A DNA stretch of 64,000 nt from Psammoneis japonica. Lineage: Eukaryota. Positions within the stretch are counted from its first letter, which is position 1. Every line of letters begins with the position of its first letter. Shown here one piece after another: positions 1 through 64,000 of the stretch. Position numbers and translations under genes: made by a program. The stretch is from contig QPGO01000015.1 of the NCBI GenBank assembly GCA_008632985.1, positions 435,998-499,997 of the forward strand, given 5' to 3'. The notes beneath the pieces are model-generated. The model had not been told where the DNA came from, did not search any database, and saw only the letters and a program-made list of their open reading frames with translations.

Positions 1-620
1 CCCTTGCTCAGCTTAGAATCTGCAAAAAATGTTGCAAAGCAAAACAGACTTCTTCATTCTTGCATCAATGGTGAAGGAGGAAAATTTCCATGTGCGTGAC
101 TTCCAACAATGTGATCTCACGAAATGCACCACCATCTTTGTGGTGGAGAATGAGAAAAAGCACAGCAAGCACAAACCAGGGAAGCTCTGTTGGGATGACC
201 TGGGTGCAGAAGATTTCTGCACCAACTCAACCAATGTGCACCACAGTTGGCTGTCAGTTGTGCCCTTCTGCCGCAACCACTTTTTGACATTGTCGTCTCT
301 CTCTTGCTCTCCTCACACCTGGCAGGCCTGCCTGGAGCTCAGCACTGGACCTCAATTTTTGACCCTCTCTTCTGTTTCCTTCTCTGTGGGGATCTCATCA
401 TCAACATCACAAGATTTAACCAATGCTGGAGTGTTCTTGCCTGGTGGAGGGCCCTCACACTCCAGCGGAGGTTGTGAACATTGTGGTGTGATCTGAGCCT
501 GCTGGTGCTGCTGGGTGCTGTGAGCAGCTTTTGGGATGGAGTGCACACTTGTTGTTCTGGGTTGGTGGCAGTGGCAAAGCTTCAGTTGTGCCAGTGCTTA
601 AAAAAGAGTGGGTTTCGGCA
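1..620 (-). mobile_element. Degenerate non-LTR (LINE-like) retrotransposon fragment, N-terminal part of the reverse transcriptase, truncated by the window edge
   Basis: Minus-strand frameshifted pieces read DVDDEIPTEKE..., KKWL...LWCTLVELVQ, KDGGAFREITLLEV, WKFSSFTIDARMKKSVLLCNIFCRF*AEQG. These follow the order of LINE RT motifs (PT.EE; W..LV.LVQ; K..G.FRgI.LLE..WK...IID.R...hgFR..rG). The region is TpA- and CpG-depleted. Confidence 0.55.
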
Positions 621-1153
621 CTTTATCACACACTGGACTGTCTTGCCAAACACGTCCCTGACATGATCAGCGCACGACAACAACGCACATGATGCAATTC
701 TTCAAGATTGACTTTGTCGATTGACTGATTCAACTCACTCAATTTTGCCGCGGGTTGTTGAAAACAAGAGAGAACAAGTGGTGCGCTGCTCTCTAGCTGC
801 CGTTAGAGGCACCGGCGCATGGAGAGAGTAGAGAGAGAGAGAAGGTGCCGCACTGCTGCTGTGTGGTGCAGTGCGACGAGCCCAAAGATCATGTTGTCGT
901 GGGAACAAGTGGGAAGACGAATGACTCATTATCGTGATCGCGCGCTGAGCGAGCGAGCGCCGCGTTGGCGGCTGCCGGCTGATGCACGTTTCTCACTCTC
1001 TTCATTCGTCATCACCCCGACTGAGTTGGAAACATTGCTCCCATCATTAAAATGTCAAACGTTTAATGGGATACAATTCATGAAACTCGGAAACATCGTA
1101 TAGTTCTTAGCGAGTGAGTTCGAGAGGAAAAGAGGAACGCAAAAACGCGCCAA

Positions 1154-1888
1154 ATGTCACGTGTTGCAGCCAAGAGCCTCGCAGCATGCATTGCGGCAAT
1201 CTTTCTCCTTGTCACGGGGACGGAAGGGTTCTTGTGTGGGACGAGTGCTTCTCAAAATAAAATTAGGTATGGGAGCCAGCTAGGCATGGGTTTGTTTGAC
1301 GACCTTGGAAATTTGTTCGCGGGCAGATGGGGTGACCAGAATGAAAATCCTGATTCATACGAAGATGAGTTGGACATACTGAAGCCACGCATAGTTCTGA
1401 GGATTCCGGGTGAGAACACTATTGTATGTCTACAAGCGCTTTTTTCAACATCGACACGTTCAACGATGTCAGCAGCCTAATTTTTGACTTTTTGCTACCG
1501 CGAGAACACTTCAGTGGAAAATATTAAAATTGGCGGGCTTCGGCTTTTAATTACATTTTACCTGATGGGGATGCAGAATACGCCAGAAAAGGGGTCGTGG
1601 AGAACAAATCAGCCGATAGAGGAGGATTCTGCGGTTGAATTCTTCTTTCACGACATGACTGCAGCGCTCAAAATTATTCTTTCCGATGATGAGATCACCA
1701 TAAATAGAATCGGATCAGCTCCTTCCAATGCGTACTTGATGCAGGAGTCTGTCATTGTGCAAGGAATTCTCGATGAACTCGAGAAATGTGTGGAAGAGGG
1801 AGAAATCCAGAGTAGCGACCGACTCGTCTTGCTACCTGCCCCTGGAGATGCCATTGAGAAAGCGCGCGACAACCTTGCTTTCAGCTGA
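1154..1888 (+). CDS. Hypothetical protein with predicted signal peptide, possibly plastid-targeted; 2 exons (1154-1409, 1515-1888)
   Basis: Hydrophobic N-terminus ending TEG-FLC. The intron GTGAGA(1410)...TCAG(1514) joins the two ORFs in frame (RIP-V-ENIKIGG). Confidence 0.7.
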
Positions 1889-1945
1889 TTTACTGTGTGC
1901 ACTTTGTGATCTTAATAATATGCGTTTTATCGAGAAATAACTGCT

Positions 1946-3791
1946 TTAGTCATCCTCTTCACCATCGTATTCGTCTAGCCCAATGCCTTCCCCATCCTGT
2001 CGAAAGTCAGCGATTGGCCAGAACTTCCCTTCGCGGACCTCCCGGCGTTGATCAGCATTCAAACGCTCGTAGTAGAACCTGTGCACCTGCTGGTCTGAAC
2101 CTCGATCTAACATAGCCTGCCAAACATTGTTCATATTAGCGGGGGAACCGTAGTTTGCAGTTATAGCCACCGTGTCGTCCATATTGAAGACGGAATGAAT
2201 ATAGTTGTGTGGCAGATAAATGGTCTCTCCAGGTTCTTGTAGAACAGTGATGGGCTGCCTGTCCCGACCGTTGTCTGTATAGACTGTACGACCGGCGTTA
2301 ACACCTACACTCGCATACCAATCGATCAGCGAATCACCTTCAGAACATTCATCCTTACACGTCACCGTCCTTGGGTGTTCAACAACCGAAGGATAAAGAA
2401 CCCACTTAAGAAGAGAGGCACGGAAGAGAGAAACAAGAAAAGGAATCGCAAAAGTCAGGCCAGATGTCGTTCGAGGAGCAACAATGAGAAGCAATAAGGT
2501 CATTCAAAAGAAGGTGCAGGAGGAAGAATTAAAATCAAAGGTGCAACAGCTTCGCCAGACCAACAGCTGCAGAACCGAAATGAAGACAACTCCATCGCTT
2601 GTCACTCACCCACTTGTGACCTCGGATAAGGGAGTTCCAGGCATCCGTACCGAAGGGATCACGGTGTGGCTTCGTGCCTGAGTACCTTGGCCCAAGGACA
2701 AACCAGCGACGTGATCCATACTCTGGTGGGAAGTCCCTTGTGAACAGATCTTTGCCCTCAAAGGGAAATGGAGTTTCATAGTCTTTCTCTATCTCCTTCC
2801 CCCACTCACTATCTAGTTGGTCAAATATATAGAATGGTTTGTTGCCTATCATTGCTTCCTTGATCTTCGCCCAGGGAAATTCGTGATCATATTCATTATA
2901 ATCATCCGGCGTTCTCGCTCGCCAGGTCGTGTCATTGTCGAATCGATGCGCAAGCTCCTCCATACTCCATCGGGTCTGGGCTGGCCAGTTGTTTGAACAG
3001 TTGGTAAGCATTACTGGCGTACGGGTCTTCTCGTACTTCAAGTAAAACTCTTCTTTAGATATGTTGCAGGATATCCGAGGCAGGCTATCTTGCTTCTGGA
3101 TGTCTTCTATCGACGGCAGGATTGGCTCGTCTGTTGTTTCGTTTGTTTCCTTGCGGGAACAACAGCTCACGTAAGGCTCTTCCTCAAACTCGTCGGTCCA
3201 AAAGAATTGGTCAGAATTGACCAGATGTTCGTTGTCGGGATCATTAATTACATAAGTCCTCCAAGAATCTACTTCATCATCCCACAATTCGTTAATGGAA
3301 CCAACAAAATGTATGTTGTCGAAACCGGAAATGGAGATTGAGTGAGTGGCAAAGGAGAAAGCTACACAACGTGAATCCTTCAAACAAATCTCCTTTGCCT
3401 TTGAGATCGTCAAGGTTGACTTGTCAAACTCAATATCGTCAAGAAGCCTCCCCGAGATAACGCGACCCGGTTGAAAGACAAAATCTTTGTTGCTGATATA
3501 TGTCTCCCAGCCTTCGTGCGAATGGCTTTCGGGAAAAGGAATATCATTAGACAGGAAAGCATAAGTGAATCCTTCGATTCCAGTGAAGTTACCCCCAACA
3601 TCGTCTATAAATTCCGCCGGACGGTAGATGAATCCTGCACAAGCTACCGTGTCATCACACAGCTTAACGGCGGATTCTACAGAATCCGCTTTGTAGTGTT
3701 CGCTTATGAATTCTTTCCGTGCCGCAATGCCCAAAAAGTGGCACCACACCACTATCGCCGATGCCGAAGAGATCCTAATGGAGCCAAGCAT
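1946..3791 (-). CDS. JmjC-domain 2-oxoglutarate/Fe(II) oxygenase (JMJD6/JMJD8-like) with signal-peptide-like N-terminus; 2 exons, intron ~2609-2405
   Basis: Motifs RTPVMLTNC..WPA..RWS, RWFVLGPRYSGTKPHRDP..TDAWN.LI.GHKW|WVLYP and QEPGETIYLPHNYIHSVFN...VAITANY, with the HxD...H iron ligands intact. Confidence 0.85.
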
Positions 3792-4042
3792 GTTGTTCAC
3801 TTGGATGTGAGGAGAGAAGGAATGATTTCTGTGAATCGAGAACACAGCCTATTGTCGAGAATTTTTTTGTGTCAGGAGAGAAGAGATGATATTATTTGTA
3901 AATCGAGAACACAGCCAATCGTCGATACAGTATCGAGGCGTTGTGTGCCTTCAGGCATCTATCCAAATACATACCACAACGCATTACACCACGAATTAAT
4001 TTGTGAGGAAAGAAATGTCTGCTGGTCATTTTAGGGCCCCAG

Positions 4043-4215
4043 TGCAAGCTCAAGCTGAAACTGATGTCAAAACAAAGAAGTGAGTAGACCGAAGAGAGGG
4101 CGGGGAGCCTACAGTAAGCGTTAGCGAACGCTGGCGAGCCTCTCTCAAACGGCTACGTTAATCTAATATCCAAAATTTATACTATATATCAGAAGCGTGC
4201 GAGTGAGTTGCTGCA
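4043..4215 (-). repeat. 3' LTR of the Gypsy element (173 bp)
   Basis: Direct repeat of 9333-9496, differing by two small indels (9 bp in total) and one substitution; adjacent to the PPT. Confidence 0.95.
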
Positions 4216-4338
4216 CTCTTCCCTTCCATGATCCGAAAGAACTAGAGGATCATGCAAAGGGCCAAAAACCAAGGACCAAAACCAAAAGTAAAGACAATAA
4301 CAGGAGGAAACCCAGATGTTGGGAAGAAAACCCCCTGA

Positions 4339-7300
4339 TCAACCGCGAAAAGGAATCAGGCGCCGAATGTCAAGGTGCTCAACCACATGAGGAGCTCGAC
4401 GAACCGAGAGCGTGCCACTTGCATGCACTTGAACAATGGGACAAGGACCATGAGCACGAGGCTCGAGTCTGGATGGCTCAATGTACTTGATTAGAACTTG
4501 ATCACCCACTTGACAATCGCAGGATCTTCTCTTGGCATCAGCTCGTCGCAAGTTGTCGTTGATCAGCGTCTGGCGATGGCCTTGAATCGTCAACAAATCC
4601 GCCAGCACTGGGACATCCAAAATCATGTCACGTCCGAACACCACAGCACCTGGTGAAATCTGTAAGGAACGGGAAACAGCACAGCAGGTTGCATGCATTG
4701 CAGTTGCCAAAGCATCGTCCACGAGGCCAGCTGCACCCTGAAGGTTTTGAGGTGGATTAGAAGCAATGAGCGCGCGCAATGCATTGCCGACAGTCTGGTG
4801 CATTCATTCACAAATAGCGTTGGCTTGAGGGTTGTATGAAGCAGTCAGCACATCATCAATTCCAGCTCGTTGCAATGGCATCTGAAACTCACACCCGGTG
4901 AACTCGCCGCTGTCATCGTGGATGCATCGATTCGGTCTGGGACAGCGTGCAAGCCAGCAGTTTTCGAATTGGTTGGCAACATGTCGAGCAGTTTTATTCT
5001 CAATTCTCACCAGTTCAACAAGATTGGAGACAGGATCAATGCAGGTCAACGCCCGAAACTCAATCTCTCCATTTGGTGCTTTGATTTTCCACGGGCCAAT
5101 GAGGTCAACCGCCACTTCCGACCAGGGAGTCAATGGAGCTTCTCGTTCGGGCAGCTCTCCATGGCCAGGACCCAAAGTTTTGTTACGTTGGCAATCAGCA
5201 CAAGAACATTCATCACACATGCGACGCAACCCAGGGTGATGACAATGAGCCTGGATTGTTTCACGCATGCGCTGGCTTCCGGCATGGCCAAGGACGAGAT
5301 GATGCCACTGTAAAATGTTGGGCACAAGCGCAGTCGGCAAACAGATTTTCCACTGTCCTGGAGGATCATTTGGTTGCATGCGATGACACACAAGCAGTTG
5401 ATTATTCACACATTCCATGAGGAAACGATCAGGGTGAGCAATGCGCATCTGGTTCAATTGTTGGTCCTCGAACTGGCACTCTTGAATCCGTTGTAACGTC
5501 ATTGGATTTTGCATCTCCTGCATCGCAGGGTAATTCAAAAAGGAATCGAACAGTTCCGGCTCATCAACAAAGAAAGAGAAGAAGTGTGAGTGGCCTTCAT
5601 TTTCAATGTTGCGACAACACTTGAATCGGCACGCGCCGAGCTCCAAGTCCTCATCGCGGAAATCCTCGACTTCGGATGGTTCCTCACTCGGCACCAACTT
5701 CGAATCGAGCGGAGCAAAATCAACAACAGTTCCTTTGCCCGGAGCCAAGCTCTTCCCTTCAGAGGGAGGATCCATGTGAGGCAAACGAGAAAAACAATCA
5801 GCCAAGACATTCAAGCGGCCTTCGACACAATGGAATTGAGGGGCAAAGTCTTCCAGAAAGAGGCGCCAACGGAGCACACGTTGTGAATTTAAGGTGCGAA
5901 AGGCAAGGTTCTTGTGGTCGGTGAATGCATGCAAGTCACCGCCAAGGAGCATCGTTCGGAATTCACGGAAGCACATGACAATGGCCAAGAGTTCTTTTTC
6001 GATCGTCGAGTGGTTTTGTTGCTGCCGCGTTCAGCTTTCGAGACCAGCATGCAATGGGTTTTCCGTCTTGTACAATCACTGTGCCCATTTGGCAATCACT
6101 GGCATCGGCACAGATGTGGAAGGGTTTGTCATGATTCGGATGCGCCATCAACGTCTCGGCCGCTAGCACTGCTTTCATCTCTTCGAACGCCGCCTGACAA
6201 TCTGCTGTCCACGTCCATGAGCCTTTGCCTGTGAGATCTGCCAAGGGTTTCAACAAGTGAGAACGCCGAGGCCACATGTTGCGACAGTGTGTCACAGCAC
6301 CAAGAAATGAACGAAGCTGCTTGACATTTTCCGGAGGTTGCACTCGCAGAACAGCTTCCACTTTCTTCTTCCAGGGACGAATTCCAGTCGGAGTCAGCCA
6401 ATGCCCAAGGAAATCCGTTTCCTGCACACACCATTCACATTTCAAAGGGTTCACTTTAAATCCAGCTTCTTTCAAACGTTGCAGGAGTTTGTCGAGACGA
6501 GCAAGGTGAACATCAAAATTGTCATCAAATTGAGCGAGATCATCAATGTGCGCGTCAACGTCCAAGTCATGTGCAGTTTTCTCAATCAAGTGTTGCGCAA
6601 CATCCGGAGCCGGCTTCAAACCCATTGCCAGACGGCAGCATCGATGCTTTCCAAAGGGTGTCACGATTGTCGTCAGATCTTTGGAATTGTCATCCAGTTC
6701 AAACGTACAGTGCATCATTGAGAGATCCAACTTTGTAAGAAATTTGCACCCGGCTCTCTTTTGCAACACATCTTGGATGATCGGCAAGGGACAAACCTTG
6801 CGCTTGAGGGCTTTGTTGAGTTCCCGAAAATCGCTGAGCCACCGCACTCGACCATCTTTCTTCGGCCGAATAAAGGCACCTGCAGCCCATTCCGAAGTTC
6901 CGGCTTCTTCAAGAACGCCAAGAGCCACTGAGTGATCCAATTCTCGCTTGAAAGTCTCGAGATCATTGTGCGGCACCGCATGCGCTCGAGAATGGTGCGG
7001 AACGGCGTCAGGATCAACATCAAGGTGAACTTTTTCGCCAGCACACTTGCCAAGGGTGCCATCAAAAAGAGCAGTGTGTTTTTCCAACACGAGACACAAT
7101 TTCTCTTGCTGTTCGGCAGTGGGATGCTTCTGAGCTGAAGCTGCTTCAGAAGGGGACGTCTCCTCATGCTTTGCATCGAGGATGTGGCCATCCCACACAT
7201 CATCATCATTAGCTGGCTCATCAGTCAAATCATCGAGCCATTGCTGGATGCTAGTCCGCTGATTCCTCGGCTTCATCGCAATGCTTGAACCGAGCCACTT

Positions 7301-7831
7301 GACAATTCCGTGTTCGAAATCCAATGTGACACCCGCTCTCGCCAAGAAGTCCTGTCCAAGGATCATGTCACATTGGCAGGGTGAGTCAAACACATGCGCA
7401 TGCATGCCATCAACATGTTTGGTCTCATCAAATTCAGGGAGCACCAAGTCCTGCAGTCGAACATAACGAGTTGATTCGAATTCTCCTGCCATTGTCCCAA
7501 ACTTTGCACGAATCGGTCCTGTCTCTTCCAATGCTGGAACCGCTCCAACCGGCAACACCCGAGCATGAATCATTGAATGGGTTCCACCGGAATCAAGCAA
7601 CACCCGCATCACGCGCTTGCTTTCCTCATCTTGAATGAATCGTGCCACGAATGAGGTTGCAGGGACCACATTTAATGGTTTGGTTGGTTTTGTTTTTGGA
7701 GTTGGTGCAGCGCACTCAAGTCCCACATCGTCTTCGTCATTCACAGTGCAATTTCCGAAATCGTCATCATCAAATGAATCAGCAGCATGTGCATGACAAT
7801 CATCAATGCAGTCAGCACAATCATCAAACAT
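4339..7831 (-). pseudogene. Gypsy pol (protease, RT, RNase H, integrase), frameshifted, with Tyr codons converted to His/Cys
   Basis: Protease LLDSGG. RT DFRELN, TPFGK, (Y>H)IDD, FLGH. RNase H DASD, SRKL, TDHKNL, NVLADCFSR. Integrase HLVLGH..CADC, DLIGPW, NPQANAICE. GP(Y>C) motif. Confidence 0.9.
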
Positions 7832-7882
7832 GTGAGAATCAGGAGCGACACACTCGGACGACAGCTCTTCAAGCTCATTGGG

Positions 7883-9097
7883 TCAGCATCGACTGCGTCC
7901 CGAGAAGCGACCACCAGGTCGAAAACTTCCCGTTCCACCTCGATGCTCTCAAGGCCCTCCTGTCGAATCAAGATGATGGCTTTCAGCAGACCAATCATTG
8001 GGAGGAGCCGTTCTGGCCGGATTGCCGTAACCGCCGCCATCTGCATTGGTTCGGGTGTCGTTTTGACATTGCATGTAAGAGCCACCATCATCATGATGCT
8101 CGCCGCTGTTGCCGCCAGAGTCACAGTTTCCGCGACCACCGTAGTTTCCTCGGCCACCACCATGACCTTGACAGCCACGGCCTTGCCAACCACAACCTTG
8201 TGCTCCGCCATGACCACGACCTCCGCCTCGACCGCCACCTCGACTGCCACGGCCACCACATCCGCGACCTCCACGATCAGTTCTTGGACGGCAGTTGTTA
8301 GAATCGGGATTCATGACGCAATCTTTCCACTTGTGATTGTGAGCATGCAAAGGACATTGAGATTCTGGGTCAACACGATTGCCTTTCTTCTTGGTGGAGC
8401 CGCCACCTTTCGACTGTCTGTCTTTGCGCTTCTTCGAAGTCTTCTTGTTCCCATCTGCAAATGATTTCTCCGTGCTCATGCACGTGACAATTTCCGCTGA
8501 CGTGTCATTTCCAATCGTGCATCCTGCTCTTGTGCACATCTCGCGCCACGACAAAGGGAAGCCATCGAAGATCATCTTCTTCTTCTGGTTCTGAGTGACA
8601 ACTGGATTATTTCCCGGCAACTTGTTTGTGTGTCGCACCAAGGTCTCCATTCGATCCGCGTGTGCCTGCACTTCAACATCGTGTGGCTTTTTAAGAGAGA
8701 GCAAGTGTTCAATCATCGTGTCACGCGCTTCAGTTTCACAATGTGACAAATAAAAACGAGCCAATTCTTGGTCAAAACGAGCCACCGTCTTCTGCGCATT
8801 CGGAATCGCCATGGTGAGATTGGACCATTTGTCTTCAGCGGTGTCTGTCAACACTTCCTCGAAATCATCAAACAGTTCTTTGCCTGCAGTGAATTCAAGT
8901 TTTGCAGCCAGTTTACGAAAATGATCTTCCATGAACAACAACACTTCAATGCCATTGGTTCCATCAAAACAAGGGCACTTCTTCGCACGCGTGCTACCAT
9001 CATCATGCGATTGAGTCAATTTTGCAAGTTCCAAATCCGAATGAGCAAATTTCACAGCATGCAAAATGCACGGTTCTTTAAGGCTCTCGCGATTACT
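7883..9097 (-). pseudogene. Gypsy gag with zinc-knuckle-like motif and Gly/Arg-rich tail
   Basis: ORF 7949..9121 contains CPLHAHNHKWKDC and a GRGG-rich tract. In-frame TGA codons at 7949-7951 and 7883-7885. Confidence 0.8.
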
Positions 9098-9332
9098 CAT
9101 CAGGCCAAGTTGGTCCTCCAAGAAACTGCTTCAAGCACTCTACCTTCGACTCGAGTTGTGCAACCCGAATCGCCAAATCCTGTTCGCGTTGTTTTCGTGT
9201 CTCCTTTTGCCGTTTTTGTTCCAAAGCCCAACTCGCTGCCTTCGCTCTCAATGTTCTTTTCTCTTGTTTTGTAAGCCCATTGGTTGTATCGTTGTTTCTC
9301 ATTCAGCTCTTTACAATCGACTGTAATTACAG

Positions 9333-9496
9333 TGCAAGCTCAAGCTGAAACTGATGTCAAAACAAAGAAGTGAGTAGACCGAAGAGAGGGGAGCCTAAGC
9401 GTTAGCGAACGCTGGCGAGCCTCTCTCAAACGGCTACGTTAATCTAATATCCAAAATTAATACTATATATCAGAAGCGTGCGAGTGAGTTGCTGCA
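9333..9496 (-). repeat. 5' LTR of the Gypsy element (164 bp)
   Basis: Direct repeat of 4043-4215; contains a TATA-like tract (tactatatat). Confidence 0.95.
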
Positions 9497-10137
9497 CCCA
9501 GAGTCATTGTGACTTCACCTTTCACTCTCCGCCAAATGTCCGATATCCACAAGCTTAGGCTAGTGTGCTTCACCGCCACAAATTTCACGTACGTCGTACG
9601 TGACGTTTCGTTTCGTTCGTTCGTTTTGGTTCATTATTCTAAATTCCTTCTACTGTATGTAGTTACAATACCGGTACGCTTGTTTTGGTTTTTCTTGAGA
9701 CCATAAATTGCTTTTTAGGTATCGTCATTGATCGTGCAAAATCCTTCTAATTCGAATGTGAAAGTCCATCGTAAATGCGGTACTTGTACAGTAGAAGCAG
9801 TCACAATCGGGCGTCTGTTAATACCTGGTGTCTTGTTGATCAGAAAACCTTCTTTGACGCATATCAAGTCTAACCGTAACTTTCTAGGTCTTGCCCGTCT
9901 ACTTAGGAGCAAGGGCCTCCGAAAAACTGGATCACCCATATTCCAGTGCCATCGATCTCTTCTTGGCAAAATTCAACACATAATCCGCCATGCCGGCTGG
10001 ATAATGAAGAAAAGGAAGCACATTTGCTGTATGAACAAAGTCACATTTGCACAACTAAGATGTACTCTGCCGTATGGCAGAAACATTTGTCAACACTAGA
10101 CTACAGCATTTAAAATAATGAGAGAGCAATCGACTCT

Positions 10138-10905
10138 TCAGTCTTCCTCAGAGCTTTCGTCATCAGACGATGGCGCTTGCGCTAGCGTGGCGTAAGCGTT
10201 GGGGTATTGTGATGGATTTTGAAATGATGGGTGCACAGGCACAACCGGCGGAGCGTCGTGGGATAAGAAAGGTAACAGCTCTGGCGGAACTCCAGGAGGT
10301 GGTTGATGCATGTGCATTCCATACTGTGGAATACCATGTGGTGGTGGTGGTGGAGGTGGTGGAGGAGGCCGATGAAACTGTTTACCAACGGACCAACCCG
10401 CGTAACTGGGAGCCATTTGTTCTTGTTCCGGCGATGGGGTATCCTCTTCGTCAGAACTCGGCTTCTTCAGCGACAAACGAATCTTGGTCTTTTTAGTTGG
10501 AGAAGCCTCACTCTCATCAACACCAGCGTCACCTTCATCCATTGCTTTCTTTCTGCGTTTCCCCGTAGTCTTTGCCTTTTTCTGTTTCGGACCATCGTCT
10601 GCTTTCGATTTCTTCTTCCGCTTGGCTGCTGGTCCCTTTTCGGATTTTGCAGCGTTTTTCCTGGGAGCTTTTCGGGATGCCCTGGTTGCAGTGGGACGCT
10701 TCCAAACCGAAGATGAAGAAAGTGTTCCTTCGGGACTTAGGTTGGCACAGATTTCTTCCATCCAAAACCGACGTTGTGCCCTAGCAGCAGCCACACCTTC
10801 TTGTGCAGCCAACACTGCATGCGTCAGGTTCTTATGTACCTCTCGCCAAGCCTCCAACTCTGCATTTGAGCTCTGTGATGTCTCTGTCACTGCAGAATAC
10901 TCCAT
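10138..10905 (-). CDS. Hypothetical, probably nuclear, low-complexity protein (N-terminal helix, Lys-rich NLS-like tract, poly-Pro)
   Basis: 255-aa ORF with ATG start and normal TpA/CpG content; divergent from TTC4. Confidence 0.65.
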   Translation of the reverse strand: MEYSAVTETSQSSNAELEAWREVHKNLTHAVLAAQEGVAAARAQRRFWMEEICANLSPEGTLSSSSVWKRPTATRASRKAPRKNAAKSEKGPAAKRKKKSKADDGPKQKKAKTTGKRRKKAMDEGDAGVDESEASPTKKTKIRLSLKKPSSDEEDTPSPEQEQMAPSYAGWSVGKQFHRPPPPPPPPPPHGIPQYGMHMHQPPPGVPPELLPFLSHDAPPVVPVHPSFQNPSQYPNAYATLAQAPSSDDESSEED

Positions 10906-10955
10906 AATAAAGGTTTGTTTGAAACTGAATTATTACCAACACCAAATCAGAAGAG

Positions 10956-10983
10956 CAACAACAACAACAACAACAACAACAAC
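10956..10983. repeat. (CAA)9 microsatellite in the divergent promoter/5' UTR
   Basis: Seen directly. Confidence 0.9.
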
Positions 10984-11336
10984 GTGCAGTACGATGCAAG
11001 AGAAGAGATGCAAGATGCAAAGCTTCAAAGTAAAGATGGAAGCAAGCGGCGCCGCCGCAGAGGAGAGTAATCGTGATCAGAAACGGATGCTTGTGCTCTT
11101 CATCCGTCTGTCATCATCGCATCGCATGCATACGTGCGTGAGAGCGCGCGTGAGAGTGCATTTCCACACAGTGCATCACCAATCTGGAACACCACTCACC
11201 GCACTCACCACTCAATCCTCAATCTCCGCCCTTTTTCTCAGTTGCTCACTTTTTCCAATGTGTCTTTTGGGTGCTTTTGTCTCTCCAACTTGCGAGGTTC
11301 TGTGATTATATTGGTCACTCTAACTACTATATAAAG

Positions 11337-13026
11337 ATGGAGAAGCAAAACGACGGAAAAGCCACCATGTCGGCAGAAGAAAAACACAAGGAGCTCATAG
11401 AGAAAATGACTGAGGCCAAGAAGCGTTGGGACAACGAAGATGACGAGGATGACACTGACAAGCTTTTATCCGAGGCCATGGAGCTTGCGATTCAGCAAGG
11501 AAAAGGGTGGTCGAAGGGAGAACGGGAGGAATACATTGCGAAAATTCTTGACGACGACTTTATACCCCCACTTTTTGCTTCAAATCAAGAAGATCTAGAA
11601 AAGAGTGGACTTGCGGATGCGTTTTCAACTCTGGTTTATGACGAAACACCGACACAGCTCATGCAGTCTTTTAAGAAGAAAGGAAACGAGGCATTTATGA
11701 ACGGAAAACGCAACGAGGCCAAGAATGTGCAGTACTATCGTGATGCAATCAATCACTACTACGAAGCATTTGCATGGGCCCAAAAGGTTGAACCAAAGGA
11801 AGACGGAATCACAGACACGGTTGCAGAGAATGACGATCCCCTGTTTACAGAGAAAGAGCTGGATGAGTTCAAGTCGACGCTTCTAGCCAATGCCGCCATG
11901 GCGCATATGCAACTAAAAAATTGGGGTTTTGTCAGGGACGACAGTAAAAGAGCGCTTCGCTTCAACGACCAGAATCTCAAGGCGTGGTATCGTCTTGCAA
12001 AGGCCTATCAGGCTCTACAGAATTGGGAGGAGGCAGGAGATGCTATCGACTCTGGCCTGGCCATAGACAGAAGTAATAAGGATCTCAAAAAGCTACAGAC
12101 GTTGCTCGAGAAACGAGTTACAAAAGCTAGGCAGGCACGACAAAAGCGAGAGCGCGCGAGAGCTGAACGAGTAGCACGGGTCAAGGAGGTTTGGAAACAT
12201 TGCAAGGAATCCGGTATCAAACTTGGACGCGTTCCATTAGTTTCCTCTGTCACAGACGAAGAGGAGGAAGATGGAGTGGACGAATCTAGATGGCATCAAC
12301 ATTATCCGCACACAGGCAGACTACCACAACAGAAATCTGGAGAATGGACGTGGCCGTGCATGTTTTTGTATCCCTCCCACAATCAGTCAGATTTCGTAGA
12401 ATTCTGCGGCGAATCTGAAATGATGGCAATGCGAATTGCAGACATGTTTCCCGAACTGGAAGACGTCGGTGAGGAGACAGCCATGCCGTGGGACTATAAC
12501 AATGAATTTGTTTGCAGTAACTTGGCAATGTACTTCGAAGTACACAGGACTGAGTCTGAGAGCGACGTCGTTCATCCTGAAAGCGTGGAAATTCTTATGG
12601 ACCAAGGTTCAACCATGCGTTTCTATGAAGCATCTCGTGCGTTGAAAGGCGATGAAGGACCTGAAATGGCCAATTTGGCTCGTGTTGTCGAGAGAAAGCA
12701 CCTACATAAGCAGCGAAAGGCGTGGAAGAAGAAGCACGGCAGTCTTTGGGCCAAGCCAGAACCGTGCCCTGTTGTGCGAGTCCATCCTGCCATGACTCTT
12801 AGAGATGTACTACTGGATGAGCGATTGGTTGTTCCAAATGTAAGAATATGCTCACTGATTGTTGTGAATGATCTTTTTGTTCGTGTCCTCATCCCATGAA
12901 CCCCTGATTCTGTCATCACAGTTTCTTGTCACTTTTCTCATTTTTCCGGAGCAGCATCCAGCTCACGACGCGTATTTGAATGAGCACAAGTGCATAGGTA
13001 TTTTGCAACCAAAAAATTTGGAGTAG
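11337..13026 (+). CDS. TTC4: TTC4/Cns1-like TPR Hsp70/Hsp90 co-chaperone with wheel domain; 2 exons, intron 12840-12921
   Basis: PLF motif, TPRs (FKKKGNEAF...AINHY; NAAMAHMQLKNWG; KAWYRLAKA), WPCMFLYPSHNQSDFV, PWDY..EF. The second exon FLVTFLIFP... ends at TAG 13024-13026. Confidence 0.85.
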
Positions 13027-13349
13027 ACGCAGGTTTCTGGAGGGTCGAAGGTGGCTACGATTGCGAAAGTACTGTAATTCTTCTAGTCTCCTAATATCTG
13101 CTTCGGGAGTAGCATGTAACAACTCATGAGCGAACCCATTCCATAGCTAGTATCTTTGGCGCCTGGCTCCTCGTTGTTAAGCATGTTGTCCAAAATGTGT
13201 GTAAGTTTGGGTGTGGGGATAGATGCAGCAACCTTAGCATGAACTCCTACGGCAAAATATGCGTAATTCTTCTAAGCCAGTTGCCATCAGAGCGCCAACG
13301 AACTCGCGCGTAGTCAACGGCCCCGTCCTCCAAAGTAGCCAGTACATGG

Positions 13350-15808
13350 TCAAGAATCGATTGTGTGAGATCTTGATTTCGAACAAGGCGCCTTCCTTGA
13401 GGCCGCACAAGGCGCAATTAGACTTTTGATGCCAACCGTTCCTTCCGTCTTTGAGTGATTCAAGAGAATCTGCTGGATCCCTGGTCGGTCTCGACAACCA
13501 CTGTGGATGTGAGGCCGGCATGAAAAGAAGGCCTGAACAACTAGCCAGTCTCCATTTTCACACCCGTGTTGATGACCCAGACCCAGAAAAATCCCTTCTT
13601 GTAACTTGCAAGACTTCTGACAGTTTTGAGCACAGACACATGATTGGTGGTTAAAAGCATCTGCCTCAAAAACTTTCATGCTGACGCACCCAAGAGTTTG
13701 AAGCGCACTTGATTGAATCTGAATGGGCCAAAACATGGAGCACACTGTCATGCCCCAATCAAAGATTGCAACATTCATTCCTTTCTGGTGGAGTGCAGAG
13801 CATGCAGCCACCACCACAACAAGGCCAGAAACACCATCCCCTGCATGCAATTGTGACTTTTGCATTGAGTTCAACCTTCAAAACTGTTTTGCTTGGGGTG
13901 TGACCTCACTTTTCTTAACTGCCTGTGCTGTCCACCCACTTTCTGCACTTCATCTGCTGTCTCTGGTGTTCTCAAGGGTCTTTGGCCTCACAGAAGCAAG
14001 CTTCCACAACCAAACTCACTTCTACATCAAAACATGATGAAGTGCTCAAGAGGACAAAACAAAAGCAACAGCGAGTCCAGTTGCCCTGCCACCATTCCAA
14101 GGAAACAAGCAAGCATCTGCTCAGTTGTTGGTGAACACAGATCCTGGAGACTTCTGTCTAATCATTCCACCCACCACACAAAAATGGTGTGTGCTGGCAG
14201 CAGGGGACGAGTGTCATGCCAAAAAGTGAAAAGTTCTTTCATGGCTTGCACACATGCTTCCACATCACAACACATCTTTGCTTCAATCACCAACCATCTG
14301 TTTGTCATCAATGCACATTTTGAACACTGTCCTTTGCACAAGTGCAGAGACTTCAACCAGCTCACCCAGCAACCATGAAAACACTCTCATCCCTCTGATC
14401 ATTGCCTTTCTTGGCTTTGGGACAATCTGCTTTTGCTCCTGTGGCACCCTGCTTTCAACATTTCCATTTGCTCTTCTTTTTGCAAACAACATGCCAATTT
14501 CTTGATCATCTTCATGGAGCTTTTAATTTGCTTTCCTTTGGATTTCTGCTCCCAACACATGTCAAAAATTGCAAAGCATTTTTGTGGCCATCTCGGGGCT
14601 TTTCATTCTCTGAGGTTGAACACACAGCCAAATTTCTTCTTGCAAACACCATTCAACAACACGGCGGGGCTCGACACTTGTTTTTTTTTTCAATGTCAGC
14701 AGCCCTGTCAGGCTCAAAGACATGCTGGCACTCCTTTTGGCCAGCCTCGTCATTGGCACAACTCCTCCACAAATCCTTTTCACAACCTCTGCCAAGCCTG
14801 TGAATTGCTTGCAGCAAGCCAACAGGTCCCAATTGTCCCCTTGCCTGCAAGGCAATGATGCCCTCCATTTCTTTGAAGCTTGAGGTGGTCTGGGCTTCTT
14901 TTTGTGCACAACATCTAATTTCTTTTTCAAGACACTGCAGCTCTTCTCCAAGCTTTCAACTCTGTTCAACGCAGACTTGTCACACCAGCTTGTCACAACA
15001 GTGAACACCTTGGCTTTGCAGTCAGAGCACCTTGGCTCATTTTTCACACACTGATTGCACCACTTCTTGCCCCAGATTGCCCCCTCTCTTTCCTCTTTCA
15101 CCACCAGTCTTGGGATGCTCAGGTTCAGAAAATGCCGTTTTTTGTGAAAGCAACACCAGTTTCCATGTTGTTGCTCTGTGCACACACACTTGACAACATG
15201 CTCAGCTGTCTTCTTGGCAGTGGTCTCATCACACTCATTGGCCCCAGCTCTGCCAGCTGCAATGGCTTGCTTGTGCACCTTCACAGCTGCTCTGTTGCCT
15301 CGCCAACTTGCTGTTTTTCATCTTGACTTGCTCACTTCTTTGAGAGCAGTGGCATTGTTTCCAAAGGAGATGACAAGCATCTCTTTCCTGTTGCTCATTC
15401 TTCAAACAGAGCATCAAATCTTCCCCAGCCACTCATTTGGCCAGAGCAACAAATCTCTGCAATGACTTTGTTGCTTCAGCCAGCTCAAAGGCTCCACAGT
15501 CATTGATGCACTGACAAAATTTTAGACTCCTCTTGACTTCCTGGCCAGCTCTTTTCAGCATGCACCAGCTTTTGGACAATGCACAGCCCCTGGAAACTCC
15601 TTCTGTCTGTTGAATCCACCACAAATGCAGCATGCTCTGACAGCCACACTGGCTGAGGGTTGCTGCAAAAAGCAAGAATTTTTTCATGGCTCACACATGC
15701 TTTCACATCAAACCACACATTTGCTTCAAAATTGCTGGCTGTCCCTCCACATTGTCAATTTACATTTTCCAATGTCAGCCATGTGCATGACATTGTGTGC
15801 TTTTCTCT
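13350..15808. mobile_element. Old degenerate repeat-derived sequence, family unassigned; left part of the domain interrupted by Copia
   Basis: Nearly devoid of both TpA and CpG, with many Cys/His-rich overlapping ORFs. Continues into 22890+ when the Copia element is removed. Confidence 0.5.
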
Positions 15809-16084
15809 TGACAGAAATTGAAGGCAAGTGGCAAGAATTCAAACAATGACTCCTTGCTGCTGTCTAAACAGCAGATGAGTCTCCGCTCAGAGACCGTCAC
15901 AGGAGCCAAAAGATGTGCAAGTCGGCACAATCGGGCTGCTGTTGTCATTCTTGTGAGCCTTGTGGCTCAAAAGCAAACTACATCGCGCGCGAACGCGCGG
16001 AACTAAAGCACACAAAACTGTGCATGGCAAACTAAACAGCGTGGGACATTTTGCGCGCACCCAAATCCTGTTCAAATCCTGTCA
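15809..16084 (-). repeat. 3' LTR of the Copia element
   Basis: Ungapped direct repeat of 22614-22889 (offset 6805). Confidence 0.95.
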
Positions 16085-19000
16085 CTCCCCAGTTTGCTTG
16101 AAGAGTCACAGAAACAGATTCGACTTCAGATGGAATGAAGTTCCAGAACATGAGGGGGCGGAGAAGGTCCCAGACTTGGGAGCAACCCCAATGCTTGCTG
16201 AGAATGTCAGCAGGGTTGCAGGAGCCTTCGATGAAGTGGAGCTCAAGGCAACCAGAGGCAATTGCCTCACGCACACGGTGGAATGACAGTGTGGTGTGTC
16301 GCTTGTGTAACTTGGAGTGCGGGATGGTGGCACTGTCTACAACCGACTTGTTGTCACTGAACATGCAACTGATGTCACGGATCGGGACGCTGAGGCAGCG
16401 CAGGGTGATGCGCAGGTCAACAATCTGCTCGACACAAGTCCTTGCGGCAACAAATTCAGACCCGCAGGTCGCAGTCTCCACGGTGGCTTGCTTCTTGGAG
16501 AACCAATCAGCTGGGAATTTGTTGAGGAAGTGGAGCATTCCCATGACAGAGCGTCCGGTGAGCATGCAATGGCACAAGTTTGCATGGACGCAGTGGGTGG
16601 CAGTGACAAACTTGCCAAGGGGTGGTGGAGCGTCCTTCAGGATCATCTCTTCTGCTTCGCCACACACGGAATGCATCCATTCACAGGCCGGAGCAGGGAG
16701 ATCCGAACAGTCGGGCTCTTCTGTGGGAACGCGGAGAGTGCCGTGTCGCATCTTGGAGAGGTGCCCACAGACGCGTTTGGCACGATCCAAGTGGCCTTGA
16801 CGGGGTGCAGCTCGGAAGCTAGAGAGTGACATGACGGCCGTGGCAATGTCAATTCGACCAAGGGACACTGCCCATTGGAGTGAACCAACAAGAGACTGGA
16901 ACTGTTGAATGCCATCGGGCCCCAGCAGTTCGGAAGTGTCCAGTTCGGGGTGGTCACCCTTCTCCAGAGGTGACAGGGCGTTGGTGGCAGGCTTCTCCCC
17001 AAACAGTCATGTGTGGCTGTTGACCATGCGTTCAATGCACTTGCGCGGAGACAGGCACAAGGTGCCATCAGGATCCCGGGAAAAGTCGCAGCCCAGATGG
17101 AACTCAATCGGTCCCGCACCCTTGAGCTTGAACTTGTGCTTTTCTGTGAGAGCATCGATGAAAGATTGAGGGTCCTTCATGGCAATGGCGAGGTCATCCA
17201 CACAAACGGCAATGCATTCGCAGTGGTCGCTGTTCCTGCGCATCCAAATGTCGGGTTCGGCGCGGCAGGGGAAGAAACCTTCAGCTCGCAGGCAGTCGGT
17301 GAAGCGCTCGTGCCAGCGGAGGCCGGAGCTGCGCAGTCCATGCAGGGCCTTGTGGATGACAAGAATGTGGCCTTCGAGTTTGACAAATTCGGGTCCAGCC
17401 ACAATGCACAGCTTCTCTTTGGTGGTGGCTTCAAGGCAGGCATTGCCAATGTCGGTGGCCCATGTCTCCAACTCGTTGAGTTCGGCCAGGAAAATCATCA
17501 GTCGAAGGCCACGGAGGGAGACTGCTCCGGAGTGGACACCATCGATGGGCACATCCGTGAGGTGCCCATTGGCTGCGAGTCGTGCCTTGTGGCGAACGTC
17601 GTGCACGAGGTGCACTCGGATCTTCTTGTGTCCCGCAGGAGGAGTGGAAGACTTGGAGGGCCCGCAGTCATGGAAGACTTTGTGTTCATCGAGTTGGTCC
17701 ATCTCGAGATTAGTTGCGTCTCCCCATTTGCGGTTGCCGTTGCGTTCGTCTGGTGACATGGCGTGTTTGTAGTTCCGGGGAACTTCGCATCCGCACTTGC
17801 AGCGAGGTGCAGTGCGGAAGGAGCGAAGCTTGGCTTGGTTGGCCATGTGGAACAGCTTCTTCTGGTGCCTCGCGATGGTGCGGAACCGCTTCCAGCCATC
17901 AGTGTCGAGAAGTCCGTTCTCTCGTGCACAGATGGCGCAGGTGACAGGGTCGTCCTTGGCGATGATGGCAAGAGGCTCGGACGTGATCTCCCCACTTTCC
18001 CATTCAAGCACAATGTTGTAGCTTGAGCCTTTCCAGGTTGGGTCATGAGGCTTCAGAGGTCCTTCGTGTGACACAATGCGTCGAAATTTCCAAACAGCAG
18101 TGTCTTTGTCTTCTTGCTCAATGTGATTCATGATGTTGTTGCAGGCCAGGACTTCCTCACATTCGTCGTTGTTGACAGAGCAGACGAACTCAGTGAGCTC
18201 GGGGTTGCCGTTCACTTTCCATTCGTGGTCTTCGACGGCCTTGACGATGCATGCTCTGTGGCGTTGTCCGTCCTCTTGTGGCTGCATGAGGAAGGTGCGT
18301 CCGATGATGTCTTGCGGATCGAAAACTGGCATCTTGGGTGTCCTGATCTCCCCATTGGGTGAATCGACGGGGTTGTCGTCATGGTGAGATTTGATGATGG
18401 GTTCAGGTGGCTCCCCATCAGGAGGATCAAGATGCAGGTTTCGAGTGGCAGGATCGGTGGCAGCGGATCGTACGTTGGACCGGCAGAGGATCTTCTGAGT
18501 CTCGTCAGAGAGCATCTTGAAGGTCATCTGGTGGCCGACGTGCTCAGCAATGCCAACAAAGCGTCCACGCAACTCACGGGATTCGGACGGCCAATCGGAG
18601 TCATCGAGGTGGAAGCACATGGGTTCCCACCAGTGAAAGCGAAGCAATGGGCTGATGTCCGGGGTGGAGCCAGTGAGAGTCTCGAGGGGCGTGCGCCAGT
18701 GGAGACGTGGGGACGCTGCATGGTTGAGTGTGAAGCACACACACATGAGTGCCAGCAGCCATGTGTGGGCAGGCGAACCGAAACGGTCCATGACAGTGTT
18801 TGCCACGCGCTTCACGGTCTGGTGTCGATGTTTGGCAAAGTTTTGGTGTTGCTGGTGAGGCTCACTTTGCCAGCTGGAGACAAAGAGGGCTCATAGGATC
18901 CCGAGCACCTTGTTGCTGATCTCAACTTGAGCACGGTTGCCAATGAGTTTGGATGGAGCACCACGCTCACGGATCTGATCCTCGAGTGTGTTGACAAACT

Positions 19001-21699
19001 CTTTGTCCATTTTGGTGCCGCAGACGTCAGTGACGGCAGACTTGGTGCCAACAAACAGTTGGGCGCTGGTGCAACCAGAGTCGACGGCCGGGGTGTCGGC
19101 ACAAATGGTGTCAGTGGCGATGGGCTCATTGCGGCGGTGCACATTAAGGGCGGGGTTGGGCGATTTGTGGGCCTTCTTAAGGTGGGCACCGGCGGGCATG
19201 CGGGCGCACTGCATGGTGCAGTCGAAAGTGCGACGAACCGCATCGGCAGGTTGGAAGCCAAAGCAAGACCGAAGAGACTCGCAGGGGGGGGTCCTTGGGC
19301 TGCACAGTGCGCTCCGGGGGCAGAACGTCGTCGTCCTTGGGGTCAATCGCGTGTGGATGACACTTGTGGAACACGTCGTCATTCGGAATGAGGTGGTCAT
19401 CAAGGGCGGACGCGTGATCGGCAGACAAGGAGGCGGACATGATGGCCTTGTTGACAACGACACGGTGACGGCAGTTGCTGCATTCATAAAACAGGTTGGC
19501 AGTGGGATCGTCCTGCAGGTCAGAGATCGCGTCGCACCACTGGTCGTCGTCAGTGACAGAGTGATCAAGGACGGAAGGATCCCATGTGTCATCACCGGCA
19601 AGGATGACATGGGGCAGGGTGTCCCATTCGGTGTCAGTGCAGGGTCGCATGGCAACATGAGGCAGGCCGCCCTTGATGTCAATTTGGATGACACAGCCAT
19701 CAGGGGTGGTGATGCGTTGCAAGCCGTTGGGCACCTTGACAGAGCGATCGTTGACATCATGTTTGTGCCATTCGAGCTGGCCACAGGAATGAATGGTCTT
19801 GCCCTTTCCCGTGCATGTGCACTGATGGAGGATGGCGATGACGGGACCACGCTGTGTCTCAATGACGGCACCAGCGGTGACAATGGGGATGCCCACCAAT
19901 TGATGGTTGTCAATGCCCTGAACGTCGACTTGGCGAGAGGTGCATGCAATGACGTGAACATCGTTGCCAGCAATGCCGCCGTTGGCTCCACGATCAACCA
20001 GAGCACCAGTGCATGTGGAGCAATGAGCGGAGGCAGAGCAAATGACATTGTGGTTGTCAACGCGGCGGCAAGTGCGGCTGTTGAGTTCCATGTCATCTGT
20101 GGGAGCAGGCAAGGTAGAGGGAGCAGCGGATGGGCCCGGTCGACTGGCGTTGGGGGCTTGGTGAGGAGACAACAGGCGTTGCAGATCACCGGGTGGCAGT
20201 GGCTTGTGCTTGGTGAGGTGCGCCAGAATGGGATTGTCTGAAGTGGCACCCACATTTGGAGCGGGGTCACCAGAGTCAGCAGGAATCGTGTTGGACAAGT
20301 TGACATCACCGTCACTCCCAAGTCGTTGGTCGTGAAGGTTGACCGCAACGGACTCATGGCAGTTGCTGGCTCGCGGGTTGCGGGGAGGCGGACGAGAATG
20401 CTCAAGGATGATCGCCTTAGAGGAATGGGGCAACGAATCCCAAATCCCAAATCCGTTGGTGGTCAGGAGGGAGACGTTTCCATTGGTCACCGGCGAGGCT
20501 GGGACCGCGGGTGCAGGCAGCGTCAGCCTGAAGGACGTCAATGTCGCTGTCGATGTCATAGAACACATCATCGGATGGTTCCTCAGAGTGGACGTCGTGT
20601 GCACACATGGCGCGTCGGGGAGCTCGAGGTGTCGTCTTGGGTTGAAACGTGCTGTCGCATTGAGCCGCCGTGGAGAGGAGCAAGCCACAACATTGATCGC
20701 ATGTGAGGCTCTTGCCACTCTGCGTGCGATGCTGATCAGCTTGGTTCTTGACGGCGCGGAGTTCCTCGACAGGATGCACGGCATTCTCGAGCACTTCTGT
20801 CCTTCAGAGAAGTGGTCACTGGCCGGGATGAGTGCCTCGTGCTTGCGCAACTGGTCCTGCCAATGAAGGATGAACCCGTGGGTCGGACCTTTCCAAGTGC
20901 CATCACCAAGGCGTGCGGTGGTGAGGTGCGTGAGCAAGGTGGAGGACTCGACAGATGCGCGGGTGGAGGCAAGCGCGCACTCGGACAAGGCGCGGCAGAT
21001 GGTCTGGGTGTCAGAAGACCCCACATTTTCGCGAATGAGAGCCTTGCCCTTGTCGGTGAGAAGGATGTGTTCAAAGACGGCGAACATGTGCTTTTGCTGT
21101 TCAGCAAAGAGCAGTTTGTCTTCGGGGCTGGTCGGTTTGTACGACGAGTCTAGAATGCACTTGACGTCTTGGGCACGGGCTTGTGCCACAAGTGAGGTGT
21201 GCCAAGTGTGCCATTGCTTGTCGGATTTGAGAGCCGTGAAAGCAGTGGGGTCACGCTTGATGCCTCGCTTGAAGTCTTGCACCGGGTCGCGTGCCTTGGT
21301 CGGGTTGGTGACATGCGGAGGTGCGAGAGGTGAGCTGCCGACGGACACAGAAGACATGCAGTCGGGACTGAGGCGGCAGGCAAGGAACTCCTCATGCGTG
21401 AACAATGAGGAGTCATTGGCAACATCAAGGCCTTCGTGTGCTTTGACAATGCACAGACTAACTGGAGCTGCCAACATGTTCTCACAACCTCGGGGCAATG
21501 GGATCACATTGGTGCCGTTGTCGCACTCAAGCGAGTCGATTTGGGAAGGTGTGAACGTGAACAGTTCTTGGTGCGAGTCCATGTCGTCATGGGTCAAAGC
21601 CAAATGAAGAGGGCTTCCAGCACCTTGGGCAAGTGCAGTTCCAACAACGTGCTCGAAACCATCGGTTTGTTGCTGACAAGTGAGAACCATGGCAGACAA
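16085..21699 (-). pseudogene. Copia gag-pol polyprotein, broken by several frameshifts, with Tyr codons converted to His/Cys
   Basis: gag FKRGIKRD. Protease ALVDRGANGG. Integrase IATDT..DTPAVDSG, FVNTLEDQIRERGAP. RT HKARLAANGH, DIGNA(Y>C)LEA, KAL(Y>H)GLRSSG, (Y>C)VDDL. RNase H SKKQATVETAT(Y>C)GSEF, DNKSVV, NPADILSK. Confidence 0.9.
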
Positions 21700-22613
21700 A
21701 AGCGGTGTCAGGACAAGCGATTCTTGTTGGGACGCGGAGGTGGACTTGAAACTTGAGTGGGAACAGACTTGACTTGAAATGGACTTGACTTGAAATCTTG
21801 AACCATCTTAAAATCAGAAGTCGCCGGGTTGTGCCACCCCGTTCATTGTTGAGTGCTGAACTTCCCATCCGGTCCGCAGAGTTGTGCCGGCAGGCCAGCG
21901 GCGCTTTGGATTGCTTGCGAGTGGAGCAGCGGGTTGCAAACCCCTGCAGGCAAGCTGACTGGAGGTGGACAAGACCCCAAAACCATTTCTCATTTTACAT
22001 TGGTTGGATTTCCCAATTGGGCTGGCCAGTTGACGCAGGCGCCAGGCGCTGTGGACGAACGAACAAACGTGGGAAAACACCCTCGCCCCAACGCAGGCTG
22101 CAATCACGGCTGCTTGCTCTCACAGTCGTCCTCGTGGACCTGGCAGAACTGTGGAGCACCAGAAGTCCGGGGCAGATCAGGTGCAATGGACTCGGTGTGC
22201 TTGTAAAGTGGCAGCAAAGCCGCAGTCCAAAGAGTGGGTGCAAGTTCTTGGCTGTGAAGATGTGGACACATGTGTGTCTTCAGCGACGAAGATCCTTGAA
22301 TGTGTGGGGTTCTTGACCGTCAACCGTTGAATGGGCACATGAAGGGATGAGGATCAAGGACAGACTTGGACATGACCGTTGCATGCATGTCTTCAGCGAC
22401 AAAAGGCAGCACAATCAATCCAGATGTCCAGCGGCAAGGAGACTTGACGGTGACGTTAACTTCCTGCCGATGCCTGGCATTGAATGCGCGTAGACTTGCC
22501 GATGTACGTAGAACATGTGCGGAGGTCCACGCAGAATTGAAAAGCGTCGTCAGTAAATCAACGACGATGATGGCAGTTGCTCAATGGGTTGACAATGAGC
22601 AAGACTGTTAATC

Positions 22614-22889
22614 TGACAGAAATTGAAGGCAAATGGCAAGAATTCAAACAATGACTCCTTGCTGCTGTCTAAACAGCAGATGAGTCTCCGCTCAGAGACC
22701 GTCACAGGAGCCAAAAGACGTGCAAGTTGGTGTAATCGGGCTGCTGTCATCATTCTTGTGAGCCTTGTGGCTCGAAAGCAAACTACATCGCGCGCGAACG
22801 CGCGGAACTAAAGCACACAAAACTGTGCGCGGCAAACTGAACAGCGCGCGACATTTCGCGCGCACCTAAATCCTGTTCAAATCCTGTCA
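22614..22889 (-). repeat. 5' LTR of the Copia element
   Basis: Ungapped direct repeat of 15809-16084. Confidence 0.95.
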
Positions 22890-22894
22890 TCTCT

Positions 22895-23032
22895 GGTCAT
22901 CAAGCCAAGAGAAAGGGGGTTGCAAAGGTGCACTGCAGGGCATGCCCATCCCCATGCATGACATTGTGGGCTTTTCTCTGGTCATCAAGCCAAGTGAAAG
23001 GGGGTTGCAAAGGTGCACTGCAGGGCATGCCC
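22895..23032. repeat. 85-bp tandem duplication at the Copia target site
   Basis: ggtcatcaagccaag.gaaagggggttgcaaaggtgcactgcagggcatgccc occurs at 22895 and 22980. The start of the first unit (catgacattgtg.gcttttctct) lies left of the element at ~15786-15808, which confirms the empty-site reconstruction. Confidence 0.85.
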
Positions 23033-25170
23033 ACTTTGAAGCAGGCTGGTTTCAGTTGTTTGCTGGGTTGTTGCCGCCACCATTGCATTGGAAAGTTGCA
23101 TGTTCTTGTGCACATTGACCAGAATCCCATAGATTCCCTGCCACCACCTTGGCTGTCAGCACTCCAATGACATGGCACAGTGCAAGCGACTCCAGTCCAT
23201 TGATGCAACATGTGGACGAGATGATCTGCCAGCACACACGCAATGTGCACAGCCGGACATGGACTCATGGTGTTGGCATGATGAAAACAGTCACTGGCAG
23301 GTGAAGCAATTGGGATGTGGGACTGGGCTTGGAATCGCCAGTGCCAAGCAATTGGTTCCCTTTTCACTGTGCACAGACCATGCTGCCAACTCGGAATGCT
23401 GCAAGCATTGATTGCGAACACGCCCATGTCATCGGAGGCAGAACCAACAGGAAAAAATCAACATCTGCACTCATGAGGGAAAAGTGACATGCTTCCCCAC
23501 ACGTGACATTTGACAAGAAGAAATGGATGAAAAATTGAAATTCGAAATTGAGACTTCACAAGCAGAAAAATGATGGTGGGCGAGCATTGTCACCCGGAGA
23601 GATCCACTGAGGGAAAGAAATGTTCAAACAGGCAGGTGGGTGACCAAGAAGGGCATCAGCACTGCCTTGTCAAGCACTCCACAATGTGCCTGAGAGAGAC
23701 CCAAGCAGTTGCAGAGACAAGCCATGAAGGCATTGGATTGCCATCTGAGCAGCCACACTGACATTGACAATGCTGGCAAGCACTGTTGCTCAAGGGAGAT
23801 CCATGATGAGCACATTGTGGACACAAACAGACAGAGAAACAGTTGACCAAAGAGCGGCATTGGTGCCGCTTTGCCAAGTGCTCTGCAATGTCCTGAGAGA
23901 GGCTCAAGGAGTTGAGAAGACGACATGAGCAGCCATCAAGCTCGCTGAGCTTTGATCAACTTGTGGAGCTCAAAAGGTGAATTCCCAGTGTTGTACGTTG
24001 CTCCCTCTGGATCCAGCACCTCACGCTTTGGCTGTAAGATCTTCAAAATGACAATTCTGCAGCAGGGCACCAGGCATCAAGATGACACAATCATCAAGAG
24101 CTTTAGCAGCCTCATGGGTTTGAGAGCACAGCTGGTGCAAAGGGAATGTTTGGATGGGGGTGGCCCATCAAGGTGGACAGAAAGCCATGTTGCAACCACA
24201 CACAAGATCTCTTGTGCTGCTCCCTCTGTGCTGCAGGACTGGGAACAATGAAGGCACCCACATCGGGAGCAGCAGCACCGGGTGTGTCCTCAACAGGATG
24301 ACAACAGAACTCAGTCCAGACTGGTTCCTCCTTGGATGTGGGGAGATCATCATCATCAGACAAGGGATGTGTTGATTGCATCAGGAAGAAATGGATGCTG
24401 TGTGGATCACATTGATCCAGGACAACTGGGCAGTGTTCCTCAAGCAGGACAAGGCACTGTGGCACAGCAGACTGCTGAAAGAACAAAATGGCATGAGAGC
24501 AAGCTTGGAATGTGCATGTGGAGAAATGGAGTCCTCCGGAAGCATTGAGCTTGTTCTCTGCCACTGAACAAGTGCACTCATCAATGTCACATTCCTGATC
24601 CCACTGGCAAAGCCACAGCAATGCCAATGTCAACAGGGTTGACCTCTGCCATGTCAGAACACACATGATTCAGGAGCGGACTGCTGTCAGAGCAATTGAG
24701 TGCATGAACCCTTTGGCAAAACAGTGGTGAATCAGCTGTCTGTTCCGGCCTTGCTCAGTCATTCACAGTTGACCAATTTGGGAGAGACTGGGAGACAATC
24801 TTTCTCCAATTCCTGTGCTCATCCATTGAATGAAGACAAGAATGAAGTTGAAGTTTTGTCCCAAGTGATGGGCCCCTTTCCACCACCATTCATCATTGTG
24901 ATGATGCAAGTTGTGAGGATGTTCAAGAGAACTCAAAACGTGGGTGTGAATTTTGCTGCTTGTTCCAGACCTTTAAGGTCTAAGTGAGTGTGCAAAGATT
25001 GGTGTTGGCCAGACAGAGTGGCAATTCCGACAGGGCATGTGCAGGCATGTGGAGCTGAACGCTGCACATGACAGAGGAAAAATGTTGGCCATGCTGAGGA
25101 AGCAGCAATGACCATGAGCCGCATGATGGCGTAAAAAGGACCTGTCATGGGCAACAAAGTGGGAGAGATG

Positions 25171-25562
25171 GATGGACTGGCCAAGAGATCCATGCTCATT
25201 TTGCCCGTTGGGGCTGAACAGCATCTTAGACCATGATCTGAGGATGTGCTCCTCATGGAAAGGCACCATTTGAGACAGTGTGGCAGAACAGTCAGAGTGC
25301 AAGATGATCCTCGGCCGCCAAAGCAGTCTCCACAATGAGTGGACCCAATCGGGATTTTAGAAACAGATGGACCAGCCAAGAGATCCACACTTGTTTTGCC
25401 CATGGGGACTCAGTGGTGCAGGACCATGATTGTGAGGATGTGCTTCTTATGAAGAAAGGCACCATTTGAGATGGTGTGGCAAAATGGGCCAGAGTGCGGT
25501 TCAATCCTCGGCCGCCGAAGTGGTCCCTGCAGTGCAGCAGACCCAATCGGGATTTGAGAACA
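25171..25562. repeat. Diverged ~195-bp tandem duplication
   Basis: Units start at 25171 and 25366 (gatggac..gccaagagatcca ... aaaggcaccatttgaga ... tcctcggccgcc ... gacccaatcgggattt). Confidence 0.8.
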
Positions 25563-26574
25563 TGTCCCCACATGAAGATGGCGCCACAATGGCACGACCG
25601 TGGTCAACACAAATGGGGAAAAAGGGTGGGAGGTGCACTCACAAGATGGCGCCAAATGGCATGGTGACAAACAGCGCCAATGCACTGGACACTCCCAGCT
25701 GTGCAAGCAGACTGTGCATGGGATTTTTTGTTGACTGACAGGGAGAGGAGAGAAAGCCCATTCAACCCTCATCGTTGGCATCTCCTTGGAGATGCCTTGA
25801 CAGTTCCATGGTGTCTCCCAACCTGCCAGACAATGAGGGATCCCTTGGGCTGGCCTTGTTTCTTGTTTCACTCGCTCATCTCGTCCATCGTCCATCCATC
25901 ATCTCCATCCATCATCCTTCTTCTTCACCCGTTCTCCTGCTTTTGCATGGCGTGACTCTCGGTCCAGCCAAGGAGGTCCTCTCCTTGCTGGGCTTAGCCA
26001 GAGTCTTGGCCACGGCCATTGTCATCGGCCCAAACACACAGCCTGAGGCATTGGGAGGTCATTTCCACCTTTCCACCACTTGGCCACATGCATGTGTCCC
26101 ATGTGGCACCGCCGGCATGGAGAGCCGGGCGTGGCGTTGTTTGGGCCGATGGCAAGACCGCCGATCTCTTTTTCCGTCCATGCCCGCCATGTGTTGAAGT
26201 TGAAGCTGCGCCGTCTGACTTGGGGCTTCATGACGTCATTTACATTTATGGATTCGTACAAGTGCTACAAAAACTCATCAGCACTGCAGAAATCTTTTAC
26301 TCTCTGACTCTATGTAGAATTCTAAATTTTCGATGGCGTGAATTCCCGCGCGATTCCCTGGGCGATCTAAGGAGTTCAACTTGCAATGAAGATCGTGGTC
26401 GCGTGGCCACGTTCAACCACGGTGAAACCAGCTGCAACCACAAAGATTGCCTCAAGCCTATGCTTGAATGTGAAAACACCTGGTGCGATCGTTGTAATTG
26501 CCACGAAGCAAACGGCCTGCGAGTACCTTAACCGCTCTTCAGATTTACAGTTGAGATCGATGACGATTCCAACC

Positions 26575-28194
26575 ATGAAGAAACGTGGGCTTTGTCAACC
26601 AAGGATGGCTGCTGCCGTTGTGCTTGCCTTGTCATTGTCGAAACCAGGCAGAACCGATGGATTCGTCCCGCAACACGTTCACCACCCATCCGTTAGACAG
26701 GACAACGAGAAAGTTGCGCAGCACGTTGAGCTGCAAATGTGGGATAGCAAGCACTCTGATGCTCCGTCGTTCTTGCATGATGCTGCCAAGTTTGTAACCA
26801 CAGTTGCTGCTACTGCGGCGATTTCTGCCGCTCTGGTAATCCCGGGAAGCGCTTTCGCCGAGGACGAGTTGGCAGCCAAATACGGGGGGAAGGGATTCGA
26901 TTCGTCCCTTGTGGATCAAACCTGTTTGGTTGACAAGTGTTCACTCCAGGCAAAAGCGTGCTTGGCAGATGATCCTTCTTGCAGAAAGGGATTGACGTGT
27001 ACCGCCAAGTGCTTGGGAGACAACGCCTGCATCACTGGATGCATGGCCCGTTATGGGGATAAGAACCTCGACAACCTTCTCAAGTGCACGATTGAAGACA
27101 ATGAATGTATCAAGGTTGCCATTCTAGATGGCGGCGCAGACAAGTTTGGAGAGGAACCCAGGGCTCCTGCTCCATCCGTTAGAAACTTTGACCTTAGTAC
27201 GATGGAAGGCACGTGGTACAAGGTTGTGGGGTTCAACCCGAACTACGATTGTTATGCTTGCCAAAGAAACACCTTCAGCCAGCCCGAAGGCGGTGGTATT
27301 TTCAAGGGCGATAAACTCAAAGTAGATGTGGAGTTCTCCATGCCTCACCTCATGCCAGACGGCACGCCGCCTCCACCGAAGAATATGCGGGAATCCATTG
27401 ATATCCGAGAAGAGGACGGGGCTTTGGTTGGGTCGCAGTCGATAGGCTTCAACGATTACGAGACTCATGAGACTATGGTATTTGACTCTGCAAAGCCAAG
27501 TCTGCCCAACCTTGTTCTCGGGAAAGGAACAGACAACGAAGCCAACTATGCCAGAACGGCTCATTCAGAGGGAGAAATGTTTGGTTTAAGTAAGTCTTCC
27601 CGCGAGTCTCTCGAAAGTCGCCTTGTATGTTTCTGAAATTATCTAATATTGTCCTTTAACATTGATATTTCAGAATTCTGGGAAAATTGGTACATTATTG
27701 GTCAGAACGACCCTGGTCAAGACGAGTTCAAGTTTGTCTACTACAACGGCAAGACCCGGCAAAATACTTATGAGGGTGCTTTTGTTTATAGCCGAACTCG
27801 GGACCTCTCAGCAGAATCTATGAAGAAAGTCTACAAGATCGCATCTGATGCCGGAATGAACCCGGATCAATTCTGCAAGATCCGGAATGGATGCTTCACG
27901 GACGAAGCTGGTGCCAACACTCCTGGCGGCAGCATTGGAAGTCCATCGAACCCTTTCAGATCAATTCTGGCTAGCACAAAAGTGTCGCAACTGCTTGGAG
28001 TCGAGCCAGTAGCAGCCCAAAGTGTCACTAAGCGCCAGGCAGTTGCTGCCGAGCTCACACCTTCGCAAGGTGAATCAAAACGAGCATGGTGGTATGAAGT
28101 TGGGGATTACCTAGAGAATCCTCATCGACACTTCCAAGCTATGGATAGTCTGAGAACGACCATGGATTGGCCAGAGGAAATCAAGAGTCAATGA
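26575..28194 (+). CDS. VDL: Violaxanthin de-epoxidase-like (VDL) plastid/thylakoid protein; 2 exons, intron ~27590-27674
   Basis: Signal peptide ending TDG-FVP and a second hydrophobic lumen signal ending SAFA. Cys-rich domain CLVDKC..QAKACLADDPSCRKGLTCTAKCLGDNACITGC. Lipocalin motifs GTWYKVVGFNPNYDCYACQRNTF, ENWYIIG, VYYNG..RQNTYEGAFVYSR. Confidence 0.85.
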
Positions 28195-28446
28195 AGCGAC
28201 TACTAATACGGATACTTAATTATGAATAGAAACTCTTGATCACAATAATTGCTAGCTAGAGTAGAGAGGCCGTCCAGCGTGCCATCATGCTGGTGACTGA
28301 CGTGATGCATTCTGTCCGCCTCCCGCAGAGGAATCACAACAACTTCATCTGCTTCGATCGTCCCATCCTGAATAATCCTATCCAAAGAAGGGAAAGTGGC
28401 TTCGTCCGTACTGTAGGGCCTGAGTTAAAGAGTAAGGGCTAGGGAA

Positions 28447-29196
28447 ATGAAGACTGAGAATTTCTATCTTTATCTGGTACTCGTTATGGGCGGTGTTTCG
28501 ATAACGGAGGCGTGGTCGACCATGACTGATCCTATTTGGAGGTGCTGTCGTGTTGCAACATCGACAGCCACGATTGCGGTGACACAGTTTCTTTTCCCGT
28601 TCACAGGCGCTAATGCAGCTTCGTTTGATGATATTCAATTGCCATCGACCGCAATAAGGACCATGCCTGCGCAAAACGATTTTGAAGAAAGACTTCTCAA
28701 AAGCTTGAAGGCGCCAACAGCCGATCAGCCGCAAATCAAGCTTCGTACCTACACAATGGATACAGGGACAGCGGCAGCGACGAAAAAGGCAACAGCTGAA
28801 CAAATCCCTGTCGTTGAAGGTTTAGTGTACTTGGCAAACCCAAAGTCTGAGACCAGACCAGGGCCTTTGGATACTCTAATTTTGACGGCGGAATCGTTCT
28901 CGAATCCGGGTCAAGCTCTTGCCGGCGCTAGAATACCCGTGTCGAAAGCGAAGTTCCCCATGGCGTTTCGCATGTTTAAGGAAAACGCCTTGTCCGGCAA
29001 AGAAGATGAATGGCTTCAAGCAGAAGATCAAGATATACTAGTTAATGGCAAAATCTGCCCTCAAGGGACCACCTTGCCTTGTTCGGAGGCTGAAAGCACT
29101 CTGCGCGCACAAGGGGTTGCAAAAGTTGTAAGGAACCTCCCTGGATTACCGGAAGGAGTAAGAATACGTGCTGCGGCTTCTCTACCTCTAGAATGA
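28447..29196 (+). CDS. Hypothetical secreted or plastid-targeted protein
   Basis: 249-aa ORF; signal peptide ending TEA-WST; second hydrophobic segment ending ANA. Confidence 0.7.
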   Translation: MKTENFYLYLVLVMGGVSITEAWSTMTDPIWRCCRVATSTATIAVTQFLFPFTGANAASFDDIQLPSTAIRTMPAQNDFEERLLKSLKAPTADQPQIKLRTYTMDTGTAAATKKATAEQIPVVEGLVYLANPKSETRPGPLDTLILTAESFSNPGQALAGARIPVSKAKFPMAFRMFKENALSGKEDEWLQAEDQDILVNGKICPQGTTLPCSEAESTLRAQGVAKVVRNLPGLPEGVRIRAAASLPLE

Positions 29197-29710
29197 ACGA
29201 GAAGCCAAAAAGTTCAACATTGTGTAACAACCAGATAAAGACCATCCTGCACAAGCTGGATCGAGAAGTTAGATGCTCTGGAACACTGCCCTGACAACAT
29301 AGATGAATGGTACTCTTGCTAGAGAGAGGCGTACTATACAGTAACTCTCTAAGCCAATTATTTATAGCTTTTAAGCTTTGATCTAGGCCGACCTAGGGTA
29401 CCAACTAGAAGTACCCGTGCTAAGAAAGAAGAAAGATCTCCCCTCAGCTCTAGCTAGAGGTTTTGCCGTTTGCCGTCATCGCGCGCCTCACTCGCAAATC
29501 GCGCGTCCAGCGTCCAGCATCAACGATCAACGACGTGATTGATTGCAACGTGAGCGCCACCGCCGGGGCGCCCGTATCATAATCTCAAAAGCTGCGTTTG
29601 CTGTGACTTTCCGACTAGTATCGGCGACGCACGACCTCAATCACGCACCGAAAAGCTGCTTACAAACAGAGAACCGTTCAGGAGAGAACGCATTGGTTGT
29701 TTTGTGAACC

Positions 29711-30986
29711 ATGGCTCAAAATCCGTTGCTTGGTGAGTTTCAAGAGAGTGAAAAATGCTGTTCATTGAAATGTCTTTTCTACGTGATGTTTGTACTGGAA
29801 CGTAGGTGCGCAGTATTTTTGGCCAGACTTGAGAGGGAGAAGTCAATGCCAAAAGCATGAGGACATAGCGATCATTTGAGAGGACTTTTTTTTTGTCGAT
29901 ATTAATATTTTGTATGGGATGCTCTGGAGAGTTTTAGTAACGAGAGAACCATTTCCAATTTGTTTTTGCTGACGCTGTTTGCTTATTTTAATTCACCTTT
30001 CTCGCTACCTCCAGGTAATCGCATCTCGCTGATATCCAAGAAGAACATACGTTATGAGGGAACGTTGTACTCTATCAATCAGTCAGACTCTACTGTAGCG
30101 CTTCAGAACGTTCGATCTTATGGTACCGAGGGGAGGGAATCGCAAGATACAACGGGCAACACGAACTTTGTTCCCCCCAACGACACGGTTCATCCCTATC
30201 TATTGTTTCGAGGATGCGATATCAAGGACTTGCACGTACACGAGACCGTACAAAAGTCAGAAGCACAAGAAATAGAGACAAGAAACAGAGGTAAAAACCG
30301 AGGAAAATCAGGCGCCGCAAGAGACAGAGTCTGCTCCGCAAGAGAAAAAGGAACCGGAAAAGGAAGAGAAACCAAAGAGATCGAGTAGAAAACCGAGATC
30401 CACCCATCAGGTTGGCACGGGCGCCAGCCTTTTGAATAGAAAGGCACGAGGGGTAGTAGATGGAGGAGTTGAAACTCCCTCGGACGACTTTGATTTTGTT
30501 TCTAGCTTGGCATCATTCAACAAGACTGAAGAAGAACAAGGCGAAGAGGAGGTTTCGGCTGATGGACCTTCTGCGTATGAAAAGGATGACTTTTTCGATT
30601 CCATTTCCTGTGATGTTTTAGATAAACAGGCTGGAATCGACAACCGTCTGCGAGGAAGGGAGGAACGAAATCTAAACACTGAAACCTTTGGGGCGGTAGC
30701 TCTGAATTCACAACGAAGAGGAGGGCGTCGATACCGAGGAAGCGGCCGAGGTAGAGGCCGCGGTAGAGGAAGAGGACGGGGTGGTCGAGGAAGCGGTAGG
30801 GAAGAGGACCAAGGCCTAGAGAAAACAATCGTTGGAGACGAGAGGCATCGGGTAGTGGGCAGAGTCAAGGTGGCAGCAACAGACAAAGCCAAGGCGGAAG
30901 TGAGTCTCGGCAATCGCAAAAGGCAACATAGCGGAGTCTTCAGTCGAGGTGTGGTCGTTGGGATGAAATCCTCGACCACATCTTGA
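29711..30986 (+). CDS. LSM14: LSM14/Scd6/RAP55 mRNA-processing-body protein; small first exon at 29711-29732, apparent frameshifts
   Basis: The exon MAQNPLLG is spliced (GTGAGT...CCAG 30014) to the Lsm domain NRISLISKKNIRYEGTLY...VRSYGTEGR...LFRGCDIKDL. It also has DFDF, FFD and TFG boxes and RGG repeats. Frame changes occur near ~30275 and probably ~30800, so the true stop may be near 30931. Confidence 0.85.
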
Positions 30987-31461
30987 TCATTCAACGAGAT
31001 TCACTTTGGAGAGGCTATTCATAAGCTCCAGGAAGTGGAGTGTGAACTTGTTCGCATCATCAGCAAGTCAATATTGATAATCTATATCTTAGCAATTTCG
31101 TTGCGTGGTCCTTTCATTTTAATTCCTGTTTTGAGTCCGTGTTTCACTGCAGATACGGTAACATTTGCAGTGTCATGTAGCTCCATTTCACTCACTAGCT
31201 ATTCGAGAGTAGCTGAGGGAACAAGTATCCATAACAAGTCTTACTCTCTCCAAAATAGTAGGTCCGGTACCGGTAGGTAGGTAGGTCTTTCAAAATCCTT
31301 GGTCTGTCCATCCGTGCCCGCTGTCATTTTGACACGAATGCGTTGAAACCGTCAAATAACGGTGGCATCCGAGTGGCAGACCGACGGCACGTGAAAAAAA
31401 GCAAGACAAAGAGCGTATCATAAGAGCGGGACGGCCACGATCGATCCACACACCCGTCACC

Positions 31462-32415
31462 ATGGGCAACCAAAAGACCAACGATGAGCTCACAGAGCTC
31501 CTGACAAAGCTGTATACAATGCAGGAGGATGTGGGGGCAAAGCCTAAAACAACAGATCAGGAAAAGAAAAACAAGGCTGTCAACATTGCTCAGGAGACGA
31601 TGGGTCGAACTAGCAAAGCGAAGAAGACCGGTTCCCGCTTTCTCGAACTCAAGTCATCCATTGTCGAGCGCCTCCAGGAGATTCAAGGGCAAATGAAAGA
31701 AATTAAGGAGCGCGAGAATCACTGGGGAGGAGACAATCCCAAAGAGGTGATTCGTCTACAGGCGGAGATCCGAGAGAACATTCGACAGGCTCAAGACGAA
31801 TGGAAAGAGATGGACGCGCTTTACAAGAACGAGGCTCGCAAGAAGAAATCAAAATTCTCACCGGAAGAACTCGAGCTTCAGGCGACTCTCGTGATGCGTC
31901 TTCGCCAGGAAATTGATAAGATCAAGGACCTTCAGTCGAAAGGATTTCAGCGTGGTGGTGCTTCTGCGGCGGCGGCCGGTCTCAACTCACAGGCTATTTC
32001 TGCCTTTGATGGAATCCCCGCCCCAAAAGTTGCTGGAGGTGGTGCTTCTTCTTGGCATCAGAGCAGTGGTGGAGGAGCTGCGGTAACTTCAGATCAACGT
32101 ATGCAGCTACAAGAGTTGGAAGAGCGAGACCAGGATTTTGATCAGCAGCTTGACGAGCTCGGCGAGGGCATTCAAGACTTGGCCGAGATTGCAAAGCTGC
32201 AGGGAGAGGAAGTCAAACGGCAAAACGTCATGCTTGATAATGTGAGCAATAAGATTGATAATGTCAGCGAGCACGTTTCAACAGTCAACTCGCGAATGAA
32301 GGAGACCTTGGATGAAGTGGGTCGGTCAAGCGATAAGCTTTGTGTTGACATTATGTGCATCGTCTTGGCTGTCGGGTTTGCTGCCGTGTTTTACAATATG
32401 TCAAAAGGAGCATGA
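31462..32415 (+). CDS. Qc-type SNARE (SYP7/syntaxin-like) with C-terminal transmembrane anchor
   Basis: SNARE motif DQQLDELGEGIQDLAEIAKLQGEEVKRQNVMLD...VNSRMKETL followed by a hydrophobic tail. Confidence 0.85.
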   Translation: MGNQKTNDELTELLTKLYTMQEDVGAKPKTTDQEKKNKAVNIAQETMGRTSKAKKTGSRFLELKSSIVERLQEIQGQMKEIKERENHWGGDNPKEVIRLQAEIRENIRQAQDEWKEMDALYKNEARKKKSKFSPEELELQATLVMRLRQEIDKIKDLQSKGFQRGGASAAAAGLNSQAISAFDGIPAPKVAGGGASSWHQSSGGGAAVTSDQRMQLQELEERDQDFDQQLDELGEGIQDLAEIAKLQGEEVKRQNVMLDNVSNKIDNVSEHVSTVNSRMKETLDEVGRSSDKLCVDIMCIVLAVGFAAVFYNMSKGA

Positions 32416-32555
32416 GATGAACGTTGAGCATTCTATTGGTTATTTCTTTGGTACTTCTTTCAGGATGAGGATGAGTCATTCAAATTCCTGTAACTAGCTG
32501 TGGTCTATCATCATACAACATATAGAAAGATGCAGTCGTTAGTGTCTGCGATAAT

Positions 32556-33828
32556 TCATCTATCGTTTAGCCACTCTAGAGCAATGTCGTATACGGGCAA
32601 GACAACAGCTGCAACCGGCCCAGCTCTCAAGACCGTCAAACCAATGCCCCGAAAGAATGGTCGAATTGACTTTCCGTTCGAAATATACATGTGGCGCGCC
32701 ATGCCAATTGATGTCCTTTGTCCATTATGAAGCGACTGTTGGTACATTTTGTTCTGCACCGCATCGAGTGGGAATATGCCTATGTTCCAAGCAAAAGAGA
32801 ACTTTGCGTTAGTCGTCATGATGATACCAATCGAAGCATTCGAGTACGTATAGCTGAGAGCTGACCTGCCCAACATAACATTCCAGCAATAGCAGCACTG
32901 AACATTCTTTCTTGTGTCGTTATCTCCACAGGAACTGTTTGGTTGGTAATGTCTGATTTCTGCCGCCGTTCTACCAAGGCTCGCTTCAACACTTCGTAGG
33001 CCGTCATGTATAAACTGCGCCCGACAGTAACAGCAAGAAAATGTGGAGCAAAGCCGACATAGAAGTTCCGCAAACTCTGCAGCTTATTGTTCGAGTTGCT
33101 TCGCATGGTCTCAACAATCGCTTTCCGAACCCCCATACCATTATTTGTTGCTTGGTCTTCACTACCATCAGAGGGCTTGTTAGCACAGTCGTCGCGCTTC
33201 CAGCCAAGGCTGATGCGTAAGCCACATTCCTTAGTGAGTCATTATGAAGATAATCATTGTCACCAGCATGAGGGAAGTCATGTCTATGAAGAACTCGTCG
33301 TACAGAATCGTAAATTGCAAAATAGGTGCTCTGTAGCAAGCCAACTGTAAAGAGTGGACCTATCTCAGAACATTTCACAAGTTTGAATGAGAATCAGCAA
33401 CAAATACAACATTCTCGGCCCAGATCGTGTATCCTACCTGTCATGCCGGCATAGAGCGCTCGAAGTGATCTTAGTTTTGTCGAGTCGCTGCTCGCAATTG
33501 TACTCATATTAGCAAATCCGTGTTGGGGTGCTGACATTCCGGCGGAGGACGTCGAGGAAGAGCTAGCGAGTCCTTTTGACACCACAGTAGTATGAGGTGT
33601 CGTCGCTACTGAGTTGCTGCCTCCAGCACCACCTTCTCTTGCATTAACCTGCAAAAGTACTTTGATTGAATCCAGAGGGTGCCCAACAATTACACCACAA
33701 ACGCCCGCAACATACCCGGCTGTTACACTGTTGATCACGGATTCACTGGAGTATGTAGATGTTGATCCTTGCAGAGTGTTTTCCCAAATTTCGCCGAAGG
33801 ACGACTCTACTGATATACCATTCGACAT
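32556..33828 (-). CDS. Mitochondrial carrier family (SLC25) protein; about 3 exons, one apparent frameshift
   Basis: Three carrier signatures: GHPLDSIKV, TSPLMVVKT and IFPLDAVQN. Also LYAGM, FYVGF, FFRGIG..LRAGP. Frameshift at a G run near 33130. Confidence 0.85.
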
Positions 33829-34990
33829 TACAACAAGCCTCTTCCGATAAAGATAGGAAAAGAATTCAAGTCAAAGTTTGGAAATTGTGCTACAGACCGC
33901 ACGCTGTGATCATCACCATCAATGAATAGCATGGCATGATGATTCGAGAGATTCGATCGGCGTCGCGTCCGTCGTCCAATGAAATTGCACCGGTAGGGCA
34001 TGCGCACCAAAAACGCCACCACCAATTCATCCACGACCCGACCACGCGAGAAACCACCACCACTACGAACCACGACCATACACCACCTCATTTTCATTCT
34101 CGCCACCTACGCGCAGAATAAACGGTTGTCAGGAATAAACAGGCGTCAGATGAAGCATGGACAGACGGTAAAATGTATGGGAACTTTCTCGTAGATTCTA
34201 CGAGACAAACGGGCGATAGACAGACAAATGCGACAGACGAAGTCGATTTCCGTCGTCCCCGTGCTTTTTGTACGGCATTCGATGCTGACAATGGCGTGCC
34301 GCCGGTGACGCTATTGACTAATTTTTGTGAGACGAAACGCATTGGATATGTCTTATGGCGAGTTAAGTATAGATGTGCGCCCATATTGACTCTGGATGCA
34401 GTTTGTGGTTGATTTCAGAGCATCGTTGTCAATGGTTTTTTTTGCAATTTTCTACGTGAATTACGCGTAGCAACAATACGGGATATTGATGACAATGGCA
34501 TCATCTCGAATGATCGATTAGAGCTATTAGATAGACACCAGTGAGCCAATTATTGTATCAGCTACACTTATCATGTTTATATTGTTACTGCAGTATGCCT
34601 GAAATTAGTGTGGATATTGTTTTTATCCCCACATGGTCGCCATTGTCGCTTGTCGTGTTGTGTCGCGTTTTTGTGCGTCTCTGTCGCATTTTTCGATCCA
34701 ACCTCATCTCTTTTTTAAAATTGTACACAATTTCTACATAATTGTTTTGCCGGTAAAACGCTAGGAAACTGGCGTCTGACGCCTGTTTATTCTTTCTGTA
34801 GCCACCCGCCACCACATCACAGAACAAAAAATAAGTTATCCTGTGGATAGATGAGCGACAGGATCTGAATCATCATCACCATCCATCACTTGTGGTACGT
34901 ACTAGCCATCAACGTAAGTACTTCGCATACCGGTACTCTCGCGTCTGGCCATTGGAACATGTCGCCACAAAAAATTCAAAAGAAAGAAAC

Positions 34991-35470
34991 ATGCCTCGTG
35001 TCGCCGCCACTCTCCTTGCCGTTGCCGCACTTGCCGCCGCTTCAGAGGGTTTTGCCCCCGCTGCATTCGGTGTTGCAAAGAGCTCCACTGCACTGAACGC
35101 TGAAATGTCTCGCTCGGACGTTCGCTCTTCCATCAAGGGTTTGACTTCTGAGAACTTCTCGGAAACTTTGTCCAACATCGAGCCATTCCTCACAAAAGAA
35201 GCTGGCGTGAGCACTTATGCCAAGAGTATGAAGAGGATCGCAAGAAAGGCAAAGGAACTTGGCGCGGCAATTCCCGATGGATTTGCCAAGGACGCTGCTG
35301 CCACCGCCAAGAGGAGAGAAAAGCAGGATGCTTTCATCAAGGCCAAGGAAGAAGAGAGATTGGCCGCTGAGGCCGAGGCTGCTGAAGCCGCCGCCGCTGA
35401 GGCTGCTGAAGCAGAGGCCTCGTCTGAGGAAGAAGCTGCTGCAGAAGAAGCCGAACCCGTTGTTGCCTAA
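34991..35470 (+). CDS. Small plastid-targeted protein with Ala/Glu-rich C-terminus
   Basis: Signal peptide ending SEG-FAP, transit peptide ending STALNA; codon usage typical of a highly expressed gene. Confidence 0.8.
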   Translation: MPRVAATLLAVAALAAASEGFAPAAFGVAKSSTALNAEMSRSDVRSSIKGLTSENFSETLSNIEPFLTKEAGVSTYAKSMKRIARKAKELGAAIPDGFAKDAAATAKRREKQDAFIKAKEEERLAAEAEAAEAAAAEAAEAEASSEEEAAAEEAEPVVA

Positions 35471-35651
35471 TAACGCGCTCACCGTTTCCGTGCGTGAAAA
35501 AAGATGTTTGTAGGACGATAAATTAAACGACGCTCATAAAAAGTCTAATGACCAACTCTAACGACACAAAAGACTCTCTACTGTAGTAGGTAGCTTCAGC
35601 CGGCAAAAGGACAACGCATTAACTTGGAATTGTCAAGATGTGGAGTTATGT

Positions 35652-36392
35652 TTATTTCCTCGTTAAACTAGCTCGATAAATCCGCCACGACCCAATCGCA
35701 ATGGCTTCAAAAACTACATCGTTCAGTACCTCTACTAAAGCTGTTAGGAGGCGAAGGTCGGTTTCCGCCGATTCACCAGGTTGCACGTAACGACCAAACT
35801 CAAGCAGAAGATCTACCTGTGTTGCCAATATCAAAAGCCCCGTCGAAAACGATCCAGCCTTGAAAAGGCGCCATAGAACAGTGGGATAACCCCCCTCGGC
35901 AAGGTCGTACGATTCCCTTTCAAAAGCCTCCGCGGCAAGGGAGCCGCCAACCCAACATGACGCCAAAGCAGCACCATGTATCAATGTTGGAGCCACCAAG
36001 CTTCCTCGATACTGCCAAAGTGCATTGTCAAAAATAGGACGAAGCCATGTTGGAGCAGGTGCGTGGACAAGACTCAGCCAAAGCACTTGCAAAGTGGGTG
36101 CAACCACTTGAGCAATCAGGGTATCCGTCAGAGGAAGACCCGGATCATCGATTTTTGGATCCGTGAAACGAGTCAAAAAATTGTTTTGCATTTCATCATT
36201 TCCTTGCTTGGGGTCAGACATGTAGAGCGAAGACACATGATATCGGGAATTATCAACATTTTGGGGGGCTGGCGATCCGCTTTGTGAATGAAAACGGTGA
36301 GTCAGAGAGGTTGAGAAACAGTGGCATTGGTCTGGTATGAAAATTGAAGCAATTAGTAAAGCCAACAGGGAAATATTTGTTGGTCGCTGCAT
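35652..36392 (-). CDS. Hypothetical plastid membrane protein
   Basis: Signal peptide ending CHC-FST, Ser/Thr-rich transit peptide and about 4 hydrophobic segments. Confidence 0.7.
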   Translation of the reverse strand: MQRPTNISLLALLIASIFIPDQCHCFSTSLTHRFHSQSGSPAPQNVDNSRYHVSSLYMSDPKQGNDEMQNNFLTRFTDPKIDDPGLPLTDTLIAQVVAPTLQVLWLSLVHAPAPTWLRPIFDNALWQYRGSLVAPTLIHGAALASCWVGGSLAAEAFERESYDLAEGGYPTVLWRLFKAGSFSTGLLILATQVDLLLEFGRYVQPGESAETDLRLLTALVEVLNDVVFEAIAIGSWRIYRASLTRK

Positions 36393-36772
36393 CGTAAAAG
36401 ACACTTTAGTGCTTGGGTGAGGTTTAGTCGATAAGCACGTTCAGCGGTCTTGTCACACACTCATCGTGGTGTTGTGTGTGTGTGTGTGTATTGAGATTGA
36501 AGACGCGCGTTATTCGCGTTATTGGGCTTATCCTTTTTTCGTCAGCTTTCAGTTTATTTTTCCGCCAGATTTTGGTTTTTTCGTTTCGCCAGATTTTTCG
36601 CGCACATTTGCCTTGTTACGTGCTTTGACTGCTTGTCAGATAACAAGTTGACTAGTTCTCGTGTCGGCCCAAAGGTCATTAGCATCGGGCACAAAACAAA
36701 AAAGACAACGCCATGACATGGTAAAGATCGCTTTTGCGCCGCAATCGCCAGTCTGAATCCCTGGACAAGACC

Positions 36773-39686
36773 ATGGCAGGTGTGATTCTGAATCCAGAGT
36801 CCGAAGCGGAGTCTTCCTCTGTTCCAAAAACTATGGCAGAAGCTCTTGATTTTCCTTCGCCCGAGGAAGCGCTTCTCGCACTGTCGCAAGCATCCGAAGC
36901 AAAAGCTCGCCGCTTGTCATTGGAACTTATGACCCAGCTCGATGAGTTGATGGGTTCGCTAGATAAAATGGTGCCTCCTGTTCTTTCTGATCTTCCTAGT
37001 AAGACTGGCGACGACGATAAAGCTCATCCTATTGAAACGTCGGTGGCATGCGCCGACTCCATTCATGCTTCGCTCACGAAAATTGCATCTGGTGGTACTC
37101 AGGCTTCTCAAGATATCCGTCAGCTGGAAGAAGAGAAACGTGAGATGGAACAGCATGCTCAAGATGTTGAAACAGCTCTGGCGCTTCGTAATATTTCCGA
37201 ATCGGCAGCCGAAGGCCTCAATACCCAGCGCTACGATGTCGCAGCCAAGGGTGTTATGGAATACACAGAGCAAGCACGGCTAGAGCGACACACTGAGCGT
37301 GCCCTGACTTATGCTGGAACTTATACTGTACAGCAAATTGAAACGACCAAACAGGTGTTACGTAAGACATTATTGGAAAAGTACGAAGCGGCTGTTAACA
37401 AAAGTGACCTTCGTGCACTCGGTGAACTCACTCCGCTCCTTCAGATGGTGCAGCTCGAGAAGGAGGGAGTCGCGCTTTACTTGCGATACTTACAGGCTGT
37501 CATGGCCACAGAGTGGAAAGAGCACGGCAATCAAGATACGACCTCCGCCCCGCCTTTTACTCAAATGGCGCGCATTTACAACCACGCCGTCCAGACTCTT
37601 CGTCACCACTTGCCCATGGTTTCGTACTGTCTGGCGAAAGCTGACGGCGACGCTGCTGTTGTACAGCTTGTACACGTGCAGGTAGAACAAAATGTTGTGC
37701 CCATGTTCCAGGCTTATATCACGGACCGTCAGCTTGCCACTTTAGCCATGAATGCACAACGCATCTACACGCTTTTGGAAGAACGCTATGTTAACTTGGG
37801 GAGAATGGATATGATTGAGCATTCTGATCCCGAGTCGGCGCCTCGTGGCGCAGATCGACATGCAGAGGACATGAGTGATTGCGGTTTTTCCGTGGAAGTG
37901 GGAAGCTTGGCCGATGTTGATGCTTCGATGGAGGAAGCAGCTCTTTGTCTTCAACACGCTGAATCCTACGTAAGGTTCCTTCGTCATACCGTTGACGAAG
38001 TCAACAAGGCGCGAGAGCTTCGTCACAAGGCTGATGCCGAACAACGCCGTTTGCATAGGGAGCGTCAGGAGTGGTCTACCGGTGTCCATTTGGAGGATGA
38101 TTCCGAGGACGAAGATTATACGCCGATCGAAATCATCCCCTCGCACACCCAGTTGCACGAGGTGGTTGCCGAGGTCGGGGGGTACTACTCGGGCATTGAG
38201 CGCTGCTTGTTGCTGGCATCTATGCAACGTGCGTTTACGCAGGTGTCTACATCTGAGGTAGACCTTCGACAGTACAGTCCACTGGGAATAACGGGCCATG
38301 GCACGGGTATCGATCGTCCAGCTAGTCGCGCGTTGAAGACGTCACTTGTCGAAACCTGCCTCTATGCTACTCGTCGATCTACACAGCGTGCCTTTGCCAC
38401 TGGACACACAGGTACAGCGGCAGCTATGGCCAACTTTGGCTCAGACTGTTTGGGTGGCGTTTTGCTGGAGGTCATGTCTCGAAGAGCAGAAGAGTTTGGA
38501 GTTGCGTGCTTGAAACCTGGCGAAGGGTTGCTTGAAGGCTCTTCTGGTCTTTTTGGCAACGCAGTGATGGCGTCGGCAAACATGATTCGTCGAGGTGCAC
38601 CTGTTGGTGCGCACAGCAGTCACGAAGACGACGGCGCAGAGCGCGTTCGTATAGAGCAGGGCATAGCTTGTGCCTGCGCAAATCTTAACGATTTGGAGGT
38701 GGCCGTCCATCACACTCAACAGTTGGAAAAGATGTTGACAGAAGCCATTGAAAAGGGTTTCCCTCCGAATAGTCATGATACGGAGCAACTACGTATGTGT
38801 GTCAAGAGTCTCAGCCCTGTTACACAGCGTTTCCGAGCGGCTTCCAATGGTGCAGTAGATTCTTTGGTTTCAGTAATGGAGAATCGAGTTCGATCCATCG
38901 TGAGTGACGCAGTCGGTGTGGATGGAGCGGCATCAGGGATCGCATCTGGCTCTTTCATGGGGAGTACAGTAATAGGCGCAGGCAACGTCGTAGATCGGTC
39001 GGTCGTGCGAATGAATTACAATCTTGATGATGCCGCATATGAGTTGCTTCAGCTAAGTGAGGGATACATGGCACGGCTGTACGTGAAGAAGTGTTTAAGA
39101 CGACCGTCTTTGTTGTTTCTTGTGCTCAACCGCTGGTTTCAAATTTTAACGAAACAGGTGCTCATCGTTGGATGAACTGATTCGCCCACTTCGAATTCAC
39201 TTGGAACCTGGTTTGTCCGACAAGATGATTTTGGGTGTGCTCGGCAGCGCTTCTAAACGAATCGAGGCTGCGCTTCGTAGGGTAAGTAACTTCATAGAGA
39301 TGATTTCGACATGCCGTGCCCGTGATCTCACTGTTTCCGCTTATCTTCTTGCTCAGTGCAAGTTCACGGCCCTTGGTGCCTTGAGCTTGGATTCAGATAT
39401 GCGTGATTTGTTGAGTTACTCAAAAGACAGACTCGATTCGCCAGAGCTGACGTCGAATGTGGCGCTATACCGTGCATGCGTCCCGCTGTCTCGTCTCATT
39501 CAGATCGCCAAGCTCCTCAATGTTGATGATCTGGAGGACGTCCTAGATCTTATCTCAGGAGGAAAGCGGAAGGGCAACTGGGAATTGAAACTAGATGATG
39601 CCAAGGCATTCTTGGGCCTTCGAGTGGAGTTCGAAAGCCGCAAAGTCAACGAGCTCTTGAGTGCCTCTCACGATAAAGACGCTTGA
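36773..39686 (+). CDS. COG4: Conserved oligomeric Golgi complex subunit 4; 3 exons, introns ~39079-39157 and ~39282-39356
   Basis: Long helical protein whose C-terminus reads KFTALGALSLDSDMRDL...RLIQIAKLLNVDDLEDVLD...AKAFLGLRVEF, matching the COG4 C-terminal signature. Confidence 0.8.
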
Positions 39687-41689
39687 TGTCTCATATCGTT
39701 TTTGGTAAAGTTTGAGAGTCATAATCGAAAGACGATAAGTTACAGATTTTGCATGGGGGGATCTCACCGCCATTATTTTTGGCGCTGTCGAATAGAGAGT
39801 AGTGGCTAGGGAACAGAATACAGATATCATACGTCCATTGTAAGAGGTGCTGAATCCGTACTTATTGTAGTTTCTACTATTCTGTTCTAGATAAGCTCTA
39901 TCAGGGAGAATGCATGCCAGCAGCAAAAGCGGAAGCTCGACGAAGGGAATGGAGGATCGAGAGCTCGCTTGGCATGCTTTAGTTTGCACTTAAGCAATGC
40001 TCCGGCTAGGAGGAAAGCCAAGTAAAGGACGCAATGCAAAACCAATTTTACAATCGTGACAGCTTGTCGAAATGCTGAGCCGCACCACAACACTAACACC
40101 GAATCAAGCACAGCAGCTTCGCACGTCGCTTGTTCCAACACTGTGAAAGAAGGAGGAGATGAAGCATTGTGAAAGGCGATGAAGCAGCCTTCCAAACAAA
40201 TGCGCTACACATGACACCTGGTAAAAGGAAACCATGCACTGGCACAATGGCAATGGCACCCTGTGACTGTCCAGTCACAATGGGAGACCATCCATCTTGT
40301 TTTTCCCAAGAATGACGACTCTTCCAATGATTCCGTGTCCCCATGCCAGAAATTTTCCTGAAGCCATTTGACCTGAGAGCACATCCTCCCAGGAAGCAAG
40401 GAGCATGTGAGAGCCTCACAAGAAGTGCCGCAAACTAACTCACATTGTTGACAGTGCCAGTGGTGTGATTGTGTGCACTGCCACTCTTGCTGCTGAGGTG
40501 ATTTCTTTGGTGGCACACGAAGGTGGTGAGCGGCCAACTCAAGGCCACTTTCCCAACTCCTGTGCCATGACCCCAATGACTGCACCTTTGATTGCTCATC
40601 CATCCATGACTCTAAGTGAGGCTCCATCCACAGCTCCAAGCAATTTTCCATCAGCAGCTCTGGCTCATTTTCTTCATTGCAAGTGCCAGACAAGGGGTTG
40701 TCTCTTGGTCCTCCCGCTGGCCCACCTCCATCTCCAACCAGTGATGCTGCACTCAGATGAGGTGACAAAGGAAAAAAACCACCAACTGACGGAGCATTTG
40801 GGAGGCCTTCTGCAACCCATGTCACCTCCCAACTTTCCATCACAGAGTCTCTCACACATTGCTTCCTGTTGGTTCCCCTGCAGCAATTCCAAGCTCACCA
40901 ATGGGACATCTCTCTTGGTGCATCAGTGCTCCTGACAAGGGTTTGTGAGCTGAGCCCCACCCCAGAAAATCCTCTGTGCACAGACCTTTCAACTGTGACA
41001 TCATGAACAATGAAAGACATGGTCCCAGTGCACGGGGAAAGAGGTTGACACAAGCAACCACCTTTCCATGCTTTTTGAGTTTGGGCTCTCCATGGCTTGC
41101 TGCTGGGCACTTGGAACAGCTCATTTCAGGTTAATCCTGCTCTCATTTAATGCCACAACTGGTTGCTGGCAAAGCCATGAAAACCTGGTTCAGGAAACTG
41201 GTGTCATCAAAGAGGAGACAGCAAATGGGGTGAGCACCTCTCATCACAACATTTGAGCAAGAAGGGGGCAAGCATGGGCTTGTGCAAAACTCCCACAGTT
41301 TTGCATCAGAGTGTGCAATGTGGCGATCATCACACATCTTTTCATTGTGATTTTGTTCATAGACAAATTTTTTACAGTTTCAAACCTCACCAGTTGTGTG
41401 GCTGGCAATGACATGTCAACCATGACCGATTGACATTTTTGTGCTGTGGGATCAGACCCCCCCTCCCGGTGAGAAAAAATGTTTCACTGAGAAACAGGGA
41501 CACGTTTTCCCTGTGAGAGTGCCACCCTCTGTCCCTGCAAAACCTGTAAATTAAAATCATTTGCATTGCACCATGAACATTCTATTTTGTTGTTTGCATT
41601 TGAGCTGAATGACGCCAATGGGGACAACACCCTGGAGTCTGCAGCAGCAGTTGCAGCTCACTTTCTTTAAGTGCCACTGCTTGCAGCCA

Positions 41690-42520
41690 CCTTGTTCATT
41701 GCCAAAAAAGTGCAAAATGCATTGTGAGAGTACAATGTGGATGAACCAACACCAGGAACAGCAACATGGACTTGCCGGTGCATCCGGCGCCACTGATTCT
41801 GGAATGAGCGTGTTTGCAGCAGGAGCTGCTGTTTCATTGTTTGAAGTGCCATTGCTGTGTTCCACCTCATTCATTGCCAAAAAGAGCAAAACACATTGTG
41901 AGAGCATTGCACAGATGAACCAACACAACCCACAGGAACGGCAACATGGACACACCAGTGCATCCGATGCCGCTGATTCTGGACCAGGTGAAGTGACACT
42001 GCTCTGATCCACCTTGTTCATTGCAAAGAAGTGCAAAGGGCTTTGTGAGAGTGCATGGGACAACAACAGCAACCAATTGAAACCGCAACACAGACTTGCT
42101 GGTGCATCTGCCGTGGCAGATTCGGTCGCCGGTTCCCGACCCCGCGAAGCTGATTCCGGATCATGTGAAGCAACATTGCTCTGACCCACCTCATTCATTG
42201 CAAAGAAATGCAAAGTGCTTTGAGAGAGTGTGTGGGACAACAGCAGCAACCAATTGAAACTGCAACACAGACTCACTGGTGCATCCGCCGAGGCAGATTC
42301 GGTCACTTCTGCCACCGGTTCCTGACCCCGCGAAGCTGATTCCGGATTGTGTGAAGCAACATTGCTCTGATCTGCCTCATTCATTGCAAAGAAATGTAAA
42401 ATGCTTTGTGAGAGTGTGCAGAACAACAACAGCAACCAATTGACACCACAACGCAGACTTGCAGGTGCACCCGCTGCCGCCGATTCGGGAGCTTCTGCTT
42501 CCGGTTCCCGACCCATTGAC
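41690..42520 (-). repeat. Tandem array of about 5 diverged units (~145-186 bp)
   Basis: ORF 41557..42522 repeats APAS..C..NWLLLL...LSQ..LHFFAMNE..QS.VAS..PESA. Confidence 0.85.
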
Positions 42521-42667
42521 ATGGAATTGGCAGCTGCTGCGACGGTTGTTGCAGTCGAACCCCCCTGCTCTTGACCACCACAAACAGTGGAGAGACTTGG
42601 GAAGCCTTTGAGAATGAGCCCAACAACTCAGGCAACCTCCAATGGGTTGCCTCCCCACTCTCTGCCT

Positions 42668-42935
42668 CTGCAGTCTTTCTGGATCTGGACACAGAAATTG
42701 GAGAAGACGGATGCAACGTAAGTGAACACATCAAAAACAAATGAAGCTCTTTTTGTGCATGCCTTTTTTGAAGAGTGTCACATGTGGTAAAGAACTTTTC
42801 ATGTGTGTGATTCTGAGAGCTGCAGGAACAAGCACCGCCTGCAGTCTTTCTGGGTCTGGACATGGAAATTGGAGAAGATGGATGTGTTGTCAGCGAATGC
42901 ATCAAAAACCAATGAACCTCTTTTTGCACATGCCT
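42668..42935. repeat. ~170-bp tandem duplication
   Basis: ctgcagtctttctgg.tctggaca...aaattggagaaga.ggatg occurs at ~42669 and ~42839. Confidence 0.75.
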
Positions 42936-45907
42936 TGTTTGAGCAGTGTAATTTGTGGCAACTTATGATGATTCTGGATGCAAAACTCTGACACACACGA
43001 TTGTGACAATGCTGCAGAAAAGTGAGCTTGTGACGTGCGTGCACACAACACACAACAACACACCAGCAGCTCAGCATTCTGGATGTGGCAGATTCGTGAC
43101 AGCACACTCGCGACAACAAAATTCAAGCTGCACCTGAATAAAACCCCATCTTGACCAACCAGAAGGATGGCAGGCATCACCGTGTGTTGAGCTGCTGTCA
43201 TCGGCCAATGGGGCAAAGTCTTTCACCGCCATGGCCGGAGGTCAATTTGCAGATTTGCGACCACACGCAGGATCCACGTGAATCATGACAGCGCACGCTC
43301 TCATTTTTCAAACTTTGGGGAGAGGGTGTGCTGTTGTGAAATGTGTGGAAAATTGCGCATGTAAAACACATGCTGAAAACGCCGTAGACCAAAGGGCTGC
43401 GCAAAGGTGAAGAAAAATGAAGGTGGGTCACGTGCGTGCGTGAAGTGCTGCAGACTGCACAAGTGCAAAGACACATGCACGTGAGTGAGGAGGACAAAGT
43501 TGAAACCAAGTTCAAATTGATTAAGATCAAAAGGAAACCAAACCATGCATCACAAAAAAATGGATTTTGACTCCAATTGAGTTGAACATTGCATGCATTT
43601 CATTGAAGCTTGTGCAAGAAAAGTCATCAAGACATCAGATGAAATGCAAAAAAAGGCTTCAATTTGTTGAGCACTTTTTCTGGCATTTTTTAAATTGTGC
43701 TTGTTAACAATTTTAACAACGCACATTAAAAAAATGACAAAGGAAAGTGGAAACCACTGTGTTGCCGCCTCTGATGTGTTGGAATGGTTTGCACCTTTTT
43801 TCCAAAACAAAATTCCAGTTGTTTTTTTCTCCCATGTGTGCAACAAGCAATTTTTTCTGCTGAAAGCAGCAATTGCAAAAAGCTCATTTTGACCACAAGG
43901 TGGCCATTGTTGCGAGCTGCCGCCAATGCCCCCACAATGTGTGTCAACCCATGTTCAAGATTGTCAAAGCACAAAAGTGGCAGCAGCAGTGGGAAACCAG
44001 ACTTGACAAACTGGGGGGTGAAAGGACCTGGTGTGAGTGCAAAATTTTGCAATGAGACACTGTTTGAAGCAGCAACTCAAGTGCTTTGTGCACACTTGCA
44101 CATGGACAGTCAACAATTGAACTTCTTGCTTGGAACTCTCATTCTGGCATTGGGAGACAGCCACACAGCACAAATTTCCAGAATGCTTTCTGAGCTGCTT
44201 TTGTTGTGTTGACTGTGAAGGTTGTCTTGCAGGCACACCTGAGCTGATGGTGCAACCCCTGGCAACAAGAGTGCTTTCAAGCACTGCACAAGGACTTGAT
44301 GAAACATGGCAAATGTCAGTGATGGCACAATGATCACACTGTCAGAATTGTGACAGACCTGAAATCCATGCATTGGCTGCAAGCACCCCATCAGACTTGT
44401 GCCACTCAATTTGCACTCAGACAATTTATGGTGGACATGTTTTTTTTGGCATCAAGGCAACATGTGTTGCAGAGCTGCCAGCCATGTGCATTTCTTTTGT
44501 CCACCTGGCACCTGGGTTGTGGACATGACACGCACACTGAGATTTTTTTTTGCCATTTGTGTCAAGTCAAGTTCTTTGTCTTATGCTTGTGGGACCCAAG
44601 ACATGTGAGAAAATCACACCCAGCACATGCACAGTGCCAACCAGCAGGGTGTTGTGCAGCCTGCCTGCCAGCCTGTTGGCGGCAATTGTGGGGAAAAACA
44701 ACATTGTGTTGGACACAGCACTGCACAGCTGGCACTTTTCAGTCTGATTTTAAACAATTTGGCACTTCTGGGAAAACATGCAATGGAAGTGGTCATCAAC
44801 AATGTGGTTGTCCTTGCCAATTGTCTTTGGTGTTCTTTCTTGCAGACAGGCCTGGAGACCTCTTCTTGCTCATGGGTGTGCACCACCGCTTGGAAAAGAG
44901 AGAGAAACCCCATGCATGCTGGTTGAAGAGGGAGAGGACCAATCTTCAAAACTTTAGAGATCACCTGGGTTGCAGCAAAATGCTGTCATCAGAAAATTTG
45001 GCACATGTGCACAGTCGCCACCACAGTTTTTGTTGATGCAGAGGAAACAATGGCATGATGATGATGGTGAACTCAGTGAGTGCAAAAACCTTCTAGCCAG
45101 CAGAGTCCTGTCTTGTCCCTCCAATCCTGTTGTCCACACACCAGGAGGCAGAGCCTTGCAAAACGGGTGTGGTTGTGTTCTCATCACAAATTCTGGCTCC
45201 ACACATGGTTGTTTCCAATGGCAGCAATGATGGCTCAGCTGGGTGGAAGACTGGGGAATCAACTTGATGATGAGCAAAGATTTGCCACAGAAGGTGCGCT
45301 CAAAGTGACAAGGGGGGCTTTGCAAAGCTTCTCCATGACAAGCTGAGAAGAACAAAGTGTGCAAAGCTGCAGCAAGAAGTTCCCGGGGTGTGACAGCTTG
45401 CTGATTGCCGCTGAAGCAAGAAAAGCCAGCTGGGCACTGGTGCATCAGGACATGGGATTGTCCCACCGATCATGAAAATTGTTGGGGTCTTTGTCCACCG
45501 GATTCCTGGCAAGACAGAGTTGCATCTGCTGGTTTGATTTCTGGTTCTGGGGATCATGGAGACGACACCGTTGCAGGTTGCGCCAAGGTGTTGCAAAAAT
45601 GTCGGGCCCGGAACGTTCTTTTTGCAAGAGCAAGTTTCGGACCGACTCTGGTTGCAGAATTAGGAGACTCAAAAGCTGTGCACCCTGTCGGAATGGGACT
45701 GCTTCCGAGCGGCTCTTCATTTGCTAGTGCAGCAGGGGCGTGGCGGTTCGGAGTGACACATCGAAGAAATCGCTGTTTTTAAGTCATGGAAGTCAGTGAT
45801 CTCTTGACCATTTCTTGGTTGCAACAGCAACAGCTCACCAGGAGGAGCTCGTAAAAATTAACAAGCACAGCACTGTATTGGTCATTTCTACTTGAGTAAT
45901 TTGTTTG

Positions 45908-47305
45908 TTAACTGTGGCTTTCCTCGATTTTCGCCCTCTTCGTTGGAGCTTCCAATGTTGTCATCGCAGTCGCCGACTTCTTTTGTTCGCTGTTGTCGCC
46001 CAAAAAGTACGCATCCTTGTACACATGTTCCCCCTGCTGCTGCACATGAGCGTTCTCGACTGTTTCATCAACGTTCCATTTCGTGCACAATTCTTGCAGG
46101 CTGCGACATTTGCATACCGAGTCAATGGTATGTTTGCCATCAAATTCATAGACGAGATCCCGCACTCTTGGAATCGGTGACCGACGATTACTCATCATTT
46201 CACAAACAACATATTTTACATTCTTGTAGTTGGTGTGATATCGAACGGCCTCTCTCAAATAGTCTTGCACAACCGTGGTCTTTGATTTCAACAGCTTAGA
46301 ATCATAACCAAAGCTACTCGAATCAATGCAATCTAATGACGGCGGTTTCACAAAAATACTTGTGTTGTAGAGAGCTGGCCGCGCCAACAAAACTCCATCA
46401 ACTCCAGTTTCATCCTTAAAATCCATCCACTCGCGTCGAGTGTAAAAGTCACCATTTACCAATAAAGGAAGAGTAGGCGCCTTCGACTTTAGCAAGTTTA
46501 CTACTTCTTTCAGCGAGTCCCAGTCGGCCGGTGCTGTGGATTCATCCCCCACACGCCGCGCATGTATGGCGATCGCATTGACCCCCGCCTGGATAAGGGC
46601 TTGGCAAAAATCAAGCGTTGATGCCGTATCTTTTAAAAGTCGAATCTTGGCAGATACCGGACATGGCAGATGGTTTCGTAAGGTACGAATAACACTCGAC
46701 GCCCGTTCTGGATCGGATAAAAGTGCACTTCCCATCCCTCCACTCACCGAGAACTTTTTGGGACTAGCACACAATACAAAATTCATTAGCAACAAGCTTC
46801 ATGCTTTAGCAGATAATAAAGGGAACAAGAAAGAACCTCACCAACCCATGTTTACATCCATGGCATCAACATCTTTATGAACATGAAGAGCAGCTTCTAA
46901 GGCGAGATTGGCCTCTCCCGTTCCCATTTGGCAAACCAAACGACCGCGCTCAATAGAAGGATCAATTCTCAACAATACAGGAGGCCCTCCGGCCTTTTCT
47001 ATTCTTATCAATTGCTTCTTTCCCATGTTGGATGTGTCCTTGATGTAATCGATTGTATTCAGTTCTGAATTGATGACGCGTTTAGTGCCAGAAATAGCTC
47101 TGTCCACCAATTCTTCAGTGTAAACAAAATCGGCGCCATACTTCAGAGCCAAGGTTCGGAGGGGAGTCGTCGACGCTCGTACCATGGGAGCCAAAGCTTC
47201 TCCGCGATACAAAGCACGGGCTCGTTCTTGTATGCACGAGGAAAGCTCAGAAGTACTTGCGTTGAGAGAACAAGAAGTGCTCGAGTCGTCGACGGATTTC
47301 TTCAT
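45908..47305 (-). CDS. DUS2: tRNA-dihydrouridine synthase (DUS2-like); 2 exons, intron ~46840-46765
   Basis: Motifs LAPMVRASTTPLRTLALKYGADFVYTEELVD, QMGT, DVNMG(C)PKKFSVSGGMGSALL, SAKIRL, AIHARR, NGD, GVLLARPALYN. Confidence 0.88.
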
Positions 47306-47519
47306 TTTTAAGCGCTTTGAAGTTTAGAAGCGTAGAAGCTGCAGGTTCTTTTGAAATTGGTTAGCAAATCAATCGGCAGTAAGGACTGAAGCTCTCGCCT
47401 CTCCCCTCTTTCCCGTCTCTACAGTAGAGAAAGCCGTACTACATACCGGCATTGTGTGTGCCCTGTGGCGGCGCGTTGGGCGGGGGGCGGGCTTCAGGCT
47501 ACAGTAGGGCCCTACACAG

Positions 47520-49800
47520 TGCCCGCATCTACGGTATCACACGGGCCACACTGCAAGATCTCCCTGAGAATGACGTGCGGGTTGGCGGGTGACGGACATC
47601 TGTCCGAGACATTGAAGAAATAAAACCGTTTGCAGAGCAGCAAGAATGGGTCGCTGCACAGACCAGACAAATTTGCACATGAAAGATGAATGAACGGGAC
47701 ACACAAAAAAACACTGGTGAGGTGTCTCGAGTTTCATCAAAACACAAAACCAAGTCAATCACAACACACTCACATGGGCACCCTCTCTTTGGTGTTTGTG
47801 ACAAGTCTGTCGTACAAACACCAGCATCACAAGCTTCTGCTGGGCTCCGTCGCGCGCCGTTTTTGCTCGAAAGGAGCACACTTTTCAGAAATTGTGAAAG
47901 CCAAAAATGATGTGCCATGATCATGTGCCAAACAAGACACCAAGAAGCAAGTTGAGAGCATCTCATGGGCAAGTGTGAAAGGCTTCTCAGCAGGACGAGT
48001 GCTGTGCTGGTGCAAACACCTCAACAAAGGCTCCAACATTGCAGAAACAACAGCTGACCACACAAGATGATCAAACCACCTTTGAAGCTGCAACAAAACA
48101 CAACCAAGTGGTGACAACAAGTGAGCAGGAATGGGGTCAAACACACAGAAAAGACTTGCTGCAGCAACACTGTTGAGGCCACTCAGATGTTGCCCACTGC
48201 CCACACTGCACAGCAACCAAGCAATGAATCAAGGCACACAACCATTTGAACCATGTGTTTCAACCAAAGCCAAATTGCCAAACCAACGTGTTGAGCTGTT
48301 GATGGGTTCCAGTCCCAGCAGGTGGGACTCCGTGTGACATTGGGCCCACAGAATTCTGCGTGCAAGCTCCCTGGTGAGTTTGTGAAGCCATGAAAATGTG
48401 GGTGATCGACAGCAGAAAAACAGGCAATTTTGTGAATGTGTCTCCTCCCTCACACTTGAAGCACACAATTGACAGTTTGCTCAGTTACATTCCACAGAAA
48501 AAAATGTGCCCAGCCCATTTTCATTCTCACAAATGTTGAAAATGCTTCTAGAAAGGCCTTTGGCTTTGCAAAACAGGGAGTGTGAAACAATTCATGAAAC
48601 CTGCCAAGGTTTCACTGTGCTCTGCCATGGCAAAACTGCCAACCAGTGTGATGATGGCACACCAAGGTCAGCAACTTTTGCCATCAAGCATGTCTGTTCC
48701 AGCACCCAACAGGTGTCTGCACTTTGTTTGCATGCAAGCTGTCTGCTTGTTGCATTGGATGCAGCGGCCAATTCAACAAAATGGCACCACAATGTCTCAC
48801 TGTGAACAGGGCATTTGACAGCATGACAGTGCCATTGAGTGGGCTGTCTCTTGCAGGGCATTGGGCTGGCATGCCCCCCCCCCCCCATTTGAAGCCCAGA
48901 TTGAGTTGACGAAGCTCCAGGGTGTGAACAAAGGTGTCTTGGCAACACAAATGAGCAGCAAGTTGAAAAAAAGCACCCTGAACACAGACCTCATCTTAAA
49001 GATCATGACAGCATGTGAACTCCCTGCTGGCAACAATCCCACTTGAATGGGCAGCCAGCAACATGCTGCAGTTTGTGGCGGCAGCCAGCCACTCCAGTGA
49101 AAAGTTTGAGTGTGTGTCACAACTGTTCTCTGCCCCCCCCCCCCACTGCTGCACAACCCAAATACAGTGGCAAAGGCCTTTCACTGGTTTGTCATGAAGG
49201 ACATGAGCATCACTTTAACAGGCATGGGAAGGAAGAGCTGGAAGCCAAAGTTTGTTGAGTCTGTCATCAAGTTGATGTGCTTGCAAGTCGTTGAAGGAGA
49301 AGCAGAAAATGCCCTCACCAGCACATGGACATGGCTGATGTCAATGTTCAGAGCAACAAAAAAGCCTGCCATGACAAGATCAAAGCTTTGAAAGTGTCAA
49401 AGAAAGAGCACAGAACCCTTGAGCGCAGCTGGCAGAGCAGCAGCTGCCGGAAGATCTGGCGCACAGCACCACCAGTGTGATTTCTTGCAGCTGCCTTGTG
49501 TGCCAGCAGCACAGCACTAGCATGCTGCGCACCACATTGCCACAGCTGCCAGCTGGTGCAAAGAGAAAGCAATGGGAGGGCAACGAGCCATCATTGTCTC
49601 TCTGTGCTGACAAACCTGTGAGCGGCCCACATGCGGGGTTGCCGCACTCCCCACAGCGGAGATGATGCATGTGTGCAGAAAAACGCGGCCTTTTTTGTGG
49701 TGCCCCTCCCCACCCCACCAGACATTTGCTGTTTGCTGCAGACAGCTCATCGTTTTAGTCAGCACAGCAATGTTGCTGCTTGCCAGTGGGGCATCTCCGC
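47520..49800 (+). mobile_element. Degenerate DNA-transposon-like sequence, possibly a hAT transposase remnant
   Basis: TpA/CpG-depleted. The fragments SPSRWDSV (cf. hAT TRWNS) at ~48310 and SQLFS...GRKSWKPKFVESVIKL (cf. hAT C-terminal dimerisation region) at ~49120-49275 are in the expected order. No convincing TIR or TSD found. Confidence 0.35.
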
Positions 49801-49987
49801 CAGCGATTCTATTGGGAACGTGACAATAAAGCGTTATATCCGACTACGACGATGTTTTATTCATCCAGCCAAACGCGTCGTACGTGCTCGTCCGTCAGCA
49901 GGTTGATTATTTCTCCATCAATTTTTATCATTTTTTTACATGTTTTTCTTCAATTTCGCTTTTCACCTCCACCTGAACCTCTTGACC

Positions 49988-50734
49988 ATGGCGAAACGAA
50001 GCTCGCCCTTCGAATGTCAGTCACTGGGATCTTCATTGAAGCGCGTGCGAATATCTGCGAGCCCTGGGGAGCTGCGTTTGGAGCGTGATCTGAAGGCTTT
50101 GTCATTGTGCGGTTGGACACAGCTAAGCGAAAAATCTTGGCGACACGACTCTCGCGACACGCTGTTGGAGAGGCACTCGAGTGATCCGTTGCGCCTCATC
50201 TTGACCATTGGGCGGACCAGTCATGTGTCTATCCAGATACCTCGCCTCTATCCGCACCGCTGTCCCGTGGTGAGTCGAGTAACCAACTGTGCTGCACAGT
50301 ACCCAACGTTGAACCCAAGCCCGGATCGAAGTGGTCGATTGGAACAAGTCATTGTAACGGTGGCACCGCCTTGTAACGGAGACGATGAACACGACTGTAT
50401 CAGAGACAATTCACCTGTACTACAGCGCTACGGAACGGTGGTGTACGATCGGTGGTCGCCTGTGCAGTGCATTTCAGATTTGCTCGACTTTGTTATCTCG
50501 GTCTTGGGGGAACAAACTGATCGAAGCACGACTCCTTTACATAGCAACTGCGAAATGGCAATAGAAAAGCATCAAGACCCAATATTGAAAGATGAACGCG
50601 ACAAGGAATCTAGAAAACTAAAAGAGGTTTTCTTAGAAAATCGATTTGACGTGGGTTATGAAAAAGGCGACTCTTATGCTTCTACGGAAAGCGACCCTCG
50701 TTCGATACGAGAGTACAGCAACATGGAAACATAG
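49988..50734 (+). CDS. Hypothetical protein with a divergent UBC/E2-like fold
   Basis: SPGELRLERDL, IQIPRLYPHRCPVV and WSPV..ISDL resemble E2-fold elements; no clear HPN/catalytic Cys motif. Confidence 0.5.
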   Translation: MAKRSSPFECQSLGSSLKRVRISASPGELRLERDLKALSLCGWTQLSEKSWRHDSRDTLLERHSSDPLRLILTIGRTSHVSIQIPRLYPHRCPVVSRVTNCAAQYPTLNPSPDRSGRLEQVIVTVAPPCNGDDEHDCIRDNSPVLQRYGTVVYDRWSPVQCISDLLDFVISVLGEQTDRSTTPLHSNCEMAIEKHQDPILKDERDKESRKLKEVFLENRFDVGYEKGDSYASTESDPRSIREYSNMET

Positions 50735-50798
50735 CGTGAAGCTGTTCATAAGTGTACGAGTACAATACCGAAGGCGCCCAATATCTCTGTGGTAAACG

Positions 50799-52571
50799 TT
50801 ACTTTAGATTGTGCTTGATTGATTCCAACTCCTCTTGCCATTCGGCTTCTCTTGATATCTTCGCCAGTTGTTCCTCGTTCAAACTTTTCCCATCAGCTTG
50901 CATTGATCTCAATTTTCCAATGGCTTTGATGTTCTTGAGCAACTTCTTTCTCCGCTTACGGGCTTTGCGCACTGACTCTTCATCTAATATACTTGTTGTT
51001 GGACCAACAAGCACCGTATCTTCATTGCTCGAGACTGGCGGTTCTGGGAACGAGCTCTGCACCAAGGCAATGAGGCGTGATGCTTCCTCCATTTCAACGG
51101 AGTCGGCTTGGTACTCTGGATCTTCAAAATCGTCGTCGTCTAAATTCACAGCATTAGAATCAAAGGTAAATTCCACAAAGTCACTCGCCTCTTTCTCCTG
51201 ATCTTCGTAAACACCAACAATGGGGGAAGACATGGCCTGAGGAGGTGCCTTGTCCATGAATGATTTCAAGTCTCTGACTACTTTCCCTTCTTTTGCATCC
51301 TGCAAATTTTCCTCTTCCTTTTCTTTCTTTTGGATCTTGGCCTTAAGCTGTCCGCATCCGGCATCAATATCGATTCCTCGTCTAACTCTTGGGGATGTGG
51401 AAATGCCATAGTCCTCTTCCATAATACGGATAAACTCATTCACTCTGTTTCGTCCACTGGGGCTTCCTTGAAATCCTCCCGTTGGGTTCAGTGGAATAAC
51501 ATTGACAAACACCATATCACGTCGAAGACCATGCCGACGTATGAGCCTCCCAAGCTTGCGTGCTGTTTCAGGAGTGTCGTTTTGTCCCTCAATCAAAGCC
51601 CATTCCAACGTAATGCGCCGACCAGTCGTGTCAATGTATTCTTTCAGTGTCGTCATGAGTTCGTCCAAACCACCGTAGCGTCCATTGGCAGGCAACAAGG
51701 CTGTGCGCTCTTCGTCAGTTGCACAATGCAGTGAAACGGCTAATCTTACTTGAGGGACGTCGGGATCATTCATGAGCTTGCGAATGTTAGGAACAACGCC
51801 CACAGTGGACATGGTAATTCTTCGCGCTCCGATTTCCAGTTCACTGCATATTCGATTTACCGCTGCAACGACATTACGATAGTTGGCCAATGGCTCCCCC
51901 ATACCCATGAAAACGATATTTGAGAGTCGTTTCTTCTGTTGCTTCAATTCCAAGGCAAACCGTGAAACTTGTTCGAAAATCTCATCGGAAGATAATTGTC
52001 TAGAAAAGCCCATCTGACCAGTTGCACAAAAAACGCACCCCATTGCACAACCAGCCTGAGATGAAATGCAAGCTGTGTAGCGACCGTCTTCATACGGCAT
52101 TAATACGCTTTCGATAAGCTGCCCATCCCACAGTCGGTAGGCTCGCTTTCGTGTGCCATCTTTGCTGACCATCTCCAGGTCGAGTTTCAAAGCCCCCGTT
52201 GAAACAAGCCCCTTGAGATCGCTGCGCAACTTCAGTGGTAGGTTGTTCATATCATCAATGTTAGTCACTCCCTGCTCTCGCACCCAATTAAAAACTTGCT
52301 TGGCTCGAAATCTGGGATAGCCCCACGATGTCAGGACATGCTCCAGTTCTTCCTGCGTCACAGTATGCAGGTTGATGAGCTTGTTGTCCGACGAGCTCGG
52401 TATAGTTTCTTCCAAGGCCACGCTTAGTCTCGAAAGAGTTCGATCAAAAGAAGAAGAAAGCGCACGCGTTCTTCCCATGGAGAACGCCATTGCTGCAGGC
52501 GGTAAAAGCGACTTTGCGAATAAACAAGAAAGCATGATTGTCAGCGCAGATTCATATGGCTTGTTCTTCAT
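50799..52571 (-). CDS. rlmN: RlmN-family radical-SAM rRNA/tRNA methyltransferase, probably plastid-targeted, with C-terminal extension
   Basis: Motifs SKDGTRK, IESVLMP, CISSQAGCAMGCVFCATGQMG, FMGMGEPL, MSTVG, LAVSLH, VNVIPLNP, RRGIDIDAGCGQL; presequence ending AMA-FSM. Confidence 0.92.
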   Translation of the reverse strand: MKNKPYESALTIMLSCLFAKSLLPPAAMAFSMGRTRALSSSFDRTLSRLSVALEETIPSSSDNKLINLHTVTQEELEHVLTSWGYPRFRAKQVFNWVREQGVTNIDDMNNLPLKLRSDLKGLVSTGALKLDLEMVSKDGTRKRAYRLWDGQLIESVLMPYEDGRYTACISSQAGCAMGCVFCATGQMGFSRQLSSDEIFEQVSRFALELKQQKKRLSNIVFMGMGEPLANYRNVVAAVNRICSELEIGARRITMSTVGVVPNIRKLMNDPDVPQVRLAVSLHCATDEERTALLPANGRYGGLDELMTTLKEYIDTTGRRITLEWALIEGQNDTPETARKLGRLIRRHGLRRDMVFVNVIPLNPTGGFQGSPSGRNRVNEFIRIMEEDYGISTSPRVRRGIDIDAGCGQLKAKIQKKEKEEENLQDAKEGKVVRDLKSFMDKAPPQAMSSPIVGVYEDQEKEASDFVEFTFDSNAVNLDDDDFEDPEYQADSVEMEEASRLIALVQSSFPEPPVSSNEDTVLVGPTTSILDEESVRKARKRRKKLLKNIKAIGKLRSMQADGKSLNEEQLAKISREAEWQEELESIKHNLK

Positions 52572-52829
52572 GGTCAGCGGTGTAAAACCACACCGGTAGG
52601 CGACTTCTTGTAATGTTTGGCTTATGACTTGCACTTTTTGATGGCATGGGTCTGGATGAGAGTTCGGCGGAAATTTTTGGGAGTGGTAGGTGCGGGCGCG
52701 GAGCGAGTGCGGCGGTGTGCCGCGTGAGTGAGTGGCTGGTGCTCGCTGCTCACTTTTTCGCGCGAGCAGGGTGCGCGAATAATCAGTCTTGTGAAGAAGG
52801 TCCCACGAATTGGAGACTCATTCGACTGA

Positions 52830-53005
52830 CTCTCTACTGTAGAGTACTACCGCAGCGGTTTACAGTACATACTGTAGCGAGTAAGGTAGGAGAGGGCCCT
52901 CTCTACTCTAGAGAGGCAATGTAGCTAGCTAGCTAGCTAGGGGGGGCCTCTACGGTAGAGAGCTGCAGTAGAGGAGTAGCTCTAGCTAGAGTAGAAGGCT
53001 AGAGC
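52830..53005. other. TpA-rich intergenic motif island (CTAG, TACTGTAG/TACAGTA, (TAGC)n)
   Basis: Seen directly; similar islands occur in other head-to-tail spacers. Function is unknown. Confidence 0.6.
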
Positions 53006-53259
53006 ACCAAATGCATGAGTCGTCGCATCTGTCGCTGTTTGGAACGGAAATGACGGATGCTGAAAACAATCCGATTCTTGTGTTGCTCAACGTTGATGAA
53101 TGATTATTCAATACAATGTCTTGGCTATCTGGTTGTCGTTGTCACGAAATTTGTGGAGTCCTGACTGCTGTGTTTGTTGCATTGGTTGTGAACCAATGGT
53201 GGTTGTTCTGGGTTGCGGCTCACAAAGAAAAATCCAGTCACTCCTTTCTTCTAGATTGG

Positions 53260-54288
53260 CTAGAGTTCCGCAAGTCGTTGGCGCACAGTATCTACGGATG
53301 GAGCATCACCTTTAACGTTTACGACGGCAAAATCCATGTCACGAGCGCAGTCTGCTTCGCATATTTGTGCAGTGATCTCAGCCAATGTACTTCTGAGGGT
53401 GTCTCCTAGAAGTTCATCTCCTCGACCAACGGAAACATCTTGGGTGTCGGCATCCTTGTCCAACTGAAAGAGAGTACCAAGATAGTAGTTATTGTCATAC
53501 GGGCCACCAAATAGTTGTCCAGGTCGAACGATAGTGTACGAATAGCCCTGTGAAGATGCGGAATTAATCACAGCAGACTCTCCAGCCGCTTTTGCATCCA
53601 ACACGCCACAAGCATTGAGGACTGGGAACGGCATTGTCGTCCGACGTTGCACCCCAATAGAGCTCAACATTACAACTCTTTTTTTCGGTACAGTGCAACA
53701 TTTTTCCCATGCTTCAAGAACGAGCTCGTTTGCACGCGTATCGACATTGTTGGGTGTATTCAAGCCCAGTTTGTCCAGATCAGTTATTGCATCTTTGACG
53801 GAAAACTTATTTTTCACAAGTGACTTTAGTACTTGATTGGTGACTGAAAATTCTCCTGATCTTGACCAAGCCTTGGTCGGGAAGGCCGTTGTCCCAGTGC
53901 AAATCACAATGGCATGCGCGTTCTTTAGAGCGGGGAACAACGAACTGCCGTCGCCCTCCTCCAGTTCTTCAAGCAGGTCAGATTCAAATAGCCGGACGCG
54001 ATCTTCTCGGCCATCAAAGAATGGCTTTATAGAGCTGACATCACGGACCACGCCGTTAACATTGTAGGTATCTGAAAGTCTGAGAGCTACAAGTTTACCG
54101 ACATTGCCAGAGGCACCAATTACCGCAACTGTGTCCCCCGGTTTCAAAGCAGATTGGTTGCTACCCTGCTGATTCGACCAAGGCGCTTCAAATTTGGGAA
54201 GCTGAAATCCAGCAAAAGCGTGACATTGTCGCGTAACTTGCAGCAGTAGAGCCGCGGCAACGATGCCGAGGCGGCGGTAGGTCGTCAT
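53260..54288 (-). CDS. Plastid NAD(P)-binding Rossmann-fold protein (atypical SDR, TIC62/Ycf39-like)
   Basis: Signal peptide ending CHA-FAG; motifs VAVIGASGNVG, ICTGTTAFP, SSIGV, YTIVRPGQL. Confidence 0.85.
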   Translation of the reverse strand: MTTYRRLGIVAAALLLQVTRQCHAFAGFQLPKFEAPWSNQQGSNQSALKPGDTVAVIGASGNVGKLVALRLSDTYNVNGVVRDVSSIKPFFDGREDRVRLFESDLLEELEEGDGSSLFPALKNAHAIVICTGTTAFPTKAWSRSGEFSVTNQVLKSLVKNKFSVKDAITDLDKLGLNTPNNVDTRANELVLEAWEKCCTVPKKRVVMLSSIGVQRRTTMPFPVLNACGVLDAKAAGESAVINSASSQGYSYTIVRPGQLFGGPYDNNYYLGTLFQLDKDADTQDVSVGRGDELLGDTLRSTLAEITAQICEADCARDMDFAVVNVKGDAPSVDTVRQRLAEL

Positions 54289-54632
54289 GGTCGGTCACCA
54301 CTTTTTGTGTCGCGGCGCCGCGGAGCGAAAGGCGAGCGATCGTATCGCAATGACGTGTTCGACGTCTTGCTTCGTCCCGCATCCCGCATCCCATTGAAAT
54401 TTGTAAACTAGTCTAGACTCTACATAGAAGTAACTTGAGGGTAGTCTCTAAAGTACCTTGAAGCGAACAGTGCACAGAACTGTCACAGAATGAAAGAAAA
54501 GTCTTACTTCTAACACACATAAAAAATACATGCACGGTTGCGCCATTTAACAAGTCGCAGGGAGCATCAAAGCCCACCGGGAATCAATCGCTACCGTACT
54601 ACTTCCGCTCACGCAAAAAGTATTCACCAACA

Positions 54633-56154
54633 TCAATCCAAAAAGTAGTGTGAGATATCGTTCATGGCACGAGTAGGCGTTCGAAGAGACGGCAGTTCTC
54701 CGGATGCCTGTCCATAGTCGTCACTGTACAGTTCCGAGCTAGCTTGTACATCCCCGGCAACTAGATGATACGAGAGACGCGCAATGACATTCTTCAATCC
54801 ATTCACAACCCTATCCCTTTCCTCGTACGATTGGGTTTCAAAAACATGCACATCCCCATCTTTCGTTGTTATAGTGAAAAAGCACATATCAAAGCCGTCA
54901 TCGTCTTCTTCTCTTTCTTCCTCTATGCTTGTGGAATCCAGTATCGAATGAATACTGAGGAGATTAACTTTAGTGGTTTCGATATGAGCATCAAAACCCC
55001 CGCCGTGAGTTGACCAATCCAAGGTTGGCTGAAGCACTGTAGGTCCGCTACTATTTCCAGGCCTTATAAACATGGTAACAGAGCGACCAGTCCAATCTTC
55101 GATATCGGTTCCTTGTGGCGGGACATGGTTTAGAAGCGGAATTCCAGTTTTGGTAGCTTCCTGACAGTTGTAGGGTAACAATCGGAGTGAGAACAATGCC
55201 GAGAAAGCTGCAAATTGAAGCTCGCCAGTGAACCAAGTAGAGTTCTCGGAGGAAACCGATCCTTACCTCGAGAAATTTGAGAGTAAACTCCAAGCTGTAG
55301 TAGGGTCGCTTTTGTCCGTTAACATAAGAGCCACAAACCTTGTCGTAAAACAAGTTGCCGCCACAAGTCATTTTTTCAACAATACTCCCCCGCCCTGGCG
55401 TGGTGTCGTCGTTGCAGTTGAACACATCTAATAACTTCCTCGCCACGTTGGTCTCTTCCATGTCAGCCCGATCTTGCCGCCCAAAGTCAGAGGGCAGCGT
55501 GTTCTCCAAGTCAAGCATCTCATCGCCTTCGTAGTCCGCCTTCGCGTCAAACGGCTGCTCTTCCACTGTCTCACTGAAGGCAACATCTTCTTCCTCAGTT
55601 GCTTTTTCTACATCAACTTCTTTTGTCTCCTCCAGTTGCTCTTCTTCATAGTCTACTTCTACATCATCGCTGAAAAGTACTTTTCGGACATCATCGTGTG
55701 TCACTTCCTCCCCGTTCTCCTCAATACCTCTCTCATTTGATTTCGCATCCAACGAGTTTGCTGCTGTTGAAGCAGTTCCTAAAAGCGTTGCTACAACCTC
55801 AAGTGATTCGTCCGTTTCATTCAAGCCAGTGTCAAGAGTGTCCTGCGTGCCGGGCTCTTTGGTTGGGACGACGCTGAGAGACGCGAGCATGCCCGTGGGT
55901 GTTTCTTCAGGCCTGCCGGCAACTTCGTCATCGTCGCCACGAGTTTCGTCAATGGTTCCAAGGGGAGAACTGAAGTCTTTGGAAGTCGTTCGTACCGGAC
56001 CTCTGCTGTTCTTCCGTCGTAGAGATGTGTAGTTCTCCTTCGTCGGCGCTGGCTGTTCTTTCTTCTTTGTTGAAGTTGCAGAAGCAACAAGCTCGGCGTC
56101 CCTCTTGGAGGATGCTTTATTTTTCGATTTTTTCCTCCGGAAAGAAAACCCCAT
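54633..56154 (-). CDS. Hypothetical protein with possible N-myristoyl/basic N-terminus, acidic disordered middle and C-terminal PH-like domain; 2 exons, intron ~55267-55161
   Basis: MGFSFRRKKSK start; the C-terminal FFTITTKDGDVHVFE.....RDRVVNGLK resembles the last strands and helix of a PH fold. Confidence 0.65.
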
Positions 56155-56741
56155 GGTTAACGCAGTTCTCTCTCTCTAGTACATTGAAGGTCTTAGACGG
56201 TCGAAACGGTCTCGTCGGGATGAGTATGTTCGTTGCACCTCTGTCGTAATCTCGTGCGCTCTCGTTGTATTACCTTTACCGCGGGGGCTGGGTGTTGTCT
56301 TTGTTCGCGGTCTCGTTTAGGCAGGTTGCCGCGAAATTATTTTGCGGGCTTCGGTTGAGTCCCGTGCGGAACATGTCGCATCATTCAATTATATTCCATT
56401 TTAAAAAGGTTTATATTATTTGAATAATTTGTCTTCATCTTTGGATTTTGACAGCATTATCCTAAGTATTCAAATTTTAATCAACTTATTTTTTCAAAAG
56501 TGTTTGACTATGAAGGATAATCAATTTCAATTATAAGGCATGTATTTTTAACCATATTTTGAAATTATCTCTACGAGTTTGGATAATATATGTTTTTTCC
56601 ACGACGACACGTGTCCCTCTCACTTTTTTGCGAAAACACGACAGGCAACCTACAACAAAAAATGAAAGGCATGACTGTTTCCCCCGATGATTGCGCTCTC
56701 GCATCATCCAGCTCATTTTGAATGGAAATATTAATACCAAG

Positions 56742-57818
56742 ATGACCCAGTGCTTTAGATTCAGATGCTTTCTTGGACTACTGTGCTTAGTCGCTTTTCC
56801 AGCGGGAACATCTTGTGTGAATTCACCTGTGACGAAAAACAGTTACCATGTCAGCGCGTTGAATAATCCATCCCTCGGTCTTCTAGATTGTGGAACTAGC
56901 TCGTCTAGACTTGTCGAGCTCAGAGATCATGGATCATGCCCCGAAAATATAATTATCGCTAAGGCCCCTGCCATGAAACGCAGACTGTCTCATGTGGTGG
57001 CTACAGTGTTGACGTTCGCCTTGTATGCTTCGATTCTCAATGCTTCATTGTCAACCGATCCCGAGAACTATAAATGGATCATTTTGGCGGCATCTGGATA
57101 CTTGTTAGAGGCAGCCACTTGCAGTGCTCGTCGATACCTTTCGAATAGTTACTCCCCACAAGAATTCCACTCCTACTTGGAAAAAATGCGGCAAGCACCA
57201 CCAAATGTGCAATGGACGGCAGAAGCATTCCACTATGAGGGTGACAGCCTGCATCCCAACCAAAGACGGGATTCAAGTCAACATTCATCAGAAAAAGTGG
57301 TCACTTATAGAGGCTCACAATCACTTCTGATACAGCGGTGAGGAGGAGTACAGCTCAACATGTCGTTATGAACTTTTTTTTTTCAAGAGACATTTAACGA
57401 CGCTTCTCTCTACAATCACAGGTGGAAGGATATCACAAACAGCGTGTCCGCGGAACGGGCATTGGATATGGACAAATCTTCGTCAGAAGCTGCTTTTGTA
57501 AAGATTACATTGTCCAAGCTTGTCGTATTTGCAAGTTCAGAGAGTTTTGCCAGATTTTCTCACCAGGAGAAAAGCTTTCTAATGACAGCAAAAGCCCGCG
57601 ACATTTATGTGAACTCCTCCCGGAACGTCGAGTTAGAAGGTTTTCGTCGCAAGATTTTGGCCGTGCGAACTGGCTTGGGTACATCTGGAACTGGTTTTGT
57701 AAAGGTGTTGTGGTTTTGGTTCTTCACATTGCTTACATTCACCGTTCCGTTTCGCATCTGGTTTTCCAAGCATTGCTTGGAGGCGGAGATTACTGTAACT
57801 AAAGAAGTCACTGTATGA
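56742..57818 (+). CDS. TMEM151-like membrane protein; 2 exons, intron 57338-57421
   Basis: YLLE..CS.RRYL, YLEKMRQAPP.V.W.AEAFHY, KVVTY, R|WKDIT and FWFFTLLTFTVPFRIWF...VTKEV match TMEM151-family motifs. Confidence 0.7.
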
Positions 57819-57957
57819 AATTCAATAACGCCACCATCATTGCTCTGGAGTTTGGTCTACCTCCCCAATTTCACGGCCGACTCAACCATCGTCAAGGTAG
57901 CGATGAGCCGTAAGCTACACTCGCACTGTTGGTTGCCTGTCGCTCCCAAAATGTGAG

Positions 57958-58090
57958 TCTAGAACAGAGTCTAACTAGAGTAGCTATTAGAGCCAAAGGT
58001 TGTCGTCCTTACCGGTAGACTACCGGTACTCTACTGTAGCTAGCTAGGAGTAGTAGAGTAGAGTACCTAGCTAGACCTACCGGTAGTACC
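57958..58090. other. TpA-rich intergenic motif island (TACCGGTA x3, CTACTGTAG, CTAGCTAG)
   Basis: Seen directly, between the TMEM151-like 3' end and the PDZ-ferredoxin promoter. Confidence 0.6.
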
Positions 58091-58352
58091 TGCACCGAAC
58101 TGGAGCGAACCAGCCGCACGGACGACACACGGACGCAAAATTTGCTTTTGGCGCGCGCGCTTGCCACGTCACTGCATTTTTTTGCTCACGTTTTTGGCGT
58201 GTCAGACTGTTTTGAACGAACGAACAGCCAGATCAGCACGACTTTTGTTCAAGCTGATGCTGGCAAACTCAGTCTCATGTTCGGGGTTGCCATTGCTTCT
58301 AAATTGTTATTATTGTTCTCAGAATAATACCAAAGCTTTTAAAATATTCAAT

Positions 58353-59381
58353 ATGAAGAGCGTCGCTTGTTCGTCTTTGTGCATTGCGTATTTCTGCCTT
58401 GGTGCTGCCTCTGCGTTCGCGCCGTCTTCCCTGTCAAATGACAGGAAAGCGTCGGCGTTTCTTTTGCATTCTACCGCCGAGGCTGACACGGCAACGGTGT
58501 CGTCGGCTTCGCAGTATTCTGGAATGGGAGCTGCAAGAGTGGACGTCAACAAATACAATCTTCCTCTTGAGCAAATTTCTCAGGAATGGACAGCGCGGAT
58601 GGTTGCAGAGTCTTCCATGACAGAAGCGGGAATTTATCTGGGTGCAAAATCAGAAAAGGACATTTTCGTCGACACCGTCAAAGTTGAAATTCCCCGGCGT
58701 CAAAACGAGGGCCTTGGCATAGAGTTGTTTGAGCTAGCGGGAGGAAGAGGCGATGGCCTGGGCATCACTGTTGTTTCAGGTGTTGTCGATGGAGGTTGCG
58801 CCGATGGTAGTGGCATTATTGCTGGTGACTCAATTTCCAAGGTTGCAGTAAAACGAACTGAGCGATCGGAGGGAGGAGTACTCTCAGAAGCTGAGGAAGA
58901 AACAGCGGTTTCCACAGAATGCTTGGGATATGATGCAACTGTAGATGCAATTTGCAGTCTGCCTCCCATAGAAAGCGACAATGAAAGAGTCGTTTTGACC
59001 TTGAAACGCCTACGCCGAAAGCCAAAGGTTACCTTGACGCTTCAGTTTCCTCCGTATCAAGGAGAACCGGACACTACTCTTGAGCTTTTTAGCGGTGAAA
59101 ATTTGCGTAGAGCAATGTTGGTGAGAGGAGTGAAGCTCAATGACCCCTTAAGCAGACGGTTCGATTCGGGAGGCAGTGGCGACTGTGGAGCCGACGGCAC
59201 CTGTGCCACCTGCGTAGTAAACATTGTTAGAGGCGAAGAGCTGCTGAACGACATTGAAATTCAGGAGAAACAAATCCTAGCGAAGAACCCTCGATGGAGG
59301 CTTGCCTGCAAGACAATCGTTGGGCACGGAATGCAGGAAGGTGAAATGACTGTTCGAGTCAACCCTAGGCAGTGGGACTAG
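58353..59381 (+). CDS. Plastid-targeted PDZ-like plus 2Fe-2S ferredoxin domain protein
   Basis: ASA-FAP presequence. PDZ-like GLGIEL...VVSGVVDGGCA...IIAGDSI. Ferredoxin GENLRRAML...DCGADGTCATCVV...RLAC. Confidence 0.85.
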   Translation: MKSVACSSLCIAYFCLGAASAFAPSSLSNDRKASAFLLHSTAEADTATVSSASQYSGMGAARVDVNKYNLPLEQISQEWTARMVAESSMTEAGIYLGAKSEKDIFVDTVKVEIPRRQNEGLGIELFELAGGRGDGLGITVVSGVVDGGCADGSGIIAGDSISKVAVKRTERSEGGVLSEAEEETAVSTECLGYDATVDAICSLPPIESDNERVVLTLKRLRRKPKVTLTLQFPPYQGEPDTTLELFSGENLRRAMLVRGVKLNDPLSRRFDSGGSGDCGADGTCATCVVNIVRGEELLNDIEIQEKQILAKNPRWRLACKTIVGHGMQEGEMTVRVNPRQWD

Positions 59382-59768
59382 GTAAAAGAAGTAGATTTAG
59401 TACGGTTGCATCTCACCGTAGTCTCTACTCTCTACTCTAGACTCTAGTCGTAAAGTTTGCTACAGTACGGTGTAAGGAAAAAAACGATAGAAAGTATTAG
59501 TGAATGGATATTTTTCAAATTTGCCTCACTGCATTTCCCGCCAACCTCCACAAAACGCCCAACGCCTCGATGCTCGCCGTTCGCCGTCACCCGTCACTTT
59601 CACTTTCGGCGTGAACAGACGCCGTCCACGATGCTGAACTCAGGCGCTCCGCTGGCTGTAACGTTAACAACCGAGCAGAGCCTAGCAATTTGCGCTGCAT
59701 TGTCGTTCGAATCATTCCGTGATCCCAAGGGTGAAAGCGAGGTGAACTCCAATCCAACTGACTCGAAA

Positions 59769-60995
59769 ATGGGTTCATGTTTTTCGGCCTGTTCCGAAGC
59801 AAAGAAGGACAATGCCTTTGTATCTTCCAAGCAGCAACACGAGTTGAAGCGTGGTCCACTTGATCCAGTAACGGGGATAAGGATATCACCTTGTGTCGAG
59901 GAAAAGAAAGAGGACAGTCCAACAGCCTTTGAAAGCGACGACGAAGAATTTTTCGACTCGGTGGAGCATCATGATGATTACGACGACAACGACATTAACG
60001 GAGTCTATTCCTCCCCGATGAGTTACTTCTCGACAGGGATAAGTGATTCGTCGTCTCCTGGCTGGCCATCAAGCATTATGAGTTCTCTTCGCGACGGTTC
60101 GAAAAGCAATACAGGAGTCCACATATATCATTCAGACCCGCACGGGTACACGTTGGGTCTCAGCTCTCCTCCTTCGTCTCCAAAACGAAAGGAAAAGGAG
60201 CAAGCACCACCTCCACCAAAGGTTCTTCCTTTGCGATTTCTTAGAGCGGGTAAAGGTGATCCAGTGGTTGGACAGGAGCGCTACGAGAGTACACTAGCTT
60301 GGCGAAAGGAAAACCGCATGGACGAAATTCTATTTGAGCCTAGTCCGCACTTTGAACTCATCAAAAAGCACTATCCTCATTACTTTCATTTGCGCGGAAA
60401 GAACAATTGGCCAGTCTACTATGAAAGCCCACCCAAGACAAATCTCAAGGCTTTGCGCGAGGGCGGTGTAGTTCTGGACGATTTACTGAGGCACTACGCA
60501 ATGGTAACAGAAATGCTTTGGCAGATGATCGAGCCTGACGACTTGGCGAGGTCCATTTATATTATTGATCTTGAGGGCATCGGAATCACTGATTTTGTTG
60601 GGGAAGTGGTGGACTTTGTAAGACAGGCGTCTGCCTTTTGTAACCAGCACTTTCCAGAGCGAGCGGGACTAATCATGGTTATCAACGTTCCATCTTGGTT
60701 CAAGATCATTTGGAATGTGGTGAAGAATTTTGCCGATCCTGTCACGCTTGAGAAAGTTCACATTCTTCGGGGCAAAGACGAGATTTACGAGCGGCTGTGT
60801 GAGAAAATTCCGATCGAGAACATACCGCCTGAGTTTGGAGGGACGTCTGTGCCGCTTGGTGAAGCACCGGAGGAAAAAATGCTTTGGGATTTGATGAGAC
60901 ACAACAACGAGTTGCATGAGAATGGCGTCAGCAGCTGTGGTGGCTTTGAAGGCGGTTGTAAATTCTGCAGCTTTGTTCCGGTTCGCAGCTACTAA
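59769..60995 (+). CDS. Sec14/CRAL-TRIO lipid-binding protein with N-acylation-like start and FFAT-like motif
   Basis: Motifs LRFLRA..TLAWR, PVYYE, IIDLEGIG, HFPERAG...INVPSWF..IW, IPPEFGG. The start is uncertain (59631 or 59769). Confidence 0.85.
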   Translation: MGSCFSACSEAKKDNAFVSSKQQHELKRGPLDPVTGIRISPCVEEKKEDSPTAFESDDEEFFDSVEHHDDYDDNDINGVYSSPMSYFSTGISDSSSPGWPSSIMSSLRDGSKSNTGVHIYHSDPHGYTLGLSSPPSSPKRKEKEQAPPPPKVLPLRFLRAGKGDPVVGQERYESTLAWRKENRMDEILFEPSPHFELIKKHYPHYFHLRGKNNWPVYYESPPKTNLKALREGGVVLDDLLRHYAMVTEMLWQMIEPDDLARSIYIIDLEGIGITDFVGEVVDFVRQASAFCNQHFPERAGLIMVINVPSWFKIIWNVVKNFADPVTLEKVHILRGKDEIYERLCEKIPIENIPPEFGGTSVPLGEAPEEKMLWDLMRHNNELHENGVSSCGGFEGGCKFCSFVPVRSY

Positions 60996-61207
60996 CAAGA
61001 GTTTGGACCTGTGTAATCACTGGGACTCGGCGAAAGGAACAGGGCGGTTTGTACAGTAACGGTTTACACCACATGAGCTTGACGCCATTCACTGTGTCCT
61101 GGCTTACATTTTGAATTCACAATAATTGTAGCGCTAGACGTCATTTTGTATCGGCAAAGTTGTATGTACTCCTCCTTTACTAGTGGGCAACAGGGAATAT
61201 CAAAGAT

Positions 61208-62443
61208 CTACGCAGCAGCAATCGGTTCTGAAGTGTCAATTTCCATGGCATCCAAGTCTTGCTGATCAGCCAACTTCTTCAGTCTGTCAATGATTGGATT
61301 CTGCCCCACCAACACAACGCAGCCCTCGTCCTACATACAAATAATTCCACTGGCAAGTTATAGACGTGTCGTTTCGAAAAAAGTGAAAAACATTGAATGT
61401 ATGCTAACTAGGTACGTACCTTGCTGCACGTTCCATCCTTCGTTTGGACTTCACCAAAGCGATCAATGAAGTCGACCGAAAGACGGTTCACCTTGTTGTT
61501 ACTGATATTGAGTCGTTTGAGGTTGGTTAGGCGACGCGCAAAGCCCACGGGAAGACGCTCTAGTTTGTTGCTGTTGGCGTAAATGGTTTCAAGGCTGATG
61601 CAATCCACAAGGGAAAGCGGAAGTGTCTGAAGTTGGTTGGAAGACACGTGAAGCAGTTTGAGTTCCTTCATTGATGCACCAGGCAAACCCTGAGGGAGCG
61701 ACTCAAGCTTGTTGTGCCTAGGATGAGAATATACGAAGCATAAGTATCATCAGAGGAAAATATGCAATATCAGAGTAGAGATGCAAAAACAGCAGTAGAA
61801 ATATTCACACAAAAATAGCTCACCTCAGAAGCAACGTCTCGAGCTTGGAGAGCTCTGATATTTCTGGAGGAAGATTCTTGATTTGATTGCGGTCAAGAGA
61901 AAGAGTACGTAGGTTCTCGAGATGCTCAATGTCGGCGGGTATGTCTGTAATATTGTTGTTGCTCAGGCGGAGCGTTTCCAAGTTTCTCAGCTTGAGCACA
62001 CAATCGGGTAAGACACCCGTAATCTGACAATCGTCGCAGAATAGCTCCTTGAGCGAGTTGCTCAGTAGCGCCAATTCATCAGGAAGTGTCGTAAGGGGAT
62101 TTCTTCCGATATTCAAGTCTCGCAAATCTGGACAACAGACGTTGCCATCGGATCCACCCAAAATGCCAATGCCTTTGAGAGAGCTGATCTGACAATCATA
62201 CAGAGACAGACTCATCAAATTACGGAGTGAAGGTATGTTTTTCGGCTGGCACAGAATCGAAACACTGCCGCCGAATTCAGCCTTACGTCGCGACAGTCGC
62301 AATTCCTTGAGCACTTCTCGGGTCTTTGGCCGTTTTGCCTCAGGAGGCTCGCCTTCGGTGTTCTCGACCGACGGAGGCTCTTGGACGACGGCTGCGTCGG
62401 CTAAGATCCGAGGTACCTTTCTCAAATCTTTCTTGATAAACAT
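61208..62443 (-). CDS. Leucine-rich repeat protein; 3 exons
   Basis: Repeated LxxLxLxxNxLxxLP units. Introns at ~61823-61718 and ~61419-61332. Stop at 61208-61210. Confidence 0.85.
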
Positions 62444-62868
62444 GTCTACTAGCTAGTATCTATCGATCAACAGTCTTCAGGAAACACAAGTCACAGCGAA
62501 ATCACCAAAAACTAATGACGGCGAGTGCATGACGAAAGACGAGAGACGACGGCTCTTCAAAAATGGCGCGAAAGCAAGGTGCGGTGAGGCGCGATCTGCG
62601 CGCGACGTCTGGCCTGCTGTGCCTGCCACCGCGCACACAGACCACAGAAAAAAAGTCGGGAGTTGGGAGCCGTGTTGTTTGTCGGTGTTGTTGGTGGAGT
62701 CGGCAAGAAGTTCTGTTCAGTAAAGGTGAAGCGACAGAGGGTTACATACATAACATTGTCAATTAGCTTGCCGCCCAGACTGCCAAGAGATTTTCTAAGA
62801 ATCAAGTCCGCTTTTAAAAAGTGTATTGTGAAGATTGGTTGATCGTCAACACGAAGATCTAATTCAAA

Positions 62869-64000
62869 ATGGCGGAACAAGTCCAAGCCGTCCTGGACCA
62901 AATGGTCGCTCCTCTGAAAGACCTGATGGATCGAGGAATTTTCTCAGACGACGAGATTCGAGCGATCGTGTCGAGACGCCGAGAGTCAGAATACCTTCTT
63001 CGGCGTCGAGTTGCGAGAAAGGCCGATTTCCTGCGTTACATCGAAGCAGAGATGTCGTTGGAAAAGCTTCGTGTCATTCGAACTCGTCAGGTCCTGGCGC
63101 GACAAGCCCGATCCGCCAAGCAGAGGAAAAACGATGAACAGCCAAAGGGGAAGAAAACCTATATTGGCGATAGTCATATTGTGGCTCATATTCATTTCCT
63201 GTTTACAAGAATGCTACGCAAGTTTCGGTCCGATGTTTCTCTTCATTTGCAGCACGCTGCGTTTGCAAAGGAAACAAAATCATTTACACGCCTTGGGAGA
63301 ATATACTCGGAAGCATTACAGGTGCATCCTCGCAACGTGGCGCTTTGGATTGAGGCAGCTTCGCTGGAATTCTTTGGTCATATCGACGAAAGGGACAACG
63401 TGTCGGCGGTGGCTCCGTTCAGAACGCTCGAGTTCTGTTGCAGCGGGCCTTGCGCGTCAATTCCTCGTCACAAGATTTGTGGCTTCAATATTTTGCGCTT
63501 GAATTACATCACCTTCAAAAGCTTAGAGGAAGACGAGAAATTCTTCAAATCGAAGGTGACGCTACAACCGCCGAAGAGGACAACAGGCATACTGAAGTTA
63601 ATGTGGACGACGACTCGCTCTTTACTCAAGCTACCATTGCGACGGTCGTGTTCAAGAACGCCATCAAAGCTATTCCCGATGATGTTACATTTCGACTCAA
63701 GTTCTTGGTCCTTTTGAAGCGATTTCCACAAACCGAAGCTGTTGAAACCGTCATTATGAACAGTATCAAGGAAGACTTTCATGACAAACCTGATGCGTGG
63801 ATCGCACGGGCAAATTTTGCTCTTGAACGGAAGAACGAAGGGACAAATGCCAGTGAAGCAGAAACGGACGGAGAGATGGTGGGATTCACGACAGGGTCTT
63901 CACTTTCAGAGATCAATACAGACGATGGTTTACCCCCAAGAAAAAGACAGAGAGCCAGTCAAGGTGTTATTGAGGATGACGTACTGATGGTCCTACAGGA
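62869..64000 (+). CDS. UTP6: U3 snoRNA-associated protein 6 (HAT repeats), truncated at the window end, with one apparent frameshift
   Basis: Motifs MAEQVQ..L..M...L.DL...GIFS.DEI..IV.RR...EY.L.RR...K.DFLRYI.AE and HPRN..LWI.AA..EF. After a frame change near 63405 it reads NARVLLQRALRVN..SQDLWLQYF.LEL. Confidence 0.9.

Follow-up and report, generated by a model that had tools for sequence, protein, structure and literature searches.

RIP, a genome defence of Neurospora and other fungi, kills the genes of mobile elements through transitions that hit a single dinucleotide on either strand; it needs duplication and a sexual phase, covers whole repeats including their LTRs, and leaks into the flanks. 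APOBEC3G deaminates cytosine with a strong strand bias, along a gradient that follows the time for which the DNA stays single-stranded. Non-autonomous elements of the LARD/TRIM type are mobilised in trans, keep intact LTRs, primer-binding site and polypurine tract, and reach high copy numbers. The first report of a hypermutation of foreign DNA confined to TpA dates from 2026 and concerns a single chlorarachniophyte (Mettrop et al., bioRxiv 10.64898/2026.01.13.699255). In mutation-accumulation lines of Bigelowiella natans, two integrated viral regions acquired 231 mutations; 230 of these were A-to-G or T-to-C, and every one of the 230 lay at TpA. This amounts to about 6e-7 mutations per site and generation, 1000 times the background rate, and one of the two regions is transcriptionally silent and present as a single copy (bioRxiv 10.64898/2026.01.13.699255).

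We analysed a stretch of 64,000 nucleotides from the diatom Psammoneis japonica (contig QPGO01000015.1, positions 435 998 to 499 997; hereafter the window, in whose coordinates all features are given). A Ty3/Gypsy element occupies 4043–9496 on the minus strand, as a solitary insertion between genes. It has direct LTRs with TG...CA ends, a 3′ LTR of 173 bp (4043–4215) and a 5′ LTR of 164 bp (9333–9496) paired by local alignment, and a target-site duplication, CCCAG, read directly on both sides (4038–4042 and 9497–9501). The two LTRs are 99.4% identical; the preliminary description had them differ by one substitution, and the local alignment does contain a single T/A transversion but also two indels (4 and 5 bp). 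Both flank–LTR junctions are crossed with 0 differences by short-read contigs of run X1, which may be the sample behind the assembly. The order of the pol domains on the minus strand is that of a Ty3/Gypsy element: protease, reverse transcriptase, RNase H and integrase, in two reading frames at 5963–7882 (protease and reverse transcriptase; PF13650, PF00078 and PF17919) and 4339–6030 (RNase H and integrase; PF17917 and PF17921, the integrase zinc domain). The integrase catalytic core (rve) was not detected by Pfam at E<0.001. Homologues of the protease and reverse transcriptase part reach 55% identity (E=4e-205). A putative gag reading frame (7949–9130) is assigned by position only and is without a Pfam match. 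The 5′ leader with the primer-binding zone lies at 9270–9332, and a tract at 4216–4227, purine-rich on the sense strand and adjoining the 3′ LTR, is a putative polypurine tract from its position. As judged from its sequence, the copy is not autonomous: a single-base frameshift at 6023 lies within RNase H (the two frames overlap at 5963–6030), an in-frame TGA at 4804–4806 interrupts the RNase H/integrase frame, and the tyrosine of the YxDD motif of the reverse transcriptase is aligned as histidine.

The interior of this element (4216–9332, 5117 bp) had been described as nearly TA-free, and it is: it has 43 TA (observed/expected 0.13), with CA at 1.56, TG at 1.28 and CG at 0.87, and the ratio for TA falls to 0.11 in the core (4501–9232). 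Neighbouring genic DNA has a TA ratio of 0.54–0.61. Five TA-poor domains, at 4–10 TA per kb, are found in the window; it is the mobile DNA that is targeted, while the host genes are spared. The loss of TA is due to mutation. At the 25 columns of the pol alignment where homologues have a conserved Tyr, the element has 14 Cys, 11 His and no Tyr, and other conserved residues are mostly retained (L at 38 of 43 columns, G at 20 of 21). A preference in codon usage or composition was considered as the cause and rejected, as conserved tyrosines were destroyed. In total Tyr makes up eight of the 1598 residues of the Gypsy frames, as compared with 3.6% on average across 120 homologues; within the window it makes up 2.4% of host reading frames and 0.1–0.5% of those of the elements. 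Tyrosine loss of the same kind is seen in six out of 240 related proteins from public data. Since conserved tyrosines became either Cys (14 sense A-to-G changes) or His (11 sense T-to-C changes), both strands were mutated.

The TpA to CpA/TpG signature is thus present in the mobile DNA of the window, as known from end states rather than from observed mutations, and it has a neighbour-base preference. Tyr codons preceded by T became Cys in all five cases, and those preceded by G became His in eight out of 10. The survival of TA rises from ATAT (0) and ATAC (0.01) up to TTAA (0.25), and the ease of loss by the next base is T > C > G > A. CG is still at 0.87 and 0.79 in the interiors of the Gypsy element and of a Copia element (see below), whereas TA is at 0.13 and 0.08, which argues for a fast, TA-specific mode; old relics are depleted of both (TA 0.06–0.08, CG 0.12–0.30). 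Tandem units of 186 bp differ by 30 transitions and 10 transversions, including seven CA-versus-TG double differences (each of which may go back to TA or to CG). Long reading frames in the other TA-poor domains gave no Pfam match (0 out of 20), so these repeats stay unclassified. Repeats without a retroelement protein match are as TA-poor as the retroelements.

The LTRs of the Gypsy element differ from its interior. They keep 13 TA (3′ LTR, observed/expected 1.10) and 12 TA (5′ LTR, 1.03), in agreement with what had been noted at first sight. There are 25 TA against 37 CA+TG in the LTRs, and 43 against 916 in the interior (odds ratio 14.4, Fisher p=9.8e-16); chance was rejected as the cause of this contrast (p=1e-15). 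All 25 LTR TA are still there, even though the repeated unit includes the LTRs. Protection by context was also considered and rejected, because the TA of the LTRs sit in the most sensitive contexts: each LTR keeps three ATAT, and ATAC, CTAT and TTAT/TTAA are present as well. Among the 142 surviving TA in the TA-poor DNA of the window, there is no ATAT and there are only three ATAC. That the LTRs still hold these most sensitive contexts, which hardly ever persist in the rest of the window, shows that they have escaped exposure to the mutator. The border is sharp, but a few TA are found just inside it, as had been noted for both ends. On the right (9272, 9287, 9312, 9324 and 9328) there is a true excess (five TA in the outermost 63 bp of the interior, i.e. 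the 5′ leader; p=3e-4). On the left (4243, 4289, 4298, 4484 and 4492; three of them had been placed at 4241, 4288 and 4483, 1–2 bases off) the excess is marginal (five TA in 285 bp, p=0.04), and these TA are mostly in contexts that survive everywhere.

A second LTR element, of the Copia type and on the minus strand, is buried in a 13-kb repeat block. Its 3′ LTR (15809–16084, 276 bp, with target-site duplication TCTCT) and its 5′ LTR (22614–22889) are 94% alike. These LTRs are mutated, as already described, with TA ratios of 0.23 (3′) and 0.30 (5′) and raised CA/TG, but they are TA-richer than the Copia interior, at 0.08 (odds ratio 4.2, p=0.001). The 5′ leader, which together with the 5′ LTR spans 22450–22889, has six TA in 163 bp and differs even more from the rest (odds ratio 12.7, p=4e-5). 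Only three TA clusters (defined as at least four TA within 200 bp) occur in the otherwise TA-free block, one at each LTR and one at the 5′ leader. The LTR border is therefore repeated in two unrelated elements; these are the only two LTR elements in the window, which limits the generality of the pattern. The Copia LTRs have three TA-versus-CA/TG differences between them, and as the LTRs of an element are identical at insertion, the mutator has acted in place on chromosomal DNA. Since insertion, the per-site losses in the Copia LTR pair have been similar for TA (three of 12) and CpG (eight of 42).

We consider in-place mutation, beginning 30–60 bp inside the LTRs, to be the best reading of these observations, with a probability of roughly 40%. 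The diatom genome would carry a mutator that acts on DNA, converts TpA to CpA or TpG (A:T to G:C) and works in place, on both strands of integrated mobile DNA. After insertion, the body of the Gypsy element would be marked, in a zone that starts roughly 30–60 bp inside each LTR, and would quickly lose about 85% of its TA, ahead of CpG decay and of ordinary mutation of the LTRs. Mutation would proceed far more slowly in the LTRs and in the first few tens of bases of the 5′ leader (not yet in the young Gypsy element, partially in the older Copia element), and this sparing would be tied to the LTR/leader unit rather than to a location on the margin of a repeat block. The interior would then have lost most of its TA after this insertion, and a chromatin or guide signal might set the border of mutation. 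The same sparing of LTRs and leader in the unrelated, buried Copia element supports this reading, as do the in-place hits in the Copia LTR pair and the precedent of B. natans. We know of no mechanism, however, that exempts an LTR in place; this counts against the reading, and any signal at the border is conjectural.

Other copies of the Gypsy family bear on the same question. By read depth there are about 30–60 diverged copies, which differ mainly by transitions (340 out of 380 variable places). Out of 2248 contigs aligned to the element, 1773 are less than 99% alike to the window; most contigs are 5–14% different from it at about single-copy depth, and the pieces listed have 10–14% differences from the window copy at about single-copy depth (28–79). 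In a family of environmental relatives (82–87% identity), the same Tyr column can be C in one member but H or Y in the next, and three out of seven doubly mutated Tyr columns are discordant. The transitions, the single-copy depth and the discordant Tyr columns suggest that other copies diverged independently, which supports in-place mutation. The readings at individual sites come from the 40 listed places out of 380 variable ones, and some of them look inherited: TA at 5325 and 8986 is kept in 98–100% of the depth of the other copies and lost in the window (in contexts that usually do not survive), and a symmetric CTAG site at 7252 has the same CA outcome in 96% of the depth (eight contigs). 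The frameshifting base at 6023 is absent from 400.3 of 600.3 depth (four contigs); it is thus common to the window and roughly a third of the read depth, a hint that dead copies were copied. Both observations count against the in-place reading. At the end of one variant contig, an LTR TTA reads TCA. A pol search of the protein collection, at near and shorter lengths, found no sister copies from the same species (best identity 55–65%), and the viral contigs scanned gave no relative. Among 31 metagenome loci related to the Tyr-poor protein P0141, which served as a baseline, none is TA-depleted (TA ratios 0.48–0.98); the only one with an LTR pair (L012) has LTR ratios of 0.86–0.90 and an interior ratio of 0.75.

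The main rival, already raised as an alternative in the preliminary description, is survivorship in a dead lineage mobilised in trans, which we hold to be rather unlikely but not far-fetched. The mutator would strike whole silenced copies or tracts, and hits in the LTR, primer-binding zone, leader or polypurine tract would stop copying. Mutants of the body only would be copied by the proteins of an intact relative, dispensable TA would vanish over rounds, and the window would hold a recently inserted member of that lineage. Such a history fits a pol that cannot work (all 25 conserved tyrosines lost, including that of YxDD, together with the frameshift and the in-frame stop) in an element with a perfect target-site duplication and nearly unchanged LTRs. 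It also fits the sharing of base 6023 and the patterns at 5325, 8986 and 7252. The spared zones coincide with the parts that a trans-mobilised element needs in cis, which again counts against the in-place reading, and all six TA sites of the Copia LTR at insertion are CTAA, GTAA or CTAC, among the better-surviving contexts, which suggests earlier exposure to the mutator. But selection site by site cannot keep 13 out of 13 TA in an LTR while about 85% of the interior TA are lost; survivorship needs tract-wise hits that spare the LTRs, and some mechanical sparing is still required. Many rounds as silenced DNA should have removed CpG, which is still at 0.87 of expectation, and recently amplified dead copies should be near-identical, unlike most contigs of this family. 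Hypermutated copies would also presumably be silenced, which opposes their transcription.

Editing during retrotransposition is improbable in our judgement. A packaged adenine deaminase would act on genomic RNA and on single-stranded minus-strand cDNA, the LTR and leader would escape by becoming double-stranded first, much as in the APOBEC3G gradients on HIV, and insertions would arrive hypermutated with clean LTRs. This would account for clean, near-identical LTRs beside a saturated body, for family copies that look independently mutated, and for a retention of TA that is highest just inside the 5′ LTR and declines over 150–400 bp in both elements (5, 1, 2, 1 and 1 TA per 100 bp inward in the Gypsy element; 2, 4, 0, 0 and 1 in the Copia element). 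However, there is no strand bias (14 versus 11), so that one enzyme must edit RNA and cDNA about equally, and U3 and R-U5 in the genomic RNA should be edited too. In-place TA hits are seen in the Copia LTR pair, the repeats without a retroelement protein match (0 out of 20 frames in Pfam) are equally TA-poor, and the sole measured precedent acts on integrated DNA.

The preliminary description had favoured the position in a chromatin domain: heterochromatin cores would be mutated and gene-adjacent rims a few hundred base pairs wide would be spared, whatever their sequence. The Gypsy element alone would suit this, as it is solitary between genes and its untouched zones are the outer ~200 bp on each side; so would the mutated LTRs of the buried Copia element, and so might the intermediate TA density that three other domain edges (at about 0.8, 40.0 and 45.8 kb) have over 100–300 bp. 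The 13-kb block argues against it. Its TA islands lie at the LTRs and leader of a buried element, so sparing follows the LTR and leader and not the edge, and the block is TA-free up to both gene-side borders: no TA occurs in 25996–26240, at a distance of 130 bp from the VDE reading frame, and 13344–13541 has a single one. The edge TA of the Gypsy element are mutated in other copies: those at 4244, 9272 and 9287 read TG or CA in 94–100% of the depth (9272 and 9287 read C), and at 9282, with A in other copies and G in the window, it is the window that lost TA. Moreover, at both ends the Gypsy border matches the end of the LTR to within 30–60 bp. The contrast between the Gypsy and Copia LTRs is explained equally well by their ages (LTR identities of 99.4% and 94%); with two LTR elements only, position and age are confounded. 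We therefore regard domain position, too, as a poor explanation.

An artefact or homogenisation, in which polishing or gene conversion replaced the LTRs by a family consensus, is conceivable because the family has about 30–60 copies by depth and polishing can mis-assign reads, but it is very improbable, as the LTRs differ by two indels and one transversion, the interior was not overwritten (it keeps at least 35 states absent from at least 92% of other copies), independent short-read contigs span both flank–LTR junctions with 0 differences, and the Copia element repeats the same pattern.

We tentatively suggest, at somewhat lower confidence than in-place mutation itself, a targeting signal for the TpA mutator that spans the body of the element and stops at the LTRs, such as a guide RNA or a histone-mark domain bounded by the LTR. 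If so, the step between LTR and interior would be a base-resolution footprint of an alga of the SAR lineage choosing which DNA to deaminate, and the defence would destroy the proteins of retroelements and leave dozens of promoter-competent LTRs beside genes. The LTR border in two unrelated elements offers a handle for testing chromatin against guide RNA and survivorship. In such genomes the identity of LTRs no longer dates the body of the element, and protein-based annotation of transposons will meet pol genes without tyrosine.

Compared with known systems, the Gypsy copy resembles LARD/TRIM-type elements in having intact LTR, primer-binding and polypurine parts around a non-coding body; however, the bodies of those elements are deleted or unrelated, while this one is a full-length gag-pol inactivated by a dinucleotide-specific process. 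It resembles the dead hypermutated proviruses with comparatively clean LTRs that APOBEC3G leaves, but the changes are of the adenine type, about equal on both strands (14:11), and resident DNA was hit. With RIP it shares dinucleotide-specific transitions that riddle mobile elements on both strands. The early remark that the process is unlike RIP holds for its direction and its sharp borders: RIP makes TpA from CpA, whereas here TpA is destroyed (depleted, with CpA/TpG raised, rather than increased), and RIP spans the whole duplicated unit, whereas the LTRs here lost no TA and the border is sharp. We found no report in the literature of TpA loss in diatom transposons; our results extend the TpA signature to a diatom and to LTR retrotransposons, and give its mutator a neighbour-base preference. 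Neither this preference nor the sparing of ends is described in the text of the Bigelowiella preprint, which mentions no LTRs, retrotransposons, edges, boundaries or diatoms; its supplements may hold data on region borders. Bigelowiella natans is a chlorarachniophyte (Rhizaria) rather than a diatom, its measured targets are giant-virus and virophage inserts rather than LTR retrotransposons, and its TpA depletion is mild (rho 0.45), as compared with near saturation here (0.06–0.13). Nevertheless, the diatom signature matches the TpA-to-CpA/TpG hypermutation of B. natans: mutation is restricted to TpA, on either strand, and yields CpA or TpG; integrated foreign DNA is mutated and host genes are not; long-term TpA depletion comes in blocks with a gain of CpA+TpG; and reverse-transcriptase and DDE domains are enriched among the TpA-poor genes of B. 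natans.

Genic stretches of the window have TA (TpA) observed/expected ratios of 0.54–0.61 and CG ratios of about 1. Their host frames include violaxanthin de-epoxidase (VDE; 26371–27636), which is 70–81% identical to proteins of Ditylum, Helicotheca, Eucampia and Odontella, together with COG4, RlmN-like, CRAL-TRIO and other frames, and these are diatom genes. Five domains are sharply set apart in composition, with TA ratios of 0.06–0.13 and CA and TG raised to 1.3–2.2: 1–825, 4251–9125 (within a Ty3/Gypsy element, hereafter Gypsy), 13351–26250 (a 13-kb repeat block containing a Copia element), 40026–45850 and 47526–49825. None of 20 long frames from the other TA-poor domains has a Pfam match. 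Older unclassified repeats (13400–15808, 22894–26240, 44001–45000 and 48001–49000) have TA ratios of 0.05–0.08, CpG ratios of 0.05–0.30 and CA/TG ratios as high as 2.0–2.2; in such repeats TA decay and CpG decay end at the same two dinucleotides, CA and TG. A tandem array at 41637–42514 has units of 175–186 bp with 72–83% identity, and three units compared differ by 30 transitions and 10 transversions, with seven sites reading CA in one unit and TG in another.

Gypsy is a retrotransposon on the minus strand (4043–9496), bounded by a 3′ LTR (4043–4215) and a 5′ LTR (9333–9496), both minus-strand and of TG...CA form; CCCAG stands at either flank, and a purine-rich tract adjoins the 3′ LTR. Its Pfam domains are in the expected order (protease, RT, RNase H, integrase zinc domain), no Pfam match to the integrase core was found in its frames, and pol carries a frame shift near 6023 and a TGA at 4804–4806. 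No second copy was found within the window. An imperfect direct repeat (3806–3925; ∼55 bp, 80% identity) lies in intergenic DNA immediately upstream of the insertion site. Directly after the 5′ LTR, both Gypsy (9315–9332) and the unrelated Copia (22597–22613) have a similar short sense-strand motif (TAA..ACAGTC), on the minus strand. A tRNA primer-binding site usually starts with TGG; this motif has no such start, and may represent an unusual primer common to both elements.

The Gypsy LTRs contain 13 and 12 TA (observed/expected 1.10 and 1.03), whereas the 5117-bp interior has 43 (0.13); counted against CA plus TG, TA stands at 25:37 in the LTRs, compared with 43:916 for the interior (odds ratio 14.4, p=1e-15), bearing out the preliminary description of TA-rich LTRs around a nearly TA-free interior. 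That description also had the LTRs differing by one substitution: there is indeed a single T/A transversion and no transition, but indels of 4 and 5 bp must be added. Of the TA persistence that it noted inside both ends, the right side holds well (five TA in the final 63 bp before the 5′ LTR, p=3e-4) and the left is a weak effect (five in the 285 bp beside the 3′ LTR, p=0.04); most of these TA are in GTAA, CTAA or CTAG, the usual survivors.

Every tyrosine codon contains TA. The Gypsy frames have eight Tyr in 1598 residues, against a mean of 3.6% in 120 homologues, with Cys and His increased; the Copia frames have two in 1474, and host frames 2.4%. Of 25 alignment columns in which at least 60% of homologues have Tyr, one being that of the RT YxDD motif, 14 read Cys in the window, 11 read His and none has kept Tyr; conserved residues other than Tyr are mostly retained in pol. 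These replacements show that the TA depletion of Gypsy arose by mutation, and because a change to Cys is A to G, and one to His T to C, in sense-strand terms, both strands were hit about equally. As 31 related metagenome elements have TA ratios of 0.48–0.98, about five sixths of the TA in Gypsy are gone.

Where T precedes the Tyr codon the outcome is Cys (five of five), and where G precedes it mostly His (eight of 10), so that the preceding base predicts the strand hit. The 142 TA surviving across all TA-poor domains (taken as 1–825, 4216–9332, 13400–26240, 40026–45850 and 47540–49805) include no ATAT, three ATAC and 29 TTAA; genic DNA has ATAT at 108 of 1441 TA, and TTAA is 4.6 times over-represented among survivors relative to it. 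Scaled to the metagenome relatives, survival runs from 0 (ATAT) up to 0.25 (TTAA), a ranking by which the A of TA is lost most easily before T, then C, G and A. Each Gypsy LTR retains three ATAT, plus ATAC and CTAT, contexts gone elsewhere in TA-poor DNA; the LTRs have not been exposed to the mutator.

Copia (LTRs at 15809–16084 and 22614–22889, TSD TCTCT) is nested in an older repeat without most of its TA (0.06–0.08) and CpG (0.12–0.30). Its LTRs are mutated, as first described (TA 0.23–0.30), and are 94% alike; three of 12 TA site-copies and eight of 42 CpG site-copies were lost since insertion, so TA hits strike resident DNA, about as fast per site as CpG decays. These losses are divided nine to two (seven CpG and two TA in the 3′ LTR, one of each in the 5′ LTR), and decay may run at unequal speeds in the LTR pair of a single element. 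The interiors combine low TA with high CG (0.08 and 0.79 in Copia, 0.13 and 0.87 in Gypsy). Had the slow pace of the LTR pair alone removed 85–90% of TA, most CpG should have gone too; since CpG is kept, a fast, TA-only mode struck the bodies but passed over the LTRs. Within the 13-kb block, TA clusters (at least four TA in 200 bp) occur only at the two Copia LTRs and in the 163-bp stretch ahead of the 5′ LTR (LTR versus interior, odds ratio 4.2, p=0.001; leader versus rest, 12.7, p=4e-5).

The Gypsy family was followed in the one public sample that contains the locus, possibly the source of the assembly, by placing contigs on the element at 80% likeness or above. Read depth is ∼60–64 on the flanks and mostly 2000–3800 on the interior, or roughly 30–60 copy equivalents. 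Among 2248 contigs, 475 are at least 99% like the window, 593 are 95–99%, 799 are 90–95% and 381 are lower; 340 of 380 variable places are transitions. Among the 40 of these 380 places that were listed and sorted by context, 13 have TG/CA in the window and CG in others (two are reversed), three (5325, 8986, 9282) are TA in 98–100% of depth and lost in the window, four (4244, 7252, 9272, 9287) are TA in the window and lost in 94–100% of depth, five adjacent pairs contrast CA with TG between the window and other copies, in one direction or the other, and eight are other transitions. With TA lost at different places in the window and in the other copies, TA mutation continued after the copies diverged, and in this family it extends to within 28–60 bp of the LTRs. 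Contigs span both flank–LTR junctions with no difference, an LTR variant at one contig end reads TCA for TTA, and the frameshifting base at 6023 is absent in about two thirds of depth.

Our leading reading, at a probability of about 0.4, is that the mutator would act on the inserted element in place, in a zone starting just inside the LTRs. It needs only the kind of process that was measured, and it would account for TA-only loss with CpG retained, for LTRs that are both clean, for copies as diverse as those seen and for the matching pattern in the buried Copia; its weak point is that it gives no pointer to what shields an LTR. Survivorship of dead copies mobilised in trans comes second, as a somewhat less probable explanation: the spared parts are the cis-acting ones, and certain lesions and residual TA appear common to copies, but it still requires hits that come in tracts and bypass the LTRs, and sits poorly with the retained CpG and diverged copies. 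Editing during reverse transcription agrees with clean LTRs and the leader gradient, and is improbable given the equal use of strands and the hits on resident DNA. Just as improbable is targeting by chromatin-domain position (core versus edge), the cause first proposed: it is contradicted by the Copia TA islands and by the borders of the 13-kb block, with no TA in 25996–26240, a stretch 130 bp away from the VDE frame, and a single TA in 13344–13541. Edges near 0.8, 40.0 and 45.8 kb do have 100–300 bp of intermediate TA density, and age and position are confounded with two LTR elements in one window. An artefact is very unlikely.

Six Gypsy pol proteins from public metagenomes, among 240 matches listed (P0141, P0246, P0273, P0315, P0330 and P0339), also have 0–0.8% Tyr, with Cys and His increased. 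In one such family (82–87% identity) a single Tyr column is C, H or Y by member, so the signature occurs in other environmental elements whose copies were struck independently; these are probably diatom elements. The literature searched on TpA loss gave no diatom report, and the main text of a 2026 preprint on Bigelowiella natans (bioRxiv 10.64898/2026.01.13.699255) has nothing on diatoms, LTRs or borders. In the mutation-accumulation lines of that preprint, two integrated viral regions mutate ∼1000 times as fast as the rest of the genome, and 230 of 231 mutations there are A-to-G or T-to-C, every one of the 230 on TpA; its authors propose an ADAT2-like candidate enzyme, and describe TpA-poor, CpA- and TpG-rich blocks in the B. 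natans genome that are enriched in transposon domains.

Follow-up and report, generated by a model that had tools for sequence, protein, structure and literature searches.

Hypermutation at the dinucleotide TpA is known from the chlorarachniophyte Bigelowiella natans, where integrated NCLDV and virophage DNA undergoes TpA>TpG/CpA changes (Mettrop et al., bioRxiv 10.64898/2026.01.13.699255, 2026). In mutation-accumulation lines of this alga two viral insertions gained 231 mutations, of which 230, every one at TpA, were A>G or T>C; the mutations arise de novo in chromosomal DNA in episodes, with rates of roughly 1e-7 to 1e-6 per site and generation, the target is single-copy, TpA-depleted coding sequences are enriched for RT and DDE domains, and an ADAT2-like adenine deaminase is proposed as the agent (bioRxiv 10.64898/2026.01.13.699255). 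Within the literature searched, this one 2026 preprint on one chlorarachniophyte is the sole description of TpA-specific hypermutation; diatoms are unmentioned in it, and no report of TpA hypermutation in diatoms was found. We analyzed a window of 64 kb (the whole stretch of 64,000 nucleotides, from the apparently pennate diatom Psammoneis japonica), in which a mutational process has very probably turned 5'-TA-3' into TG or CA in transposable elements and other repeat DNA but not in the neighboring genes, with the same signature as in B. natans. An earlier note on this DNA had tied the phenomenon to a single Gypsy element and had not recognized it as a described pathway; the B. natans preprint overturns the latter statement, and a Copia element and further unclassified blocks carrying the same signature overturn the former.

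The likeness to B. natans lies in A>G and T>C changes almost exclusively at TpA, giving TpG or CpA on either strand, in their limitation to foreign or selfish DNA, with an ordinary spectrum elsewhere in the genome, and in a long-term footprint of TpA loss with CpA and TpG gain, RT- and DDE-bearing coding sequences being in the depleted set. In the window, A:T>G:C changes at TpA were found on both strands and in selfish DNA only. The hosts, however, belong to different branches of the supergroup (a chlorarachniophyte there, a diatom here), the footprint is far deeper here (TA observed/expected ratio, O/E, of 0.07–0.14, compared with 0.45 in the NCLDV region of B. natans), the DNA affected here belongs to LTR retrotransposons and unclassified repeats, and mutation was observed in real time there but is read from its footprint here. 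An extended context effect and a sparing of the LTRs, both seen here, are absent from the available text of the preprint.

Dense transitions with sharp borders, restricted to repeated or selfish DNA, aimed at a dinucleotide and destroying coding capacity, are features shared with fungal RIP. RIP converts CpA into TpA and so enriches TA; here the direction is opposite, as the earlier note had seen, with TA depleted ten-fold, CA and TG enriched and GC content raised, and the reading frames stay open instead of being filled with stops. RIP proper (C:G>T:A at CpA with TpA enrichment) is contradicted by the outgroup-polarized loss of TA. In edited proviruses the LTRs are less affected than the interior, as they are here, and the heavily mutated integrated copies recall the deaminase-type hypermutation of retroelements by APOBEC3 or ADAR in animals. 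Those systems act asymmetrically on the two strands (G>A, or A>G limited to the coding strand), in contrast to the 20 vs. 13 changes reported below, and the phenomenon here also extends to blocks that are not retroelements and to LTR differences that arose after integration. One-strand editing of intermediates of the APOBEC/ADAR type was rejected, both products occurring on the coding strand in Gypsy and in Copia. A further likeness to ADAR is the preference for a 5' U, which the Discussion of bioRxiv 10.64898/2026.01.13.699255 cites for that enzyme.

The Gypsy element and its loss of TA

The element that had drawn attention is a Ty3/Gypsy LTR retrotransposon on the minus strand (4043..9496; gag, protease, RT, RNase H, integrase), identified from its LTR pair and ends, the Pfam domains RVT_1, RT_RNaseH_2, RT_RNaseH and Integrase_H2C2, and 45–64% identity of the polyprotein to diatom-type Gypsy polyproteins. 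Its Ty3/Gypsy characters are LTRs with TG..CA ends, a target-site duplication (CCCAG, 5 bp, intact, read directly at 4038..4042 and 9497–9501), a purine-rich (polypurine) tract on the minus strand directly inside the 3' LTR (4216–4227) and the order PR-RT-RNase H-IN; no tRNA primer-binding site was recognized in the element. The coding part (4339..9130, minus strand) consists of ORF pieces for gag (7949–9130), PR-RT-RNase H (5963–7882), RNase H-IN (4804–6030, with a frameshift near 6023) and, beyond a TGA at 4804–4806, the IN C-terminus (4339–4803), all on the same strand. The 3' LTR (4043..4215, minus strand; 13 TA, O/E 1.11 measured on 4043–4216) and the 5' LTR (9333..9496, minus strand; 12 TA, O/E 1.05 measured on 9333–9497) are not TA-depleted and are near-identical; apart from one substitution, they are distinguished by a 9-bp indel and a short rearranged stretch next to it.

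The TA depletion of this element is real. Over positions 5001–9000, 1-kb windows have a TA O/E of 0.06–0.15 with CG at 0.77–0.99, CA at 1.53–1.71 and TG at 1.16–1.38; in the gene-bearing 1-kb windows (27001–40000 and 50001–64000) TA is at 0.41–0.82, and the host ORFs of the window have a TA O/E of about 0.6 and contain 1.9–3.2% Tyr. The TA-poor block extends over 4290–9094, and both it and the coding part have a TA O/E of 0.11 and a CG O/E of 0.88, in agreement with the near-absence of TA beside abundant CpG that had first been noticed; the depletion concerns the coding part and spares the LTRs. The 4.8-kb coding part retains 34 TA vs. about 261 expected from the composition of related elements, a loss of about 87%, and the UTRs are intermediate (0.44–0.47). 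None of 79 related Gypsy loci from metagenomes shows the signature (TA O/E 0.45–1.00); therefore, TA depletion is not general in diatoms. Family composition was excluded as the cause, given these 79 loci and the 2.5–5.3% Tyr of 120 related polyproteins.

Loss of TA also depends on the flanking bases. Tetranucleotides containing TAA or TTA are retained at 0.22 vs. 0.061 for the rest, relative to related elements (Fisher p 1.7e-4), and the ranking of contexts is the same when measured against the window background; ATAT and ATAC are nearly gone, TAA/TTA being partly protected. The reading frames of the TA-depleted blocks stay open because TAA and TAG disappear.

Direction and strand of change at conserved tyrosine codons

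The 622-aa ORF at 5963..7831 does contain a single Tyr, besides 32 His and 22 Cys. Alignment of the Gypsy element with 60 relatives shows that none of 21 conserved Tyr columns is kept, 12 now reading Cys (TGY) and 9 His (CAY), as the earlier note had read them in several motifs, and that, of the 414 other conserved columns, 371 have stayed the same. Among the altered columns is the active-site Tyr codon of the YxDD motif of RT (6548..6550, minus strand), now CAC (His; alignment column 6550, consensus Y, window H), with Tyr in at least 70% of the aligned relatives and at least 20 of the 60 relatives aligned at the column. The Copia element described below, aligned with 150 relatives, keeps none of 13 conserved Tyr columns (8 Cys, 4 His, 1 Phe), and 292 of its 325 other conserved columns are unchanged. 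For the two elements together, TGY or CAY has replaced 33 of the 34 conserved Tyr codons, and CGY (Arg) occurs in none of the 34.

The same context emerges at first codon positions, where T precedes 8 of 11 A>G replacements in Gypsy and 4 of 5 in Copia (12 of 16 together), the remaining 3 of 11 in Gypsy lying outside a TA context; among unchanged codons starting with A, a preceding T is found in 3 of 69 and 1 of 45, respectively. The relatives, serving as outgroups, show that TA is the ancestral state, and both strands of the TA step are shown to be affected: 20 Cys (A>G on the coding strand) vs. 13 His (T>C) were counted, and equality is not rejected (binomial p 0.30). The strand-symmetric A:T>G:C change at 5'-TA that had been proposed is thus supported by the Tyr columns together with the dinucleotide profile.

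Other repeats of the window and timing of the mutations

The footprint, with a TA O/E of 0.07–0.14, extends across 27 kb of the 64-kb window, including five blocks at 0.08–0.14 whose edges are less than 100 bp wide; block borders coincide with element ends. Comparison of the repeat blocks with the rest of the window gives a TA O/E of 0.10 vs. 0.59, CA of 1.66 vs. 1.15 and TG of 1.58 vs. 1.10, at a GC content of 0.51 vs. 0.48. CG also differs from the rest of the window, in the older repeat blocks, and the remaining 12 dinucleotides shift by at most 0.10 (TC 1.07 vs. 1.17; CC, AT, AA and TT unchanged). The excess in TA context that the earlier note had asked for is therefore found, only TA falling and only CA and TG rising apart from the CG shift in older blocks, and the confinement to repeats with sharp edges holds within the window.

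A Ty1/Copia LTR retrotransposon with the same TA signature was identified on the minus strand (15809..22889) from its LTR pair, Pfam RVT_2 and tblastn to relatives. Its LTRs (15809–16084 and 22614–22889, minus strand) are 94% identical, it is flanked by the target duplication TCTCT (15804–15808 and 22890–22894), and its TA O/E is 0.07 in the interior, 0.23–0.30 in the LTRs and 0.56 in the 5' UTR. It is inserted into an unclassified TA- and CpG-depleted repeat block, the left part of which, defined by its dinucleotide profile, covers 13344..15808 and the right part 22895..26257 (TA 0.08, CG 0.36, measured on 22734–26257); the latter contains a tandem duplication of roughly 195 bp (25171–25560). 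Further unclassified TA- and CpG-depleted blocks lie at 40050..45852 (TA 0.09, CG 0.33), with tandem repeats of 177–186 bp at 41637–42514, and at 47531..50238 (TA 0.14, CG 0.44; sharp edges), and a TA-depleted block truncated by the window start occupies 1..930 (TA 0.12, CG 0.38). A Pfam scan of the unclassified blocks 13344..15808, 22895..26257, 40050..45852 and 47531..50238 yielded no family. In the older blocks (CG O/E 0.05–0.5, vs. 0.88 in the Gypsy coding part) 5mC deamination at CpG is a separate overlay, and replacements of the CpG type in the alignment comprise R>* (TGA), R>H, R>C and V>I after C. TA loss is shown not to be explained by CpG decay; the two processes are independent.

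Contigs of the public run X1, which possibly represents the sample behind the window assembly and hence serves as a technical control rather than as biological replication, match both Gypsy flanks with 0 differences and reproduce the TA-poor sequence, which answers the concern about base calling raised with the first observation. They contribute 475 pieces at ≥99% on the Gypsy element, among whose copies 312 transitions vs. 30 transversions are found. At the 35 best-supported variant sites, among the 40 listed of 342 variable places, TA is restored at 3 and 14 are of the CpG type; at 5 CA/TG double sites among the listed places the other copies all have one shared state. At positions 4371 and 4539 the window has Asp (T|GAY), where the coding strand of the other copies reads CA and the relatives have Asn; therefore, the ancestor was T|AAY, hit on opposite strands, independently in different Gypsy lineages.

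The Copia LTR pair differs at 3 TA<->CA/TG sites, 2 CA/TG double sites and 5 CpG-type sites among 13 mismatch events (16 bases); the TA-site differences mean that at least some mutation took place after integration. Between in-window paralogues, the pairing of CA in one copy with TG in its partner outnumbers every other kind of non-transversion difference (32 vs. 25 of CpG type, beside 36 transversions); most of the 32 are unpolarized, and CpG decay can also give such differences. Much of the Gypsy TA loss, on the other hand, probably predates the present insertion, because the LTRs are near-identical and not TA-depleted and other copies share mutated states. The TA-rich, near-identical LTRs, the intact target duplication, the polypurine tract and the shared states indicate that the mutated lineage seems to have kept spreading. 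The claim that the mutations inactivate the element accordingly holds for its coding capacity, which is destroyed, and not for the lineage. Most TA loss of this copy was probably inherited from an already mutated lineage still mobilized in trans, selection presumably having kept the LTRs and the primer and polypurine regions intact. By summed depth in run X1 the family is multi-copy and the LTRs are as repeated as the interior (1789–2026 vs. 500–3738), and they keep all TA, including the favored contexts ATAT and ATAC. Such TA-rich yet equally repeated LTRs are unforeseen by a simple in-situ, repeat-triggered mutator. The repeat targeting put forward in the earlier note would be one possibility, the target in B. 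natans being single-copy.

Candidate mechanisms and wider meaning

The process most probably amounts to A:T>G:C transitions at the palindromic TA step, on one strand or the other, in transposable elements and other repeat DNA of the diatom nuclear genome but not in neighboring genes, and its cause would be an enzyme that chemically alters a base of this step. Foremost among the candidates is a DNA-acting adenine deaminase of the ADAT/TadA type, which would turn A into hypoxanthine, read as G; Pfam scans of the 64-kb window revealed no deaminase gene. The main chemical rival is thymine oxidation: a TET/JBP-type dioxygenase may act on the T of TpA in silenced repeats and yield 5-hydroxymethyl- or 5-formyl-uracil, and occasional pairing with G would give T>C, hence TA>CA or TG. 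Oxidized thymine can mispair with G, and the sequence pattern fits equally well, TA being palindromic and both products occurring. We nevertheless consider thymine oxidation improbable, as the TC and CC ratios given above reveal no TC>CC component. In dinoflagellates, another SAR lineage, 5hmU takes the place of thymine preferentially at TA and TC, is concentrated on repeats, and both marks transposable elements and silences them (PMC11572971); it is an epigenetic mark for which no mutational footprint is reported, and no TC effect is seen here.

The adenine could also be edited during retrotransposition, by a TA/UA-specific adenosine deaminase acting on genomic RNA (TA>TG) and on single-stranded minus-strand cDNA (TA>CA), so that copies would be born mutated, with the LTRs spared by early double-stranding and cis selection. 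From retrovirus biology, LTRs become double-stranded early in reverse transcription, and this reading accommodates the contrast between the undepleted Gypsy LTRs and an interior with almost no CpG decay, the intermediate UTRs, the similar Copia gradient, the sharp block edges at element ends and the mutated states common to other copies, as expected for a lineage accumulating mutations while transposing. It is unlikely all the same, since the Copia LTR differences at TA sites are necessarily post-integration, R-U5 and U3-R are also single-stranded in RNA, so that RNA editing should affect the LTRs, four blocks without recognizable reverse transcriptase (though possibly decayed retroelements) share the signature, and in B. 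natans the signature appears in single-copy viral DNA that is already integrated, while the alga grows vegetatively and no reverse transcription is involved. A deficit without any targeted mutator is hardly credible. UpA suppression is common in transcribed sequences and the background TA O/E is already below 1, and CpG decay, plain in the older blocks, also makes CA and TG. However, selection (avoidance of a TA/UA-reading nuclease or of a TA-targeting transposon) cannot account for the replacement of all 34 conserved Tyr including the catalytic YxDD of RT, GC-biased gene conversion would lower AT, AA and TT too, CpG decay cannot remove TA and has left most CpG in the Gypsy interior, and a sequencing artefact at modified bases disagrees with the run X1 contigs and, if strand-mixed, should give the CGY codons that are absent. 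The Tyr columns, dinucleotide profile, CpG level and run X1 contigs refute all of these for practical purposes.

With TA-directed mutation of selfish DNA as the preferred reading, the process is not a one-species curiosity and reaches a second major SAR branch, in diatoms, which have great ecological weight and include genetically tractable species; the same pattern in a diatom and an unrelated alga suggests a wider genome-defence chemistry. Tentatively, diatoms (or this lineage) and chlorarachniophytes might share a dedicated defence pathway, in which a natural DNA adenine deaminase with a VTAB-like preference rewrites TA on both strands of silenced selfish DNA, leaving open-framed 'zombie' retroelements that are still mobilizable, their TAA and TAG stops erased and their cis-acting ends spared; such a pathway would either go far back in SAR or have spread by transfer. 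An adenine deaminase, if it is the agent, would edit DNA from A to G in nature, as the cellular counterpart of laboratory adenine base editors. Handles on the mechanism are the flanking-base preference, which any candidate enzyme must reproduce, the sparing of the LTRs and the separation from CpG methylation decay. For annotation, TA-free repeats, devoid of two of the three stop codons, give long spurious ORFs on both strands, and the Tyr-lacking proteins of such repeats weaken profile matches.

Distribution of the TA-depleted blocks

Analysis of dinucleotide frequencies in sliding windows reveals that the interval 5001–9000 has TA observed/expected (O/E) ratios of 0.06–0.15, together with CpG at 0.77–0.99, CA at 1.53–1.71 and TG at 1.16–1.38; in the gene-bearing 1-kb windows (27001–40000 and 50001–64000) TA lies at 0.41–0.82. 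A scan for TA-poor runs delimits a stretch at 4290–9094 (TA 0.11, CG 0.88), and the shortage of TA with retention of CpG that the earlier note had described for the interior of a Gypsy element is thus confirmed, and is striking. The same scan yielded further TA-poor blocks at 1–930, 13344–26257, 40050–45852 and 47531–50238 (TA 0.08–0.14, CG 0.33–0.66). The blocks contain 163 TA in 27,160 bp, as against 1,491 TA in the 36,840 bp of the rest of the window. Their edges are sharp (13343/13419, 40049/40094, 45852/45859, 47535/47621 and 50230/50238), the spacing of TA passing from about one per 10–20 bp to one per 100–400 bp within less than 100 bp.

Two LTR retrotransposons, both on the minus strand, carry the depletion. 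The Ty3/Gypsy element (4043–9496) is defined by its TG..CA LTRs (4043–4215 and 9333–9496), a 5-bp target duplication, CCCAG (4038–4042 and 9497–9501), and the Pfam domains RVT_1, RT_RNaseH_2, RT_RNaseH and Integrase_H2C2; a purine-rich tract adjoins its 3′ LTR, and its relatives with names belong to Amphora and Chaetoceros. Two lesions interrupt the polyprotein: a shift of frame near 6023 and a stop codon, TGA, at 4804–4806. Since the base at 6023 is a one-base insertion private to the window copy, absent in 400 of 462 of the summed depth in contigs of the public sequencing run X1, most other copies probably possess a continuous, Tyr-free pol frame. The Ty1/Copia element (15809–22889) sits nested in older repeat DNA, with LTRs 94% identical, a target duplication TCTCT and a GC content of 0.565 (0.477 outside the blocks). 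In the four unclassified blocks and in 1–930 no Pfam family was found among 67 ORFs of at least 90 aa at E values up to 0.01, and a tblastn search of the whole window with 8 Gypsy/Copia relatives matched the two known elements and no others.

Some regions deserve separate mention. At 44001–45000 and 48001–49000 both TA (0.05–0.06) and CpG (0.05–0.10) are nearly absent and CA/TG reach 1.7–2.2; these are presumably the oldest repeats, in which TA and CpG decay are both complete. A tandem array of 177–186-bp units, 76–84% identical and differing mainly by CA/TG doubles, occupies 41637–42514 within a TA-depleted block. A mild TA shortage (O/E 0.27) at 10404–11307 covers a Lys/Pro-rich ORF (10138..10929, minus strand) adjoining a TTC4-like gene, and reflects either low-complexity coding sequence or a mild form of the TA process. 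The gene-like ORFs of the window correspond to JmjC, TTC4-like, VDE lipocalin-domain, COG4, RlmN-like radical SAM and CRAL-TRIO proteins; the best named relatives of COG4 are from Nitzschia, Cylindrotheca and Seminavis (52–53% identity), one further protein reaching 75%. Together with the named Gypsy relatives, these matches identify the host as diatom-like, probably a pennate, and as distinct from Bigelowiella.

Direction, strand and flanking context of the change

The Gypsy coding sequence was compared by tblastn with 60 related polyproteins (45–58% identical), retaining columns with at least 20 aligned sequences and at least 70% agreement. Among the 435 columns scored, Tyr is kept at none of the 21 conserved Tyr columns, which now read TGY (Cys) in 12 cases and CAY (His) in 9, whereas 371 of the 414 non-Tyr conserved columns are unchanged. 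The replacement of conserved Tyr by His or Cys stated in the earlier note is therefore borne out, including the Tyr of the reverse transcriptase YxDD motif (codon 6548–6550). The Copia element behaves in the same way when compared with 150 relatives: Tyr survives at 0 of 13 conserved columns (now 8 Cys, 4 His and 1 Phe), and 292 of 325 non-Tyr columns are kept. TA steps that straddle two codons change like those within codons. Of the replacements that require A>G at the first codon position, 8 of 11 in Gypsy and 4 of 5 in Copia follow a T; of the unchanged codons starting with A, just 3 of 69 and 1 of 45, respectively, do so. Over both elements, the 33 polarised Tyr codons have given 20 Cys and 13 His on the coding strand (p 0.30); since both products occur in like numbers, the palindromic TA can be hit on either strand, and the strand symmetry proposed earlier holds. 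Replacements of CpG type (R>TGA, R>H, R>C, V>I after C, and similar) are also seen. They represent ordinary decay of methylated CpG, a process distinct from the loss of TA, because CpG stands at 0.88 in the Gypsy interior while TA stands at 0.11. Three A>G changes private to the window copy (4773, 6241 and 6343), where relatives and other copies retain Thr or Met, lie in CA, GA and AA contexts and not in TA; they represent either ordinary transitions or weak action of the TA agent outside its usual context.

When strand-collapsed tetranucleotides are scored against the background of the window, TA is retained least in ATAT (0.024) and ATAC (0.029), followed by ATAG (0.07), CTAC (0.09), GTAC and CTAG (0.14 each), ATAA (0.15), GTAA (0.21), CTAA (0.32) and TTAA (0.57). 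An A after TA, or equivalently a T before it, protects the dinucleotide. With 79 related Gypsy loci from metagenomes as ancestral proxy, words containing TAA/TTA retain 0.22 and the others 0.061 (p 1.7e-4). Recognition by the agent thus extends beyond the dinucleotide itself. A further consequence concerns the reading frames: in the blocks TAA and TAG are 3- to 7-fold rarer and TGA is commoner, and the loss of TAA and TAG leaves long spurious ORFs on both strands, which gene finders would annotate as proteins and whose products are without tyrosine. One overlapping pair within 16000–22000 consists of 18979..20241 (plus strand) and 19177..21807 (minus strand).

Alternative explanations, timing and sparing of the LTRs

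An intrinsic composition of the family would be expected in its relatives, and was rejected: the 79 metagenome loci have TA O/E ratios of 0.45–1.00, and Tyr amounts to 2.5–5.3% in the 120 Gypsy relatives listed, as compared with a single Tyr in the 622-aa ORF of the window. None of the 79 is depleted (minimum 0.45), so that no second case of the signature was found among environmental, diatom-type members of this Gypsy clade; the 4.8-kb Gypsy coding part has 34 TA where the composition of these loci predicts about 261. Comparison of blocks with background reveals shifts of at most 0.10 for the 12 dinucleotides other than TA, CA, TG and CG (CG being shifted only in the older blocks), and on this spectrum both GC-biased gene conversion and CpG decay as the cause of the TA loss were rejected. 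Selection against UpA was discarded on the replacement of conserved Tyr in Gypsy and Copia, and both RNA-only editing of the ADAR type and APOBEC-like editing of cDNA on the strand symmetry.

A base-calling artefact, which the earlier note had considered as a possible refutation, was examined with the contigs of X1. These show 0 differences from both unique Gypsy flanks (word depth about 60–64, lengths up to 315 kb) and break off about 27 bases into each LTR, as contigs should on reaching a repeat. A miscall should have restored TA at some 200 places; no such restoration is seen in these contigs, and the artefact was rejected. The comparison is a technical check only, and X1 may be the source sample. 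Contigs of a second run, X2, match the Gypsy flanks only, and a third, X3, gave no match. In X1, 475 pieces match the Gypsy element at ≥99%; their summed depth of 500–3738, which is not a copy count, suggests a family of tens of copies. The variable places among these copies comprise 312 transitions and 30 transversions. Forty of the 342 were examined, and the 35 best-supported sites include 5 where the window has CA and the others TG (double differences), 7 with TA versus CA/TG (3 of these with TA in other copies), 14 of CpG type and 9 other transitions.

The two LTRs of the Copia element, identical at insertion, now differ at TA sites, and TA therefore mutates after integration, at a rate per site at least comparable to that of methylated CpG. 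Their 13 mismatch events (16 bases) comprise 3 TA versus CA/TG, 2 CA/TG doubles, 5 of CpG type, 1 AT/GC double, 1 other transition and 1 transversion. In paralogous pairs within the window the CA/TG double is the most frequent non-transversion class (32, versus 25 CpG-type; 36 transversions), most of these doubles being unpolarisable because CpG decay yields the same picture. Positions 4371 and 4539 of the Gypsy element can be polarised: the window reads T|GAY (Asp), other copies have CA on the coding strand and relatives have Asn, so that the ancestral sequence was T|AAY, hit on opposite strands in two lineages.

Between the two Gypsy LTRs there are a single substitution and, next to a 9-bp indel, a short stretch of rearranged sequence; neither LTR is depleted (O/E 1.11 and 1.05, with 13 and 12 TA, ATAT and ATAC included). 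The UTRs take an intermediate position (0.44–0.47), and in the coding part the ratio is 0.11 (coding versus non-coding, Fisher p 1.7e-14 on raw counts per base, unadjusted for A/T content). The same gradient, weaker, is found in Copia (LTR 0.23–0.30, 5′ UTR 0.56, interior 0.07). The other Gypsy copies are uniform, all in one state, at the five double sites. We infer that most of the TA loss in the Gypsy interior would be inherited, a lineage already mutated having been mobilised onward in trans while selection would have kept the LTRs and the primer and polypurine regions, which act in cis. Alternatively, the Gypsy LTRs may be protected in situ, or editing may take place during reverse transcription.

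Relation to reported TpA hypermutation and to public proteins

The natural substrate of TadA/ADAT enzymes is A34, which follows U33, and thymine, once oxidised, can mispair with G. The core interpretation of the earlier note holds: a strand-symmetric TA>CA/TG mutator that is confined to selfish DNA and runs counter to fungal RIP. The pathway, which the note did not know as a described one, has already been reported in Bigelowiella natans (Mettrop et al., bioRxiv 10.64898/2026.01.13.699255), the one directly relevant paper that a full-text search gave. According to this preprint, two integrated viral regions in mutation-accumulation lines have a mutation rate about 1000-fold that of the remaining genome; of 231 changes, which arose in some lines only, 230 are A>G or T>C, and each of these 230 falls at TpA. 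The B. natans genome also contains clusters and coding sequences poor in TpA and rich in CpA+TpG, with an enrichment of RT/DDE domains, and the candidate put forward in the preprint is a DNA adenine deaminase resembling ADAT2. The window adds to this hypermutation a case from a diatom-like host, in which the footprint is much deeper; its new features are the preference for certain flanking bases and the spared LTRs. Diatoms and flanking context are unmentioned in the text of the preprint, whose supplements may give flanking bases. A possible rival chemistry is suggested by 5hmU in dinoflagellates, which has a TA and TC preference and silences transposable elements (PMC11572971). In the relevant part of a paper on diatom DNA methyltransferases (PMC9998398), RIP is named only in the discussion of DNMT4 phylogeny. 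Our literature search, with most subscription journals outside it, returned no report of the TA pattern in diatoms or their retroelements, nor of TpA, A-to-G or deaminase action in repeats of diatoms; absence from print is unproven.

Among the best 150 Copia relatives from a library of 1.84 billion proteins, three public Copia-like proteins (P0189, P0224 and P0198; 48–53% identical to the window Copia element) bear the same signature, with 9 of 9, 4 of 4 and 7 of 9 conserved Tyr columns, respectively, now Cys/His. They may be from Psammoneis japonica or from other species. Two ordinary Copia relatives used as controls keep Tyr at 6 of 6 and 12 of 12 columns, and a fourth low-Tyr relative, P0278, keeps it at 2 of 2. 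Hypermutated elements of this kind are thus already present, unnoticed, in public collections.

Follow-up and report, generated by a model that had tools for sequence, protein, structure and literature searches.

In a 64,000-nucleotide stretch of the Psammoneis japonica genome, TpA depletion was restricted to transposable elements, and in their coding sequence TA had been converted to TG or CA. This stretch, referred to as the window, carries a Ty1/copia element on its minus strand (15809-22889), whose LTRs are 276 bp long and whose TSD is TCTCT. We consider it somewhat better than an even chance that this is an old copia copy whose LTRs decayed after insertion at CpG and TpA, the TpA part being the tail of a transposon-directed process.

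The region 15809-22889 is a genuine Ty1/copia insertion, old and no longer coding, in a pennate diatom's nuclear genome. It was delimited by a 276-nt direct repeat (15809-16084 and 22614-22889, 94% identity), both copies of which have TG...CA ends and read TGACAG...CTGTCA, with the 5-bp duplication TCTCT on either side. A purine run ending in GGGGAG (minus strand) adjoins the 3′ LTR, and blastn found no further copy within the 64-kb window. The components of the element were as follows.

15804..15808, no strand: left copy of the copia TSD, TCTCT, immediately preceding TGACAG, the start of the LTR
15809..16084, minus strand: copia 3′ LTR, 276 bp, the more CpG-decayed copy (14 CG vs. 20)
16085..22613, minus strand: copia interior, 6529 bp, several open frames, TpA o/e 0.08, CpG o/e 0.79
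17007..18815, minus strand: RT open frame P0002, 602 aa, with the RVT_2 match, used for the Tyr alignment
19177..21699, minus strand: upstream frame P0001 (840 aa), which encodes 2 Tyr, 32 Cys, and 48 His
22451..22613, minus strand: copia 5′ leader, adjoining the 5′ LTR, 6 TA, o/e 0.56
22614..22889, minus strand: copia 5′ LTR, 276 bp, carrying the family-majority letters at 5/5 polarised sites
22890..22894, no strand: right copy of the copia TSD, TCTCT, the same 5 bases after the LTR

The copia-type RT was recognised in P0002 (Pfam RVT_2, PF07727, E=4e-19, 69.6 bits vs. a cutoff of 31.6), and its catalytic motif is CVDD, compared with YVDD in the homologues. In P0002, about 400 residues upstream of the RT can be aligned with homologues along their whole length, with no domain named. 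The profile search returned no Pfam match for P0001, and no integrase Pfam domain was found upstream of the RT in P0001 or in the other copia frames. The named copia relatives come from Fistulifera and Nitzschia, and the closest named matches of a COG4-like host gene in the window are raphid pennate diatoms at ~50-53% identity.

The TpA o/e was 0.08 in the copia interior, 0.13 over the whole interior of a second element of the Ty3/gypsy type (0.11 in its core, 4300-9070), and 0.06-0.09 in the other depleted islands, with 0.54-0.61 in host segments representing 12 recognised host gene families. The depleted islands coincide with copia, gypsy, and undomained intergenic blocks, and CA/TG was raised to 1.3-2.1 within them. 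The G+C content was 56% in the copia interior vs. ~48% in host DNA. Since 78 related copia loci from metagenomes had TpA o/e values of 0.35-1.02, the depletion does not belong to the clade as such. The regions concerned, in addition to copia itself, were the following.

4043..9496, minus strand: Ty3/gypsy element, TSD CCCAG, with near-identical, TA-rich LTRs at 4043-4215 and 9333-9496
13420..26240, no strand: TA-depleted island between the host genes Cns1/TTC4-like and VDE, containing copia
40000..45600, no strand: TA- and CpG-depleted island with ~175 bp tandem repeats and no recognisable protein domain
47540..49500, no strand: TA- and CpG-depleted island recognised by composition, no Pfam match above cutoff

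Beyond copia, the island 13420..26240 comprises 5.7 kb of older sequence with CpG o/e of 0.15 and 0.30, and 15300-15787, within this older flank, is single-copy by contig depth. The older islands as a class have CpG o/e of 0.15-0.31. When 114 open frames of the other depleted islands were searched against Pfam, the best E value was 0.002 and all hits fell below the cutoffs. The ~175 bp repeats of 40000..45600 show many CA-vs-TG doubles between copies; such doubles made up 36 of the 117 columns that differ in one tandem pair of 743 bp, and 18 of the 42 in another pair of 197 bp, CG and TA ancestors being indistinguishable there.

The TA loss falls mainly on the coding interiors, with the LTRs and leaders spared. 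The leaders of both elements had TpA o/e of 0.47-0.56, the copia 5′ leader being significantly less depleted than the interior (Fisher p=3e-5), and the copia LTRs had 0.23-0.31. The gypsy LTRs retain 13 and 12 TA (o/e 1.1 and 1.04), the most susceptible contexts included, and differ from each other by a single transversion. Among the 130 TA surviving in the islands, the TAA/TTA contexts form a resistant class.

The direction of the TpA change was fixed as TA to CA or TG because conserved Tyr codons are now Cys or His codons. A comparison with 31 copia homologues defined 19 conserved Tyr columns in the copia RT, of which the window kept only 1, the replacements being 11 TGY, 5 CAY, 1 TGG, and 1 TTC, while gypsy kept none of 17 conserved Tyr columns (10 TGY, 6 CAY, 1 CCA). 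Over the 36 conserved Tyr columns of the two elements, 32 of 35 replacements were thus TGY (Cys) or CAY (His), and residue classes other than Tyr were 54-100% kept. On the sense strand, these changes comprised 22 A-to-G vs. 11 T-to-C. The TA losses are independent in different copies: at Tyr593 the family majority has TAC and the window TGC, another copy-specific site reads GTA in the family majority and GTG in the window, and at Tyr601 the window has CAC and the family majority TGC. Two metagenome proteins, P0119 and P0043, each carry 24 Tyr-to-Cys/His changes vs. a TA-normal relative at 81% identity; the contigs encoding them are absent among the 78 metagenome copia loci.

These codon data also bear on the notion that the depletion is a sequencing or assembly artefact, with miscalls at modified bases, or a product of codon-usage selection, which we regard as very improbable. 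Where a palindromic dinucleotide carries modified bases, some long-read chemistries could produce strand-symmetric miscalls. However, a k-mer contig with a depth of 67 agrees in every letter with the TA-depleted flank at 15300-15815, and P0119 and P0043, which come independently from public metagenomes, show the same Tyr-to-Cys/His pattern. Codon-usage selection was rejected, since conserved and catalytic Tyr residues are gone and the polyprotein is split into several frames, which amounts to decay.

Of the 276 aligned columns of the two copia LTRs, 16 differ, through 15 transitions and 1 transversion. The differences were distributed as 8 in 42 CpG columns, 3 (TA vs. CA/TG) in 12 TA columns, 4 in 4 CA-vs-TG double columns, and 1 in the remaining 218 columns. 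Seven of the CpG columns are CG vs. TG/CA (15914, 15923, 15969, 16024, 16025, 16042, and 16052), and a G/C transversion lies inside a CpG at 16044/22849. A TG vs. CA pair is found at 15943-44 and AAGT vs. AAAT at 15828. The TA-type differences were located at three places.

15926..15929 vs. 22731-22734, no strand: CACA vs. TGTA, three adjacent differing columns
16033..16034 vs. 22838-22839, no strand: TA vs. TG, context CTAA
16062..16063 vs. 22867-22868, no strand: CA vs. TA, context CTAA

Every LTR site named by an earlier sequence-only reading of this DNA recurred in our column list, the transversion at 16044/22849 being the one it had missed. Its statement that nearly all differences fall in TA or CG contexts was borne out, 15 of 16 lying in CG, TA, or CA/TG-double columns. 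By contrast, the TATA ancestor that it proposed for CACA/TGTA explains the site no better than CGTA. Its warning that LTR dating would be inflated proved right, and the factor is about 12 (16/276 overall vs. 1/218 at other columns).

In 20,000 simulations per LTR that placed 15 transitions at random, 0.035-0.07% left at most one outside the CG, TA, and double contexts, so the concentration of the differences in these contexts is beyond chance. The CpG excess was pronounced (8/42 vs. 1/218, Fisher p=2e-6). For TA columns vs. other columns, the Fisher test gave p=4e-4, presuming TA as the target, and a direction-agnostic simulation, in which at least three of four non-CpG transitions had to create or destroy TA, gave p=0.042-0.047. 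The chance-excess support for the TA class alone is weaker than for all contexts together. All six TA in the union of the copia LTRs stand in CTAA, GTAA, or CTAC. With TAA/TTA as the resistant class, this fits slow decay in the copia LTRs.

The metagenome loci offered a rough control. Terminal repeats were found in 24 of the 78 copia loci. In 10 cases they are overlaps of 91-125 bp with 100% identity, probably assembly ends, and the rest may join different copies. In four pairs with 94.5-96.3% identity, TA-type differences per union TA were 2/16, 2/25, 3/63, and 2/21, compared with 3/6 in the window.

The family majority was derived from 11,613 sequencing contigs aligned to the window, which come from one sample that may be the assembly's own source. 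It agrees with the 22614 LTR at 16024, 16025, 16042, 16044, and 16052, the 5 of the 16 LTR sites that were listed. These sites correspond to four CpG-to-TpG/CpA changes and one C-to-G change inside a CpG, all in the 15809 LTR. Between family and window, 17 CpG C-to-T changes were present among the 40 listed of 512 variable places. One contig labelled X2 agrees with the family at all five CpG-region sites and also covers 16034 and 16062, with no variable place listed there; at face value, it gives a weak hint that TA is ancestral at 16033-34 and CA at 16062-63. A 24-mer from the LTR found no match among contigs of metagenomes, viruses, or genomes. The claim that the LTRs diverged after insertion mainly at hypermutable dinucleotides stands, with CpG loss polarised at five sites. 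Of the companion claim on TA, a TA-to-CA/TG change on both strands of mobile elements is upheld, and the three LTR TA differences, which are unpolarised, are candidates for in situ loss.

The LTR differences might instead have been imported by gene conversion or recombination with family members and would then be family polymorphism, an explanation we find improbable. The family is very abundant, with a summed contig depth of ~40,000-100,000 on the element and ~395,000 on the LTR vs. 67 on the unique flank, and 6 of the 16 differences, the only transversion included, lie within 29 bp (16024-16052). However, the matching 5-bp duplications at the two ends speak against post-insertion recombination between elements. 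The cluster sits where CpG is densest in the LTR, and its changes, measured against the family majority, remove CpG, as local decay predicts.

The timing of TpA mutation is the point on which the other main alternative differs. It holds that TpA hypermutation is real and acted before or during insertion, that the LTR TA differences are background or CpA-to-TpA changes, and that only the CpG decay occurred in situ; we judge this possible but doubtful. The routes it invokes, to which we give a similarly limited chance, are a deaminase acting on genomic RNA or single-stranded cDNA in the particle, or mutated source copies mobilised in trans. It accounts for TA loss in the interiors with LTRs and leaders spared in both elements, a pattern that undercuts the earlier exclusion of editing at or before insertion. 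In particular, near-identical, TA-rich gypsy LTRs flank an interior with 0/17 conserved Tyr, and this suggests that the interior was mutated already at insertion or that the ends were protected. Moreover, the identified TA-depleted elements are all retroelements, and the LTR TA class is borderline without an assumption on direction (p~0.045). Minus-strand editing after strong-stop transfer could in principle leave the LTRs unequal. On the other hand, both strands were changed (22 vs. 11 at Tyr codons), so a model at the RT stage needs two substrates. The gypsy interior has no 5′-to-3′ gradient of residual TA, and the single-copy non-LTR flank of copia is equally TA-depleted. The island tandem repeats decayed after duplication, although CG and TA ancestors are indistinguishable there. 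In the available part of a preprint on the alga Bigelowiella natans, discussed below, the same signature is described in situ in DNA-virus insertions without reverse transcription.

Under the favoured reading of decay after insertion, LTR divergence would have been almost confined to two hypermutable dinucleotides. CpG would have undergone transitions to TpG/CpA, as expected from methylated-cytosine deamination in a silenced transposon, and a few leftover LTR TpA would have become CpA or TpG; the three LTR TpA differences would accordingly be losses of TA in situ. The LTR TpA class would represent the slow tail of a transposon-directed, two-stranded, TpA-specific A:T-to-G:C process that may have removed ~90% of TpA from the mobile-element interiors in the window and left host genes untouched, turning Tyr codons into Cys/His and erasing TAA/TAG stops. 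By likeness to B. natans, the candidate enzyme is an adenine deaminase acting on DNA. We infer both this enzyme and the role of cytosine methylation in the CpG loss.

Several known systems were compared with the window. RIP of fungi produces C-to-T changes, mostly at CpA, and enriches TpA. It resembles the window in being defence-like, confined to repeated or mobile DNA, active on both strands, and destructive of coding capacity, but the window loses TpA and gains G+C. Fungal RIP was rejected as having the wrong direction, with TpA depleted 5-10-fold in repeats and TA going to CA/TG. ADARs are, to our knowledge, metazoan enzymes. They share with the window the A-to-G change with a 5′ T/U neighbour, but ADAR action combined with reverse transcription marks the sense strand only, whereas 11 of 33 TA-type Tyr changes in the window are sense T-to-C. 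Editing by ADAR alone was rejected on these changes in both strands. The 5′ U preference of ADAR-type A-to-I editing of double-stranded RNA is noted in the available portion of the B. natans preprint (bioRxiv 10.64898/2026.01.13.699255). APOBEC3 acts on the cDNA of retroviruses and LTR retrotransposons (PMC4866542, in the sections available). It likewise causes deaminase-type hypermutation and leaves dead integrated copies, and its kinetics could spare the LTRs, but it acts by cytosine deamination with strand-specific G-to-A changes, whereas A:T at TpA was hit on both strands here. Editing by APOBEC alone was rejected, as A:T pairs at TpA were targeted on both strands rather than G-to-A on the sense strand. 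Deamination of 5mC matches the dominance of CG-vs-TG/CA in the LTR pair, with methylation known from another diatom, but the CA-vs-TG doubles here are not assignable to CG rather than TA ancestors. In the text available from that study, diatom LTR elements are methylated, the CpG context resting on preliminary data that the authors did not show (PMC2806351), and an excerpt of a further paper reports DNMT5-dependent transposon methylation (PMC9998398).

The closest precedent comes from B. natans. According to the accessible part of the 2026 preprint, 230 of 231 mutations in two hypermutable regions of mutation-accumulation lines were A-to-G or T-to-C, all on TpA; the hypermutation was thus observed in real time, and a DNA-acting adenine deaminase was proposed (bioRxiv 10.64898/2026.01.13.699255). 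This is an experimental precedent for TpA-only mutation of chromosomal DNA in situ. As far as this part of the preprint goes, B. natans resembles the window in that TpA alone is hit and becomes TpG or CpA by strand, in that foreign or mobile DNA is affected with normal host-gene composition, and in its TpA-poor, CpA- and TpG-rich clusters; RT domains are enriched among its TpA-poor coding sequences. The two cases differ in host (a pennate diatom, which is a stramenopile, vs. a rhizarian chlorarachniophyte), in target (LTR retrotransposons vs. integrated viral DNA), and in extent, with TpA o/e of 0.06-0.13 here, near saturation, vs. 0.45 in the B. natans NCLDV region. The accompanying CpG decay, the sparing of LTRs and leaders, and the resistance of TAA/TTA are features of the window unlike those given for B. 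natans, and the process was seen there in mutation-accumulation lines, whereas here it was read from sequence alone. This preprint was the only report of TpA-directed hypermutation found in the literature searched, which leaves the unpublished status for diatoms unproven; the two diatom transposon papers contained no mention of TpA, dinucleotides, hypermutation, or deamination in the text available.

The TA-depleted mobile elements point to a transposon-directed TA-to-CA/TG process that has so far been reported in one unrelated alga. We give even odds to the broader proposal that diatoms and other marine protists seen in public metagenomes have a RIP-like but opposite defence, an A:T-to-G:C hypermutation that is TpA-specific, hits each copy independently, and proceeds slowly in situ. 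In its details, such a defence would eliminate Tyr codons together with TAA/TAG stops, prefer TA without a following A, and spare LTRs and leaders, with LTR pairs recording TpA beside CpG decay.

For genome analysis, LTR-divergence ages are inflated, here ~12-fold when all sites are used, and if the process is real, all LTR-based age estimates in such genomes would be biased. Transposon annotation by protein homology is weakened as Tyr codons and two of the three stops vanish, a loss that also creates many spurious long open frames, and CpG decay is no longer the sole reading of a CA-vs-TG difference. If true, the finding would place the B. natans process in another major SAR lineage and add retrotransposons to viral insertions as its targets. 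A transposon-directed DNA-editing defence would then be common to distant SAR lineages, and tractable diatom models could be used to study it.

The window contains a Ty1/copia LTR retrotransposon on the minus strand, as identified from its long terminal repeats (LTRs), the same five flanking bases (TCTCT) on each side and a minus-strand RVT_2 frame, one of several long open frames between the LTRs on that strand. Both LTRs start with TGACAG and end with CTGTCA, and a purine run ending in GGGGAG abuts the left LTR of the window, which is the 3′ LTR of the element. The main features were as follows:

15809–16084 and 22614–22889, direct repeat of 276 nt, 94% identity: copia LTRs
17007–18815, minus strand: copia-type reverse transcriptase frame P0002 (RVT_2, E=4e-19)
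4043–9496, minus strand: Ty3/gypsy element with LTRs at 4043–4215 and 9333–9496 and the target site duplication CCCAG

The boundaries of the copia element were confirmed by a paralogue of its insertion site that carries no insert and lies 85 bp downstream, as part of a short tandem duplication. The 85-bp duplication (22890–23033) adjoins the element, and its second unit, which includes the uninterrupted site (…GCTTTTCTCTGGTCATC…), offers an internal empty-site control. Since the polyprotein was split over at least three frames, this copy is dead. The closest proteins to its reverse transcriptase shared only 62% identity, and the named relatives were from Fistulifera and Nitzschia. Copia-like "CoDi" elements are described for diatoms (PMC2806351), and the present element resembles them, a likeness at the copia-like level rather than a placement in a named CoDi group.

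The TpA content across the window was sharply bimodal, as summarized below. The TA-normal parts carried JmjC, Cns1/TTC4, violaxanthin de-epoxidase, LSM14, mitochondrial carrier, COG4, Dus, RlmN-like, CRAL-TRIO, LRR and U3-associated protein 6 families. The COG4-like frame had around 50–53% identity to proteins of the raphid pennate diatoms Nitzschia, Cylindrotheca, Seminavis and Pseudo-nitzschia, with a top match overall of 75%. Together with the named relatives of the copia reverse transcriptase, this led to the conclusion that the host belongs to the pennate diatoms.

TpA and CpG observed/expected ratios (o/e) in parts of the window
Host segments: TpA 0.54–0.61; CpG 0.90–1.02
Copia interior: TpA about 0.08 (26 TA in 6529 bp); CpG 0.79
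Gypsy interior (4217–9332): TpA 0.13; CpG 0.87
Four blocks without an assigned identity (13420–15808, 22890–26240, 40000–45600, 47540–49500): TpA 0.06–0.09; CpG 0.15–0.31

CpA and TpG were raised to 1.3–2.1 in all depleted regions. CpG was kept in the young elements and was lost as well in the four blocks without an assigned identity. Every depleted element with an identity was a retroelement, and the 114 frames from the other depleted islands yielded no credible domain. The 78 related metagenome copia loci had TpA o/e values of 0.35–1.02, which means that the depletion does not characterize the copia clade concerned. Two smaller stretches were also recorded. A G+C-rich (56%) segment at 35001–35500, within otherwise TA-normal host sequence, had a TpA o/e of 0.17 and no domain in its open frames, and the violaxanthin de-epoxidase gene region had intermediate values of 0.32–0.38 over its first kilobase (26001–27000), next to the island border at around 26240; either spillover of the process or normal fluctuation could account for this.

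The direction of the change was determined with Tyr codons (TAY) as an outgroup-based polarity, counting a column if Tyr was present in at least 70% of the homologues. Against 31 homologues, P0002 kept Tyr at only 1 of 19 conserved columns, with replacement by Cys (TGY, 11), His (CAY, 5), Trp (TGG, 1) and Phe (1), while the remaining residue classes were kept at 62–100%. The same test on the gypsy reverse transcriptase frame P0123, again with 31 homologues, found 0 of 17 Tyr kept (10 Cys, 6 His, 1 Pro). Even the catalytic motifs were affected, YVDD having become CVDD in copia and YIDD having become HIDD in gypsy. Taken together, 32 of 35 replacements were TA-to-TG or TA-to-CA, and the sense-strand changes at Tyr codons ran in both orientations (22 A-to-G, Trp included, and 11 T-to-C). 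Judged from these codons, the loss of Tyr is mutation rather than selection, with a direction away from TA. A transposon-directed process converting TpA to CpA or TpG is strongly supported in this genome by the Tyr codons and the TpA depletion, evidence beyond that of the sequence-only reading of the LTR pair.

The two copia LTRs differed at 16 of 276 columns; 15 of these differences were transitions, and the remaining one was a G/C transversion at 16044/22849. Every difference reported earlier was present at its position; the transversion had been missed. The differences were distributed over sequence contexts as follows:

CpG in either LTR: 42 columns, 8 differences
TA in either LTR: 12 columns, 3 differences
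CA-versus-TG doubles: 4 columns, 4 differences
All other columns: 218 columns, 1 difference

The concentration in CG and TA contexts was clear and beyond chance: when 15 transitions were placed at random (20,000 simulations per LTR), at most one fell outside the CpG, TA and double contexts in 0.035–0.07% of cases. CpG columns differed from the other columns at p=2e-6 (Fisher), and TA columns at p=4e-4 in a test that presumes TA as the target. In a direction-agnostic version, the chance that at least three of the four non-CpG transitions make or destroy TA was 0.042–0.047. Thus, the LTR pair alone gives strong evidence for CpG and borderline evidence for TpA. The warning that LTR dating would be inflated was borne out, the divergence being 16/276 overall versus 1/218 elsewhere, about 12.6-fold.

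The polarity of the LTR differences was sought in Logan contigs of runs X1–X4, which come from one sample of one study, possibly the source of the assembly itself, and hence are not independent. The 11,613 contigs over 15300–22600 had a summed depth of around 40,000–100,000 on copia, around 395,000 on the LTR and 67 on the unique flank; the copia family is very abundant, with summed depth not being equal to copy number. The commonest letter among the contigs (the family majority) was compared with the window at the 40 of 512 variable places listed, including five in the LTR (16024, 16025, 16042, 16044, 16052). The 22614 LTR carried the majority letter at all five, and therefore the 15809 LTR had undergone CpG loss at four transitions plus one C-to-G change. 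Over these 40 of 512 places, 17 of the changes from majority to window were C-to-T within CpG and 7 were C-to-T outside it, another 9 were T-to-C (2 at TpA), and 7 were transversions. The CpG part of the earlier interpretation is thus well supported, by the column test and by the polarized CpG losses.

The 40 of 512 places listed covered neither the three TpA sites nor any other of the remaining 11 LTR differences, and an LTR 24-mer had no match in metagenome, viral or genome contigs. One X2 contig with the family letters at the five LTR sites spans 16034 and 16062 by geometry, and no differing letter is listed at either. Taken at face value, it gives a weak hint that TA was ancestral at 16033–34, in agreement with the proposed direction, and CA at 16062–63, against it; as it rests on the 40 of 512 places listed, it was counted neither way. 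Individual codons were also informative. Tyr593 is TAC in the family majority and TGC in the window copy, and another site has GTA in the majority versus GTG in the window. Tyr601 is CAC in the window copy and TGC in about three quarters of the family depth, so one ancestral TA changed differently in different copies. Not only CG but also TA can therefore give rise to CA-versus-TG doubles, and TATA, the ancestor proposed for the CACA/TGTA difference, is as economical as CGTA and not more so.

Whether the LTR pair proves TpA mutation in situ is a question with about even odds: it does show three TA-type differences, but these are unpolarized and partly in conflict with the sparing of LTRs. In situ action on chromosomal DNA in general, likewise poised midway, is favored by the LTR differences themselves, by TA losses specific to single copies, and by the equal depletion of single-copy, non-LTR flanks. 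The flank at 15300–15787 is single-copy by contig depth (67), and a 4856-bp contig agreed with it with 0 other letters (compared over 15300–15815); judging from its size and endpoint, this contig should reach the TA-normal host-gene region. Furthermore, CA-versus-TG doubles made up 36/117, 18/42 and 8/23 of the differing columns between tandem-repeat copies in islands, which shows two-stranded decay after duplication, with CG and TA ancestors being inseparable there. One such array, of around 175-bp repeats in a TA- and CpG-poor island (41637–42514), had copies 66–72% identical and doubles at around one third of differing columns.

The surviving TA in islands (n=130) were enriched in TTAA (19% versus 3.9% in host DNA), GTAA and CTAA, and were biased also to TTAG, while ATAT was absent (0 versus 7.3% in host DNA) and ATAC, GTAT and CTAT were nearly so. 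This suggests that the process disfavors A after TA or, equivalently, T before it. In the union of the copia LTRs, all six TA were CTAA, GTAA or CTAC, and this mostly resistant class fits a slow loss in situ at a rate like that of CpG (3/12 versus 8/42 columns).

The gypsy element argues against a simple domain-wide in situ process. Its LTRs contained 13 and 12 TA (o/e 1.1 and 1.04), with the most susceptible contexts among them, and were near-identical, the sole differences being one transversion and an indel of 9 bp. Its core interior (4300–9070) had a TpA o/e of 0.11 versus 0.47 in the leader, and copia had the same gradient from ends to interior (LTRs 0.23 and 0.31, leader 0.56, interior 0.07). 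Three explanations of this contrast remain: the ends may be left out of targeting, editing may take place at or before insertion, or dead copies may be mobilized in trans with selection retaining their cis-acting ends.

The pattern was also found in public metagenome proteins. Among 120 copia homologues, P0119 and P0043 had 0.85–0.88% Tyr versus a median of 4.2%, and two others had 2.2–2.3%; one of 120 gypsy homologues had 0.8%. P0119 and P0043 shared around 81% identity with the product of a copia locus of normal TA content (L008:3506–6700), which keeps 33 Tyr and relative to which each has 24 Tyr-to-His/Cys changes, followed in frequency by Ile-to-Val. In their 23 shared Tyr columns, 7 had Cys against His, 8 were changed in one protein only, 1 had Cys against Phe, 5 had the same replacement and 2 had Tyr in both. 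Since the two, which are copies of one family, were mostly discordant, the hits were independent in each copy, and the process extends beyond this genome. The set of copia and gypsy sequences in other metagenomes with Tyr-to-Cys/His loss also includes the proteins P0265 and, in part, P0045 and P0122.

A literature search on TpA-directed hypermutation found one relevant work, a 2026 preprint on Bigelowiella natans (bioRxiv 10.64898/2026.01.13.699255), and the diatom transposon literature examined did not mention the relevant terms. According to the preprint, 231 of 302 nuclear mutations in mutation-accumulation lines lay in two integrated viral regions, and 230 of these 231 were A-to-G or T-to-C, every one on TpA, at around 6e-7 per site per generation and in some lines only. 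It also reports 124 genomic clusters of TpA-poor, CpA+TpG-rich windows, enrichment of TpA-poor coding sequences for reverse-transcriptase and DDE domains, and an ADAT2-like deaminase as the proposed enzyme. Three other processes were considered and rejected, each for want of a defining feature: RIP of fungi runs in the opposite direction, while the changes here lie at A:T pairs and on both strands, unlike those expected from APOBEC or ADAR acting alone. The same TpA signature appears in P. japonica, and what is added relative to the preprint is another host lineage, retrotransposon targets, near-saturation, concurrent CpG decay, sparing of LTRs and resistance of TAA/TTA.

The depletion also affects how such DNA is read. 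Across the copia region (15500–23200), long spurious open frames occurred in all six frames, and 26 of the open frames reached at least 100 aa. Here and in the other depleted islands they arise because TAA and TAG have been erased, leaving TGA as the sole stop codon, and such frames would mislead gene callers.

Follow-up and report, generated by a model that had tools for sequence, protein, structure and literature searches.

Fungal RIP converts C to T at CpA, creates TpA and stop codons and leaves an AT-rich product. APOBEC3 editing of vertebrate retroviruses and LTR retrotransposons changes C to U on the minus-strand cDNA and is read as G to A on one strand only. ADAR, which to our knowledge is confined to animals, prefers a 3' G next to the edited adenosine. 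The first description of hypermutation at TpA dates from 2026 and concerns Bigelowiella natans (Mettrop et al., bioRxiv 10.64898/2026.01.13.699255). In mutation-accumulation lines of that alga, two viral regions integrated in the genome had acquired 231 mutations, 230 of which were A to G or T to C, all of them at TpA; new mutations in chromosomal DNA were ~1000-fold above background, TpA-depleted coding sequences were enriched in reverse transcriptase (RT) and DDE domains, and an ADAT2/TadA-like or other deaminase was proposed for a signature identical to the one described below (10.64898/2026.01.13.699255). No report of TpA hypermutation in diatoms was found in the literature.

A stretch of 64,000 nucleotides from the diatom Psammoneis japonica (contig QPGO01000015.1, positions 435,998 to 499,997; hereafter the window) contains a dead but complete Ty1/Copia LTR retrotransposon on the minus strand (15809-22889). 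It is larger than the 16085..21699 of the original prediction, and has LTRs of 276 nt and a 5-bp target duplication. The 3' LTR (15809..16084) and the 5' LTR (22614..22889) are direct repeats with TG..CA ends and 94% identity, directly flanked by identical copies of TCTCT at 15804..15808 and 22890..22894. The 5' LTR adjoins an untranslated leader (22457..22613), in which six TpA are retained. It is followed by a frame of 876 aa with two tyrosines (19177..21807), which gave no match in the Pfam scan, is assigned to gag/protease by position only, and joins pol via one frameshift near 19180-19300. The integrase core (18894..19304) lies in the same frame as the RT. With P0010 as query, tblastn aligned residues 13-1065 to 19304-16140 at 58.8% identity, placing integrase upstream of RT (order PR-INT-RT-RH), and an integrase-core-like stretch also precedes the RT in the consensus of the relatives; Pfam rve was not detected in the element by the Pfam scan. 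An in-frame TGA inside the integrase (18891..18893) occupies an Arg column of the relatives and corresponds to a CpG-type change from CGA (consensus ...DILRxLxIxxWQSEPH, element ...GIL*ALFVSSWQSEPH). The integrase C-terminus and RT share one frame (17010..18890), which matches Pfam RVT_2, the Copia-type RT (E 4e-19, 69.5 bits, cut-off 31.6). It is separated by a second in-frame TGA at the RT/RNase H junction (17007..17009), read from the sequence and passed through in the single P0010 alignment, from the RNase H frame (16032..17006), which aligns with 59 Copia homologs in their C-terminal part. For the INT/RT frame 471 homologs were obtained, the best at 62% identity; diatoms are among the named ones, the closest of these being Fistulifera and Nitzschia. 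The element shares its RVT_2 RT, the integrase upstream of RT, the 5-bp target duplication and diatom relatives with the CoDi elements (PMC2806351), whereas even the nearest relative found shows no more than 62-67% identity; the text of the CoDi paper (PMC2806351) makes no mention of dinucleotides, hypermutation or deamination.

The original prediction had pointed to a lack of tyrosine in these proteins. All five altered Copia motifs were present on the minus strand where it had placed them, namely DIGNACL (17433-17453), KALHGL (17334-17351), CECIAVCVDD (17193-17222), ETATCGSE (16455-16478) and LRCL (16392-16403); in the third, which reads YEYIAVYVDD in the relatives, the Tyr of the YVDD box is replaced by Cys, encoded by TGT at 17202..17204. 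The tyrosine counts were likewise as predicted (none in the RNase H frame and two in the INT/RT frame), while its ORFs of 278 and 602 aa differ slightly in length from those measured here: the frames extend over 324 and 627 aa from stop to stop and 266 and 594 aa from the first ATG, respectively. The element frames contain 0-0.3% Tyr, 4.9-6.1% His and 3.8-4.3% Cys, as compared to medians of 4.1%, 3.4% and 1.2% in 120 related proteins. In an alignment with 59 homologs (the first 60 of the 120 by id, minus the low-Tyr protein P0041), 33 of 35 consensus-Tyr columns were altered versus 103 of 652 other columns (Fisher p 8e-23), the replacements being Cys (20), His (8), Phe (4) and Trp (1); the RNase H frame contributed 11 of the consensus-Tyr columns, occupied by 8 Cys, 1 His and 2 Phe. 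When only columns with at least 80% consensus were considered, Tyr was altered in 20 of 21 and the other residues in 41 of 430 (p 4e-18), and Trp (15/15), His (18/18), Asn (13/13) and Gln (10/10) were fully retained. Tyrosine is thus substituted far more often than other conserved residues. Relatives normally have Tyr at these sites, with a median of 86% of 29 positions in 80 related metagenome loci; three relatives with Cys or His there as well (P0041, P0050 and L001) look like further mutated copies rather than active elements. Neither of the two outcomes that the original prediction had named as refuting it was therefore observed.

The target, however, is the dinucleotide TpA in any codon phase and outside codons, and not the Tyr codon, which refines the original prediction. 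Between 16032 and 21807 the observed/expected ratio (o/e) of TA was 0.07, with AT, AA and TT at 0.98, 1.04 and 1.09 and the products raised (CA 1.68, TG 1.39); ~92% of the TpA of the Copia interior is gone. In the matching region of the 80 related loci the TA o/e was 0.35-1.05. Per 1000 codons of the RT frame, TA occurred 3.2, 1.6 and 1.6 times in phases 1-2, 2-3 and 3-1, as compared to medians of 41.7, 49.9 and 57.5 in 34 open-frame relatives, so that all three phases are depleted 10-30-fold against intact relatives; five host genes, at 19-27, 26-41 and 27-50, were untouched, with normal TA in all phases. Both strands are affected, as seen from 20 Tyr to Cys and 8 Tyr to His replacements. Flanking bases matter: ATAT was always lost while TTAA was often retained, mutability being highest with a 3' T and lowest with a 3' A. 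ADAR hyper-editing of dsRNA likewise changes A to G with a 5' U preference. That preference is loose, whereas the T requirement is near absolute here, the preferred 3' base differs, and editing of the sense RNA cannot produce changes on both DNA strands.

The same spectrum was found in an unrelated superfamily, as had been anticipated. A Ty3/Gypsy LTR retrotransposon on the minus strand (4043..9496; Pfam RVT_1, RT_RNaseH and Integrase_H2C2), bounded by LTRs at 4043-4215 and 9333-9496 and by the target duplication CCCAG at 4038-4042 and 9497-9501, was altered in all 19 consensus-Tyr columns (9 Cys, 8 His) versus 57 of 256 others. Altogether seven TpA-poor stretches, grouped here into six parts, were found in the window, and their borders are sharp to within about 100 bases. 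In 1-kb intervals the TA o/e formed two groups, 0.03-0.16 and ~0.35-0.82, and the three intervals at 0.22-0.35 all lie across block borders. Apart from the two elements the affected DNA comprises a block clipped by the start of the window (1..900), two TpA- and CpG-poor blocks identified by dinucleotide composition at 40101..45800 (with a 186-nt tandem repeat at 41644-42514, three copies of which differ at seven CA/TG sites) and 47601..49800, and the two halves of an older TpA- and CpG-poor block into which Copia was inserted (13401..15803 and 22895..26200; TA o/e ~0.05-0.08, CG ~0.2). The right half ends ~170 bases before a VDE gene, identified in the Pfam scan of the window ORFs (26371-27633). 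No recognisable RT was present in the five blocks, and their 99 ORFs gave no Pfam match. The left half is single copy among the contigs of run X1, at a depth of 67-78 that resembles unique DNA; the TpA-poor flank 13339-15339 also has unique-DNA depth, and one 4856-base run X1 contig spans 10992-15815 with three differences. Background DNA contains 40 TA, 56 CG and 141 CA+TG per kb, of which the TpA-poor blocks have lost ~35 TA and 37-48 CG while CA+TG now amounts to 217-233; the gain in CA+TG equals the loss of TA and CG. Their GC content is 0.55-0.59 as compared to ~0.48.

Two superfamilies, non-coding DNA and five RT-less blocks being affected, the data speak for a process of the host and not for an error bias of the RT, as the original prediction had argued. 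We consider it likely that such a process lies behind the dead Copia element, one that would convert 5'-TA-3' to TG or CA by an A:T to G:C transition whose target is the adenine of TpA on either strand, and that would act on mobile-element and other gene-free DNA and leave host genes alone; the loss of Tyr to Cys and His would be its protein-level shadow. The process would act on DNA and, on balance, in the chromosome after insertion. By analogy with B. natans, the step might be an enzymatic deamination of adenine after T by a TadA/ADAT2-like or other deaminase, and the role could be genome defence; no deaminase was found among the window ORFs scanned with Pfam. With fungal RIP it would have in common that the host floods mobile DNA with transitions at a single dinucleotide, which leaves a compositional scar. 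RIP itself does not fit, because the direction is reversed: TpA is destroyed, GC is raised and no new stops arise. Moreover, one of the affected blocks is single copy, and the trigger may therefore be something other than duplication.

The LTRs are largely spared, completely so in Gypsy, and this counts against the explanation preferred here, since simple coverage of a chromatin domain does not predict it. The Gypsy LTRs have a TA o/e of 1.10 and 1.03 versus 0.13 in the interior (p 6e-14) and differ from each other by one substitution and one indel region, with no TA-type difference. For the Copia LTRs the values were 0.23 (3') and 0.31 (5') versus about 0.08 inside (p 0.001). LTR sparing leaves two possible stages of action, chromosomal DNA or before integration. 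In the latter case a deaminase would edit the genomic RNA and/or single-stranded cDNA in the manner of APOBEC3 or ADAR, and new copies would arrive already mutated, with LTRs and leader spared as they are only briefly single-stranded. The complete sparing in the young Gypsy insertion fits this, as does the surplus of TpA that remains in the ~160 bases following the Copia 5' LTR and toward either end of the Gypsy interior; in HIV, APOBEC3 editing reaches its minimum directly behind the primer sites. Nevertheless, we regard editing during retrotransposition as unlikely. Minus-strand cDNA alone would give only His and RNA alone only Cys, while both strands are about equally affected (Cys:His 9:8 in Gypsy, 20:8 in Copia). 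His does not rise toward the 3' end (of the last ten Tyr sites in the Copia pol, eight read Cys, one His and one Phe), and depletion is just as strong in RT-less blocks, including a single-copy one. Like APOBEC3, the process leaves dead retroelement copies in the genome after a deaminase-type hypermutation, but APOBEC-type cDNA editing was rejected as a candidate, as the changes are A to G and T to C on both strands without a gradient along the element and reach RT-free DNA. The Copia LTRs, furthermore, differ from one another at 16 positions, at least five of which are TA/TG, TA/CA or CA/TG, so that some mutations are later than LTR formation. In B. natans the signature arises in the chromosomal DNA of integrated DNA viruses.

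A mutational process in the chromosome thus remains the preferred reading. Its chemistry could also lie with thymine, since TA is its own reverse complement and sequence alone cannot tell A from T as the attacked base. The T of TpA would be modified in silenced DNA, as 5-hydroxymethyluracil or of the base-J type, and mispair or be mis-repaired to C by the same targeted process; a T to C change on one strand and an A to G change on the other end in identical products, and dinoflagellate 5-hydroxymethyluracil favours TpA. We consider this improbable, as we know of no case in which oxidised thymines yield near-pure transitions at such a rate, while the natural target of TadA/ADAT2 is a tRNA adenosine that follows a U, a preference that matches the TpA motif directly. 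That modified bases in repeats misled the assembly or the base calling is very improbable: some long-read assemblies do miscall modified motifs systematically, and run X1 may derive from the window's own source sample and hence not be independent, but its contigs (depth ~60-67, up to 315 kb) match the flank, which is unique and TpA-poor, with 3 differences over 4.8 kb, and proteins and contigs from other sources (P0041, P0050 and L001) carry the same signature. A natively TpA-poor family, for example through UpA avoidance in RNA, or errors of the elements' own RTs can hardly be credited, for although UpA is under-represented in many genomes and the host background has a TA o/e of 0.6, both are already contradicted by the loss of Tyr from 33 of 35 conserved positions, the one in the YVDD box among them, the TA content of the 80 relatives, the TA-rich LTRs around a TA-poor Gypsy interior, and a signature common to two superfamilies with unrelated RTs and to RT-free blocks.

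B. natans and the diatom, in which the process is known from its sequence trace, share TpA as the sole target, TpG and CpA as products on both strands, the restriction to mobile or foreign DNA while the host's own DNA is left intact, a long-term trace in which TpA is depleted and CpA+TpG gained, RT or DDE genes among the depleted genes, and a single-copy region as a possible target. The host differs, being a stramenopile rather than a rhizarian (chlorarachniophyte), the targets are LTR retrotransposons and unidentified blocks instead of integrated viruses, and depletion is near saturation (TA o/e 0.07-0.13 versus 0.45 in the NCLDV region of B. natans). LTR sparing and a flanking-base preference are without mention in the B. 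natans Results and Discussion; these details, the ATAT/TTAA context and the frames that stay open are new here. Tentatively, diatoms might possess a RIP-like defence of opposite chemistry, a TpA-specific DNA adenine deaminase (ATAT best, TTAA worst) aimed at element bodies and not LTRs. If so, that choice of target would imply guidance by transcription, small RNA or body chromatin rather than repetition, and the same signature in a chlorarachniophyte would mean that the system is old and occurs widely across the SAR supergroup. More boldly, elements that are free of TA and dead in their proteins but still have intact LTRs might escape further attack and keep spreading via helper proteins. Should the host process be real, TpA-specific, GC-raising hypermutation would be neither a single-species oddity nor limited to integrated viruses, and as diatoms are genetically tractable, the enzyme and its guidance would become testable.

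In a comparison of this copy with family contigs, only five of the 42 best-supported of 919 differences lay in the Copia span and were of TA type, and this copy retained TA at two of the five; among these 42 this hints that most TA losses are common to the family copies and so older than their spread, which counts against the preferred reading. Within the Copia LTR pair 14 of the 16 differences are CpG- or TpA-type and two are neither, as against a loss of ~92% of the TpA inside the element; seven are CpG-type, six of which are carried by the 3' LTR. Dating by LTR divergence is distorted by such hypermutable sites, and TE-rich regions would turn GC-rich and Tyr-poor through mutation, not selection. 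A change of TA to TG or CA makes a stop only from TAA (giving TGA), so proteins are ruined by missense while reading frames stay open. TpA-free DNA, nearly without TAA and TAG (3.4 per kb versus 18.3 per kb), accordingly has long false ORFs in all six frames, and gene finders take dead TE genes for intact ones.

A complete minus-strand LTR retrotransposon contains the tyrosine-poor frames; its two LTRs (15809-16084 and 22614-22889, minus strand) are 276 nt each, 94% identical and bounded by TG..CA ends. Both LTRs are flanked by a 5-bp target duplication, TCTCT (15804-15808 and 22890-22894). Together with this duplication, the order integrase, RT, RNase H and the match of the RT frame to the Pfam domain RVT_2 (E 4e-19) identify the element as Ty1/Copia. 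An intact relative (P0010) gave a single tblastn alignment running from 19304 to 16140, with 58.8% identity over 1063 residues and across two stops; the named relatives come from Fistulifera and Nitzschia. Apart from the altered residues the coding damage is small: the frame shifts once (near 19180-19300) and is interrupted by two TGA stops (17007-17009 and 18891-18893), the second of which occupies a column with Arg in relatives and represents a CGA to TGA change of the CpG type. In contigs of run X1, a sample matching the window, the summed depth over 15340-23343 was 52,000-113,000 against 60-78 for unique DNA, which is a sign of a highly repeated family and not a copy number. One run X1 contig, linking 16084 to 21714, is a Copia copy with an internal deletion.

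All five altered Copia motifs of the original prediction were found at their positions, including the Cys codon TGT (17202-17204) within the YVDD box. Its claim of tyrosine scarcity also holds, with 0 Tyr in 324 residues of the RNase H frame and 2 in 627 of the INT/RT frame; the gag/protease frame has 2 in 876, and the median of 120 relatives is 4.1%. The RT and RNase H frames were then aligned to 59 relatives (of the 120 listed, the first 60 without the Copia-related protein P0041, which is Tyr-poor itself). Consensus-Tyr columns were altered at 33 of 35 positions, compared with 103 of 652 other consensus columns (Fisher p 8e-23), so that tyrosine is clearly more substituted than other conserved residues. 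Cys replaced it 20 times, His eight times, Phe four times and Trp once. Among columns with at least 80% consensus, 20/21 Tyr and 41/430 others were altered, and Trp (15/15), His (18/18), Asn (13/13) and Gln (10/10) were all retained.

The effect acts on the dinucleotide TpA and not on tyrosine as such. Between 16032 and 21807 the observed/expected ratio (o/e) of TA is 0.07, that of AT, AA and TT is 0.98-1.09, and CA (1.68) and TG (1.39) are raised; GC content of the element is 0.55-0.59 vs ~0.48 in its surroundings. When TA-containing codons were counted by codon phase, TA was depleted in all three: phases 1-2, 2-3 and 3-1 of the RT frame contain 3.2, 1.6 and 1.6 TA per 1000 codons, compared with medians of 41.7, 49.9 and 57.5 in 34 relatives with an open frame (of 40 tested) and with 19-27, 26-41 and 27-50 in five host genes of the window. 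In the matching region of 80 related loci on metagenome contigs, TA o/e is 0.35-1.05. The observation is confirmed, and its interpretation is supported and sharpened to TpA. Bases flanking TpA influence its loss: the 127 surviving TpA include no ATAT and two ATAC/GTAT, contexts that account for 8.8% and 15.9% of TpA in 79 relatives, and TTAA is enriched 2.8-5.1-fold among the survivors.

Mapping at 100-base resolution revealed seven TpA-poor stretches in the window (1-900, 4301-8200, 8101-9300, 13401-22500, 22701-26200, 40101-45800 and 47601-49800), which were merged into six parts, described as five gene-free blocks plus two TE elements. As scored, these regions cover 25.9 kb of the 64 kb and contain 4.6 TA per kb vs 40.0 per kb elsewhere. 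Their borders are sharp to ~100 bases and end just before host genes. The latter are ordinary, with long frames and few introns, and TpA was normal in the five checked; they encode JmjC (1949-2503), TPR/Wheel (11154-12896), FDF (30276-30983), syntaxin 6/10/61 (31360-32412), COG4 (36725-39172), Dus (45911-46798), RlmN-like radical SAM (50802-52817), NAD-binding (53263-54294), Fer2 (58071-59378), CRAL-TRIO (59454-60992) and U3 snoRNP protein 6 (62863-63714), as well as, next to the Copia element, a violaxanthin de-epoxidase (VDE, 26371-27633) with 70-81% identity to proteins of Ditylum, Helicotheca, Eucampia and Odontella. This gene and the named Copia relatives mark the host as a diatom.

The second affected element is a Ty3/Gypsy retrotransposon on the minus strand (4043-9496; Pfam RVT_1, RT_RNaseH and Integrase_H2C2), with minus-strand LTRs at 4043-4215 and 9333-9496 and the target duplication CCCAG. 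Compared with 30 relatives, chosen from 150 listed and each with one long match, all 19 consensus-Tyr columns were altered (Cys 9, His 8, Phe 1, Trp 1), vs 57/256 others (p 4e-12). Its bins have a summed depth of 1,900-3,350 in run X1 contigs, again not a copy number. The Copia element was inserted within an older block (13401-15803 and 22895-26200), which is CpG-poor too; its left flank has the depth of unique DNA (67-78 in run X1 contigs), is matched by one 4856-base run X1 contig with 3 differences, and yielded no match in an Atlas search with 14565-15317. No Pfam match was obtained among 99 ORFs of the TpA-poor blocks other than the Copia and Gypsy elements, and in tblastn with 11 Copia/Gypsy proteins no remnant of pol turned up beyond these elements. 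An error bias specific to RT, which the original prediction had set against a host process, is disfavored since a second superfamily and RT-free blocks carry the signature. A TpA-specific hypermutation by the host is very probably responsible.

Such a process cannot add stops, since the only change that ends in one is TAA to TGA, and this accounts for the numerous long frames found on either strand. TAA and TAG are almost missing from TpA-poor DNA (3.4 per kb vs 18.3), so that ORFs of at least 100 aa reach 36 per 10 kb vs 22. Between 16000 and 22000, for instance, each strand carries long open frames and several reading frames are involved; the Copia element alone has 17 ORFs of at least 150 aa. 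TpA-poor DNA is therefore a trap for gene prediction.

A comparable process was described in Bigelowiella natans in a 2026 preprint, where 231 of 302 new nuclear mutations of mutation-accumulation lines fell into two integrated viral regions (10.64898/2026.01.13.699255). Of these, 230 were A to G or T to C and all 230 were on TpA, at a rate ~1000-fold over the rest of the genome and with the effect limited to 11/15 lines; RT and DDE domains were enriched among 324 TpA-depleted CDS, and an ADAT2-like adenine deaminase working on DNA was proposed (10.64898/2026.01.13.699255). With 211 mutations, 6169 TpA and 3132 generations, the B. natans figures correspond to ~1e-5 mutations per TpA per generation. 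Target, products, strand symmetry and restriction to foreign DNA are the same as here. In contrast, fungal RIP runs in the reverse direction, APOBEC editing is C to U on one strand, and ADAR editing belongs to animals, acts on RNA and has a loose context. Searches of the openly accessible literature, papers on diatoms included, turned up no account of such TpA hypermutation in this group. Given the shared signature, the window thus adds a further case of a process described in a single, months-old preprint, and takes it to another major lineage and another class of target.

The hypermutation probably acts on chromosomal DNA. This is favored by changes on both strands (Cys:His 20:8 in Copia and 9:8 in Gypsy), by hits in RT-free and single-copy DNA, by TA-type differences between the two Copia LTRs and by the B. 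natans experiment. A strand preference in these ratios (Copia p 0.036; pooled 29:16, p 0.07) is too weak for use. Adenine deamination by a TadA/ADAT2-like enzyme may, with about even chances, be the chemistry; attack on A and attack on T are inseparable from sequence because TA is its own complement.

LTR sparing is an added feature and speaks against a simple domain-wide process. In the young Gypsy insertion, TA o/e is 1.10 and 1.03 in the LTRs and 0.13 in the interior (p 6e-14), corresponding to 13 and 12 TpA per LTR (~170 nt) vs 43 in the 5.1-kb interior; TpA density drops abruptly, within ~100 bases of either LTR edge, and the near-identical LTRs have no TA-type difference between them. 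In the older Copia element the LTRs have TA o/e 0.23 and 0.31 vs 0.08 inside (p 0.001), and 6 TpA are retained in the 160 bases beyond the 5' LTR. The Copia LTRs differ at 16 sites, at least 5 of TA type, 7 of CpG type and 2 of neither. Mutated copies with intact LTRs may have spread through helper proteins. The 42 listed of 919 variable places in run X1 contigs hint that most TA losses are common to the family. It is also possible that targeting is guided by transcription, small RNA or chromatin of the element body. The spared LTRs would be accounted for by pre-integration editing of the cDNA, but such editing predicts changes on one strand and a 5' to 3' gradient, whereas both strands are hit and no gradient of Tyr to His changes was seen in Copia.

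CA+TG rose by as much as TA and CG together fell, by arithmetic on dinucleotide densities: the window background per kb is 40 TA, 56 CG and 141 CA+TG, and blocks lacking ~35 TA and 37-48 CG per kb have 217-233 CA+TG. CG o/e is 0.05-0.4 in the blocks 13401-15808, 22890-26200, 40101-45800, 47601-49800 and 1-900 and 0.6-1.0 in the two LTR elements, a contrast that suggests a second, slower decay of older silenced DNA, in which CpG is methylated and deaminated. CpG to TpG/CpA changes carried by this Copia copy alone are concentrated at the 3' end of the element (16000-16750, LTR 15809-16084), beside the CpG-poor flank; 7/8 listed interior T>C differences at TG and, with their place in the 3' LTR, 6/7 CpG-type LTR differences belong to this cluster, as though methylation had advanced into this end from the neighboring DNA. 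A tandem repeat (41644-42514; unit ~186 nt, ~5 copies, 70-84% identity) has, in three copies, 7 sites with CA in one and TG in another, a sign that a single ancestral dinucleotide (TA or CG) was hit independently in different copies. Such discordances in LTRs and repeat fit either ancestor where CpG decays too, and they fit chromosomal and pre-integration editing alike.

Partial signatures were found in 2/60 proteins and 1/80 loci, in searches biased to intact sequences. At consensus-Tyr positions, P0041 has Tyr 3, Cys 11 and His 8 (27 positions), a further Copia-related protein, P0050, has Tyr 14, Cys 5 and His 6 (32 positions), and a related metagenome locus (L001:643-2165; TA o/e 0.35) has Tyr 10, Cys 9 and His 3 (23 positions). 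As these come from other public sources, further organisms probably share the TpA process.
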